From the NCBI GenBank assembly GCA_964372865.1, contig CAYJRW010000003.1:1-33302 (forward strand): a stretch of DNA of 33,302 nt, in the 5' to 3' direction. Origin of the DNA: an uncultured Candidatus Saccharibacteria bacterium. GTDB lineage: Bacteria > Patescibacteriota > Minisyncoccia > Minisyncoccales > 2-12-FULL-40-12. The translations under genes were made by a program, and so were the position numbers. Of the stretch, positions 1 through 33,302 are shown piece by piece (position 1 is the first letter of the stretch; every line of letters begins with the position of its first letter). Below the pieces are notes generated by a model. It was not told where the DNA came from. It was given only the letters and a program-made list of their open reading frames with translations, and made no database searches.

Positions 1-1516
1 AATCTTTTAAGATTTGAGGTCTTTCTAAGGTTTTTACTTCTGAATGAAGCCATTGCGCCTGAATACCTTCTTGGGCCAAGTAATCAGACAAAGCTTCAGC
101 TAATCTTTTGGTGAGGGTTATGGCTAAAACCCGCTGTTTTTTCGCCGCGCGATTTTTTATTTCTTTAATTAAATCCTTAATCTGGTTTTTGGTCGGCCGA
201 ACTTCTATTGACGGCTCCAAAAGCCCTGTAGGTCTGATTAACTGCTCAACAATATATCCCGCAGATTTTTTCTTTTCCTCCAGGGCTGGGGTGGCGGAAA
301 CATAAATTGCTTGCTTGACTCTATTTTCAAATTCTCCAAAAGTCAAAGGGCGGTTGTCAAGAGCAGAAGGCAGTCGGAAGCCGTATTCAATTAACGTTTC
401 TTTGCGCGCCCTGTCCTGAACCGCCATAGCGTGAAGCTGAGGCAGGGTTTGATGTGACTCATCTATGAATACTAAGAAGTCTTTTGACGAGTGAAGCGAA
501 GCAGAGCTCGTCGAGAGATGAGACGAAGTCTCAGCGAACGGGAAATAATCAAGCAAAGCGTAAGGAGCTTGGCCGGGTTTCCTGAATTCCAAGTGCCTTG
601 AATAATTTTCAACGCCATGGCAGTAGCCGGTTTCTTTGAGTATTTCCAAGTCGTAATTTGTTCTTTGCTCCAAGCGCTGCGCCTCCAGCAACTTCTTTTG
701 CTTTCTTAATTTTTTAAGCTGCTCTTGCAATTCCAATTTTACATTTTCAATGGCAATTCCCAACCTATCTTGCGGTGTCACCCAAAAATTAGCAGGGAAC
801 AATCTAAAAGAATCTAGAATATAGAATCTAAAATCTAGAATATCGCCCTTGCCTTTTAAAACATTGATTTTATCGCCGGAAAATTCAATTTGTAGAATCT
901 TTTTTCCGGTAACCAAGTAAATTTCAACAATCTCTCCCCTCACGCGAAAAGTTCCTGGTTTAAAATCAACATCGTTTCTTTGATACTGCAGAGAAGTTAA
1001 ATGCGAAAGAAGACTCCTTCTTTTTATTTTTTGACCTGATTTTATCTCCAGAGAAACCTGCTGGTAGATCTCTGGCGAGCCAATATTGTAAATGCAAGAG
1101 ACCGAGGCAACCACAACAACATCCTTTCTGGTTAAAACGTCTTGAGTTGCTGCGTGGCGCAACCTATCAATTTCTTCATTTATCTTGGCATCTTTTTCAA
1201 TATATGTATCTGTCTGGGGGATGTATGCCTCTGGTTGGTAATAATCATAGTATGAGACAAAAAAATGAACTCCGTTTTCCGGAAAAAATTCTTTGAATTC
1301 CTGATAAAGCTGGGCTGCTAAAATTTTATTAGGCGATATTACCAAAGTTGGTTTTTGCGTTTTTTCAACGACAGCAGCCATAGCGTATGTCTTGCCTGAG
1401 CCCGTCACTCCCAAAAGCACCTGGTCTTGAACTCCGGCCTGTAAATTTTTAACCAATTTTTCAATAGCTTGAGGCTGATCGCCCTTGGGATTAAATGGAG
1501 AAACAAGCTTAAACAT
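1..1516 (-). CDS. uvrB: Excinuclease ABC subunit B (UvrB), N-terminal ~505 codons; the 3' end runs off the window
   Basis: Absent from the ORF track, presumably because it has no stop in the window. Reverse translation from the ATG (complement of 1514-1516) reads MFKLVSPFNPKGDQPQAIEKLVKNLQAGVQDQVLLGVTGSGKTYAMA (Walker A). Hand-verified further on: YCHGVENYSRHLEFRKPGQAPYALLDYFP...DFLVFIDESH (DESH box). Confidence 0.9.
   Translation of the reverse strand, partial: MFKLVSPFNPKGDQPQAIEKLVKNLQAGVQDQVLLGVTGSGKTYAMAAVVEKTQKPTLVISPNKILAAQLYQEFKEFFPENGVHFFVSYYDYYQPEAYIPQTDTYIEKDAKINEEIDRLRHAATQDVLTRKDVVVVASVSCIYNIGSPEIYQQVSLEIKSGQKIKRRSLLSHLTSLQYQRNDVDFKPGTFRVRGEIVEIYLVTGKKILQIEFSGDKINVLKGKGDILDFRFYILDSFRLFPANFWVTPQDRLGIAIENVKLELQEQLKKLRKQKKLLEAQRLEQRTNYDLEILKETGYCHGVENYSRHLEFRKPGQAPYALLDYFPFAETSSHLSTSSASLHSSKDFLVFIDESHQTLPQLHAMAVQDRARKETLIEYGFRLPSALDNRPLTFGEFENRVKQAIYVSATPALEEKKKSAGYIVEQLIRPTGLLEPSIEVRPTKNQIKDLIKEIKNRAAKKQRVLAITLTKRLAEALSDYLAQEGIQAQWLHSEVKTLERPQILKD
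482..541. repeat. Palindromic dispersed repeat, copy A, in-frame inside uvrB
   Basis: Encodes FAETSSHLSTSSASLHSSK between DYFP and DFLVFIDESH, where canonical UvrB has only ~3 residues. Contains hairpins GACGAG..CTCGTC and GAGAC-GAA-GTCTC. The 18-nt core GAGACGAAGTCTCAGCGA (520-537) is identical to 2443-2460. Confidence 0.7.
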
Positions 1517-1530
1517 GGTAATATGACAAC

Positions 1531-2826
1531 ATGTTCGCTGAACTTCGTTCATCTCACGCCCTTTGCTTCGCTCGGGCGAAAGATTTGATTAGAAAATTTA
1601 TTCCTTCTTTTTTGTTGAGTTGGTATCACTTCACTTTAGCATTTTTCGGAGCTGTTTTCTATGGGTTTCCTTCAAGGCGTATTAAAGTAATCGGAGTGAC
1701 CGGCACCAACGGTAAAACCACGACAACCGAGATGATTTCAAGGATTTTGGAGGAAGCAGGATACAAAGTCGCCTTGATGAATTCCATTAGGTTTAAGATT
1801 GGCGGCAAGGAAGAGCAAAATATGTTTAAAATGACTATGCCTGGCCGTTTTTTTATTCCGAGATTTTTAAGGAGGGCGGTAAATAACGGCTGTAAATTTG
1901 CTGTTTTGGAAGTTACTTCTGAAGGGATAAAACAGCATCGGCATCGCTTTATTAATTTTAATACCGCGGTTTTTACCAATTTGACACCAGAACACATTGA
2001 AGCTCACGGCTCTTTTGAAAAATACAGAGCGGCTAAAGCAGAGCTTTTTAAATCCTGTAAGAACATTCACATCATTAATCGGGACGACCCAAATGCAGAT
2101 TATTTCTTGCAGTTTCCCAGCGCCAAAAAATTTCTTTACAGCATAAAAGGCAAAAATTCGCTGCTTGACAGCACAAAACTTTTGGGCGAGTTTAACGTTT
2201 ATAACGCTTTGGCGGCAGCTAAAGTCGGTTTGTCGCAAGGAGTTGTTTGGGAAGCTTGCAAAAAAGCAATAGGAAAAATTGAAGTAATTCCGGGCAGAAT
2301 GGAAGAAGTGATTTCCGAACCTTTTAAAGTTTTTGTTGACTACGCATTCACTCCCAACGCTTTGGAAAAGGTATACCAAACGCTAAATTCAAAATTCAAA
2401 ATTCAAAAACTACGCCGAGCTTCGCGAGGCGAAGGGGAAGACGAGACGAAGTCTCAGCGACCTTCAAAATTAATTTGTGTTTTGGGTTCTACTGGCGGCG
2501 GCCGTGATAAATGGAAAAGGCCGGTTTTGGGCGAAATCGCTGCTAAATATTGCGATGAGATTATTGTGACTAATGAAGATCCTTACGACGAGATTCCAAT
2601 GGAAATTATTGAAAAAGTGTCTCAGGGAGCCGGAGGAAAGGCAGAAAAAATTTTAGACAGACGGGAGGCAATTAGAAAAGCGCTTGAGTTGGCAAAACTG
2701 AACGATGTGGTGATAATCACAGGCAAGGGTTCAGAACCCTGGATGTGTGTCCAAGGCGGCAAAAAAATTTCGTGGGACGACAGACAAATTGTCAGGGAAG
2801 AATATGAAAAAATACGAAATACTTGA
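1531..2826 (+). CDS. murE: Mur ligase, short MurE-type UDP-N-acetylmuramoyl-tripeptide synthetase
   Basis: 431-aa ORF with GVTGTNGKTTT P-loop, GSTGGGRDKWKRP and ITGKGSE motifs. The first ~18 codons are repeat copy C, so an in-frame TTG at 1585 (MIRKFIPSFLL...) is an alternative start. Confidence 0.8.
   Translation: MFAELRSSHALCFARAKDLIRKFIPSFLLSWYHFTLAFFGAVFYGFPSRRIKVIGVTGTNGKTTTTEMISRILEEAGYKVALMNSIRFKIGGKEEQNMFKMTMPGRFFIPRFLRRAVNNGCKFAVLEVTSEGIKQHRHRFINFNTAVFTNLTPEHIEAHGSFEKYRAAKAELFKSCKNIHIINRDDPNADYFLQFPSAKKFLYSIKGKNSLLDSTKLLGEFNVYNALAAAKVGLSQGVVWEACKKAIGKIEVIPGRMEEVISEPFKVFVDYAFTPNALEKVYQTLNSKFKIQKLRRASRGEGEDETKSQRPSKLICVLGSTGGGRDKWKRPVLGEIAAKYCDEIIVTNEDPYDEIPMEIIEKVSQGAGGKAEKILDRREAIRKALELAKLNDVVIITGKGSEPWMCVQGGKKISWDDRQIVREEYEKIRNT
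1534..1582. repeat. Palindromic dispersed repeat, copy C, inverted relative to copy A, in the uvrB/murE divergent spacer
   Basis: GTTCGCTGAACTTCGTTCATCTC matches the reverse complement of copy A (GTTCGCTGAGACTTCGTCTCATCTC) apart from two differences (one indel). Followed by hairpin CGCCC..GGGCG. Confidence 0.6.
2383..2466. repeat. AAATTCA x3 tract plus palindromic dispersed repeat, copy B, in-frame inside murE
   Basis: Encodes NSKFKIQKLRRASRGEGEDETKSQRPS between ALEKVYQTL and KLICVLGSTGGGRD. This spacer is ~21 aa longer than in E. coli MurE as I recall it. Shares the 18-nt core with copy A. Confidence 0.65.
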
Positions 2827-3211
2827 GCATAAGGCCGATTTGAAAATCAGGGTTTTTGGCAAAATAAAAAAAGAGCTTTTCTCAAACGCTGTTTTGGGCA
2901 TGGAAGACGGCCTTCGGCCTAAACTAAAAACGCAAATCGCAAAACGCAAAACTATAACAATACAATCTCTCGATTTATCGTCTCTTTTGGTTGATTTTTT
3001 GAGCGAGGTTTTGTATTCGATTCAAACCAATAGGGAAATATACAATAAAATAAAATATATTAAATTTTCAGACACAGAGATTAAGGCTGAACTCTCAGGC
3101 AAAAAAGCGGAAAGATTTAACCAAGATATAAAGGCAGTAACTTATCACAACTTAGAGATTAAACAAGAACCAAACGGAGCATGGACTGCCACCGTGTTAT
3201 TTGATATATAA
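2804..3211 (+). CDS. Archease (RtcB activator)
   Basis: MKKYEILEHKADLKIRVFG... and a C-terminal VTYHNLEI motif typical of archease. ATG at 2804 lies inside the track ORF 2747..3211, overlaps the murE end and is immediately upstream of rtcB. Confidence 0.8.
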   Translation: MKKYEILEHKADLKIRVFGKIKKELFSNAVLGMEDGLRPKLKTQIAKRKTITIQSLDLSSLLVDFLSEVLYSIQTNREIYNKIKYIKFSDTEIKAELSGKKAERFNQDIKAVTYHNLEIKQEPNGAWTATVLFDI

Positions 3212-3215
3212 ATGT

Positions 3216-6155
3216 ATGATTTCAAAAAAGGATTTCAGAAAAATTAACGATTATCTCTGGGAGATCCCAAAAGAACTCAGGCAAGATATGCAGGTTCCGG
3301 CCAGAGCTTACGTTTCAGAAAAAATGCTGGAAGAAAGTTTTAAAGACAGATCTCTTGAGCAGTTGGTAAATGTTGCCACACTACCCGGAATTCAAAAATA
3401 TGCTTTGGCAATGCCGGATATGCATGAGGGCTACAGCTCGCCTATTGGCGGAGTCGCGGCAATCAGAACGTCTGACGGAATTATTTCGCCAGGAATGTGC
3501 GTATCCGGAGATACAAAAGTTCTCCATAGTTTGGGGTACTACTTGCCAATTCGTAACTTTGAAAATAGAAGATCAGACGAGTTAGCTTGTTTTGCTTTTG
3601 ATAGTAAAAAAAGGGAAAGCGGCTCAACATCAAGGTTTTTCAAATTAAAAGTTAACCCATCTATCTTTATAGTAACCACAAAAACCGGCAAGAAAGTTAA
3701 GGCCACCGGCGACCATCCTTTTTATACTCAGGCTGGAATGCGGCCCCTTAAAGACCTCAAGGTAGGAGCTAAAGTTGCCATTTATCCTTTTGAGGGCGTG
3801 CCTTATGAAGAGCCCAAAGAAGAAATACTTGTTGACGAAGAGAAGATAAGAAAATCATGGACCTCTTTAAGTCAAAATCCAACAGGCCATGGTTTGGAGC
3901 AGGTTTTAAATCGATTAAGAGCTAGGGAGCTTCTTCCGCTCAAAACCACTTCTTGGCAGCTCCCTTATTTACTTAAAATTATGGGATATTTACTGGGTGA
4001 TGGAGTAATGTACTTTGAGAACAAAAAGGAGAGGGGAGCCATTGGGTTTTACGGAGATAAAGCAGACCTAAATTTGATAAAGAAAGACCTTAAGAAAATT
4101 GGAATCAACGGAATAGTCATGGAGCGTTCAAGAAAGCATAAAATCACAACTTTTTATGATACATATAAGTTTGATAGAGTCGAAACTAGTTTAAGAGTCC
4201 GCTCCAGCAGTTTGACTATTTTGCTGCAAGTTTTGGGAATGCCTCTTTACAAAAAAACAAGTCAGGACTTTACCCTGCCGAAATGGTTATTCGGACTTCC
4301 TTTGTGGCAAAAGAGATTGTTTATAGCCGGCATTTTTGGGGCGGAATTGAGCTCGCCAAAAACTCTTACGGGGCATGGGTTTAATTTTTATACGCCGATT
4401 ATGGGCATTAATAAAAATAAGAAATTTTTAGAAAGCGCCAAAGAAATCCTCAGGCAGATTTCTTCTATTTTGAATGAGTTTGGTGTACAAACACTCAAAA
4501 TAAGCCAAAGAAGAGAATTATTTAACAAAAACGGCGAGGTTTATCGGGCAAGATTAATTTTATCGGCTAAACCTGACAGCCTTATTAACCTCTGGAGCAA
4601 AGTTGGCTATGAGTATCACCAGGGGAAACAATTTTTAGCCAGTGTAGCCGCTCACTTTTTAAAAACAAAGCAAGATTTTATTAGAAACAAAATTTTATCA
4701 CAAGGAATTAAGTCTCGGAAAGGGCTGATTAAATTCAAAGAGTCAGATGCTGACATTCTTAAGAGACTAATAGAAAAAGGTGGCAGAACATTAGCCCGAC
4801 CTTTTGCTGGCCAATTCTCTACTTTTAATGAGTTCATAAAAATTGTTACTAAGGGTCTTGGCAAAAGCGGCGCTGTATGGGATGAAATTGAGAGAGTTGA
4901 GAAAAATGCCTTTCAAGATTTTGTTTATGACTTTACGGTAAATCACCCCGACCATAATTTCGTCGCCAACAATTTTGTGGTTTCAAATTGCGGGTATGAC
5001 ATTAACTGCGGCATGAAGTTTTTGAAGTCAGAATATACCGAAGAAGAAATTAGGCCTTACCTGGAAAGTTTGGCAACAGAAATTCAAAAAGAGGTTCCTT
5101 CAGGACTGGGCAGGGGAGGACAAATTAAATTAAGTGTTGGGCAAATAGATAAACTTTTAGAAGGCGGAGCTCCTAAATTGGTAGAGCAAGGTTATGGTGA
5201 AAAAGATGATGCCGAAAATTGCGAAGCCAGAGGAGGATTAGAGTGGGCTGATTCTTCTGTGGTTTCAGACCGCGCCAAACATCGCGGGAGAGATCAGGTT
5301 GGTACTCTTGGTTCGGGCAACCACTTTTTGGAGCTTCAAAGAGTTGATGAAATTTTTGATAAAGTCGCGGCTAAGGCCTTTGGCCTCTTCGAGGAGCAAG
5401 TCGTTATTATGGTTCATACAGGTAGCCGAGGTCTGGGCCATCAGGTATGCACAGATTATCTAAGAGAATTTATTCCTTTAATGGAGAGGAAATATAAAAT
5501 CATGGTCCCAGACAGAGAATTTGCCTGCGTTCCTTTTAATTCGCCAGAAGGCCAGAGATATTTTTCTGCAATGGCAGCAGCAGCCAACTACGCCTGGTCT
5601 AACCGCCAGATGATTGCGCATTTTGTCAGAAAGGCCTGGGAGGCTGTTTTGGGAAAGAAAACTTCTGGACTTTTGGCTCTATATGATGTAGCCCACAATA
5701 TCATAAAAAAAGAAAAATATTCCATTGACGGCAAGGACACAGAAGTCGCTGTTCACAGAAAAGGTGCTACCAGGGCTTTTCCGCCGGGGCATTATGAAAT
5801 TCCGGAAAAATATCGCGATGTCGGGCAGCCAGTAATAATACCAGGCTCCATGGGCACTGCTTCATATATTTTAGCTGGGACGAAAGAAGGAGAACAAGCA
5901 TGGTATTCCACGTGTCACGGAGCAGGCAGAACAATGTCTCGGAAGGAAGCAACAAGACGGCTGTCTGGACAAGAAGTCGTAAAAAAGTTAGAATCAAAAG
6001 GAATTGTGGTGAAGTGCTGGTCATTGCGAGGAATAGCCGAAGAAGCTCCTCAGGCATACAAGGATGTAGATAGCGTTGTTGACGTGGTTCACAATGCCGG
6101 CCTTTCAAAAAAGGTGGCGCGGCTGGTGCCTTTGGCCGTTATTAAGGGAGAATAA
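3216..6155 (+). CDS. rtcB: RNA-splicing ligase RtcB, interrupted by an intein (extein ~482 aa)
   Basis: Extein motifs MPDMHEGYSSPIGGV, GYDINCG, GSGNHFLE, HTGSRGLGHQV and STCHGAGR. The track ORF starts at TTG 3201; the first in-frame ATG is 3216. Confidence 0.9.
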   Translation: MISKKDFRKINDYLWEIPKELRQDMQVPARAYVSEKMLEESFKDRSLEQLVNVATLPGIQKYALAMPDMHEGYSSPIGGVAAIRTSDGIISPGMCVSGDTKVLHSLGYYLPIRNFENRRSDELACFAFDSKKRESGSTSRFFKLKVNPSIFIVTTKTGKKVKATGDHPFYTQAGMRPLKDLKVGAKVAIYPFEGVPYEEPKEEILVDEEKIRKSWTSLSQNPTGHGLEQVLNRLRARELLPLKTTSWQLPYLLKIMGYLLGDGVMYFENKKERGAIGFYGDKADLNLIKKDLKKIGINGIVMERSRKHKITTFYDTYKFDRVETSLRVRSSSLTILLQVLGMPLYKKTSQDFTLPKWLFGLPLWQKRLFIAGIFGAELSSPKTLTGHGFNFYTPIMGINKNKKFLESAKEILRQISSILNEFGVQTLKISQRRELFNKNGEVYRARLILSAKPDSLINLWSKVGYEYHQGKQFLASVAAHFLKTKQDFIRNKILSQGIKSRKGLIKFKESDADILKRLIEKGGRTLARPFAGQFSTFNEFIKIVTKGLGKSGAVWDEIERVEKNAFQDFVYDFTVNHPDHNFVANNFVVSNCGYDINCGMKFLKSEYTEEEIRPYLESLATEIQKEVPSGLGRGGQIKLSVGQIDKLLEGGAPKLVEQGYGEKDDAENCEARGGLEWADSSVVSDRAKHRGRDQVGTLGSGNHFLELQRVDEIFDKVAAKAFGLFEEQVVIMVHTGSRGLGHQVCTDYLREFIPLMERKYKIMVPDREFACVPFNSPEGQRYFSAMAAAANYAWSNRQMIAHFVRKAWEAVLGKKTSGLLALYDVAHNIIKKEKYSIDGKDTEVAVHRKGATRAFPPGHYEIPEKYRDVGQPVIIPGSMGTASYILAGTKEGEQAWYSTCHGAGRTMSRKEATRRLSGQEVVKKLESKGIVVKCWSLRGIAEEAPQAYKDVDSVVDVVHNAGLSKKVARLVPLAVIKGE
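3498..4988 (+). mobile_element. Full-length intein (497 aa) with LAGLIDADG homing endonuclease domain, in rtcB
   Basis: Begins CVSGDTKVL after ISPGM. Block B is ATGDHPF. LAGLIDADG motifs are MGYLLGDGVMY and IAGIFGAELSS. Ends NNFVVSN followed by +1 Cys (CGYDINCG). Junction codons were located by hand at 3498 and 4986-4991. Confidence 0.85.
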
Positions 6156-6219
6156 TAGAAAATGCAAAATTACAGTCCAAAATTCAAAATTTTTGGAAAT
6201 GTAAAAAGGGTTTTTTTAT

Positions 6220-6381
6220 ATGGCATCAAAGAAGCTTCCCAAAGGTCTGCGGAAATTTATCCGCAAAGAGAAAGCCAGGATTCGCCGGGAGGTTTTAGAT
6301 ATAAAAGAGCAGGAAAAACAAATCCAAAAACTATATGAAAATACAAGAAATTTTCAACTTAGCGCTAAAAATAGGCATTGA
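6220..6381 (+). CDS. Possible small basic protein (53 aa), [53 protein letters not shown]
   Basis: ATG ORF below the track threshold, in the rtcB/NIF3 spacer. Lys/Arg rich. Overlaps the next gene start by 47 nt. No SD seen. Confidence 0.3.
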   Translation: MASKKLPKGLRKFIRKEKARIRREVLDIKEQEKQIQKLYENTRNFQLSAKNRH

Positions 6382-7291
6382 TGCTGATTTTCGCGGCAGA
6401 GAAGCAGTTGAGAAATTACTTCAAAGAAGAAAAGAAAAATATGAAAAGCTTTCAGACAGAGAGAAGGAAGAATTTGATTTGGAGTCCCTGACCAATCCCT
6501 ATTCTGACACCAGGATTTTGAATATAGCCAAAGACCAAGAAATAAAGAAGGTTTTGGCGGGCATTGACATAGAACCCGCGGAAATCCTTTTGGCAAAGGA
6601 AATCGGAGATATTGACTTGATAATCTCACACCATCCAATGGGCAAAGCTTTGGCCGACTTGCACGAAGTAATGGAACTGCAGTGCGACGTTTTGAATCAG
6701 TACGGCGTTCCCATAAACATTGCCGAAGGGCTAATGAAACCTAGAATAGACGAAGTAGCAAGGGGCATTAACGCAAGAAACCATCAAAGAACGGTTGATA
6801 CCGCAAAAATTTTGGGATTCAATCTAATGTGCGCGCATACCGCGACAGACAATTTAGCGGCCAAGTTTTTAAAAGAGAGAATTGAAAAGCAAAACGGAAT
6901 TATGCGCTTGGAGGACTTGCTGGAGCTTTTAAAGGGCGTTCCTGAATACCAGGAAGCGGCAAAAGTTGCGGTGGGACCAAAGATATTCGTAGGAGACCCT
7001 GAAAGAAGGTGCGGCAAAATAGCTTTAACCGAGGTAACCGGAGGAACTGAAGGCTCTCCAAAACTCTTTGAAAAAATGGCTCAAGCAGGTATTGGCACGG
7101 TCGTTGGTATGCACGTTTCAGAAGAGCACAAAAAAGAAGCAGAAGCCGCAAATTTAAACGTGGTTATCGCAGGACATATGAGTTCTGACTCAATAGGAGT
7201 CAATCTGTTTTTAGATGAGCTGGAAAAAAGAGGAATTGAAATAGTGCCTTGCTCAGGGCTGATTAGAGTTTCAAGAGTTAAAAGTAGCTAA
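6335..7291 (+). CDS. NIF3 (YbgI/GTP cyclohydrolase 1 type 2 homolog) family dinuclear-metal protein
   Basis: 318-aa ORF with N-terminus [21 protein letters not shown] and motifs IISHHPMG and AGHMSSD, typical of the family. Confidence 0.7.
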
Positions 7292-7293
7292 AA

Positions 7294-9798
7294 ATGAGAA
7301 AGACACTTCTCACTTCTGAATCAGTAGCGCCAGGCCATCCAGACAAAGTTTCAGACGCCATTGCTGACTCGGTTTTGGACGAGATTTTAAAAAAAGATAA
7401 ATACGCCAGGGTTGCCTGCGAGGTTTTCGCCAGTAAAGGTTATGTGATTGTCGGCGGTGAAATAACAACCAAGGCCTGGGTTGACATTAATAATTTGGTC
7501 AGAGAGGTGATCCGCGACATTGGCTACGATAAGTCAGAGTACGGTTTTGATTGGAAGAATGTGGCTGTTTTAAACACAATTTCCGGACAGTCCCCGGACA
7601 TTGCCAGGGGCGTCAGAAAAACCGGAACCAAAAAACAAGGAGCAGGAGACCAAGGCAGCTCTCAGGGTTATGCTTGTTCAGAGACAAAAGAGCTGATGCC
7701 CTTGCCCATAATGCTGGCGCATAAACTAGTCAGGAGATTAGCCGAAGCCCGTAAAAAGAAAATTCTGTCCTATTTGAGGCCTGACGGCAAATCGCAGGTA
7801 ACTTTGGAATACCATAACGGAATCGCCAAAAGACTGGACAATGTTGTTATTGCCGCCCAGCACGACCCCGATGTTTCTTTAAGCAAAATAAGAAAAGACA
7901 TTATTGAAAAAGTTATTAAACCTGTTTGCGGAAAATTTTTGGACAAAAAAACAAAGTTTTACATTAACAACACCGGCCGCTTTGTTATTGGCGGTCCGGT
8001 TTCTGACACAGGCATGTCAGGCCGAAAAATAGTTGTTGATAATTACGGCGTGGGATTTTCGGTGGGAGGAGGGTCATATTGCGTTCACGGGGACTCTTTA
8101 GTAGCCACGGAAAAAGGACTTCTTAAAATAAAAGATATGCAAAAAGAGGTGGAAAAAGAAATTATTGTAAAGACTGATATCCATCCTCATAAATCAGAAA
8201 TCTGGTATGATAACGGATTAAGGAAAACAATTAAAATCGTTACCGGGGGTATGTATGAATTAGAGGGAACTGGAAATCAAAAAATCCGAGTAATAGATGA
8301 GAGGGGAAATTATGTTTGGAGAAGTTTAGAAAAATTGAAGAGAGGTGATTTTGTTACTATCCAATGTAAAAATAGATTGTTTGGCAAAGAAGTTGAACTG
8401 AGCAACTTCCATTACATCTACAAGGAAGGAACAGCTGAAGGAAGAAAAAATAAATTTATTTATCCCCAAAAATTAACCGCGGATTATGCCTATCTTTTAG
8501 GATTACTTATCGGGGACGGTAATTGTATGAATAGGGGCGGAATTTGGATTTGTGTTTGTGAAGAAGAACAGAAAAAAAATGTTCAAAATTTATACAAAAG
8601 ATTGTTCGGTAGAGAGGGTAAAATTTATGACCATTGGGCTTATGTGGGTGGCGTGGAAATGAGAGCGTTCTTAGAGTATCTTGGTTTAGAATATAAAAGA
8701 AGCTGGGAGAAAGAGGTCCCTTGGAGTATTTTCCAAGCCCCTAAAGAGATAGTAGCTGCTTTTTTGAGAGGATTATTTGATACCGATGGAAGCGTGAGAA
8801 TCGGGGGCCGATATAAAAATTCCTTAGATATAAAATTTTATTCAAGCTCTCTGAGATTAATAAAACAAGTTCAGCAACTTTTATTAAATTTTGGAATTAT
8901 TTCTCTTATTGGAGAAATCGATAATAGAGGGAGAAAATTCTATATTAACGGAGAACAACGCATATCAAGGAGAAAGATGTATAGTTTACGGGTTAAAGGA
9001 GGGAAATCGTGTGAGATTTTCAAAAAAGAAATAGGCTTTGGTTTGCCAAGGAAACAGAAAATTTTAGATCTGGTTAATTTAAGTAAAAAAAGAGATTATT
9101 TAATTATCCCCCATCAAAAAAAGAAAATTCAAAAACTTTGGCAAAAGCTGACTCATCATGAAAGATATTTAGATAAAGCAAAAATAAAGAGGTTTACCAA
9201 CTCTTCCGCCGGGAAGGCAACCAAAGAATTAACTTACAATAAGTTAGAAAATTTCCTAGACATTTATCACGCGAGATTTAGAAATGATAAAGATTTCAAG
9301 TATCTTAAATATCTAGCCAAAATGAGTCATTTTTATGATAAAGTAGAAGAAATTACGTATTCATTTGACTCTGTTTACGACCTTTTCGTTCCCAAGGCTC
9401 ACACCTTTATAGCTAATGGGTTTGTTTGCCATAACTCCGGCAAAGACCCGACAAAAGTTGATAGGTCTGGCGCCTATATGGCAAGATATATTGCCAAAAA
9501 CATTGTGGCTTCGGGCCTGGCTGAAAAATGCCTGGTTCGCTTGTCTTATGTTATTGGCGGCAAGGAGCCCACAGAACTAAGCATAGACACTTTTGGTTCA
9601 GTTCGAGTTTCAGAAGAAAAATTACTAAAAATTATTCCCAAAGTTTTTGATTTGTCGCCGGGAGGAATGATACAGCAGCTTAATCTTTTGAGGCCAATTT
9701 ACAGAAAAACTGCGACTTTCGGCCACTTTGGAAGAAAAGAACCTGAGTTCACCTGGGAAAAAACAGATAAAATAAAAGACATTTTGAAGCTAGTTTAA
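7294..9798 (+). CDS. metK: S-adenosylmethionine synthetase, interrupted by an intein (extein 382 aa)
   Basis: [30 protein letters not shown] and [15 protein letters not shown] motifs. The GGGSY / [14 protein letters not shown] motif is split by the insert. Confidence 0.9.
8080..9435 (+). mobile_element. Full-length intein (452 aa) with LAGLIDADG homing endonuclease domain, in metK
   Basis: Begins CVHGDSLVA after GGGSY. LAGLIDADG motifs are [11 protein letters not shown] and [11 protein letters not shown]. Ends GFVCHN with +1 Ser (SGKD). Junctions located by hand at 8080 and 9433-9438. Confidence 0.85.
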
Positions 9799-9812
9799 AT
9801 CTAGCTTTGTTT
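9787..9812 (+). terminator. Weak AT-rich hairpin plus T-rich tail after metK
   Basis: AAGCTAG-TTTAAAT-CTAGCTT followed by TGTTT. The metK stop codon lies in the loop. Confidence 0.35.
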
Positions 9813-9820
9813 AACTTCCG

Positions 9821-9937
9821 ATGTCAAACAAATCAAAAAATGTTAAAAAGGGAAAATTGGGTTTTCGAACGCCGCGGAAGTTTATTGATTTAAAATGGAA
9901 GCAAATAAAAAAAATAAAAAGCCGTCTTGAGAAATAG
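9821..9937 (+). CDS. Possible small basic protein (38 aa), MSNKSKNVKKGKLGFRTPRKFIDLKWKQIKKIKSRLEK
   Basis: ATG..TAG ORF located by hand between metK and the tRNA. Very Lys/Arg rich. No homology can be asserted. Confidence 0.25.
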   Translation: MSNKSKNVKKGKLGFRTPRKFIDLKWKQIKKIKSRLEK

Positions 9938-9968
9938 CTGGTTTTGGAATAAACAACTCCAGAGTCAC

Positions 9969-10044
9969 GCCCTCATAGCTCAATTGGACAGAGCGCAGGC
10001 CTCCGGAGCTTGAAATATAGGTTCAAGTCCTATTGAGGGCACCA
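9969..10044 (+). tRNA. tRNA-Arg, anticodon CCG, with encoded CCA
   Basis: Hand-folded cloverleaf. Acceptor GCCCTCA/TGAGGGC; D stem GCTC/GAGC; anticodon stem CAGGC/GCTTG (one G-T); loop CTCCGGA; T arm ATAGG-TTCAAGT-CCTAT; discriminator A then CCA. Confidence 0.9.
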
Positions 10045-10074
10045 CGTAGGAAAGGCGGCAGAGCCGCACCGCTC

Positions 10075-10146
10075 AAAACCGCAAAAGAATCCAGAGAAAA
10101 ACATCGGCTCGAACCATATTTTGATTTTGGGGGAAGAAAATTTTTT
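10075..10146 (+). repeat. Intergenic repeat R1 (~72 nt) downstream of tRNA-Arg
   Basis: AAAACCGCAAAAGAATCCAGAGAAAAACATCGGCTCGAACCATATTTTGATTTTGGGGGAAGAAAATTTTTT aligns by eye at roughly four-fifths identity to 10922-10992. Preceded by hairpin GCGGC-AGA-GCCGC. Confidence 0.7.
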
Positions 10147-10163
10147 AATCATCAAAACTAATC

Positions 10164-10829
10164 ATGAAAAAGTATTATATTATTTTGGGCATTGTCGCAG
10201 TATTGCTCGTTCTTAGGTTTGGAGTGATTCCGAAGTTAAGTAACACGCAAGTTGCTGCTCCTTCATGCTCTGTTACCACCTTAAAAAATCTTTCTGAAAA
10301 TGCTTCACTAATTGTTATTGGTAAAGCTGTTAGTGAACGCGTTCAGACACATAATTTCTTTGATCGGGGAACAATTTTTACCTATACCGCTATTGGTGAT
10401 ATTGATGTGATGAAAGGCAGCTTGACTGGTGCCACTCTCGAAGCGAAACAGACTGGCGGTTGCGACCTACTGACAGGCTACTGCGTCTACACATCCGTAA
10501 TGTCTCCGTTTGAGATAGATAAAAAGTATCTACTATTTCTCCGACCGGCTACGAAGTACCAGCCAACGCCTGCCGAGCCACCTCCTGCTTCGTTTGGGGA
10601 AAAAGAAACTAAGAAGTTGGGTGAGATAGAGGAGGGGATCTATAGTGGCTTTAGCGGTTGCGGAGGTAAATACCTTTTGAGTGGAGCTATATCTAGTGCT
10701 GAGATTAAAGAGATAATTCTCAGTGGCGATGAAGCACGGTGGCAGACTTTTCTTGGCACCCTGTCTCGCGGTGAGACGCAAGATAACGTTTCGCCACAAC
10801 CAACAGCATCGCCGGGCATCGAACGCTAA
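10164..10829 (+). CDS. Hypothetical membrane-anchored or secreted protein (221 aa)
   Basis: N-terminal hydrophobic segment MKKYYIILGIVAVLLVLRFGVI, a Pro-rich linker (PTPAEPPPASF) and several Cys. No family recognised. Confidence 0.5.
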   Translation: MKKYYIILGIVAVLLVLRFGVIPKLSNTQVAAPSCSVTTLKNLSENASLIVIGKAVSERVQTHNFFDRGTIFTYTAIGDIDVMKGSLTGATLEAKQTGGCDLLTGYCVYTSVMSPFEIDKKYLLFLRPATKYQPTPAEPPPASFGEKETKKLGEIEEGIYSGFSGCGGKYLLSGAISSAEIKEIILSGDEARWQTFLGTLSRGETQDNVSPQPTASPGIER

Positions 10830-10872
10830 CTAGTCAAAGAATATCTCTTTTTCCACATAAATTTTTTAAAGA

Positions 10873-10895
10873 ATTTGCCGCCAAAGAAAAACTTG
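10873..10895 (+). repeat. 23-nt perfect direct repeat, copy 1 (ATTTGCCGCCAAAGAAAAACTTG)
   Basis: Identical string at 11798-11820. Each copy is followed by a GC hairpin and then an AAAA(C/T)TG tract. Confidence 0.85.
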
Positions 10896-10921
10896 AAATT
10901 GTTGCCTCGCTTTGCGAGGCC

Positions 10922-10992
10922 AAAACTGCCAAAGAACCTGATAAAAATATCGGCTCGAATTGCATTTTAATTTTGGGAAAAGAAAATTTTTT
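10922..10992 (+). repeat. Intergenic repeat R2 (~71 nt), paralog of R1
   Basis: AAAACTGCCAAAGAACCTGATAAAAATATCGGCTCGAATTGCATTTTAATTTTGGGAAAAGAAAATTTTTT. Preceded by hairpin GCCTCGC-TTT-GCGAGGC, so the hairpin is conserved in position but not in sequence. Confidence 0.7.
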
Positions 10993-11050
10993 CATAAGAT
11001 TTGAAGAAAACGGTCTAGAATAAGGGCTTTTTTGTTTGGTTCCTTTCTAT

Positions 11051-11079
11051 TGACATATAATTATTTATTTGTTATACTA
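11051..11079 (+). promoter_or_regulatory. Near-consensus sigma70-type promoter (TTGACA-17 nt-TATACT)
   Basis: TTGACA at 11051-11056, a 17-nt spacer, and TATACT at 11074-11079. Confidence 0.6.
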
Positions 11080-11085
11080 TAAGCA

Positions 11086-11243
11086 GAAAATTGACATCGG
11101 AATACAATGTTCTGCGGCAACAAAGAGAGAGTTAAGTAGTTAGTTTCTTCTTTGTTGCCGCAGAGGAATCGCTTCATAACGAAGCGGTGGCGGTGGCAGG
11201 GCGGCCGTGTGCCATCCAAAAACACGGTATAAGGAGGTCCCAA
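11086..11243 (+). promoter_or_regulatory. Hairpin-rich ~155-nt 5' leader ending in a strong SD
   Basis: Perfect 15-bp stem 11112-11126/11149-11163 with a 22-nt loop. CGCTTC-ATAAC-GAAGCG at 11170-11186. CCGTGT..ACACGG at 11205-11227. AAGGAGG at 11231-11237, 6 nt before the ATG at 11244. Confidence 0.5.
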
Positions 11244-11678
11244 ATGCAGTTCACAGTGAAGTGGACCGGAGAGCCGTCGGCAGAGTCGAAGTGTCCGTAT
11301 ATCCGTGGGGTCATCGCTCTTGGCGCAGGGTTCGGGATGGACGAGGGTGAAGGGCAGCAGCTCCGCGCTCGGAGCGAAAGCGGTGAGAACACGCTCTCCT
11401 TCAATCACCCCGATACCCCCGAGTGTCTGGATCACGCCCTCGATCGCGTGCGCCGCATGCAGGATGATCTGCGACGGATGTATGGAGTGGAATCGGCCTA
11501 CGAGGTCAATGGGAAGCCGTTTCCAGCCTACATCGTCGAGGTCTTTGGGGAGCTCTGCTCCATGCGGACCGTGGTCCAGCAGGTCGTTAGTGACCTGAGA
11601 GCCACTCGCGGCGTGCCGCTGCTCCGCGACAAACGGATTGCCGCAGCCCGCATCAAGCTCGAAGGAGCGATCAAGTAA
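11244..11678 (+). CDS. Orphan GC-rich protein (144 aa), MQFTVKWTGEPSAESKCPYIRGV...
   Basis: Strong SD at correct spacing; lies inside track ORF 11187..11678; terminator follows. No family recognised. Composition differs sharply from the surrounding genome. Confidence 0.55.
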   Translation: MQFTVKWTGEPSAESKCPYIRGVIALGAGFGMDEGEGQQLRARSESGENTLSFNHPDTPECLDHALDRVRRMQDDLRRMYGVESAYEVNGKPFPAYIVEVFGELCSMRTVVQQVVSDLRATRGVPLLRDKRIAAARIKLEGAIK

Positions 11679-11713
11679 TATCGCTTCGCAACAGGTTGAG
11701 CAGATCTCTGCTC

Positions 11714-11750
11714 CCCGCCATGTCTTCGGACTGGCGGGCTTCTTCTTTTT
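11714..11750 (+). terminator. Rho-independent terminator
   Basis: CCCGCCA-T-GTC-TTCG-GAC-TGGCGGG followed by CTTCTTCTTTTT. Confidence 0.75.
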
Positions 11751-11797
11751 ATGAAATTATTAAAGAACAGTTGTATGCGCTCTACGCACCTAAATCG

Positions 11798-11820
11798 ATT
11801 TGCCGCCAAAGAAAAACTTG
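11798..11820 (+). repeat. 23-nt perfect direct repeat, copy 2
   Basis: ATTTGCCGCCAAAGAAAAACTTG, identical to 10873-10895 and 925 nt downstream of it. Confidence 0.85.
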
Positions 11821-11995
11821 CTTGTCCGCCACATAGCCCGAAGGGCGACGGCGGAAAATTGTCCCCAGTACTATAACGTTTCGCGTTAGCTACGGGGCAG
11901 GCGCCGCCTTTCCGAATTTTCGCCGGGGGAATTCCTCGCCGCCGCAAGCGGCGAAATGCGTTCGGACTAATTCAAGAATACTGTACCAAAGCTTC
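11821..11995 (+). ncRNA. GC-rich structured non-coding segment (candidate RNA X)
   Basis: Consecutive hairpins: TCCGCC..GCCC-GAA-GGGC..GGCGGA, TAACG-TTTCG-CGTTA, GGCG..CGCC and TCGCCGC-CGCAA-GCGGCGA. No credible ORF. Shares ordered blocks with 14337-14400. No promoter identified, so the strand is inferred from the downstream terminator. Confidence 0.4.
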
Positions 11996-12026
11996 AATAC
12001 GCCACACGTGTGGCGTATTCATTTTT
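11996..12026 (+). terminator. Rho-independent terminator (24-nt perfect palindrome plus T-run)
   Basis: AATACGCCACAC/GTGTGGCGTATT followed by CATTTTT. Confidence 0.75.
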
Positions 12027-12035
12027 AACAACTTT

Positions 12036-12044
12036 TGCTATAAT
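12036..12044 (+). promoter_or_regulatory. Extended -10 box TGCTATAAT, 6 nt upstream of ATG 12051
   Basis: TG at 12036-12037 and TATAAT at 12039-12044. No SD is present, so the spacing implies a leaderless transcript. Confidence 0.5.
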
Positions 12045-12050
12045 ATGCCA

Positions 12051-12704
12051 ATGCGCCAAGAATGGAAAAGCGCGATTAAGACGGCGTTAACTATTTTTTT
12101 ATTTTCGGTTTTCTGGCTATATTTAAGACGTTTTGGAGCGCCTTTGAGTGGGGTTTACATTAAGCTTTCTTTTTCAGGTTTGGCTGTGGCAGGCACTGCC
12201 TTAATCGCTATTGCTTACCTTATCGGCTCTTTAGCCCGCTTTTGGCCTGCAAAATGGGAGCAAAAAAAGCAGCTCAGAAAATACTACGGACTTTTTGGTT
12301 TCTACTTAATTTTAGTTCATTCTGCTTGGGGCTTTCTTTTAAAGCTCTATCCAGAATATTACGCAAAGCACTTTGATAAAATTGACCCGGCAAAGGTTCA
12401 ATTAATTGATCTACCCTTTATATTTGGCGCATCAGGGCTTCTTATTTTCTTGGCGGTAGCCCTTGTTTCCTTGCAAGTTGTTGCTAAAAAAATGACCCCT
12501 TTTGCGTGGTTAATGACACAGCGCCTTGGCTATTTAGCTCTTGTGTTGGGGACAATTCACTTCACGCTTATTAAATGGAAAGGGTGGTTTAAGTTTGACA
12601 GCTGGCCATATTTTCTGCCGCCTTTATCACTCCTTATCTTTATTTTTATAGCTTTTGTCCTTATAATGAGGTTGTTAACTTTAGTTAGCACGAGAAAAAA
12701 ATGA
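12051..12704 (+). CDS. Ferric-reductase-like (YedZ/MsrQ-like) polytopic membrane protein
   Basis: About six hydrophobic segments with His in the TM segments (LILVHSAWGF, LGTIHFTLIKW). The track ORF starts at 12045, which abuts the -10 box, so 12051 is preferred. Confidence 0.5.
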   Translation: MRQEWKSAIKTALTIFLFSVFWLYLRRFGAPLSGVYIKLSFSGLAVAGTALIAIAYLIGSLARFWPAKWEQKKQLRKYYGLFGFYLILVHSAWGFLLKLYPEYYAKHFDKIDPAKVQLIDLPFIFGASGLLIFLAVALVSLQVVAKKMTPFAWLMTQRLGYLALVLGTIHFTLIKWKGWFKFDSWPYFLPPLSLLIFIFIAFVLIMRLLTLVSTRKK

Positions 12705-13393
12705 GTACCACCACAATAACTAGCAGCAAACAAAAAATATTAATAGTGTTTTACAGCTTGGGAGGCAGCGTGGTGAAGCTTGCGAAAGAAATCGCCAAAG
12801 GCGCCAAAGAGGTTGAAGGCACCGTGGTTGAAATAAAAAGAGTCAAAGAACTGATACCTGACAGTGTCTTTGAGAAAAATCCCGGAATGAAGCGCGATAG
12901 AGAAAAGCTGGAAAAAGAATTTGAAGAAGCGACAGTTGAGGATTTGATTGAAGCTGACGGAGTAGCCATAGGAACGCCAGTACACTTTGCTTCTTTTGCT
13001 TCTCAGATAAAGCAGTACCTGGACCAGCTGTCTCCGGTGTGGCTGGAAGGAAAACTGGTGAATAAACCTGTTTCTGTTTTTTGCACTTCAGGGAGTATGC
13101 ATGGGGGTGAAGAGGTGGCGCTTTTTTCGCTTATGTCTCCGCTCATTAACCTTGGCATGATACCTGTTGGCATACCCTACCCGATTCAGGGAGAGGGGCC
13201 GGAATTTGACGCAGGCAGCCCTTTCGGGGCCATTTACATAACCGGTCACGGAAAAAACAGGAGAGAGCTTTCAGAAGACGACAAAAAAGTGGCAAGAATC
13301 CTGGGAAATCGTCTAGCCACTATGACGAGAATAATTATGTGCGGCTGCCAAAGCTGTAAAGGTTGCCGCTTAATGTCCCAAAAAACTCATTAA
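12701..13393 (+). CDS. wrbA: WrbA-type flavodoxin-like NAD(P)H:quinone oxidoreductase
   Basis: KILIVFYSLGGSVVKLAKEIAKGA..., GTPVHFASFASQIK and SGSMHGGEE motifs. ATGA start/stop overlap with the upstream membrane gene. Cys-rich tail MCGCQSCKGC. Confidence 0.7.
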   Translation: MSTTTITSSKQKILIVFYSLGGSVVKLAKEIAKGAKEVEGTVVEIKRVKELIPDSVFEKNPGMKRDREKLEKEFEEATVEDLIEADGVAIGTPVHFASFASQIKQYLDQLSPVWLEGKLVNKPVSVFCTSGSMHGGEEVALFSLMSPLINLGMIPVGIPYPIQGEGPEFDAGSPFGAIYITGHGKNRRELSEDDKKVARILGNRLATMTRIIMCGCQSCKGCRLMSQKTH

Positions 13394-13415
13394 TATTTTT
13401 AGGTGACAAGAAAAA

Positions 13416-13489
13416 TTCGTTCGCAGAGAACTCAGTTCTCTTCTCACTCCCGAGCTTTAGCGAAAGGGAGAGAAGAAAGTTTTCTTTCT
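13416..13489. repeat. Palindromic dispersed repeat, copy D (wrbA/pyrH spacer)
   Basis: TTCGCAGAGAACTCAGTTCTCTTCTCAC resembles copy C. Hairpin CTTCTC(AC)TCCC..GGGAGAGAAG. CTCTTCTCAC is shared with copy E. Confidence 0.5.
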
Positions 13490-13516
13490 TCGACCGCCTC
13501 ACGTCCCCATCATGAG

Positions 13517-14227
13517 ATGCGGCGCTGGAAGAGAATCCTTCTTAAATTGTCGGGGGAAACCCTGAGCGGCGGAGGTTTTGGTTTGGATATGAAAGCAGCT
13601 CACTACATTGCCGCAGAGCTCAAAAGCGCACACAAGCTGGGAATCCAACTGGCTGTGGTTATTGGCGGAGGTAATTTCATAAGAGGGGAAAAACTTTCTC
13701 ATTTTGGCATTGAGCGCGCCACAGCCGATTATATGGGCATGCTCGGAACGGTTATTAACGGATTAGTTCTCCAGAGCGTTCTTGAAAACAAGTTTGCTTT
13801 GGAAACCCGCGTTATGACAGCTATTGAGATGCGAGAGGTGGCTGAACCCTTTATTAAGCGCAGAGCAGAAAGACATCTTGAAAAAGACAGAGTGGTAATT
13901 TTTGCAGGCGGGACTGGCAGCCCTTATTTTTCTACAGACACTGCAGCAGCTCTGCGCGCCTCTGAAATACAAGCTGAAGTCATTTTGAAGGCATCGAAGG
14001 TTAAAGGCGTGTATGATAAAGACCCAAAAACAAACAGAAACGCAAAATTTCTGCCATCACTCTCTCCGCTTGATATGGTGAAAAGAGGGCTCAAAGTAAT
14101 GGATTTGACAGCTGTAACACTTGCCATGGACAACAAAATTCCGGTGGTGGTATTTGACGTTTTTCAAAAAGGCAACCTGAAAAAATTGCTTTTGGGGAAG
14201 AAAATCGGAACAGAGATTAGCCCTTAG
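13517..14227 (+). CDS. pyrH: UMP kinase
   Basis: RILLKLSGE, VVIGGGN.IRG and FAGGTGSPYFSTDTAAALRA motifs. The track ORF starts at GTG 13403, but that extension is repeat copy D. ATG 13517 gives a typical 236-aa protein. Confidence 0.9.
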   Translation: MRRWKRILLKLSGETLSGGGFGLDMKAAHYIAAELKSAHKLGIQLAVVIGGGNFIRGEKLSHFGIERATADYMGMLGTVINGLVLQSVLENKFALETRVMTAIEMREVAEPFIKRRAERHLEKDRVVIFAGGTGSPYFSTDTAAALRASEIQAEVILKASKVKGVYDKDPKTNRNAKFLPSLSPLDMVKRGLKVMDLTAVTLAMDNKIPVVVFDVFQKGNLKKLLLGKKIGTEISP

Positions 14228-14254
14228 GGTGTGAATACTCTGTTGATAAAAAGG

Positions 14255-14282
14255 TTGACAAAGTTTGGTTGAAGAATAATGT
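14255..14282 (+). promoter_or_regulatory. Promoter for ncRNA candidate Y (TTGACA-16 nt-TAATGT)
   Basis: TTGACA at 14255-14260 and TAATGT at 14277-14282. Confidence 0.45.
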
Positions 14283-14289
14283 TAAAAAC

Positions 14290-14415
14290 GAGGGGGTGCG
14301 GGATTTATTCCTTAAGGACACGGGACTTGCGAAAGGAGGTTATAAAAGTAGCTGCCTGGATAGGTCCAATTCCAGGGAATTCCGGACTAACCGAATTCAG
14401 CGAGACCGCCCCCTC
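14290..14415 (+). ncRNA. Structured ncRNA candidate Y (~126 nt), class unknown
   Basis: 9-bp closing stem GAGGGGGTG (14290-14298) / CGCCCCCTC (14407-14415). Internal hairpins CCTGGA-10 nt-TCCAGG and GAATTC(C)GG-ACTAA-CCGAATTC, plus a CTT-GCGA-AAG tetraloop hairpin. No start codon after the internal AGGAGG. Confidence 0.5.
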
Positions 14416-14420
14416 CTTAA

Positions 14421-14451
14421 AGGCCGCTAGACAATATTTCTGGCGGTTTTT
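14421..14451 (+). terminator. Weak hairpin plus T5 after ncRNA candidate Y
   Basis: CCGC(T)AG..CTGGCGG followed by TTTTT. Confidence 0.4.
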
Positions 14452-14467
14452 AATTTGATTATTTTTT

Positions 14468-14476
14468 TGCTATACT
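14468..14476 (+). promoter_or_regulatory. Extended -10 box TGCTATACT, 6 nt upstream of ATG 14483
   Basis: TATACT at 14471-14476 with TG two positions upstream. No SD is present. Confidence 0.45.
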
Positions 14477-14482
14477 GAATAC

Positions 14483-15058
14483 ATGCAGTATAAAATCGTT
14501 ATTTCCGGGGCTGCTCAAACTGGCCATTGTTGCAAAGGAATTAAAGCATTGTCAAAAGAGGTTGGCAGAGAGGTGGCCCGCCAAAAGTGTATTTTGGTTA
14601 CAGGAGCTACAACAGGCATCCCTTATTTTGCAGCCCAGGGCTGCAAGGAAGAGTCAGGTTTTAACGTCGGTTTTTCTCCTGCCATTTCTGAAGCGGCTCA
14701 TTTAAAAACATACCGGCTACCTGTCAGCCCTTTTGATGTCATGATTTATACTGGAGCTGACTACGTTGGCAGAAATGTAATTATGACAAAATCAGCCGAC
14801 GGCATTATCATCATTTGCGGAAGAATGGGCACTTTGCATGAGTTTGTGACGGCTTTTGAAATTCAAAAACCAATAGCCGTCTTGGAAGACACAGGAGGCA
14901 CTGCCGACAAAATAAGACACATCGCCACAGGACCTTACAGAGGGATAAAAAAAATTATTTACGACAAAAACCCAAAACAGTTAGTTAAAAAGCTTATTAA
15001 TTTAATCAAAAAAGAAAAAAACAGAACTCCAAAGCCGCGCTGGCGAAAGCCTAGCTAG
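14483..15058 (+). CDS. LOG / TIGR00725-like Rossmann-fold nucleotide-binding protein
   Basis: VTGATTGIPYFAAQG and ICGRMGTLHEF resemble the GGGxG and PGGxGTxxE motifs of the LOG/SLOG fold. Confidence 0.55.
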   Translation: MQYKIVISGAAQTGHCCKGIKALSKEVGREVARQKCILVTGATTGIPYFAAQGCKEESGFNVGFSPAISEAAHLKTYRLPVSPFDVMIYTGADYVGRNVIMTKSADGIIIICGRMGTLHEFVTAFEIQKPIAVLEDTGGTADKIRHIATGPYRGIKKIIYDKNPKQLVKKLINLIKKEKNRTPKPRWRKPS

Positions 15059-15123
15059 GTGAGAGATAAATACGAAGTATTCAGCGATCATTAAAGGTCG
15101 AACTAAATAAAAAAATATAAAAT

Positions 15124-15393
15124 ATGGCAAATGAAACCTCGTCCCAAGAAGGGAAATTAATCGGCAAAGTCAGTCATTACTTTTCCAATATTGGAGTGGC
15201 AGTTATAGAATTATCAGACAGCTTAAAAGTTGGCGACACAATCAAGATTGCTGGCGGAGACACCGATTTTACTCAAGAGGTTGACTCAATGGAGATTGAA
15301 CATCAGAAAGTTCAGGAGGCAAAGAAGGGCGATTCAGCAGGCCTAAAAGTTCAGCAGAAAGTAAGGGAAGGATACAAGGTCTACAAGACATAA
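15124..15393 (+). CDS. Small beta-barrel protein of the 'translation elongation factor-like' family (89 aa)
   Basis: GKVSHYFSNIGVAVIELSDSLKVGDTIKI...GDSAGLKV resembles stand-alone EF-Tu domain-2-like proteins. Confidence 0.4.
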   Translation: MANETSSQEGKLIGKVSHYFSNIGVAVIELSDSLKVGDTIKIAGGDTDFTQEVDSMEIEHQKVQEAKKGDSAGLKVQQKVREGYKVYKT

Positions 15394-15475
15394 ATTACAA
15401 ATCACAAACGGTTTGAAACTTCGGTCATTGGAATTTGTAATTTGTTTGTAATTTGGTGCTTGTAGTTTGGAATTT
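15392..15475 (+). repeat. AT-rich inverted and degenerate tandem repeat (AAATTACAAAT / ATTTGTAATTT), terminator-like
   Basis: 11-bp stem 15392-15402/15433-15443 with nested CAAAC-G-GTTTG. Followed by TTTGTAATTTG x2 and a T-rich tail. Confidence 0.5.
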
Positions 15476-15483
15476 TAACTATT

Positions 15484-15915
15484 ATGGAAGTTTTTTTGCA
15501 ACTGCTTTTAGCTGCTCTTTTGGGCGGACTTATGGGCTTCGAAAGGGAGTATAAAAGAAAAGAAGCGGGATTGCGGACTTATTCTTTGGTTGCCTTGGGC
15601 TCAGCTTTTTTTATAATAATTTCTTATGAGACTGCTAAATCATTGTTTGGTCAGATAGGTGTTAATTTCGACCCGACTCGTATAATCGGGCAGATTGTTT
15701 TGGGGATTGGTTTTTTGGGAGCAGGCCTGATTATTTTCCGTGGTTTTCACATTGAAGGGTTGACAACAGCAGCAGGCCTTTGGGTGACAGCAGCTGTGGG
15801 GGTGGCTGTTGGAGCAAAATTATATTTCCTGGCAGTTTTTGTAAGTTTTATTGCTGTGGGAATTTTATCCGGCTTGCGGCTGGTTGAGGAAAAATTTTTC
15901 GGTAAATCCCCGTAG
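15484..15915 (+). CDS. mgtC: MgtC/SapB family membrane protein
   Basis: LLGGLMGFEREYKRKEAGLRTY, GIGFLGAGLI and AAGLWVTAAVGVAVG motifs. Confidence 0.8.
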   Translation: MEVFLQLLLAALLGGLMGFEREYKRKEAGLRTYSLVALGSAFFIIISYETAKSLFGQIGVNFDPTRIIGQIVLGIGFLGAGLIIFRGFHIEGLTTAAGLWVTAAVGVAVGAKLYFLAVFVSFIAVGILSGLRLVEEKFFGKSP

Positions 15916-15921
15916 TAAAAA

Positions 15922-16200
15922 ATGGAAAAAGTTAGGGCCCACATTTTGGTTTCAGGCCGTGTGCAGGGCGTCCTTTTTCGAGACGGCATCAAAAGGAAGG
16001 CCAAAAACTTAGGGCTGGCAGGTTGGGTCAGAAATTTGCAATCAGGGCAAGTCGAAGCGGTTTTTGAGGGAGAAAAAGATAAGGTTGAGCAAATTATTAA
16101 TTGGGCAAGGCGAGGCCCAATTTTAGCTAAAGTTGAGGAGTTGGAAGTCGATTGGCAAGAATGTAAAGGAGAGTTCAGTGATTTTGAGATAAAGTTCTAA
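15922..16200 (+). CDS. acyP: Acylphosphatase
   Basis: 92 aa with VSGRVQGVLFR and GWVRNL..G.VEAVFEG signatures. Confidence 0.85.
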   Translation: MEKVRAHILVSGRVQGVLFRDGIKRKAKNLGLAGWVRNLQSGQVEAVFEGEKDKVEQIINWARRGPILAKVEELEVDWQECKGEFSDFEIKF

Positions 16201-16240
16201 GAGCTATAGCTCTTCTCACGTCTCAGCTAAAGCTTCGGCA
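16201..16240. repeat. Palindromic dispersed repeat, copy E (short)
   Basis: GAGCTA/TAGCTC palindrome followed by CTCTTCTCACGTCTCAGCTAAAGCTTCGGC, similar to copy D. Confidence 0.4.
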
Positions 16241-16241
16241 T

Positions 16242-16556
16242 ATGATTAAGATTTTTTGGACCCAACACGCAAAAGAAAAGCTCCGCTATTACCGATTGTC
16301 AGAAAAAATGGTCTTGCGCATTTTGAAGAAACCTGACAGGAAAGAAGAAGGCATAGCTGAAGACACCTTAGCCAATATGCAGATTTCTGGCACAAAAAAA
16401 CATCCCACAGAAGCTTGGATGATGTATGTAATTTTAAAAAAACCCAAAGGCGTTAAAATCATTAGCGCCTGGCGGTATCCCGGTAGAACGCCAGAAGGCC
16501 AAAGGCCCATTATTCCAGACGATGTTCTGGAAGTTCTGTTAAAAGAAAAAATTTGA
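16242..16556 (+). CDS. Hypothetical small protein (104 aa), weakly DUF4258-like
   Basis: ORF with ATGA-type overlap to the next gene. N-terminus WTQHAKEKLRYYRLSEKMVLRIL. No partner gene seen. Confidence 0.35.
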   Translation: MIKIFWTQHAKEKLRYYRLSEKMVLRILKKPDRKEEGIAEDTLANMQISGTKKHPTEAWMMYVILKKPKGVKIISAWRYPGRTPEGQRPIIPDDVLEVLLKEKI

Positions 16557-17803
16557 AAATGCAATTCGTTGCTGATTTTCATATTCATAGCAAATATTCA
16601 CGGGCCACTTCAAAAGATATGAATCTGGAGCAGTTGCAGAAGTGGGCAAAGATTAAAGGCATTAAGGTTTTATCAACCGGCGACTGGACGCATCCAGAAT
16701 GGTTCAAAGAATTGAAAGAAAAATTGGAACCAGCTGAGCCAGGGCTGTACAAACTAAAAACTAATGACGAGACCCGTTTTATTCTTACCGTAGAAATCAG
16801 TTGTATTTATTCAAAAAAAGGGAAAGTGCGGAAAATACATATTTTAATTTTTGCTCCTTCCCTTGAGGCGGCTGAAAAAGTAAATACTCAATTGGGCTGG
16901 CGCGGCAATTTAAAGTCAGATGGCAGGCCTATTTTGGGCCTTGATGCAAAAGAACTTGCCAAAATTGTCTTAAATGTCTCAGAGGACTGCTTGATTGTTC
17001 CTTGCCACGCCTGGACGCCTTGGTTCAGTATTTTTGGTTCAAAATCCGGCTTTAATTCAATTGAAGAATGCTTTGAGGAATACTCAGAATATATTTATGC
17101 AATTGAGACGGGTTTATCCAGCGACCCTTTGATGAACTGGCGGTTATCATCTTTGGATAAAATTGCTTTAATTTCAAACAGCGACAGCCATTCTGCAAGG
17201 AAAATCGGCAGGGAAGCCAATGTCTTTGATACAGAGATTTCTTACAAAAGTATTATAGGGGCGATAAAAAATAAAGACCCAAAAGAGTTTTTGTACACCA
17301 TTGAATTTTTCCCCGAAGAGGGTAAATATCATTACGATGGCCACAGGCTTTGCCAGATCAGTATGGCGCCGAAAGAATCAAAAAACTCAGGTAACATTTG
17401 CCCAAATTGTCAAAAACCACTAACCATAGGGGTTCTAAACCGAGTTGAAGAATTGGCTGACAGGCCAGAAGGTTTTAGGCCCCAAAACGCGATTCCTTTC
17501 AAAAGCTTGGTCCCTTTGGAAGAAATAATTGCAGAGGCCTTAGGTGTAATGCCAGGGGCAAAACAAGTTGAGAAAGAGTATAATGCTCTTGTTGAGAAAT
17601 TCGGCTCAGAATTCGAGGTTTTGCTAAAAGCACCCCTTCAAGACCTTAAATCAGCTACTTTGTTTAAAATAGCAGAAGGCATTGAAAGAGTAAGAGAAGG
17701 CAAGGTTCAAATTTCCCCTGGCTACGATGGTGTCTACGGCAAAGTTAAAATTTTCTCAGACAGAGAGCAGCCGACTCCAACAAAACAGAAGGCCTTATTT
17801 TAA
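16553..17803 (+). CDS. Endonuclease Q-like PHP-domain nuclease with Zn-ribbon
   Basis: FVADFHIHSKYSRATSKDMNLEQL...KVLSTGDWTHPEW matches the EndoQ N-terminal PHP motif as I recall it from Pyrococcus. Internal CPNCQKPLTIGV zinc-finger motif. Confidence 0.65.
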   Translation: MKMQFVADFHIHSKYSRATSKDMNLEQLQKWAKIKGIKVLSTGDWTHPEWFKELKEKLEPAEPGLYKLKTNDETRFILTVEISCIYSKKGKVRKIHILIFAPSLEAAEKVNTQLGWRGNLKSDGRPILGLDAKELAKIVLNVSEDCLIVPCHAWTPWFSIFGSKSGFNSIEECFEEYSEYIYAIETGLSSDPLMNWRLSSLDKIALISNSDSHSARKIGREANVFDTEISYKSIIGAIKNKDPKEFLYTIEFFPEEGKYHYDGHRLCQISMAPKESKNSGNICPNCQKPLTIGVLNRVEELADRPEGFRPQNAIPFKSLVPLEEIIAEALGVMPGAKQVEKEYNALVEKFGSEFEVLLKAPLQDLKSATLFKIAEGIERVREGKVQISPGYDGVYGKVKIFSDREQPTPTKQKALF

Positions 17804-17812
17804 TTTAAAAAG

Positions 17813-18823
17813 ATGATTGAAATTGATGGCTCCTCGGGCGGGCAAATATTGCGAACTTCTGTTGCGCTTTCAGCAGTGAAAAAAATACCCTGTCGTGTTT
17901 TCAACATTAGAAAATCACGGCCAAAACCAGGAATCCGGATCCAACATCTCCTGGGAATTCAAGCCGTATCTCAACTCAGTTCAGGGAGATTAGAAGGCGA
18001 TTTTCTTGATTCTCAAGACATTAAATTTTACCCTGGAGAAATCCGCAAAGATAGCATCTCTGTAAATATTCCAACAGCTGGCAGCATTACTTTGGTTTTG
18101 CAAACTCTGATTTTACCTGCTCTTTTTGCTGAAAGACCGGTAAAAATTTCGTTTGAGGGAGGCGCCACAGACACTTTTTTTTCACCCACCATAGACCATT
18201 TCCGTCACGTATTTTTAAAAATTTTAGAGAAGATGGGAGCAAAACTTGATGTTAAAATTTCAAGGCGCGGTTATTATCCAGAAGGCGGAGCAAAACTTGA
18301 GGTTATAACTTATCCGTCAAAATTGAAAGGCCTCAATTTGACCGAAAGAGGTTCTTTTCAAAAAATTTTGGCTATTTCCGGCGCTTCAGAATCTTTGCGA
18401 GATAAAAAAGTTGGCGAAAGGCAGCTAGCAGGACTTAGAGATATTTTGGGGAAATTGAAACTACCTCTTGAAGAAAAAGCTGAATACTATGATACGAGCT
18501 CTCCCGGGAGCCAAATTTGCTTGTTAGCCGAATTTGGAAATACAATAATCGGCGCAGATAATTTAGGCAAATTAGGAAAAAGAGCCGAAGACGTTGGCAG
18601 AGAAGCTGCCCTGGAGTTGTTGAAAGAAGAAAGAACGGGGGCTTGTTTAGATAAGCATTTAGCAGACCAGATTCTGCCATATATGGCTTTGTCCGGAAAA
18701 AAATCTTCAGTGGCGGTTTCAGAAATCACCAGTCACTGCCAAACCAGTATGTGGGTAATAGAAAAATTTATAGAAGGAAAATTTGAGGTCAAAACAAATT
18801 TAATAACTTGGCGACAAAAATAA
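17813..18823 (+). CDS. rtcA: RNA 3'-terminal phosphate cyclase
   Basis: IEIDGSSGGQILRTSVALSAV..., RPKPGIRIQHL and a C-terminal TSHCQTSMWVIEKF motif. Confidence 0.85.
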   Translation: MIEIDGSSGGQILRTSVALSAVKKIPCRVFNIRKSRPKPGIRIQHLLGIQAVSQLSSGRLEGDFLDSQDIKFYPGEIRKDSISVNIPTAGSITLVLQTLILPALFAERPVKISFEGGATDTFFSPTIDHFRHVFLKILEKMGAKLDVKISRRGYYPEGGAKLEVITYPSKLKGLNLTERGSFQKILAISGASESLRDKKVGERQLAGLRDILGKLKLPLEEKAEYYDTSSPGSQICLLAEFGNTIIGADNLGKLGKRAEDVGREAALELLKEERTGACLDKHLADQILPYMALSGKKSSVAVSEITSHCQTSMWVIEKFIEGKFEVKTNLITWRQK

Positions 18824-19805
18824 CGTAAATCAAGAGGTACATTGTTCCTTCCCAGATATGAATTCTTCTGGAGATGCCTGAAATCACGAAAAGAATTGTG
18901 GCTGCGGCCATAAAAGGTATGCCTATCCTGAAGGTCAACTCGTCAACTGACAAGGGTCTAATTAAGGCAGGCACGCCTGTCACCACAAAAGCGTTAAAGA
19001 TGTTTGAACCAAAAATATTGCCCAGAGCAATCTCGTGTTTGTTTTTAAAAGCAGCCCTCATAGACACGACCAGTTCTGGCAGAGAAGTGCCAACTGCCAC
19101 AGCTGTTATAGCGATTAAAGATACGGAAATTCCCAACATTTCAGACATTTTTATCACTGATTCAATGATATAATTGGCTCCCAAAGCCAAGCCAGCAACT
19201 CCCAAAAGTAAAAATAAAATAACTTTAAAGTTAATTTTCTCCGAGGCCTTCTCTTTTTTTGCGTCTTTTTTTCTTCTTTCAACGCGCGAGGGCAAAACTC
19301 CAATGTGGGCGCCAGAGGGCAAAACTTCTGTGATTTCCGGAGTAGTTTCTTCCGCTTTTCTTTGGGAAATTGTGTATAGAAGGTATATCAAGAAACCTGC
19401 TACAAGCAAAACTCCCTCTCCAAAGGTAATTTGTTTGTCCAGCATTACAAAAATTAAAAAAACCGTAGTGGCAGCCAGCAATGGTGCGTCAAGGTCAATT
19501 AAGCTTCTTTTGACTATTAAGATTCTGGCTGCGATGGCCGACAGTCCTACAATTAAAAGTATGTTTGCCAAATTTGAGCCGACAACATTGGCAGCGACTA
19601 TTTCCGTTGAGCCCTTTAAGACAGCAGCCAAAGAAGAAGCAAGCTCAGGAAAAGAAGTGCCTATTGCCACAATTGTCACCCCGACAATAAAAGGAGAAAT
19701 TTTTAGGGCTAGGCCGATTTTTTCAGAACTTTCTATAAACCAGTCAGCCGACTTCACCAAAACGGCCAAACTCAGAATAAAAACTATAACCCAAATTATT
19801 AACAT
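18789..19805 (-). CDS. CaCA-family Na+/Ca2+ antiporter (YrbG-like)
   Basis: Two alpha-repeats, GTSFPELASS and GTSLPELVVS, with ~10 hydrophobic segments. Convergent 35-nt overlap with rtcA. Confidence 0.85.
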   Translation of the reverse strand: MLIIWVIVFILSLAVLVKSADWFIESSEKIGLALKISPFIVGVTIVAIGTSFPELASSLAAVLKGSTEIVAANVVGSNLANILLIVGLSAIAARILIVKRSLIDLDAPLLAATTVFLIFVMLDKQITFGEGVLLVAGFLIYLLYTISQRKAEETTPEITEVLPSGAHIGVLPSRVERRKKDAKKEKASEKINFKVILFLLLGVAGLALGANYIIESVIKMSEMLGISVSLIAITAVAVGTSLPELVVSMRAAFKNKHEIALGNIFGSNIFNAFVVTGVPALIRPLSVDELTFRIGIPFMAAATILFVISGISRRIHIWEGTMYLLIYVIFVAKLLNLF

Positions 19806-19811
19806 TGCTTC

Positions 19812-19820
19812 ATTATAACA
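19812..19820 (-). promoter_or_regulatory. Extended -10 box TGTTATAAT (minus strand), 6 nt upstream of the antiporter ATG
   Basis: The reverse complement of 19801-19830 reads CAGGATTTTTTGTTATAATGAAGCAATG. Confidence 0.45.
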
Positions 19821-19831
19821 AAAAATCCTGC

Positions 19832-19860
19832 AAACAAAAAACCCGGCATTGGCCGGGCTT
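19832..19860 (-). terminator. Rho-independent terminator after the Zn-ribbon gene
   Basis: Minus strand reads CCCGGC-CAAT-GCCGGG followed by TTTTTTGTTTG. Confidence 0.7.
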
Positions 19861-19863
19861 TTG

Positions 19864-20070
19864 TTAGAATCTCTTGGGTCTACTTTCCCTGAAAGTGCGC
19901 ATGCAGTCCTGACATCGTAAAGTATCCAAGCGAGAAGGATCTGGCTGAAAAGGCAGCTGCGTTATTGATGTTCCGCAATCTTTGCACTTGATGTTCATAT
20001 CAGAAACATCGTACATCTGGCGCTGAAATCCGCCCTCTCGAGGTCCTGTGTCAAATTTCTTAAAAGCCAT
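19864..20070 (-). CDS. Small zinc-ribbon protein (68 aa)
   Basis: Two CxxC pairs (CKDCG and CQDC). Own minus-strand promoter TTGACA-17 nt-TATACT, the reverse complement of AGTATATAACCTGCCTTATATTATGTCAA at about 20173-20201. Confidence 0.55.
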   Translation of the reverse strand: MAFKKFDTGPREGGFQRQMYDVSDMNIKCKDCGTSITQLPFQPDPSRLDTLRCQDCMRTFRESRPKRF

Positions 20071-20252
20071 CTTGATAAACTATTTTTGAATTATAGAACG
20101 ACCTTTTGTTTAGACTTTAGGTCGCCCTACTTAAAGTTGATTTAAGATACTTCGACTTATCGGTCCAGATATAGTATATAACCTGCCTTATATTATGTCA
20201 AGAGACGGGTTTTTGACATAGCCGAGCAAAACAGGTTAAAATGGTATTAACT

Positions 20253-21362
20253 ATGAGGAAATTTTTTATCGTTTTTGTCGTATTTTTCTTAGCGATAGCA
20301 TTTGTTTACTTTTATTTTTTCAGAGAAACATCTATTGATGAGACAGTTGTTGAGGAAATCGTGCCTGGCAAAGATACTGCTGTTGTTGCCGAAAATCTGC
20401 AGATTCCCTGGGAGCTTGCTTTTTTGCCAGACGGCACAATCTTGGTAACAGAAAGGCCAGGAAATGTGGCAGTTGTCAGAGAAGGTAGCTTCAGTCGTAT
20501 TTCAATCCCTGACGTATATCACGTTGGCGAAGGCGGGCTTTTGGGCATGGCTTTACATCCCGACTTTGGGGAGAATAAATTTTTATATTTTTATCTAACA
20601 TATAAAGAGGGAAGCGAAATCAAAAACAGAGTTGAGAGATACAGGTTTGATAACAATGCTTTGTCAGACAGAAGGGTTATTGTTGACGAAATACCGGGCT
20701 CTGGCAATCATAACGGCGGCAGAATTGCTTTTGGACCTGACGGTTATTTGTACATTACTACCGGCGACTCACAAACCCCTTCTTTAAGCCAAGACATCAA
20801 TTCTTTGGCAGGAAAAATTTTACGATTGCTCCCCGACGGTTCAATTCCTGATGATAATCCTTTCGGCAACGCGGTATATACTTTTGGGCATCGCAATGCT
20901 CAGGGTTTGGCTTGGGACAATGAAGGCCGTTTGTGGAGCACAGAGCATGGCCCCTCTTCTTTGTTTTTGCCTAATTGTTGCCAAGACGAGTTAAATCTGA
21001 TAGAAAGAGGCAAAAATTACGGCTGGCCAGACAGCCGAGGCGACAACGTTCAGCCAGGCACTGTTGGGCCTGTCTTGCATTCAAAAGAAGATACATGGGC
21101 TCCTGCAGGCGTTGTCTACCACGAGGACTCTTTATTTTTTGGCGGGTTGAGAGGGCAAACTTTGTATGAGGCGGTTTTACAGGGAGACAAAGTCATTGAG
21201 TTAAAAAAGCACTTTCAAGGGGAATTTGGCAGAGTACGCGTAGTTTCACTGGGGCAAGAAAACTTCCTTTATATTTCCACTTCCAATACAGATGGTCGAG
21301 GCAGTCCTCGTCAAAACGACGATAAAATAATCAGAATAATTACGGATTTACTAAGTCGCTGA
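20253..21362 (+). CDS. PQQ-dependent soluble sugar (glucose/sorbosone) dehydrogenase, YliI-like, with N-terminal signal anchor
   Basis: LQIPWELAFLPDG..LVTERPG, GGRIAFGPDGYLY.TTGD and GHRNAQGLAWD motifs. The track ORF starts at 20241, which overlaps a TTGACA-17/18 nt-TAAAAT promoter, so ATG 20253 (MRKFFIVF...) is preferred. Confidence 0.8.
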   Translation: MRKFFIVFVVFFLAIAFVYFYFFRETSIDETVVEEIVPGKDTAVVAENLQIPWELAFLPDGTILVTERPGNVAVVREGSFSRISIPDVYHVGEGGLLGMALHPDFGENKFLYFYLTYKEGSEIKNRVERYRFDNNALSDRRVIVDEIPGSGNHNGGRIAFGPDGYLYITTGDSQTPSLSQDINSLAGKILRLLPDGSIPDDNPFGNAVYTFGHRNAQGLAWDNEGRLWSTEHGPSSLFLPNCCQDELNLIERGKNYGWPDSRGDNVQPGTVGPVLHSKEDTWAPAGVVYHEDSLFFGGLRGQTLYEAVLQGDKVIELKKHFQGEFGRVRVVSLGQENFLYISTSNTDGRGSPRQNDDKIIRIITDLLSR

Positions 21363-21420
21363 AGCTGTGCTTCATCTCCATCTTCGCTTTCGCTCAGCTT
21401 CCGCTTCGCAAAAGCTCGCT
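21361..21420. repeat. Palindromic dispersed repeat, copy F
   Basis: GCTTCATCTCCATCTTCGCTTTCGCTCAGCTTCCGCTTCGC resembles copy C (GTTCATCTCACGCCCTTTGCTTCGCTCGGG). Confidence 0.4.
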
Positions 21421-21422
21421 AA

Positions 21423-22175
21423 ATGATGAACGCTGAAGATTTCAAAAGAAAATATGGCCACGAAGAAGCAGGGTTTTGGTATCCGAGGGTAACAGCCATT
21501 TGCGAGATTATAGCCAAGCCCGGTATGGAAAAATGGCTGGCTGACTCTGGCAGTTATGACTTAATGATGCAAAAAAGAAGGAAAGTTCTTGACTGGGGCA
21601 GCGCAATAGACAGGGTAGCAAAAAGTATATTTAAAGGAGAAAGCCCGGAAATTAATCCAACTATCAATCCTTCAATTGGCGCCTTTTTAAGTTGGTTAAA
21701 GCGGCATAAGATAGTATTTTTTGATGCCGACAGAAAAGTTGTCAGCAAAAAACATTTTTATGCAGGCACAACAGACATTATTGCCGAGATTGATGGCCAA
21801 TTCGGGATTTTGGACATTAAAACCAGCAGCAATTTTTGGGACGAGCATTTTGTGCAGACAGCGGCCTACTGCCAGGCCTTTAACGAGCAAGAATCAAAAA
21901 AAGTTAAAACGCATTGGATTTTGAAAGTTGACCAGTATCAGGAATGCCAGAATTGTTTTGCCAAAAAAAGAGAAAAAGCAGGCAAGGAAGAGATTAAAGG
22001 CAATAATTTTGACTGCCAGCATAACTGGTCTGTTTTCAAAGGAGTGTGCGAGTTGAAAGAATCCTCAGAACACGAAACCTATATGAGAATGTTTTTGCAC
22101 GCCAAAAAACTCTGGGAACTGGCAAACCGCCGCTTCCTCTCTCACATAGAAAACTATCCCAACAATAAATTCTAA
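21423..22175 (+). CDS. PD-(D/E)xK (RecB/Cas4-like) nuclease-fold protein with C-terminal Cys cluster
   Basis: GTTDIIAE...GILDIKTS (D...D-x-K), QTAAYCQAF (QxxxY-like), and the Cys cluster CQNC...C...C. Confidence 0.55.
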   Translation: MMNAEDFKRKYGHEEAGFWYPRVTAICEIIAKPGMEKWLADSGSYDLMMQKRRKVLDWGSAIDRVAKSIFKGESPEINPTINPSIGAFLSWLKRHKIVFFDADRKVVSKKHFYAGTTDIIAEIDGQFGILDIKTSSNFWDEHFVQTAAYCQAFNEQESKKVKTHWILKVDQYQECQNCFAKKREKAGKEEIKGNNFDCQHNWSVFKGVCELKESSEHETYMRMFLHAKKLWELANRRFLSHIENYPNNKF

Positions 22176-22178
22176 TAT

Positions 22179-22207
22179 TTGACAATAGGAAGCCAAACGT
22201 CTAAAAT
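22179..22207 (+). promoter_or_regulatory. Consensus-like promoter P1 (TTGACA-17 nt-TAAAAT)
   Basis: TTGACA at 22179-22184 and TAAAAT at 22202-22207. Confidence 0.55.
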
Positions 22208-22248
22208 CATAAAAATCAATCCCCAACTTTTGCGATAATTCAGTTGAC

Positions 22249-22276
22249 TTGACAGCAAATACTGCCGGACTATAAT
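22249..22276 (+). promoter_or_regulatory. Consensus promoter P2 (TTGACA-16 nt-TATAAT)
   Basis: TTGACA at 22249-22254 and TATAAT at 22271-22276. Confidence 0.6.
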
Positions 22277-22332
22277 AGAGAAAGTTATAGAGCTTATGTC
22301 ATTAATCAGAGTAAACATATTAGTAACGAAAT

Positions 22333-22373
22333 GCACCAAAAAAACCCTTCGCAAGGAAGGTGCTTTTTGGTGC
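22333..22373 (+). other. Nested hairpin (10-bp outer stem, 5-bp inner stem)
   Basis: GCACCAAAAA..[CCTTC-GCAAG-GAAGG]..TTTTTGGTGC. Confidence 0.6.
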
Positions 22374-22416
22374 GCCAGTAAAGAAGATTGAATTTTGTCA
22401 TAATCTTGGTACCTCA

Positions 22417-22445
22417 AAAAGCCCCTTCCTCGGGAAGGGGCTTTT
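22417..22445. terminator. Strong bidirectional terminator-like hairpin
   Basis: AAAAGCCCCTTCC-TCG-GGAAGGGGCTTTT, a 13-bp stem with A/T runs on both sides. Confidence 0.7.
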
Positions 22446-22517
22446 AAGTTATACGGTGCGGCATTGTGCCGCGCTGGCAGTTCTTTACAAAGAGAAAAGA
22501 CAGACAAGGGGGTGGAC

Positions 22518-23297
22518 ATGGTCGAGGCAGCGCGTTTCTATGTGGGATTTGAACACGCCCCAGGTCTTCTTGGGTCGCGCCAACATCTTCGCGAGAAAGT
22601 TGAGCGATGGTGGCGGCAGCGAGGATTTGAGTTTCCCGATGTGTTTGGGAGCAGAAACGGCATTGGTTTTGTGAGTCGTCACGTTGCGACTGCCCGTTAC
22701 GAGGACTGCGCCTTTATTTTGCTCGCGGAGCGTGCCGGTCTTGTACCGGTGTGGTCAACTTATATCCATGACAAGTTTGTGGACCGCTCGCCCGTGAAGT
22801 ACTCTTATGTTTGTCCGAGGATTGTTACAGGATTTGGCAACAGGTCTGGCAGCCCGATTGTCAAGAAATTGATTCACGCTCATCCCAAAGCAGTTGAGGG
22901 TATGCCCATTGACCGAATTGTTACTAAAGACGGTGAGAATCTTGTTGGATGGCATCGCCGATTGCTTGAAGTGGTTTGTCCCGGCGCTCTTGTTACTGAT
23001 CCATCCGACATTTACCGCGCTTCTGGAGGGGCTAGAGGATATTATCCTTTGTTGCTCTCGTTAGGCGTTGCCCACGGAGTCTTTTTTGAAGATTTTCATG
23101 GTGGCGAAACAGGTGAAGAATTGAGGCGGTTTACACAAGGCGTCTTTGAGCCGTCCTTTGACGAAGTAGCAAATCTTTTTGGCGCCAAGCCCCTTATTGT
23201 TCCCTTGCCTTGGTGGCAAGAGCTGGGTTATTATGTGGCGCCGGAGCTTGCCGGCGATTGGAGGACGCATCGAAGCATCCTCAGACACCTCCTTTAA
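22518..23297 (+). CDS. Orphan GC-shifted protein (259 aa), MVEAARFYVGFEHAPGLLGSRQHLREKVERWWRQRGFEF...
   Basis: G-rich SD-like AAGGGGGTGG ending 3 nt before ATG 22518 (tight spacing). Lies inside track ORF 22464..23297. Terminator follows. No family recognised. Confidence 0.6.
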   Translation: MVEAARFYVGFEHAPGLLGSRQHLREKVERWWRQRGFEFPDVFGSRNGIGFVSRHVATARYEDCAFILLAERAGLVPVWSTYIHDKFVDRSPVKYSYVCPRIVTGFGNRSGSPIVKKLIHAHPKAVEGMPIDRIVTKDGENLVGWHRRLLEVVCPGALVTDPSDIYRASGGARGYYPLLLSLGVAHGVFFEDFHGGETGEELRRFTQGVFEPSFDEVANLFGAKPLIVPLPWWQELGYYVAPELAGDWRTHRSILRHLL

Positions 23298-23305
23298 TAG
23301 TATTA

Positions 23306-23354
23306 AGAGGGTGGCAGGAGTTTAGATAAAACTTCCTTGCCACCCTCTGTTTTC
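23306..23354 (+). terminator. Rho-independent terminator
   Basis: AGAGGGTGGCA(GGAG)..(CTTCCT)TGCCACCCTCT followed by GTTTTCTCTTG. Confidence 0.7.
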
Positions 23355-23396
23355 TCTTGTATTATTGGCTTAAATTAGACGCAACATCATAATAAC

Positions 23397-24347
23397 ATGG
23401 CATTTCAAGATCTAAAAAAATTTATTAGAACTTTATATCTTCTGGGCGAGCGTCAACTTGAAAAAGAAACGCGTGCCCGCAGAATCATTGAAGAGAAGTT
23501 AGCGCAGCACGACAGTCCTTATTTGTTGGAGAAATTCACCACTTATGTGCCGCGTTTCCAAAGCGCGAAGTTAACCGTTGGCGGCAAAGCGATACCTTGC
23601 GCGTCGTCTTCCCTTGTCAGCGGGGAAATTACCCAACCCAATCACCTCATCAGTTCGCTCACGAGCTCGCAGAACTTCTTAAGGGTTGAGAATATTAATT
23701 TTAATCCGCTTTGCGCTTCTATATCCCGGAGTAATCACTACTTTGCGCCATCGCTGGCGATTCCCCGGCGTTATGTCTCTTGTCTTTTTGGTGCGCAAAA
23801 AGTGCGAGGTAAAGTGGTTGTCCGAAAGCAGCGGCATAATTCTGCGAACGTTCTTGTCGGTAATACTTCCAGCCCGCGATATCTCGTGTTTTCCCACTAC
23901 GATTCCATTTACGGGGGCGCGGTTGATAATGCCAGCGGCACCGCGCTGTCTTTATACTTGTTGATTCAACAGCCTGCTCTTCTCAAAAACACTCTTTTTG
24001 TGTTTGCGGGCAACGAAGAACTTTCTTACGATGCCCCAATTTATTGGGGTCATGGCTATCGCGAATTTGAGAGACGACACGATTCCTTTTTGAGGAACGC
24101 CAAAAAAATATTTGTCCTTGATTGTATTGGGTACAGCAAAACTTTTTTCGTGCGCGATTACCGCACGGTAGTCTTGGGATTCCCGGTAAAATGTCTCCCA
24201 GAAATAGCTAAAAAGACATACCTTGTTATTGGCGACTACCAACAGATGATGAAATTTTATCACAGCGAGCTTGACAAGCCGTACCTGATTGACGAGAGAG
24301 AGTTAGAGCGTATATCCAGGAAACTAGCAGGGATGTTGATTAAGTAA
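23397..24347 (+). CDS. M28-family zinc metallopeptidase-like protein with an unrecognised ~150-aa N-terminal region
   Basis: FSHYDSIYGGAVDNASGTA (H-x-D and DNASG metal-ligand motifs) and FAGNEELS (EE). Confidence 0.6.
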   Translation: MAFQDLKKFIRTLYLLGERQLEKETRARRIIEEKLAQHDSPYLLEKFTTYVPRFQSAKLTVGGKAIPCASSSLVSGEITQPNHLISSLTSSQNFLRVENINFNPLCASISRSNHYFAPSLAIPRRYVSCLFGAQKVRGKVVVRKQRHNSANVLVGNTSSPRYLVFSHYDSIYGGAVDNASGTALSLYLLIQQPALLKNTLFVFAGNEELSYDAPIYWGHGYREFERRHDSFLRNAKKIFVLDCIGYSKTFFVRDYRTVVLGFPVKCLPEIAKKTYLVIGDYQQMMKFYHSELDKPYLIDERELERISRKLAGMLIK

Positions 24348-24382
24348 AACTTTTTAAAAGGTTTTACATTGGGCTATCCATG

Positions 24383-24410
24383 TTGACATATTAGACAGGG
24401 GCGATAAAAT
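24383..24410 (+). promoter_or_regulatory. suf operon promoter (TTGACA-16 nt-TAAAAT)
   Basis: TTGACA at 24383-24388 and TAAAAT at 24405-24410. Confidence 0.55.
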
Positions 24411-24411
24411 T

Positions 24412-24431
24412 ATATAGATAGGCATCTATAT
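24412..24431. promoter_or_regulatory. Perfect 8+8 inverted repeat (ATATAGAT-AGGC-ATCTATAT), operator candidate
   Basis: Lies immediately downstream of the -10 box and 13 nt upstream of the sufB ATG. Confidence 0.45.
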
Positions 24432-24443
24432 TTTTTGTTTGGT

Positions 24444-25880
24444 ATGTCAAAAAAGCTACTGGAAAAAGTTGTAAAAAGAGAGTACGAATGGGGTTTTAGT
24501 ACTCCTGTTGAGTCAGAGAAAGCTCCTAAAGGACTGAATGAAGATATCATTAAGTTTATCTGGCAGAGAAAAAAAGAGCCCGCTTTTATGCTGGACTGGC
24601 GACTTAAAGCTTATCAATACTGGTTGACAATGAAAGAACCCGGCTGGGCAAACTTAAAATATGACCCAATTGATTATCAAAAAATCATTTATTACTCTTC
24701 TCCGAAAAAGAGGCCGCAGAGTTTGGAAGATATTGACCCTGAAATCAGAAAAACTTACGAGAAATTGGGCATTTCTTTTAAAGAACAGGAAATTTTGTCG
24801 GGAGTGGTGGCGGTGGATGCAATTTTTGACAGCGTTTCTGTGGCAACGACTTATAAAAATAAACTTAAAGAATTGGGTATTATATTTTGTTCAATTTCAG
24901 AAGCGATAAAGGAATATCCAGAATTGGTCAAAAAATATTTGGGTTCAGTCGTCCCTTATACCGACAATTTTTTTGCCGCACTTAATTCTGCTGTTTTTTC
25001 AGACGGCTCATTTGTTTATGTTCCCAAAGGCGTTAGATGCCCAATTGAGCTTTCAAGCTATTTCAGAATGAATACGCCTCAAGCTGGCCAGTTTGAAAGA
25101 ACCTTGATTATTGCAGACCAAGGGAGTTATGTGAGTTATTTAGAGGGTTGCTCAGCTCCTCAGAGATTTGAGCACCAGCTGCACGCGGCCGTAGTTGAAC
25201 TGATAGCTCACAAATCAGCTGAAATAAGATATGCCACCGTTCAAAATTGGTACCCTGGCGACAAAAAGGGCAAAGGCGGGGTTTACAACTTTGTTACCAA
25301 AAGAGGGCTTTGTCTAGGAGAAAACTCCAGAATTTCCTGGACTCAACTGGAAACCGGTTCTGCCATCACGTGGAAGTATCCAGGATGTATTTTAAAAGGA
25401 GACAACTCTGTTGGCGAATTTTATAGTTTGGCAATAACAAGTAACTATCAGCAGGCAGACACAGGCACCAAAATGATTCATCTGGGAAAAAACACCAAAA
25501 GCAGAATTGTTTCCAAAAGCGTTTCAGCAATGCATGGCAATAATTCTTTCCGCGGTTTGGTAAAAGTTGTTAAAAACGCCGATAACAGCAGAAGTTTTTC
25601 CAGGTGCGATGCTTTGCTTATTGGAAACAAATGTTCAGCCAGCACCTTTCCGCATTTTGAGGTTTACAACAATACTGCAAAGGTTGGTCATGAGGCCGCA
25701 ACATCAAGAATAGGCCCGGACATTATTTTTTATCTCAGGCAGAGAGGACTTTCTGAGGAAGAAGCCATAGCTCTGATTGTTCGCGGCTTCACCAGGGAAA
25801 TTTTGGAAAAACTCCCCTTTGAATTTGCCTCGGAAGCCAAAAAACTGCTGGCCGTAAGTTTGGAGGGTAGTGTCGGATAA
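24444..25880 (+). CDS. sufB: Fe-S cluster assembly scaffold SufB
   Basis: Typical SufB length, with C-terminal HEA.TSRI...[12 protein letters not shown]. The first ATG in the track ORF is 24444. Confidence 0.9.
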
Positions 25881-25884
25881 ATAT

Positions 25885-26628
25885 ATGCTGGAGATTAAAA
25901 ATTTACACGTTTTGACTGACGGAAAAGAAATATTAAAAGGAGTTGATTTGAGAGTCAGGGCGGGTGAAACACATGCCATAATGGGAGCTAACGGCTCTGG
26001 CAAAACCACTTTGGCAAAAGTGATTGCTGGCATCAGCGAAGGATGCGAAATAAAAGGCAGGATTAATTTTTTGGGAAAAAACATTTTTAAAATGGCTCCC
26101 GAAGAAAGAGCAAGAAATGGAATTTTTTTGGCCTTTCAAAATCCGATTGAAATTCAGGGCATTTCTCTTTTTAGTTTCCTGATAGCTTCTATCAACGAGA
26201 TTCGCAAAGCAAGAAAAAAGCCGCTTCTTGACCCGATTGATTTCTCCGACTTAATGGAACAAAAAGCGAAAAGTTTGGGCATAAAAAAGGAATTTTTATC
26301 AAGAGGAGTCAACGAAGGGTTTTCTGGCGGAGAAAAAAAGAAAAACGAGATTTTTCAAATGCTCTTTTTAGAGCCAAGATTGGCGATTTTGGACGAAATT
26401 GATTCGGGTCTTGACGTTGATTCTTTGAAAACCGTTGCCAAAGTTATCAACAAATTAAGGAAAAAAGATAATGTTTTTTTGATAATCACCCATTACCAGA
26501 GAATTTTGAACTATATCACTCCTGATTTCGTGCACGTTATGGTTGATGGAAAAATTATCAGGTCGGGAAATTCAAAATTAGCATTAGAAGTTGAAAAAAA
26601 AGGATATGGACATTTTTGTTCCAAGTAA
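25885..26628 (+). CDS. sufC: Fe-S cluster assembly ATPase SufC
   Basis: MLEIKNLHV..., Walker A GANGSGKTT, signature FSGGEKKK and Walker B LAILDEIDSGLD. Confidence 0.9.
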   Translation: MLEIKNLHVLTDGKEILKGVDLRVRAGETHAIMGANGSGKTTLAKVIAGISEGCEIKGRINFLGKNIFKMAPEERARNGIFLAFQNPIEIQGISLFSFLIASINEIRKARKKPLLDPIDFSDLMEQKAKSLGIKKEFLSRGVNEGFSGGEKKKNEIFQMLFLEPRLAILDEIDSGLDVDSLKTVAKVINKLRKKDNVFLIITHYQRILNYITPDFVHVMVDGKIIRSGNSKLALEVEKKGYGHFCSK

Positions 26629-27259
26629 GGAGAGCAGGGATTATTTTATGCCTCCTCGGGGCGGCACCATAAATGTTTATTTGGGGCGAAACAGCCGACT
26701 GCGTTTTTACACCTTTACTTTTGGAGGAGCTTCGGTTAAAAATAACCTGAATGTTATTTTTAAGGGTAGAAATTCCAAAGCAGAGCTTTACGGGCTCTAT
26801 TTGCCGGATTCAGAGCAGTTGATTGAAAATAATACATTTTTGTGGCATCTCGCGCCTTTTTGCAAGAGCTTTCAGCGGTATTACGGAGTGTTGGCTGGAA
26901 ACGGAAAGGCAATCTTTAACGGCAGAATTTTGGTTGAAAGAAAGGCCCAAAAAACAGATGCCTTCCTGGAAAGCAAAAACATTCTGTTGGGAAAAGACGC
27001 CAAAATGTTGGCAAAGCCATTCTTGGAAATTTTTGCAGATGATGTCAAATGCACCCACGCTTTTTGCAGCTCCCAAATTGAAGATGATGAAATTTTTTAC
27101 TTGCAAAGCCGCGGCATTGACTACGAGGGAGCTAAAAAAATTTTACTTTTGGGCTTTGCCCAAAAAATCATAAACAATGTTGCTTCACCAAAAATAAGAA
27201 ACAATCTATGCGCAAAGATTTCCCAATTTTTAACCGAAAAATTAGAGGAAAAGAATTGA
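26606..27259 (+). CDS. sufD: Short SufD-like protein (C-terminal half only, ~217 aa)
   Basis: HLAPFCKSFQRYYGVL.G..KAIFNGRI.V...AQKTDA...KNILL and DEIFYLQSRGI motifs. Start uncertain (TTG 26591, ATG 26606 or ATG 26648). About half the usual SufD length. Confidence 0.65.
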   Translation: MDIFVPSKESRDYFMPPRGGTINVYLGRNSRLRFYTFTFGGASVKNNLNVIFKGRNSKAELYGLYLPDSEQLIENNTFLWHLAPFCKSFQRYYGVLAGNGKAIFNGRILVERKAQKTDAFLESKNILLGKDAKMLAKPFLEIFADDVKCTHAFCSSQIEDDEIFYLQSRGIDYEGAKKILLLGFAQKIINNVASPKIRNNLCAKISQFLTEKLEEKN

Positions 27260-28425
27260 TATATTTTGACTCTGCCTCCACCACGCAAAAACCAAAGGAG
27301 GTTATCGCCGCTGTTAATTTATTTTACAGAAATTTCAACAGCAATGTTCACCGCGGAATCCATTTTTTGAGCCAGAAAGCAACGGAGGTTTTTGAGGAAA
27401 CGAGAGAAAAAGTTAGAAAGTTTATAAATGCCAAGTCGGAAAAAGAAATTATCTTTGTGCGTGGGACTACCGAGGCAATAAATCTGGTAGCTAACACTTT
27501 TGGAAAAAAGTTTGTTAAGAAGGGTGATGAGATTTTAATTTCTGAAATGGAGCATCATTCAAACATTGTTCCATGGCAAATAATTTCACAGCAAAGGAAA
27601 GCTAAATTGAGGGTAATTCCCATAACATACAGCGGAGAAATCGAAATCAAAGAAGTTGAAAAACTGCTGACCAAAAAAACAAAAATTGTTGCAATATGTC
27701 ATGTTTCCAATGTTTTGGGTACCATAAATCCCATAAAAGAAATAATAAAAATGGCGCATCAAAGGGGGATTAAGGTTTTGATAGACGGCGCGCAAGCTGT
27801 CGCTCATTTGAAAATTGACGTTCAGGACTTGGACTGCGATTTTTACGCTTTCTCAGGACATAAAATGTACGGACCCACTGGAATCGGCGTGCTTTACGGA
27901 AAAATGAATTTATTGGAACAACTTCCACCTTGGCAGGGGGGCGGAGATATGATAAAGTCGGTCTCTTTTGAAAAAACAATTTACAACGAGCTACCATATA
28001 AGTTTGAAGCAGGAACTCCTGACATTGCAGGCGTTGTGGGGCTGGGAGCAGCTCTTGATTATTTGCAAAGGGTTGGTATCGAAAAAATACAGAGGCACGA
28101 GAAAGAATTATTGGAATACGGGCAAAAGGTTACTGGTTCAATTTCAGGAATAAGAATTATCGGTCAGGCCTCAGAAAAAACAGGAGTTATTTCCTTCATT
28201 TTGGAAAAAGGAATGGTTCATCCTCATGATGTGGGCACGTTTTTGGATAGAGAAGGCATTGCAATAAGAACAGGTCATCACTGCTGCCAACCATTAATGG
28301 CGCATTTTGAACTTTCAGCCACTTGTCGAGTTTCTTTTGGAATTTATAACCAAAAAGCGGAGATTGATAAATTAAAAATTGCTTTGGAGAAAGCAAAAAG
28401 ATTTTTCCACTATGCCAAAAATTGA
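27208..28425 (+). CDS. sufS: Cysteine desulfurase SufS (class II aminotransferase V)
   Basis: DFPIF...IYFDSASTTQKP, SGHKMYGPTGIGVLYG and RTGHHCCQPL motifs. 52-nt overlap with the sufD end. Confidence 0.9.
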   Translation: MRKDFPIFNRKIRGKELIYFDSASTTQKPKEVIAAVNLFYRNFNSNVHRGIHFLSQKATEVFEETREKVRKFINAKSEKEIIFVRGTTEAINLVANTFGKKFVKKGDEILISEMEHHSNIVPWQIISQQRKAKLRVIPITYSGEIEIKEVEKLLTKKTKIVAICHVSNVLGTINPIKEIIKMAHQRGIKVLIDGAQAVAHLKIDVQDLDCDFYAFSGHKMYGPTGIGVLYGKMNLLEQLPPWQGGGDMIKSVSFEKTIYNELPYKFEAGTPDIAGVVGLGAALDYLQRVGIEKIQRHEKELLEYGQKVTGSISGIRIIGQASEKTGVISFILEKGMVHPHDVGTFLDREGIAIRTGHHCCQPLMAHFELSATCRVSFGIYNQKAEIDKLKIALEKAKRFFHYAKN

Positions 28426-28876
28426 AGAGATATATCAAGAAACAATTTTAGAGCACGGCCAAAATCCGAGAAACTTTGCTAAATTAAAAAAAGCAAATTA
28501 TTCCGCAGAAGCATTCAATCCTTTTTGCGGAGACCGTTATTGGGTTTATTTGAAAGTTAACAGGGATATCATAGAAGATATTTCTTTTGAGGGCGAGGGC
28601 TGTTTAATTTCCAAGGCCTCCGGTTCTTTAATGACAGAGATTCTTAAAGATAAAACAATGACAGAGGCAGAAAAAATTTTTATGTTTTTTCAAAAATTAA
28701 TTACAGGAGAAAAACTAAAAGAAAAAAGAAAACATGAAAAACTTTTTGTCTTTTCTGGAATCTCCAAATTTCCTCTTAGAATAAAGTGTGCGCTTTTGCC
28801 TTGGTATGTAGTTTCTTTGGCATCCATAGCCCCGTTATGTCAAACAATCTTCAGAAGAAAATTAAAAAAGCTTTAA
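28412..28876 (+). CDS. sufU: SufU/IscU-type Fe-S scaffold or sulfur acceptor
   Basis: EIYQETILEHGQNPRNF, NPFCGD, GEGCLISKAS and R.KCALLPW motifs. ATG 28412 lies inside the track ORF. Confidence 0.8.
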   Translation: MPKIEEIYQETILEHGQNPRNFAKLKKANYSAEAFNPFCGDRYWVYLKVNRDIIEDISFEGEGCLISKASGSLMTEILKDKTMTEAEKIFMFFQKLITGEKLKEKRKHEKLFVFSGISKFPLRIKCALLPWYVVSLASIAPLCQTIFRRKLKKL

Positions 28877-28934
28877 AATGATTTACGAAAATGTCAGAAT
28901 ATGCCAAATTAAAACTTGGGTTTAAATAAAATAT

Positions 28935-29192
28935 ATGAACAAAAAGTGTCTTAGGTGTCTTGATGTTTTGAGTGTGGGGACGCGCCTGGAAATTGTCCGG
29001 CGACTGAGAAAAAAACCTAAAAATGTTTCTAAGATTGAGAAATTGTTTGATTTAACCCAGCCCACTATTTCTTACCATTTGAAAGTTTTAAAAAAAATAG
29101 GGATGCTCAAAGCAAAAAAGAATGGAAGAGAGATTTATTATTTTTTAAACGAAAAATATCCCTGCAAAAATTGCATTGTCTCAAAGATATGA
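28935..29192 (+). CDS. ArsR/SmtB-family winged-helix transcriptional regulator (85 aa)
   Basis: VSKIEKLFDLTQPTISYHLKVLKKIGMLKAKKNGREIYY helix-turn-helix motif. N-terminal CLRC and C-terminal CKNC. Confidence 0.75.
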   Translation: MNKKCLRCLDVLSVGTRLEIVRRLRKKPKNVSKIEKLFDLTQPTISYHLKVLKKIGMLKAKKNGREIYYFLNEKYPCKNCIVSKI

Positions 29193-30238
29193 AGATTTTC
29201 AAGAAAAAAATTTTGGTTGGAATGTCAGGAGGAGTGGATTCATCGGTAACGGCTCTCTTGCTGAAAAGAGCAGGCGTTAATGTTGTCGGAGCTCATATGA
29301 AATGCTGGGATGATAATTCGCCAGAGTGCTCGGGCTCTAAAGATGAACGAGATGCAAGGGTGGCTGCAGCCCATATCGGGATTCCTTTTTACGTTTTTGA
29401 TTTCAGGAAAGAGTACAAAAATAAGGTTTTTGAGCACTTTTTGCGAGAGCAAAAAGCGGGTCTTACGCCAAATCCTGACATGATGTGCAACCTGCATATA
29501 AAGTTTGGTATTTTTTTGGAAAAAGCAATGACTATGGGATTTGATTATATCGCTACAGGTCACTATGCAAGATTGCGGCAGGGCACTTTAATGATGGCTA
29601 AAGATAGAAACAAGGACCAGTCATATTTTTTGGCTTTCATTAAACCTGATGTTCTGGACAGGGTTCTTTTTCCTATCGGAGATTATACAAAAAGCCAAGT
29701 AAGAAAAATCGCTGAAAAATCAAAACTTCCCAATGCTTCAAAGCCAGACAGCCAGGGGCTTTGTTTTGTCGGAGAAGTGAAAATGGAAAGTTTTTTGAAG
29801 GGCTATATTAGACCAAAATCAGGTTTAATTGTTGACACGTCTGGAAAGAAAATTGGCCGGCATCAGGGCATATGGTTTTATACCATTGGGCAGAGAAAAG
29901 GCATTGGTTTGCCAGAAGGCCCCTATTTTGTTCTGGAAAAGGATTTGGAGAACAATGTTTTGTTTGTTACCAAAAATGAAAAGGATTTGTTTAAAAAAGA
30001 ATTGATTGCCAAAAGCGTTAATTGGTTTCAAGGGAAAACACCTAAGCTTCCATTGAGAGTCAAAGTAAAAATCCGCTATCGGACAACACCCGTCCCAGCC
30101 CTGTTAACTAAAACCCAAAAAGGTCTTTTACCCTTTACCCTAATAAAATTTGACAAACCGCAGCGCGCCATTACACCAGGGCAGTCAGCAGTTTTTTACA
30201 AGAATCAGGAACTCCTTGGCGGCGGCATTATCGCTTGA
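29189..30238 (+). CDS. mnmA: tRNA-specific 2-thiouridylase MnmA
   Basis: ILVGMSGGVDSSV PP-loop, ATGHYAR, DQSYFL and SQGLCF motifs. ATGA overlap with the arsR-like gene. Confidence 0.9.
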   Translation: MKIFKKKILVGMSGGVDSSVTALLLKRAGVNVVGAHMKCWDDNSPECSGSKDERDARVAAAHIGIPFYVFDFRKEYKNKVFEHFLREQKAGLTPNPDMMCNLHIKFGIFLEKAMTMGFDYIATGHYARLRQGTLMMAKDRNKDQSYFLAFIKPDVLDRVLFPIGDYTKSQVRKIAEKSKLPNASKPDSQGLCFVGEVKMESFLKGYIRPKSGLIVDTSGKKIGRHQGIWFYTIGQRKGIGLPEGPYFVLEKDLENNVLFVTKNEKDLFKKELIAKSVNWFQGKTPKLPLRVKVKIRYRTTPVPALLTKTQKGLLPFTLIKFDKPQRAITPGQSAVFYKNQELLGGGIIA

Positions 30239-30254
30239 TGCCTGCAACAATATT

Positions 30255-30263
30255 TTGTATAAT
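30255..30263 (+). promoter_or_regulatory. Extended -10 box TGTATAAT, 8 nt upstream of the deoC ATG
   Basis: TATAAT at 30258-30263 and ATG at 30272. No SD is present. Confidence 0.45.
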
Positions 30264-30271
30264 AAAATCAT

Positions 30272-30940
30272 ATGGCAAATAAAATCGCCAAAATTATTGA
30301 CCACACCAATATTAATAAAAATGCTAACGCTAAAGACATCAAAAAGACCTGCCAGGATGCAAAAAAATATGGTTTCCGCTCTGTTGTGGTAAATCCAGAA
30401 TGGGCAAAACTGGCCAAAAAAGAATTGAAAGGAACAAAAATTATGCTTTCGGTCTTGATTGACCCGCCAATGGGTTTGAGTCCTCACAAAACAAGGGTCG
30501 GAATTTGCAGAAAAATGAAAAGAGCAGGAGCCGACGAGCTCGACATAGTCATGAATATCGTTGATTTAAAATATGAGAGATACGATAAAGTGTTTTTAGA
30601 CCTCAAAGCAATCTGTAAAATACTTCCGACAAAAGTCATTATTGGATCTGGTTTCTTGACGGATGGAGAGATCGCCCTCGCCTCAAAAATTGTAAAAAAA
30701 GCAGGGGCAATTTGCGTAAAAACAGCTACCTTTAAAGACCCTCTTGAAGAAAGAGAAATTGAAGAAAAAGCGCGCCACTTGAAAATTATGAAAAAATCTG
30801 CCCCGGGACTTTTGGTAAAGGCCTCTGGCAACATTAAAACCTTAAAAGAGGTAAAAATAGCTCAAAGAGCTGGAGCAAGCATTATAGGAACAAGCTCAGG
30901 AGTTAAAATAGTAAAAGGTCGCAAAAAAAACCTTAATTAA
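30272..30940 (+). CDS. deoC: Deoxyribose-phosphate aldolase
   Basis: IDHTNI...YGFRSVVVNP, ADELDIVMNI and the CVKTATF Schiff-base lysine motif. Confidence 0.8.
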   Translation: MANKIAKIIDHTNINKNANAKDIKKTCQDAKKYGFRSVVVNPEWAKLAKKELKGTKIMLSVLIDPPMGLSPHKTRVGICRKMKRAGADELDIVMNIVDLKYERYDKVFLDLKAICKILPTKVIIGSGFLTDGEIALASKIVKKAGAICVKTATFKDPLEEREIEEKARHLKIMKKSAPGLLVKASGNIKTLKEVKIAQRAGASIIGTSSGVKIVKGRKKNLN

Positions 30941-30946
30941 ACTTTT

Positions 30947-31636
30947 ATGGAAGAAAAAAAACTAAATCCATATCTTATACCAGGAGCCATAGTTATTGCA
31001 GGAGCTGTTATTGCAGGAGCAGTTTTCCTAGCCCAGAAGCCAGCAGCGCCTCAGCCCTCAGGATCTGACTCTTCGCTTTCACAGGGCGGGGAAACCCCCG
31101 GAGAAGTTAACATCTCTTTTGAGGGTTTCGAATCAATGGGAAATCCTGAAGCGCCAGTGGTAATGGTTGAGTATTCCGATTTCGCTTGTCCTTTCTGTAC
31201 AAGGTTCTGGCAGGAAACACTGCCCGCCATTAAAAGGGATTATATTGATACGGGCAAGGTTCGTTTTGTCTACAAAGACTTTATTGTTGTGGGCGGAGAC
31301 AGAGGGGCTGAAGCAGCTCACTGCGCTCAGGAGCAGGGAAAATTCTGGGAATACCATGATTTGTTGTTTTCGCGCAACGCGCAAGACAAATCTCAGTGGT
31401 CAAATGCCGAAATTCATAAAGGATATGCGGAAGATCTGGGCTTGGATGAAAATGCTTTGATAGAATGTTTTGAGAGCCGTCGCTACCAGGAAAAAGTCGT
31501 TCAGTCAACCCAAGAGGCAATACAAAACGGCGGACAAGGAACCCCTTATTTCCTAATTAACAAGACGTCGGTCTTTGGAGCGCAGGACTATTCTGAATTC
31601 CAGAAAGTCATTGATTCCCTGCTGGCAGAACAATAA
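30947..31636 (+). CDS. DsbA-family thiol:disulfide oxidoreductase, membrane-anchored
   Basis: N-terminal TM segment, thioredoxin-fold CPFC active site (YSDFACPFCTRF), and a GTPYF cis-Pro region. Confidence 0.8.
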   Translation: MEEKKLNPYLIPGAIVIAGAVIAGAVFLAQKPAAPQPSGSDSSLSQGGETPGEVNISFEGFESMGNPEAPVVMVEYSDFACPFCTRFWQETLPAIKRDYIDTGKVRFVYKDFIVVGGDRGAEAAHCAQEQGKFWEYHDLLFSRNAQDKSQWSNAEIHKGYAEDLGLDENALIECFESRRYQEKVVQSTQEAIQNGGQGTPYFLINKTSVFGAQDYSEFQKVIDSLLAEQ

Positions 31637-31639
31637 AAA

Positions 31640-32095
31640 ATGATATTTGTTTTACAGGCACTAAAAGAACCAAAATACTTTGGGTTAGCGGTGTTTTTTG
31701 CTTTTTTTATATGGTTTTTATATCCTTTTTTGCAGGTCTTGCTCCAGGGGCTTAACAATTTTTGGTTTTGGTTCACTTTGTTAACTCCCTTGGGCTGGTT
31801 TCTTTATTTGTTTTACGGCATTCTGTTCGGCGCGACTTTATCATTTTTTATCTGGCAAAGAGCAAAGAAGATTTGTCCTGTAAGCAGAACTGTTAGAGGA
31901 GGAGTTTTCGGCGTAATTGGAGGTTTTCTGGGGACAGTAACTCCTCTTTGCCCGGCTTGTTTGTCTTGGGTGATCCTGTTTTTGCCTGTCAGCCTGGTTC
32001 CCTCTCTGTTAAAATATAATGTGGAAATTATGGGTCTTAGCGTCATTTTGCTTTTCTTGGCGTTGTGGACTTTAGGCGGTTTTAAAAAAGCATGA
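31640..32095 (+). CDS. Four-TM membrane protein with CPAC motif (151 aa)
   Basis: Four hydrophobic segments. Cys at ICPV and at LCPACL within or next to TM3. Sits directly after the DsbA gene. Confidence 0.5.
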   Translation: MIFVLQALKEPKYFGLAVFFAFFIWFLYPFLQVLLQGLNNFWFWFTLLTPLGWFLYLFYGILFGATLSFFIWQRAKKICPVSRTVRGGVFGVIGGFLGTVTPLCPACLSWVILFLPVSLVPSLLKYNVEIMGLSVILLFLALWTLGGFKKA

Positions 32096-32625
32096 GTAGA
32101 AAAGAATATAAATTAAAACAACAGCAGAAGATAGAGGGAAAGACGAAAGAAAGGCAAAAGCGAAGAATGAAAAAAACCATGAAAATGGCTGCCGTGATCT
32201 TGATGGTTGGGGGAATAATCTTTGGAGGCGGCTGGTATTTTATCTCCCGAGTTGAACCGGGTGAAAAGTCAGATATTGTCTCCAGGGAGCTGATTCATTG
32301 GCACCCCGAACTGAAAATTAAAATTTTAGGAGAGGAACAAGAGATACCGGCAAACATCGGCATTGGGGTTGTGCACCAGCTAATTCACACCCATGCGCCA
32401 GACGGCGTAATTCACATAGAGTCAACAGGCCAGGTGCGGGAAAACGATATTAAGCTGGGCCGTTTTTTTGAAATCTGGGGGAAAATATTTAACAAAGACT
32501 GCATTTTTGACAAATGCTCTGGCCAAGACGGGCAAGTTAAAATGCTGGTCAACGGTCAGGAAAATTACGAATATGAAAATTATATTATGAGAGACGGAGA
32601 TAAAATTGAAATAATCTTTGAATAA
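32092..32625 (+). CDS. Hypothetical membrane-anchored His-rich protein (177 aa)
   Basis: Basic N-terminus plus one TM segment, then HWHPELKI...GVVHQLIHTHAPDGVIHIES. ATGA overlap with the upstream gene. Confidence 0.5.
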   Translation: MSRKEYKLKQQQKIEGKTKERQKRRMKKTMKMAAVILMVGGIIFGGGWYFISRVEPGEKSDIVSRELIHWHPELKIKILGEEQEIPANIGIGVVHQLIHTHAPDGVIHIESTGQVRENDIKLGRFFEIWGKIFNKDCIFDKCSGQDGQVKMLVNGQENYEYENYIMRDGDKIEIIFE

Positions 32626-32665
32626 AAAGGTCGTTTTACTAATCAAATTTAACTATTAAAAATAT

Positions 32666-33097
32666 ATGGCACAGAGAACAATCATTGTCGCAGTTGTTAT
32701 TGCGGCGGCTCTTCTGGCAGGATACTTTATTTTTACCGGTATCCAAAGACCGGCTTCTGTCCCTCAGATTATAATGCCACCGGAATCCCCCCAGCAAGAA
32801 GAAGGGGTGGCAGCTCCCGAGACCAGGGAGATTGCTGTTTCGGGAACGGAATTCAGCTTCAGTCCAGCTGCTGTAACCCTCAAAGAGGGAGAAAAAGTTA
32901 GAGTGATTTTCACCAATGCTGGCTCTGCCCCTCATAACTTCACTATTGAGGGCTTGGGAATTAAAACAAAAGTGATTGGTTCAGGACAGTCAGATGTAGT
33001 TGAGTTTGTGGCACCTGCTTCCGGGAACTACACTTTTTTTTGCTCAGTTGCTGGCCACAGACAAGCAGGCATGGAAGGGAGTATGGAGGTGGAATAG
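32666..33097 (+). CDS. Cupredoxin (plastocyanin/halocyanin-like blue copper protein), membrane-anchored
   Basis: N-terminal TM segment. Type-1 copper ligand pattern APHNF...FFCSVAGHRQAGMEG (H, C, H, M). Confidence 0.8.
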   Translation: MAQRTIIVAVVIAAALLAGYFIFTGIQRPASVPQIIMPPESPQQEEGVAAPETREIAVSGTEFSFSPAAVTLKEGEKVRVIFTNAGSAPHNFTIEGLGIKTKVIGSGQSDVVEFVAPASGNYTFFCSVAGHRQAGMEGSMEVE

Positions 33098-33141
33098 GCA
33101 GGGTGTGGATAACTTGATAAAATAAACGAGAAAAGTCAGGG

Positions 33142-33170
33142 TTGACAAGAATTTTCGATAGTGCTACAAG
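33142..33170 (+). promoter_or_regulatory. Promoter candidate (TTGACA-17 nt-TACAAG with upstream TG)
   Basis: TTGACA at 33142-33147 and TGCTACAAG at 33162-33170. Confidence 0.4.
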
Positions 33171-33193
33171 GAATAATACAGCACGCCAAAAAT

Positions 33194-33271
33194 AATACTT
33201 GTTGAGAGGAAGCAGGTGTGATACCTGCGCTCCCCAGGAACGGTTACAGCCCGGTCGACTCAGCAAGTATT
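33194..33271 (+). ncRNA. 78-nt element closed by a 13-bp stem (candidate cis-regulatory or small RNA), class unknown
   Basis: AATACTTGTTGAG (33194-33206) pairs with CTCAGCAAGTATT (33259-33271) with one G-T. Internal hairpin GCAGGT-GTGAT-ACCTGC. Downstream CTTCCCTCT (33289-33297) can alternatively pair with AGAGGAAG (33205-33212). Confidence 0.4.
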
Positions 33272-33302
33272 AATAAAATTCGTAAGTTCTTCCCTCTAGG
33301 GT

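Follow-up and report, generated by a model that had tools for sequence, protein, structure and literature searches.

The window (the whole stretch of 33,302 nt of DNA analysed here) carries short palindromic repeats that lie both between genes and inside the conserved genes uvrB and murE, which raises the question of whether these repeats form one family and, if so, what kind of DNA can enter such genes. The repeats are probably copies of a small non-autonomous mobile DNA element that is widespread in Parcubacteria-type CPR genomes. Very little is known about how CPR/Patescibacteria genomes change, and if a superphylum-wide family of 18-codon hairpins enters essential enzymes again and again, many odd short 'insertions' in CPR proteins would be accounted for.

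All six copies listed in an earlier note on this DNA belong to one family, each being matched (E 1e-13 to 1e-3) by a covariance model, R2, that was built from 35 copies of other genomes, contained no window sequence and was run on the window with filters off (Table 1). The similarity among the copies, whose loss under formal alignment statistics would have refuted the earlier proposal, therefore holds by these E-values. The scan also recovered a seventh copy (G) absent from that list, so that the window holds at least seven repeat copies of 45–57 bases, all of a double-hairpin type; after the weak match D', the next match in the window (11.4 bits) is merely the reverse strand of a true copy. 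The 18-mer GAGACGAAGTCTCAGCGA, said to be shared by two copies, occurs exactly twice in the window, at 520-537 and 2443-2460 (0 expected in shuffles), which are the first and third of the intervals listed earlier (482-541 and 2410-2466), and the copy at 1534-1582 is indeed oriented opposite to these two. A general repeat search of the window did not place the family among the top families reported, because the copies differ by indels.

Table 1. Repeat copies in the window, their matches to covariance model R2, and associated features.
Feature	Position	Strand	R2 match	R2 score and E-value	Remarks
Copy A	486..539	-	480-540	62.4 bits, E 1e-13	54-nt in-frame insertion in uvrB, same sense as gene; other covariance-model score 70.2 bits
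Copy B	1534..1578	+	1532-1583	50.1 bits, E 1e-10	short 45-nt subfamily, hairpin 1 GAAC-TTC-GTTC
Copy C	2409..2462	-	2403-2463	61.0 bits, E 3e-13	54-nt in-frame insertion in murE domain 2/3 linker, antisense to gene; covariance-model range 61-65 bits
Copy D	13418..13474	+	13418-13474	21.8 bits, E 1e-3	in 124-nt spacer from FMN-reductase-like gene (ends 13393) to pyrH (Met at 13518)
Copy D'	13444..13496	-	13444-13496	15.6 bits, E 0.03	weak match; overlaps copy D as probable inverted partner, sharing its hairpin 2
Copy G	15028..15090	-	15028-15090	43.6 bits, E 4.5e-9	overlaps 3' end of SLOG/LOG-like gene (14483-15058; Pfam)
Copy E	16193..16245	+	16193-16245	23.8 bits, E 3e-4	occupies whole 41-nt spacer from acylphosphatase gene to next ORF
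Copy F	21353..21426	+	21353-21426	33.3 bits, E 1.5e-6	longer hairpin 2; behind GSDH-family gene (Pfam)
uvrB	1..1516	-			host of copy A; gene runs off window; phmmer vs PDB UvrB E 1e-181
murE	1531..2826	+			host of copies B and C; short MurE-type Mur ligase; phmmer vs PDB MurE E 1e-48 to 1e-54
Three tandem TTCAAAA heptamers	2388..2408	+			fourth at 2463-2469; read directly from sequence

The unit is 54 nt long (18 codons), with a 45-nt short form and a 57-nt variant, and is GC-rich within AT-rich DNA. Its layout is G-N-TCGCTGAG-ACTTCGTCTC-ATCTC-[nested hairpin around GCTTCGC]-CTCGGC, with hairpin 1 (GAGAC-TTC-GTCTC) followed by ATCTC and then by the nested hairpin 2, and its ends, TCGCTGAG and CTCGGCGA, are imperfectly inverted, each belonging to a different hairpin. 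The element folds as two adjacent hairpins on either strand, with a C-GAA-G triloop in each hairpin of the complementary strand. The claim that the repeat forms a hairpin is borne out by RNAalifold and pair counts on the family alignment, which yield two adjacent hairpins with covarying stems: 91% of cells are paired, compared with 79% in shuffles, changes on both sides occur in 10 of the 14 stem pairs, and the covariation score was reached by none of 500 shuffles. Hairpin 1 alone has stem variants GAGAC, GAGGC, GAGCC, GAAC, GAGGAC and GAAGC. Folding of the consensus gives z = -3.4 and -4.4 for its two strands, whereas the folding energies of individual window copies are not significantly better than those of shuffles; support for the structure comes from covariation across the family and not from the energies of single copies. 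The consensus lacks GTAG, and CGTC falls inside stem 1. No copy from the window, nor from four loci with canonical copies, matched Rfam at E<=1, and no description of the element was found in Rfam or in the searchable literature on palindromic or in-frame repeats of CPR/Patescibacteria.

Copy A encodes FAETSSHLSTSSASLHSS, between DYFP and KDFLVFIDESH of UvrB. The earlier note had seen 19 extra residues before the DESH box; there is an insertion, but it comprises 18 residues, the following K being native. It forms an 18-residue gap in the alignment to PDB UvrB and is missing from all 120 closest UvrB homologs. Copy C, which encodes ..LRRASRGEGEDETKSQRP.. in MurE, is likewise an insertion, of 54 nt (18 codons) rather than the ~21 residues first estimated, and is missing from the ortholog in contig L106 and from most MurE homologs. 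Alignment with orthologs thus identifies both segments as lineage-specific insertions, missing from solved UvrB and MurE structures and from the closest relatives, and the two genes do read the element in opposite orientations, stop-free in both. The claim that the inserts occupy surface loops rests only on alignment to the solved structures, as an AlphaFold2 model of the window UvrB with 49 close homologs was unusable (mean pLDDT 46).

Once copy C is removed, the TTCAAAA heptamers around it form a perfect (TTCAAAA)4 microsatellite, which puts the insertion exactly between two units, with TTTTGA on its 3' side when the element strand is read. A reading of these heptamers as a target duplication or excision footprint was rejected, since the array is perfect without the element, the L106 ortholog has no element at this place but a different heptamer array, (AACCTAA)5, and eight other filled/empty pairs have no duplication. 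Copy B sits exactly between the murE ATG (1531-1533) and codon 2 (AAA), with native AAAGA directly after it. MurE homologs begin MKDLIKKFIPSF, whereas the window MurE reads M[FAELRSSHALCFARA]KDLIRKFIPSF, and the start in the L106 ortholog and most homologs is MK(D/N/E)LIKKF, without the insert. Given this placement, copy B may be a third in-frame insertion rather than the upstream spacer of murE. Siblings of copy B are present in contigs L083 and L085.

The remaining copies are found at gene ends and junctions. The SLOG/LOG-like gene takes its stop codon and its final ~10 codons (TPKPRWRKPS) from copy G. The upstream TAA at copy E lies in the 5' part of the element and the downstream ATG (16242) lies within its 3' ATATGA, and at copy F the TGA within the element's TCGCTGA serves as the stop (21360-21362) of the GSDH-family gene, with the downstream ATG (21423) within the 3' AAATGA. 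Copy D' is probably an inverted partner of D, the two forming a REPIN-like doublet, although the match is weak.

Beyond the window, the family is present in ~100 Parcubacteria-type contigs. The 18-mer occurs in 25 genome contigs, of which ~20 are CPR, genomes contributing several contigs each, and a 23-mer in 90 metagenome contigs; the model gave 131 matches in 549 kb, ~51 of which lack the seed, and contig L106, an unbiased relative, holds 2-3 copies in 11 kb. A scan of viral contigs gave no element matches. Among unique copies, 59 of 138 (~43%) lie deep inside long ORFs, defined as having at least 150 nt of open frame on each side, in hosts that include UvrB, MurE, ClpB, YchF and LeuRS, the last with two copies; genes receive most of the insertions because these genomes are almost all coding. 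All deep in-gene copies preserve the frame, and the frame that holds the element's TGA was never seen inside genes. Sense copies (41) are nearly all in the AETSSHL/AELRSS frame, and about two-thirds of the antisense copies (18) are in the DETKSQR frame. The 41:18 ratio could reflect either peptide tolerance or a strand bias, which are not separable here.

Comparison of related contigs with filled and empty sites reveals precise differences of 54 nt (L123/L180, L182/L180, L089/L162, L170/L117/L130 and L151/L132) or 57 nt (L113/L156, with one flank 99.9% identical, L170/L117 and L142/L185), and no target-site duplication was observed at the eight filled/empty pairs or at three window sites. The insertions lie directly 5' of a native W4GA, which is present at the empty sites (uvrB, murE, L089/L162 and L170/L130). 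In a flank logo of 63 unique copies, G is found at position 2 in 92% and at position 60 in 89%, A at position 61 in 97%, and positions 56-59 are W-rich.

As a mobile element, the repeat would enter in one piece, leave no duplicated target site and come to lie directly 5' of a native W4GA. The inferred agent of insertion is an enzyme that acts in trans on single-stranded DNA and recognises hairpins, either of HUH/IS200-IS605/RAYT type or an unknown analogue. The element has been linked to no transposase, whatever its type, and a regular expression for the IS200/IS605 TnpA N-terminal motif, a pattern not designed for RAYTs, had no matches in 824 kb of element-bearing contig fragments. The length is divisible by three, and on each strand one frame gives a hydrophilic Ser/Pro/Ala/Glu-rich peptide (..AETSSHLxPRxAxRGS.. 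or ..QKPSEAxxxxGDETKSQRP..), while a third frame meets the element's own TGA. Under these constraints, surviving copies would be of two kinds. Some would be translated and add a loop to the protein where this is tolerated, namely in the UvrB loop before the DESH box, in the linker between MurE domains or directly behind a start codon; the others would lie at gene junctions, where the element would give the upstream stop and leave the downstream ATG (inside ..ATGA) intact.

The conservation of individual copies is harder to place. The non-seed part of orthologous copies is 95% identical, compared with 79% for the flanking coding DNA, in 14 of 14 disjoint pairs, a figure that is inflated to an unknown extent because an exact seed was used to collect the copies. 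Between non-orthologous copies, identity is only 68%. Gene conversion among paralogous copies was rejected as a cause, as hairpin 2 is 95% identical between orthologs and only 68% between loci. For a mobile element, orthologous copies appear too conserved to be decaying junk, and the copies may do something. Continued recognition, or spread by recombination, is the inferred reason for this conservation. It can be suggested, no more than tentatively, that the element is a new class of CPR-specific 'coding hairpin' replicator or signal, which enters by an undescribed hairpin-guided, duplication-free insertion next to W4GA and is then subject to locus-wise purifying selection and carried from lineage to lineage, short flanks included, by DNA uptake and recombination. 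If this is true, no smaller mobile element embedded in proteins would be known, and the repeat would mark a DNA-handling pathway found only in CPR bacteria.

The repeat could also be, or have become, a chromosomal or RNA signal that the host retains for its function, its location in genes being a mere consequence of scarce intergenic space, and this we consider unlikely but still worth weighing. Candidates include a site bound by a nucleoid, gyrase or replication protein, a role proposed for REP/BIME, a signal for DNA uptake or recombination in bacteria that naturally scavenge DNA, and an mRNA-structure element. Each orthologous copy does retain its own sequence far above the surrounding coding DNA, synonymous positions included, some ortholog differences are compensatory, and the 5' half is identical between deeply diverged lineages; flank identity also drops with distance from the element, starting at 0.86-0.90 and reaching about 0.70-0.74 within 150 nt, as would be expected of recombination that spreads the element together with short flanks. 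However, this gradient may be partly an alignment effect, and the seed-based collection weakens the conservation argument to the same unknown extent. Copies occur in both orientations and in unrelated places in unrelated genes, which argues against a transcript-level cis-regulator, presence and absence differ between closely related contigs, no clear G.T versus A.C asymmetry (18 vs 10) marks a single functional strand, and no Rfam family matches.

It is very improbable that the inserted peptides themselves are selected, as flexible loops or linkers, with the DNA repeat as a by-product. The strikingly uniform frame use, nearly all sense in-gene copies reading AETSSHL.., and the hydrophilic peptides at linkers would fit, but the two orientations give unrelated peptides, many copies are intergenic or supply only a stop codon, and covariation acts at the level of base pairs, position 3 pairing with position 27 whatever residues are encoded. 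In other lineages, moreover, several unrelated palindromic families repeatedly occupy the UvrB pre-DESH loop and the linker of MurE. Removal or skipping of the segments at the RNA or translation level, by a mini-intron or programmed bypass that would leave the proteins unaltered, has a precedent in the GC-rich hairpin inserts with translational bypass of a yeast mitochondrion, and hairpins flank junctions as well; yet skipped segments need no stop-free, multiple-of-three design, whereas the deep in-gene copies keep frame, the indels measure 45, 54 or 57 nt and the TGA frame is avoided within genes. This reading was rejected on these frame and length constraints and is barely credible. A chance or compositional artefact of GAAGC/GCTTC-rich low-complexity DNA, for which the low scores of the weakest copies (D and E, only 15-24 bits) and the unremarkable single-copy folding energies might be cited, is practically excluded by the independent model matches for 7 of 7 copies with a clear score gap beneath, the absence of the 18-mer from shuffles and the same architecture in ~100 further contigs, and has already been ruled out for A, B, C, G and F.

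For the mobile-element reading, the practical consequences extend to gene calling, with false N-terminal extensions, shifted starts and altered C-termini all present in the window. The family would also give a natural map of insertion-tolerant loops in conserved enzymes and points to an unidentified enzyme that inserts DNA duplication-free at a defined short site, whilst the unexpected conservation of individual copies poses the testable question of whether they are parasites, mutualists or signals.

Several known systems resemble the element in part. A CRISPR repeat, an integron attC site and an uptake sequence were dropped as identities, because the element occurs as dispersed single units, each entering as a 54-nt block, also within genes, and it differs from cut-and-paste MITEs in having no target-site duplication. 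The double-hairpin elements and GC clusters of fungal mtDNA have two hairpins side by side, stand out as GC-rich in a compact, AT-rich genome, and lie in spacers and occasionally in-frame in protein genes, their mobilising mechanism being unknown; the CPR element shares all of this architecture and placement, but the fungal elements belong to organellar genomes and their sequences are unrelated to it.

The comparison with Rickettsia palindromic elements (RPEs) made in the earlier note is supported as a description of behaviour, the CPR repeat being in-frame, hairpin-forming and dispersed, but not of family identity. RPEs are dispersed palindromic repeats of a reduced genome, in-frame in unrelated housekeeping genes in either orientation and also intergenic (PMC10969869), and the CPR element, also of small genomes, likewise lies between genes and in-frame in unrelated genes in either orientation, leaving the ORF open and adding a peptide segment. 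RPEs, however, are about 100-150 bp long and confined to Rickettsia, whereas the CPR element, at 45-57 nt, occurs across Parcubacteria-type lineages, without target duplication and with a fixed adjacent W4GA; homology is not supported, given about one-third the size, the lack of duplication and the different superphylum, and no relationship in sequence is expected.

IS200/IS605 elements have no inverted ends, cause no duplication, carry a hairpin per end and insert beside a specific 4-5-mer (PMC7290912). The CPR element is similar to their PATE-like derivatives, moved by Y1 HUH enzymes, in its lack of target duplication, its hairpin near each end and its one-sided short specific site, and it is small enough to be fully single-stranded at a replication fork; it is, however, far shorter than known PATEs, and the TnpA motif had no match in the 824 kb of contig fragments. 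Its end-to-hairpin spacing also differs from that of IS608, the conserved flank lying 0-5 nt from hairpin 2 in an element of only 54 nt, a geometry at odds with movement of that type. REP/REPIN-RAYT systems share short GC-rich imperfect palindromes, many copies, occasional inverted doublets (as in D/D') and long-kept orthologous sites, but REPs are extragenic and bear an unpaired GTAG or CGTC tag (PMC3733652), and the deep in-ORF copies, the missing GTAG and the stem-embedded CGTC set the CPR element apart. PARCELs are palindromic coding repeats readable on both strands that spread horizontally (PMC2996958), and the CPR element is also palindromic, coding on both strands and, by inference, spread horizontally; PARCELs are, however, tandem 25-residue repeats that build whole surface proteins, whereas the copies described here are single, dispersed insertions in housekeeping enzymes.

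The repeats in this contig belong to a family of 54-nt double-hairpin elements that is spread across the CPR, enters DNA as a block, and persists in-frame or at gene junctions. The earlier note had described at least six related segments, two of them with an identical 18-mer, and both observations were upheld: GAGACGAAGTCTCAGCGA occurs exactly twice (520–537 and 2443–2460) and not at all in shuffled sequence, and the six listed segments share a common architecture as well as being recovered by an independent covariance model. Read in a common orientation, with 482–541 and 2410–2466 on the minus strand and the other four on the plus strand, they contain TCGCTGA, a 4–7-bp hairpin with a 3–4-nt loop, (A/T)TCTC(A/C)C, and a nested hairpin around GCTTCGC. 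A covariance model of 18 copies of other genomes and two window copies (R1) recovered the remaining four listed copies and a seventh (copy G). A further model, R2, which was built from 35 copies, all from other genomes, in order to avoid circularity and was run with filters off, gave window scores of 62.4, 61.0, 50.1, 43.6, 33.3, 23.8, and 21.8 bits (E 1e-13 to 1e-3), with an overlapping inverted copy at 15.6 bits (E 0.03) and only noise below it. Because a model built without window sequence scores seven copies and an inverted one, the family is real and extends slightly beyond the six segments originally listed.

The 18-mer was found in 25 contigs of a species-representative genome collection, around 20 of them from CPR genomes with 32–46% G+C, several of which had multiple contigs matched, and a 23-mer was found in 90 metagenome contigs; none of the viral contigs searched contained the 18-mer. 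In three high-G+C matches the remainder of the element is missing, and these were rejected as chance. At least two copies are present in a complete CPR genome, the 639-kb Nealsonbacteria chromosome CP179888.1. A MAG labelled Candidatus Humimicrobiaceae (Actinomycetota; DATKUR01) has at least five family copies on contigs of 37–41% G+C (L083, L087, L096, and L100), so that either the bin is mislabelled or contaminated, or the family has spread beyond the CPR. No description of the family was found in Rfam, where no family matched the element, or in the searchable literature.

The canonical copies form an ungapped alignment, (G)G-TCGCTGAGACTTCGTCTC-ATCTC-CCGCC-TCG-CCCCGCTTCGCGGGG-CTC-GGC-WWTTGA, and covariance models recovered many more copies that lack the seed and have different stem sequences (GAGGC/GCCTC, GAGCC/GGCTC, GAAC/GTTC, GAGGAC/GTCCTC, and GAAGC/GCTTC). 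Across 36 copies, 91% of cells were paired, compared with 79% in column shuffles and 33–51% with slid partners, and both sides change in 10 of 14 pairs. The covariation score was reached by 0 of 500 shuffles; this alignment was, it should be said, fitted to the model. At an additional pair, positions 3 and 27, G-C, C-G, U-A, and A-U all occur. Single window copies fold no better than shuffles, while the family consensus does (z = -3.4 and -4.4 for the two strands). Mismatches comprise 18 G.T and 10 A.C, which is not a clear asymmetry, and therefore no single functional strand is indicated. The GCGAAGC core is a very stable DNA mini-hairpin, and this core, together with the C-GAA-G sequence of both loops on the complementary strand, would fit a structure at the DNA level.

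The source is a Parcubacteria-type CPR bacterium, with UvrB and MurE proteins 70–80% identical to those of Staskawiczbacteria, Nealsonbacteria, Portnoybacteria, and other Patescibacteria MAGs. The contig, complete in the window at 33,302 nt, has a G+C content of 41%. Neither the short MurE-type ligase nor any of its close homologs (∼400 aa) has the classical MurE N-terminal domain, and the alignment to the E. coli enzyme begins near residue 81.

Positions of element copies and other features in the window and in contigs of other genomes
Feature	Position	Strand	Remarks
uvrB	from 1516 leftwards, off window edge	-	
Copy A	486-539	-	in uvrB
Short MurE-type ligase	1531-2826	+	
Copy B	1534-1578	+	murE start
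Heptamers (TTCAAAA)4	2388-2408 and 2463-2469		murE interdomain linker
Copy C	2409-2462	-	murE linker
Archease gene	2747-3211		precedes rtcB
RtcB	3201-6155	+	984 aa, intein
MetK	7294-9798	+	834 aa, intein with LAGLIDADG endonuclease domain
tRNA-Arg(CCG)	9969-10044		just upstream of island
59-nt direct repeat	10091/10937		81% identical
G+C-rich island	~10400-11970		up to 76% G+C per 45-nt window
Exact 23-mer	10873/11798		in island region
Copy D	13418-13474	+	spacer upstream of pyrH (true start 13518)
Copy D'	13444-13496	-	inverted partner of D, same spacer
Copy G	15028-15090	-	antisense; gives SLOG-family gene a ten-residue tail and stop
Copy E	16193-16245	+	whole 41-nt spacer from acylphosphatase gene to next ORF; arranged as copy F
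Copy F	21353-21426	+	supplies stop TGA of upstream dehydrogenase gene; downstream ATG within AAATGA 3' of element
AdoCbl-II (cobalamin) riboswitch-like match	33196-33269	+	right contig end; 32.3 bits, E 0.0006, gathering score 36.5 not reached
Diversity-generating retroelement	L106 1426-2804		reverse transcriptase and bAvd, between murE and uvrB
Second palindrome family	L106 4206-6194		UvrB P0001
Second palindrome family	L159 ~2785-2847		

When the window protein is aligned with UvrBs of solved structure, a segment of its own, FAETSSHLSTSSASLHSS, fills a gap after DYFP and before (K)DFLVFIDESH. This segment is absent from all of the 120 closest homolog clusters, most of which read DYF-P(K/R/E/S/D)-DFL. 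An insertion specific to this lineage before the DESH box, as had been proposed, is thus supported, with its length corrected from 19 to 18 residues. The corresponding proposal for murE also stands, as RRASRGEGEDETKSQRP in the linker is missing both from solved MurE structures and from the 69%-identical ortholog on the closest relative's contig (L106), which is shared with uvrB. Copy B lies exactly between the murE ATG and the second codon, homologs starting MKDLIKKFIPSF and the window reading M-FAELRSSHALCFARA-KDLIRKFIPSF; the source's gene call begins 27 codons later, and whether the copy is translated is undecided.

More widely, 59 of 138 unique copies (41 sense, 18 antisense) lie deep within ORFs, where the open frame continues for 150 nt or more in either direction, and further host proteins include ClpB, YchF, and LeuRS, one gene of the last having two copies. 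Each strand of the consensus has two open frames and a third with TGA. Nearly all sense copies use the frame (V/L/F)AETSSHLxPRxAxRGS or AELRSS, and around two-thirds of the antisense copies use QKPSEA....GDETKSQRP; use of the Arg/Leu-rich open frames is almost nil.

The same sites have received other inserts. Approximately 38 of the 120 closest UvrB homologs have 4–24 extra residues at exactly this position, in at least 10 unrelated sequence classes, and for one class, LHPVKSAEGGAKQFNGAR, the coding DNA is another GC-rich palindrome, CCCCGTTAAAT...ATTTAACGGGG, with GCGAAGC inside. This second coding palindrome family, CCC(C/T)GTTAAAT...ATTTAAC(G/A)GGG, encodes the LHPVKSAEGGAKQFNGAR of several UvrBs, and a filled/empty pair (L159/L175) was seen for it as well. 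Hairpin-forming inserts at the pre-DESH site were also seen in other phyla, in the UvrBs of contigs L004 and L056; the insert of L056 (Omnitrophota) is a 45-nt palindrome of 69% G+C, for which the predicted folding energy is -30 kcal/mol. The MurE linker has a baseline of 4–13 residues and many variants of 17–30, including peptides like those from weaker-scoring family copies elsewhere, and a FANIRESQIR-type peptide occurs both there and in UvrB. Whether this recurrence reflects a target sequence or merely tolerance of extra residues cannot be distinguished.

All-against-all comparison of homologous sites in the fetched contigs yielded five filled/empty pairs with an exact 54-nt difference and three with a 57-nt difference, one having a 99.9% identical flank, and none of these eight showed a target duplication. 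The inserted block corresponds to model positions 2–55 (G-N-TCGCTGAG...CTCGGC), and the WWWWGA 3′ of it is native DNA, being TTTTGA in L089/L162, AATTGA in L170/L130, AAAGA(C/T) at uvrB and the murE start, and TTTTGA at the murE linker. Position 60 is G in 89% and position 61 A in 97% of 63 unique canonical copies, positions 56–59 are 78–90% A/T, and more distant flanks are at background. The window and L106 both have a heptamer microsatellite as their murE linker, (TTCAAAA)4 in the window and (AACCTAA)5 in L106, and L090 and L144 too have tandem heptamers next to the element.

Single-strand transposition of the IS200/IS605 type has as its signature an insertion without duplication next to a short specific sequence, and a hairpin close to either end (PMC7290912), and the insertion signature of the CPR element is similar to that of minimal elements of this type. 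A search of 824 kb of fragments, however, found no such transposase, and the geometry differs from that of IS608, so that the enzyme remains hypothetical. The element behaves like Rickettsia palindromic elements (PMC10969869) and resembles mitochondrial double-hairpin elements in form. It fails defining tests for MITEs, having no target duplication, and for REPs, being neither extragenic nor tagged. A partly inferred sequence of events would be site-selective, duplication-free insertion by a trans-acting enzyme of unknown identity, then filtering for translatable, harmless placements, and then a constraint on copies that is so far unexplained.

Orthologous copies are better conserved than their flanks. 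Between two genomes, the orthologous ClpB copies have only 2 differences in 56 positions, which are the two halves of one base pair, with flanks ∼80% identical, and over 14 disjoint orthologous pairs the non-seed part averages 95% identity against 79% for 150-nt flanks. Flank identity at orthologous loci (L081–L186) falls from 0.86–0.90 beside the element to ∼0.70–0.74 at 135–150 nt, a gradient which would fit a spread by recombination of the element along with short flanks (co-conversion), and which may be partly an alignment effect. Pure neutral decay is unlikely given the size of the effect, even though copies were gathered by an exact seed and all conservation figures are biased upward. 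Gene conversion among paralogs does not account for the conservation, since copies at different loci are only 68% identical.

At gene ends, an inference from the sequence is that, without copy F, the stop and start codons would again overlap in a 4-nt ATGA. The G+C-rich island has ORFs on both strands, none of them matching Pfam, and may be foreign DNA that has integrated. No diversity-generating retroelement is present in the window at the place matching that between murE and uvrB in L106. Given the inteins of RtcB and MetK, two further kinds of in-frame selfish element are present on the contig.

Follow-up and report, generated by a model that had tools for sequence, protein, structure and literature searches.

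Natural homo-oligomeric RNAs are rare, and it is recent cryo-EM of OLE, ROOL, GOLLD, ARRPOF and HYER that has made them a field of study. In HIV-1, RNA homodimerization is mediated by the dimerization initiation site, a palindrome that varies between lineages and is always self-complementary, and which is displayed by the loop of a hairpin and engages in a kissing complex. The bacterial OLE, ROOL and GOLLD RNAs are large orphan non-coding RNAs of 550–830 nt that self-assemble into homo-oligomers by means of kissing loops and A-minor contacts (PMC12990946). The HYER1 and HYER5 ribozymes and the ARRPOF RNA are bacterial homodimers held together by palindromic or complementary intermolecular helices (PMC12990946). 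The locus described below encodes a far shorter RNA in which two palindromic segments are predicted to play a comparable part.

The locus lies in the window, by which is meant the whole 33,302-nt stretch of DNA that was analysed, and occupies positions 14255–14453 of its + strand, where a TTGACA/TAATGT promoter, an RNA core closed by a G5/C5 stem and an intrinsic terminator can be read in the sequence as one unit. The promoter (14255–14282) is of the sigma-70 type and consists of TTGACA (14255–14260) and TAATGT (14277–14282) separated by a 16-nt spacer, just as an earlier note on this DNA had described it, and transcription would start at about 14289–14290. A TTGACA-type −35 sequence combined with a TAnnnT-type −10 sequence is present upstream of the RNA in 67 of 69 homologues. 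The structured core, delimited by a covariance model and by covariation, runs from the 5′ strand to the 3′ strand of helix P1 (14290–14415), and the match of the covariance model to the window covers 14289–14418, with a score of 111.5 bits for model R1. A terminator scan recovered the hairpin and T-run reported in the earlier note as an intrinsic terminator at 14417–14453, comprising a hairpin, A-rich and U-rich flanks and the T-run; a U-run is found 15–60 nt past the RNA in 69 of 70 homologues. The terminator would close a predicted transcript of about 160 nt, of which about 128 nt would be core, and the core is 124–135 nt long across members. Folded as a single sequence, the RNA has a minimum free energy of −63.8 kcal/mol (z = −3.5 relative to shuffled sequences). 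The gene upstream, previously called pyrH, encodes a uridylate kinase of the amino-acid-kinase fold (PF00696), and the gene downstream, previously called LOG-like, encodes a protein with SLOG cluster-4/TIGR00725 domain matches, so that both names are borne out. Outside the RNA, and marking the boundary of the unit, the SLOG/LOG-like gene was correctly noted to possess an extended −10 box of its own (TGCTATACT, 14468–14476), which is followed 6 nt later by the ATG at 14483 (14468–14485 for box and start codon together).

When the whole window was searched by cmscan against all 4227 models of Rfam 15, the only match was to a tRNA elsewhere in the window, and a search of 14150–14550 at E ≤ 10 returned chance-level matches to unrelated families only. 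Even at this threshold no family was assigned, in agreement with the earlier suggestion that the RNA belongs to no known class, and no description of such a family was found in the literature. Models for OLE, ROOL, GOLLD, ARRPOF and raiA (the last of which we take to be part of the Rfam library) likewise gave no match in the region at E ≤ 10. The source genome (586 kb in 57 contigs, 92% complete, with runs of N confined to 100-base scaffold gaps) carries its 5S rRNA, RNase P RNA and tmRNA elsewhere, which rules out these three identities for the present RNA.

A comparative search, which the earlier note had proposed alongside the Rfam search, showed the whole unit to be conserved and covarying, both in 71 genomes and in 79 or more metagenome contigs. 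BLASTN in 60 relatives identified homologues belonging to several families within the order of the source genome, and a first covariance model, built from 13 BLASTN homologues, detected the RNA in 71 of the order's 151 sampled genomes, in a single copy each, with an identical second copy on another contig in one genome (G030). The families of the order that were listed are either all-positive or all-negative for the RNA, with the exception of one (f2), in which two of three genomes carry it. Outside the order, a second covariance model built from all 71 genome members detected the RNA in 1 of about 145 genomes of the same class. Metagenomes were searched with a 24-base pattern whose constraints are confined to the first 50 nt of the RNA, and among the matches listed 79 of the 80 loci examined proved to be full-length members scoring 67–120 bits. 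A loose pattern scan of genome contigs yielded mostly chance matches in GC-rich genomes, yet also two true members, both from metagenome-assembled genomes labelled ‘uncultured Candidatus Saccharibacteria’.

The comparative secondary structure consists of helices P1, P2, P3/P3b and P4, a pseudoknot and two palindromes. An alignment of the 71 genome members (A3) has 92.5% of its cells paired and changes on both sides in 28 of the 31 pairs, and the covariation score is 0.549 compared with 0.09–0.13 when the partners are slid; in a hold-out alignment of metagenome sequences (A4) the corresponding values are 93.3% paired and 0.387 versus 0.06–0.10. P1 closes the core through pairing of GAGGGGG (14290–14296) with CCCCCUC (14409–14415), and is paired in 100% of the family. 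It comprises 7 bp with a near-invariant G5/C5, mostly G-C with few G-U and A-U pairs. The earlier note had drawn a 9-bp closing stem, and GAGGGGGTG (14290–14298) does pair with CGCCCCCTC (14407–14415) in the window, but it is the outer 7 bp that are conserved and the two inner pairs are not. P2 (14300–14312) is a hairpin of 4 bp (GGGA/UCCU) with a variable loop, all four pairs of which covary (one position, for example, is A-U in 44 and G-C in 23 members of A3); the relative G056 (locus L233) has no P2 and keeps the pseudoknot and both palindromes. Junction J2/3 (UAAGGACA, 14313–14320) supplies the 5′ strand of the pseudoknot, GGAC (14316–14319), which pairs over 4 bp with GUCC (14364–14367) in the loop of P4. 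The combination GGAC:GUCC occurs in most members, and is replaced by the compensated versions GGGC:GCCC in families f1 and f16, GGCC:GGCC at locus L023 and GGCA:UGCC in G056, representing at least four independent changes.

The stretch at 14321–14341 contains the 5′ strands of P3 (14321–14333) and P3b (GGUU, 14338–14341), whose partners are located at 14395–14408 and 14389–14392 (AACC), respectively. Between the two helices is a conserved purine internal loop, GGA (14335–14337) opposite GA (14393–14394), which takes the form GGA/RA in the family. In A3, 17 of the 18 pairs of the P3/P3b helices (helices 3–5) covary, and the GGUU/AACC pairs of P3b change on both sides, from G-C to A-U and from U-A to C-G. 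P4 (14356–14375) has a CUGG/CCAG stem and a 12-nt loop that carries the GUCC of the pseudoknot; across the family its stem is 4–5 bp and its loop 11–12 nt, and all four pairs covary, with 95% paired in A3 and 99.3% in the hold-out set. This fold shows the internal one of the earlier note to be largely incorrect: at least three hairpins had been drawn there, including one thought to be capped by a GCGA tetraloop, the bases of which are part of the P3 5′ strand. The internal AAAGGAGG pointed out there is indeed present (14331–14338) and is not followed by a start codon; its alternative pairing with the 3′ CCTCC, however, is unconserved, the CCTCC being peculiar to this genome and the relatives ending in CCCCCUCA. 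Half of the Shine-Dalgarno-like AAGGAGG of the P3/P3b stretch falls in the internal loop and half in P3b, and because the P3b pairs covary, its Shine-Dalgarno appearance is constrained as structure. An anti-Shine-Dalgarno sponge was considered and rejected on the same grounds, since GGAGG lies partly in P3b and the covarying pairs reflect a structural constraint.

P4 is flanked by two self-complementary segments. Pal1 (GUAGCUGC in the window, 14348–14355) is an 8-nt, loop-free self-complementary segment that abuts the 5′ side of P4 and is supported by covariation. It is self-complementary over at least 6 nt in 70 of the 71 genome members and over exactly 8 nt in 58, with a mean of 8.2 nt as against 4.4 ± 0.2 nt in shuffled sequences. 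As many as 38 distinct 8-mers occupy this position among the 71 members, and all four symmetric pairs are kept. The central adjacent bases always constitute a pair (GC 24, UA 19, AU 17, CG 10), and the fifth position outward from the centre is unpaired. The same behaviour was evident in 63 hold-out metagenome sequences selected by the 5′ 50-nt pattern only, and hence independently of the palindrome region: Pal1 reaches at least 8 nt in 59 of the 63, with a mean of 8.0 versus 4.6 ± 0.2 nt, and includes new sequence types. Pal2 (GGAAUUCC in the window, 14376–14383) is located directly 3′ of P4 and has weaker statistics, with a mean of 6.8 versus 4.8 ± 0.2 nt for shuffled sequences and at least 8 nt in 38 of 71 genomes. 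In the hold-out set its mean is 6.3 versus 4.8 ± 0.2 nt, and over both sets about half of the members reach at least 8 nt. It is less regular than Pal1 and frequently contains G-U wobbles, and the presence of such wobbles in the palindromes indicates pairing at the RNA level. Pal1 and Pal2 have no mutual complementarity and therefore do not represent a simple extension of P4. RNAcofold favours dimers by a mean of −10.5 kcal/mol, a result that is uninformative because long hairpins always behave in this way.

The usual gene order around the RNA is a SAM methyltransferase gene, often a tRNA gene, the RNA itself, the SLOG/LOG-like gene, a gene for an 89-aa beta-barrel protein and MgtC, although a number of genomes have MgtE or a Trp/Tyr-type permease encoded downstream instead. 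At 36 of 70 homologous loci the terminator is followed by an extended −10 box with the downstream ATG within 16 nt, and at these 36 the ATG is 4–11 nt from the box, with a mode of 6–7 nt. This spacing is consistent with an observation noted earlier, that leaderless mRNAs are common here. The most constant neighbour is the barrel gene, which is found downstream and on the same strand at 56 of the 71 loci in genomes and 38 of the 39 in metagenomes. Its product is similar both to domain 2 of EF-Tu, EF-1alpha and SelB and to the barrel at the C-terminus of the tRNA hydroxylase TrhP, a likeness that makes the protein a plausible RNA-binding partner of the RNA. An exclusive link between the two was rejected, since 129 of the order's 151 sampled genomes encode the protein, a much larger number than have the RNA. 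Furthermore, 19 of 20 RNA-negative loci retain the SLOG-barrel cluster; neither the SLOG gene nor the barrel gene needs the RNA. An unfiltered covariance-model search for divergent copies in the 20 syntenic RNA-negative loci returned one only, a P2-less variant, and among eight RNA-negative spacers that were inspected three contain a tRNA gene, none contains a look-alike RNA, and the others are short and promoter-bearing.

The reading that we favour, with a probability of roughly 0.6 for its parts taken jointly, is that the locus is an independent, strongly promoted and terminated sRNA gene, a member of an undescribed family confined to part of one order of the CPR/Patescibacteria (Parcubacteria-type genomes), and that a homodimer is its putative working unit. 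The argument for dimerization is wholly one from covariation, and it could be countered that the RNA is a monomer whose palindromes serve another use, for example as a site for a dimeric protein or as very short hairpins, particularly as Pal2 is irregular and in some members has the look of a short ordinary hairpin. A protein site would nevertheless be expected to conserve its sequence, whereas Pal1 keeps its pairs through all of its genomic sequences and the further types from metagenomes, and its central adjacent bases always pair, which is sterically impossible inside a hairpin. These two properties fit only a duplex between two RNA copies, with Pal1 predicted to form 8 bp with the Pal1 of a second molecule, and they make a monomer improbable; natural homo-oligomeric RNAs as a functional kind are marked by conserved elements able to pair only between molecules, and the loop-free Pal1, with covariation at all four symmetric pairs, is such an element. 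It is about equally improbable that the unit is a riboswitch or other cis-acting leader, with the fold as aptamer and the 3′ hairpin as a regulated terminator of the SLOG/barrel/MgtC operon (or of MgtE or the permease). The succession of promoter, structured domain, terminator and gene is the classical layout of such elements, the position upstream of co-oriented genes is constant, with downstream genes always on the same strand, the junctions and pseudoknot are highly conserved, and variation among the downstream genes (SLOG/LOG, barrel, MgtC, MgtE, Trp/Tyr-type permease) is typical of riboswitches. However, the extended −10 box that follows the terminator in the window and at the 36 of 70 loci described above lies just before the ATG and hence suggests separate promoters and leaderless mRNAs for these genes, as would apply to the SLOG/LOG-like gene of the window; no Shine-Dalgarno sequence is visible, and a read-through transcript would be devoid of one. 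No clear or conserved antiterminator was recognized between the RNA and the terminator, and no conserved alternative pairing of the two; the duplex energy of the RNA 3′ part with the terminator is barely beyond that of shuffled sequences (−9.0 versus −8.3 kcal/mol, p = 0.03), an effect far weaker than in the 5′ control. A leader would also have to be reconciled with a single copy per genome, with RNA-less relatives that retain the operon behind a short spacer or a tRNA gene, and with palindromes for which it offers no role. The opinion of the earlier note that this is a separate sRNA gene and not a leader is upheld by its own promoter and terminator, the downstream extended −10 box and the lack of a clear antiterminator.

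Identification with a known class of small RNA, or with a protein-coding gene, is far less probable still. The earlier note had remarked on a likeness to E. coli 4.5S RNA, and the RNA does share with this and other bacterial small SRP RNAs (RF00169) a comparable length, a G/C-rich terminal helix (G5/C5) and a CCUGG..AGGUCC string resembling CCAGGUCAGGUCC; moreover, no canonical SRP RNA is present in the source genome or in 60 of 61 relatives, which would suit a divergent SRP RNA at this locus. Yet the SRP models RF00169 and RF01854 have no match in 14150–14550 at E ≤ 10 and none anywhere in the genome, and the RNA departs from RF00169 in model score, GNAR tetraloop, symmetric loop and Ffh partner. 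SRP RNA is defined by a helix 8 that has a GNAR tetraloop (GGAA) and conserved symmetric and asymmetric loops with the AGCA strand. The 71-member alignment contains neither a GNAR tetraloop-capped helix nor an AGCA strand, confirming the absence of the SRP tetraloop and 4.5S strand that the earlier note had itself conceded. The similar string, CCUGG...CCAGG, is the covarying P4 stem with its pseudoknot loop, in which only GUCC is conserved and pairs with J2/3, and half of the order lacks the RNA. As to the protein partners, the Ffh M domain (PF02978) occurs in 0 of 61 genomes, neither the SRP54 GTPase domain of Ffh and FtsY (PF00448) nor the ffh equivalog TIGR00959 was found in the source genome, and the SRP-GTPase motif DTAGR is absent from every frame of that genome, a relaxed pattern occurring once in an unrelated ORF. 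Of 201 genomes sampled across the phylum, one has a true PF00448 SRP54 domain, so that Ffh and FtsY are absent from the source genome and from nearly all of this sample, and the lack of ffh and ffs in Parcubacteria has been reported previously (Nelson and Stegen, 2015; PMC4508563). The 4.5S resemblance is thereby refuted, and we attach next to no weight to an SRP function. Only marginally less remote is the idea of a scaled-down 6S-like RNA by which RNA polymerase would be sequestered. 6S RNA is a hairpin of roughly 180 nt whose large central bubble imitates an open promoter. None was detected in the source genome, and the strong promoter, stand-alone gene and long irregular hairpin shape of the present RNA would agree with such a function, but at 128 nt it is well below 6S size, its fold shows a three-way junction, a pseudoknot and palindromes where 6S RNA has its large bubble, RF00013 gives no match, and half of the order and almost the entire class are without it. 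Finally, the + strand has two table-11 ORFs overlapping this region, of 53 aa (14269–14430) and 59 aa (14279–14458), which could suggest a small protein-coding gene. No frame is maintained among the homologues, the best frame being open in 12 of 69, the member lengths lack a period of three, and the substitutions are compensatory base-pair changes. The failure to keep any reading frame open indicates that the locus encodes an RNA, and a coding function is as good as discounted.

For the independent sRNA gene, the mechanism that we propose is that Pal1 above all, and also Pal2, would pair with the same segment in a second copy of the RNA, generating a symmetric homodimer or an assembly of more copies. 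Were the two palindromes to engage the same partner, two helices of ~8 bp would link the P4 junctions in a double-crossover-like arrangement, Pal1 being firmly 8 bp and Pal2 measuring 8 nt in the window and in more members than any other length; if they engaged different partners, chains or rings would result. The two-helix dimer geometry is speculative, because Pal2 is self-complementary over at least 8 nt in only about half of the members. With less confidence, the RNA may be envisaged to work in trans, either as a structured scaffold or by binding protein, and not as a cis switch, for which the 89-aa barrel protein encoded just downstream would be the best candidate partner by gene neighbourhood. 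In its most complete form, which we advance tentatively and at somewhat less than even odds, the proposal is of a minimal self-assembling RNA that would form a homodimer or closed assembly via two species-specific palindromic helices flanking a pseudoknotted hairpin, would adopt a double-crossover-like junction, and would serve as a scaffold, possibly together with the EF-Tu-domain-2-like barrel, in bacteria that lack SRP.

Like HYER1, HYER5 and ARRPOF, the RNA possesses a self-complementary segment within a conserved fold that is predicted to act as an intermolecular helix and to yield a symmetric homodimer. Those RNAs are 255–637 nt in length compared with 128 nt here and have no sequence or model similarity to it by cmscan, and the present RNA is distinguished further by having two palindromes that flank one hairpin, by its occurrence in CPR only, and by a dimerization that is predicted where in HYER and ARRPOF it was observed. 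With OLE, ROOL and GOLLD it has in common a stand-alone, highly structured nature, a poorly known function and (predicted here) homo-oligomerization; OLE is moreover encoded beside its protein partners, and this RNA beside a small, putatively RNA-binding barrel. It differs from the three in its size of about 128 nt, its loop-free palindromes, the absence of homology and its host range. In contrast to the HIV-1 dimerization initiation site, the palindrome here is a junction strand that stacks on the adjoining hairpin, and it belongs to a bacterial sRNA for which the dimer is a prediction. The raiA motif RNA and similar orphans are also conserved and pseudoknotted, have their own promoter and terminator and lie beside a characteristic gene without apparent cis regulation, but raiA differs in fold, size and taxa, and we know of no covarying palindromes in it.

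Should the predicted dimer be correct, this family would be by far the smallest natural homo-oligomeric RNA. Its evolutionary signature is unusually clean, in that a loop-free palindrome changes in dozens of lineages and stays palindromic, and its size of 128 nt makes it an ideal subject for structure determination and compensatory-mutation tests. The RNA is one of few conserved non-coding RNAs specific to the CPR/Patescibacteria, in which RNA biology is almost unexplored, and its neighbourhood of an SLOG enzyme, a tiny translation-factor-like barrel and MgtC offers concrete candidates for its function.

A natural variant of the small RNA that lacks the side hairpin P2 was found at locus L233 (contig C13 of genome G056), where it lies at approximately 1450–1620 of the reverse-complemented locus (covariance model match L233:1105–1216, minus strand). 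The closing helix P1, both self-complementary segments flanking P4 (Pal1 and Pal2) and the pseudoknot, which is compensated to GGCA:UGCC, are all retained in this variant, and P2 therefore seems to be dispensable.

At most loci the small RNA is followed by a terminator hairpin (14417–14453 in the window) that is bordered on its two sides by complementary CUAAA… and …UUUAG arms, with an A-tract ahead of the stem and a U-tract behind it; this is how bidirectional terminators are expected to be built. Locus L008 (G011:C59) is without a separate terminator hairpin and instead carries, at 130–175, a tandem duplication of the P1 3′ strand and T-run (CCCCCTCTTTTTTAT), and here P1 itself may act as the terminator.

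On the upstream side, many genomes have a tRNA gene whose 3′ end lies only a few bases ahead of the small RNA's −35 box, as seen in the upstream flanks of RNA-positive loci, and in some relatives that lack the small RNA gene (loci L229, L231, and L232) a tRNA gene is found immediately 5′ of the LOG-like SLOG gene. It looks as though the small RNA gene has been inserted between the tRNA and SLOG genes, or deleted from there. In the window, a tRNA gene with anticodon CCG (9969–10041) is located 4 kb upstream of the small RNA, with other genes intervening.

Further downstream, the sequence AAAGGTCG is present at 15093–15100, ∼30–40 nt 5′ of the start codon of the barrel gene, which encodes an 89-aa EF-Tu-domain-2-like protein. 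Of 56 homologous loci, 41 conserve it at the equivalent position and most of the remainder have near-variants; the motif is similar to the AAGGNC core of J2/3, the small RNA junction that contains the 5′ strand of the pseudoknot. The barrel mRNA is predicted to begin at or close to this position, and the motif may serve as a signal for regulation or for processing. In genome G030, a relative, the small RNA and adjoining barrel gene were detected twice in identical form (contigs C10 and C12); the second copy is probably an assembly duplicate rather than a true extra copy.

The RNase P RNA match in the window's own genome, G000 (C16:7212–7704), spans 493 nt against a model of 367 positions, which suggests that this RNA carries one or more large insertions.

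No SRP RNA and no SRP54-type GTPase (Ffh or FtsY) were found in G000, nor was an Ffh M domain found in G000 or 61 related genomes, and the whole SRP pathway seems to be absent. Loss of SRP in Parcubacteria has already been published (PMC4508563); across a sample of 201 genomes from the phylum (G000 and 200 others), a true PF00448 match was present in only one, which suggests that the loss extends far more broadly than Parcubacteria.
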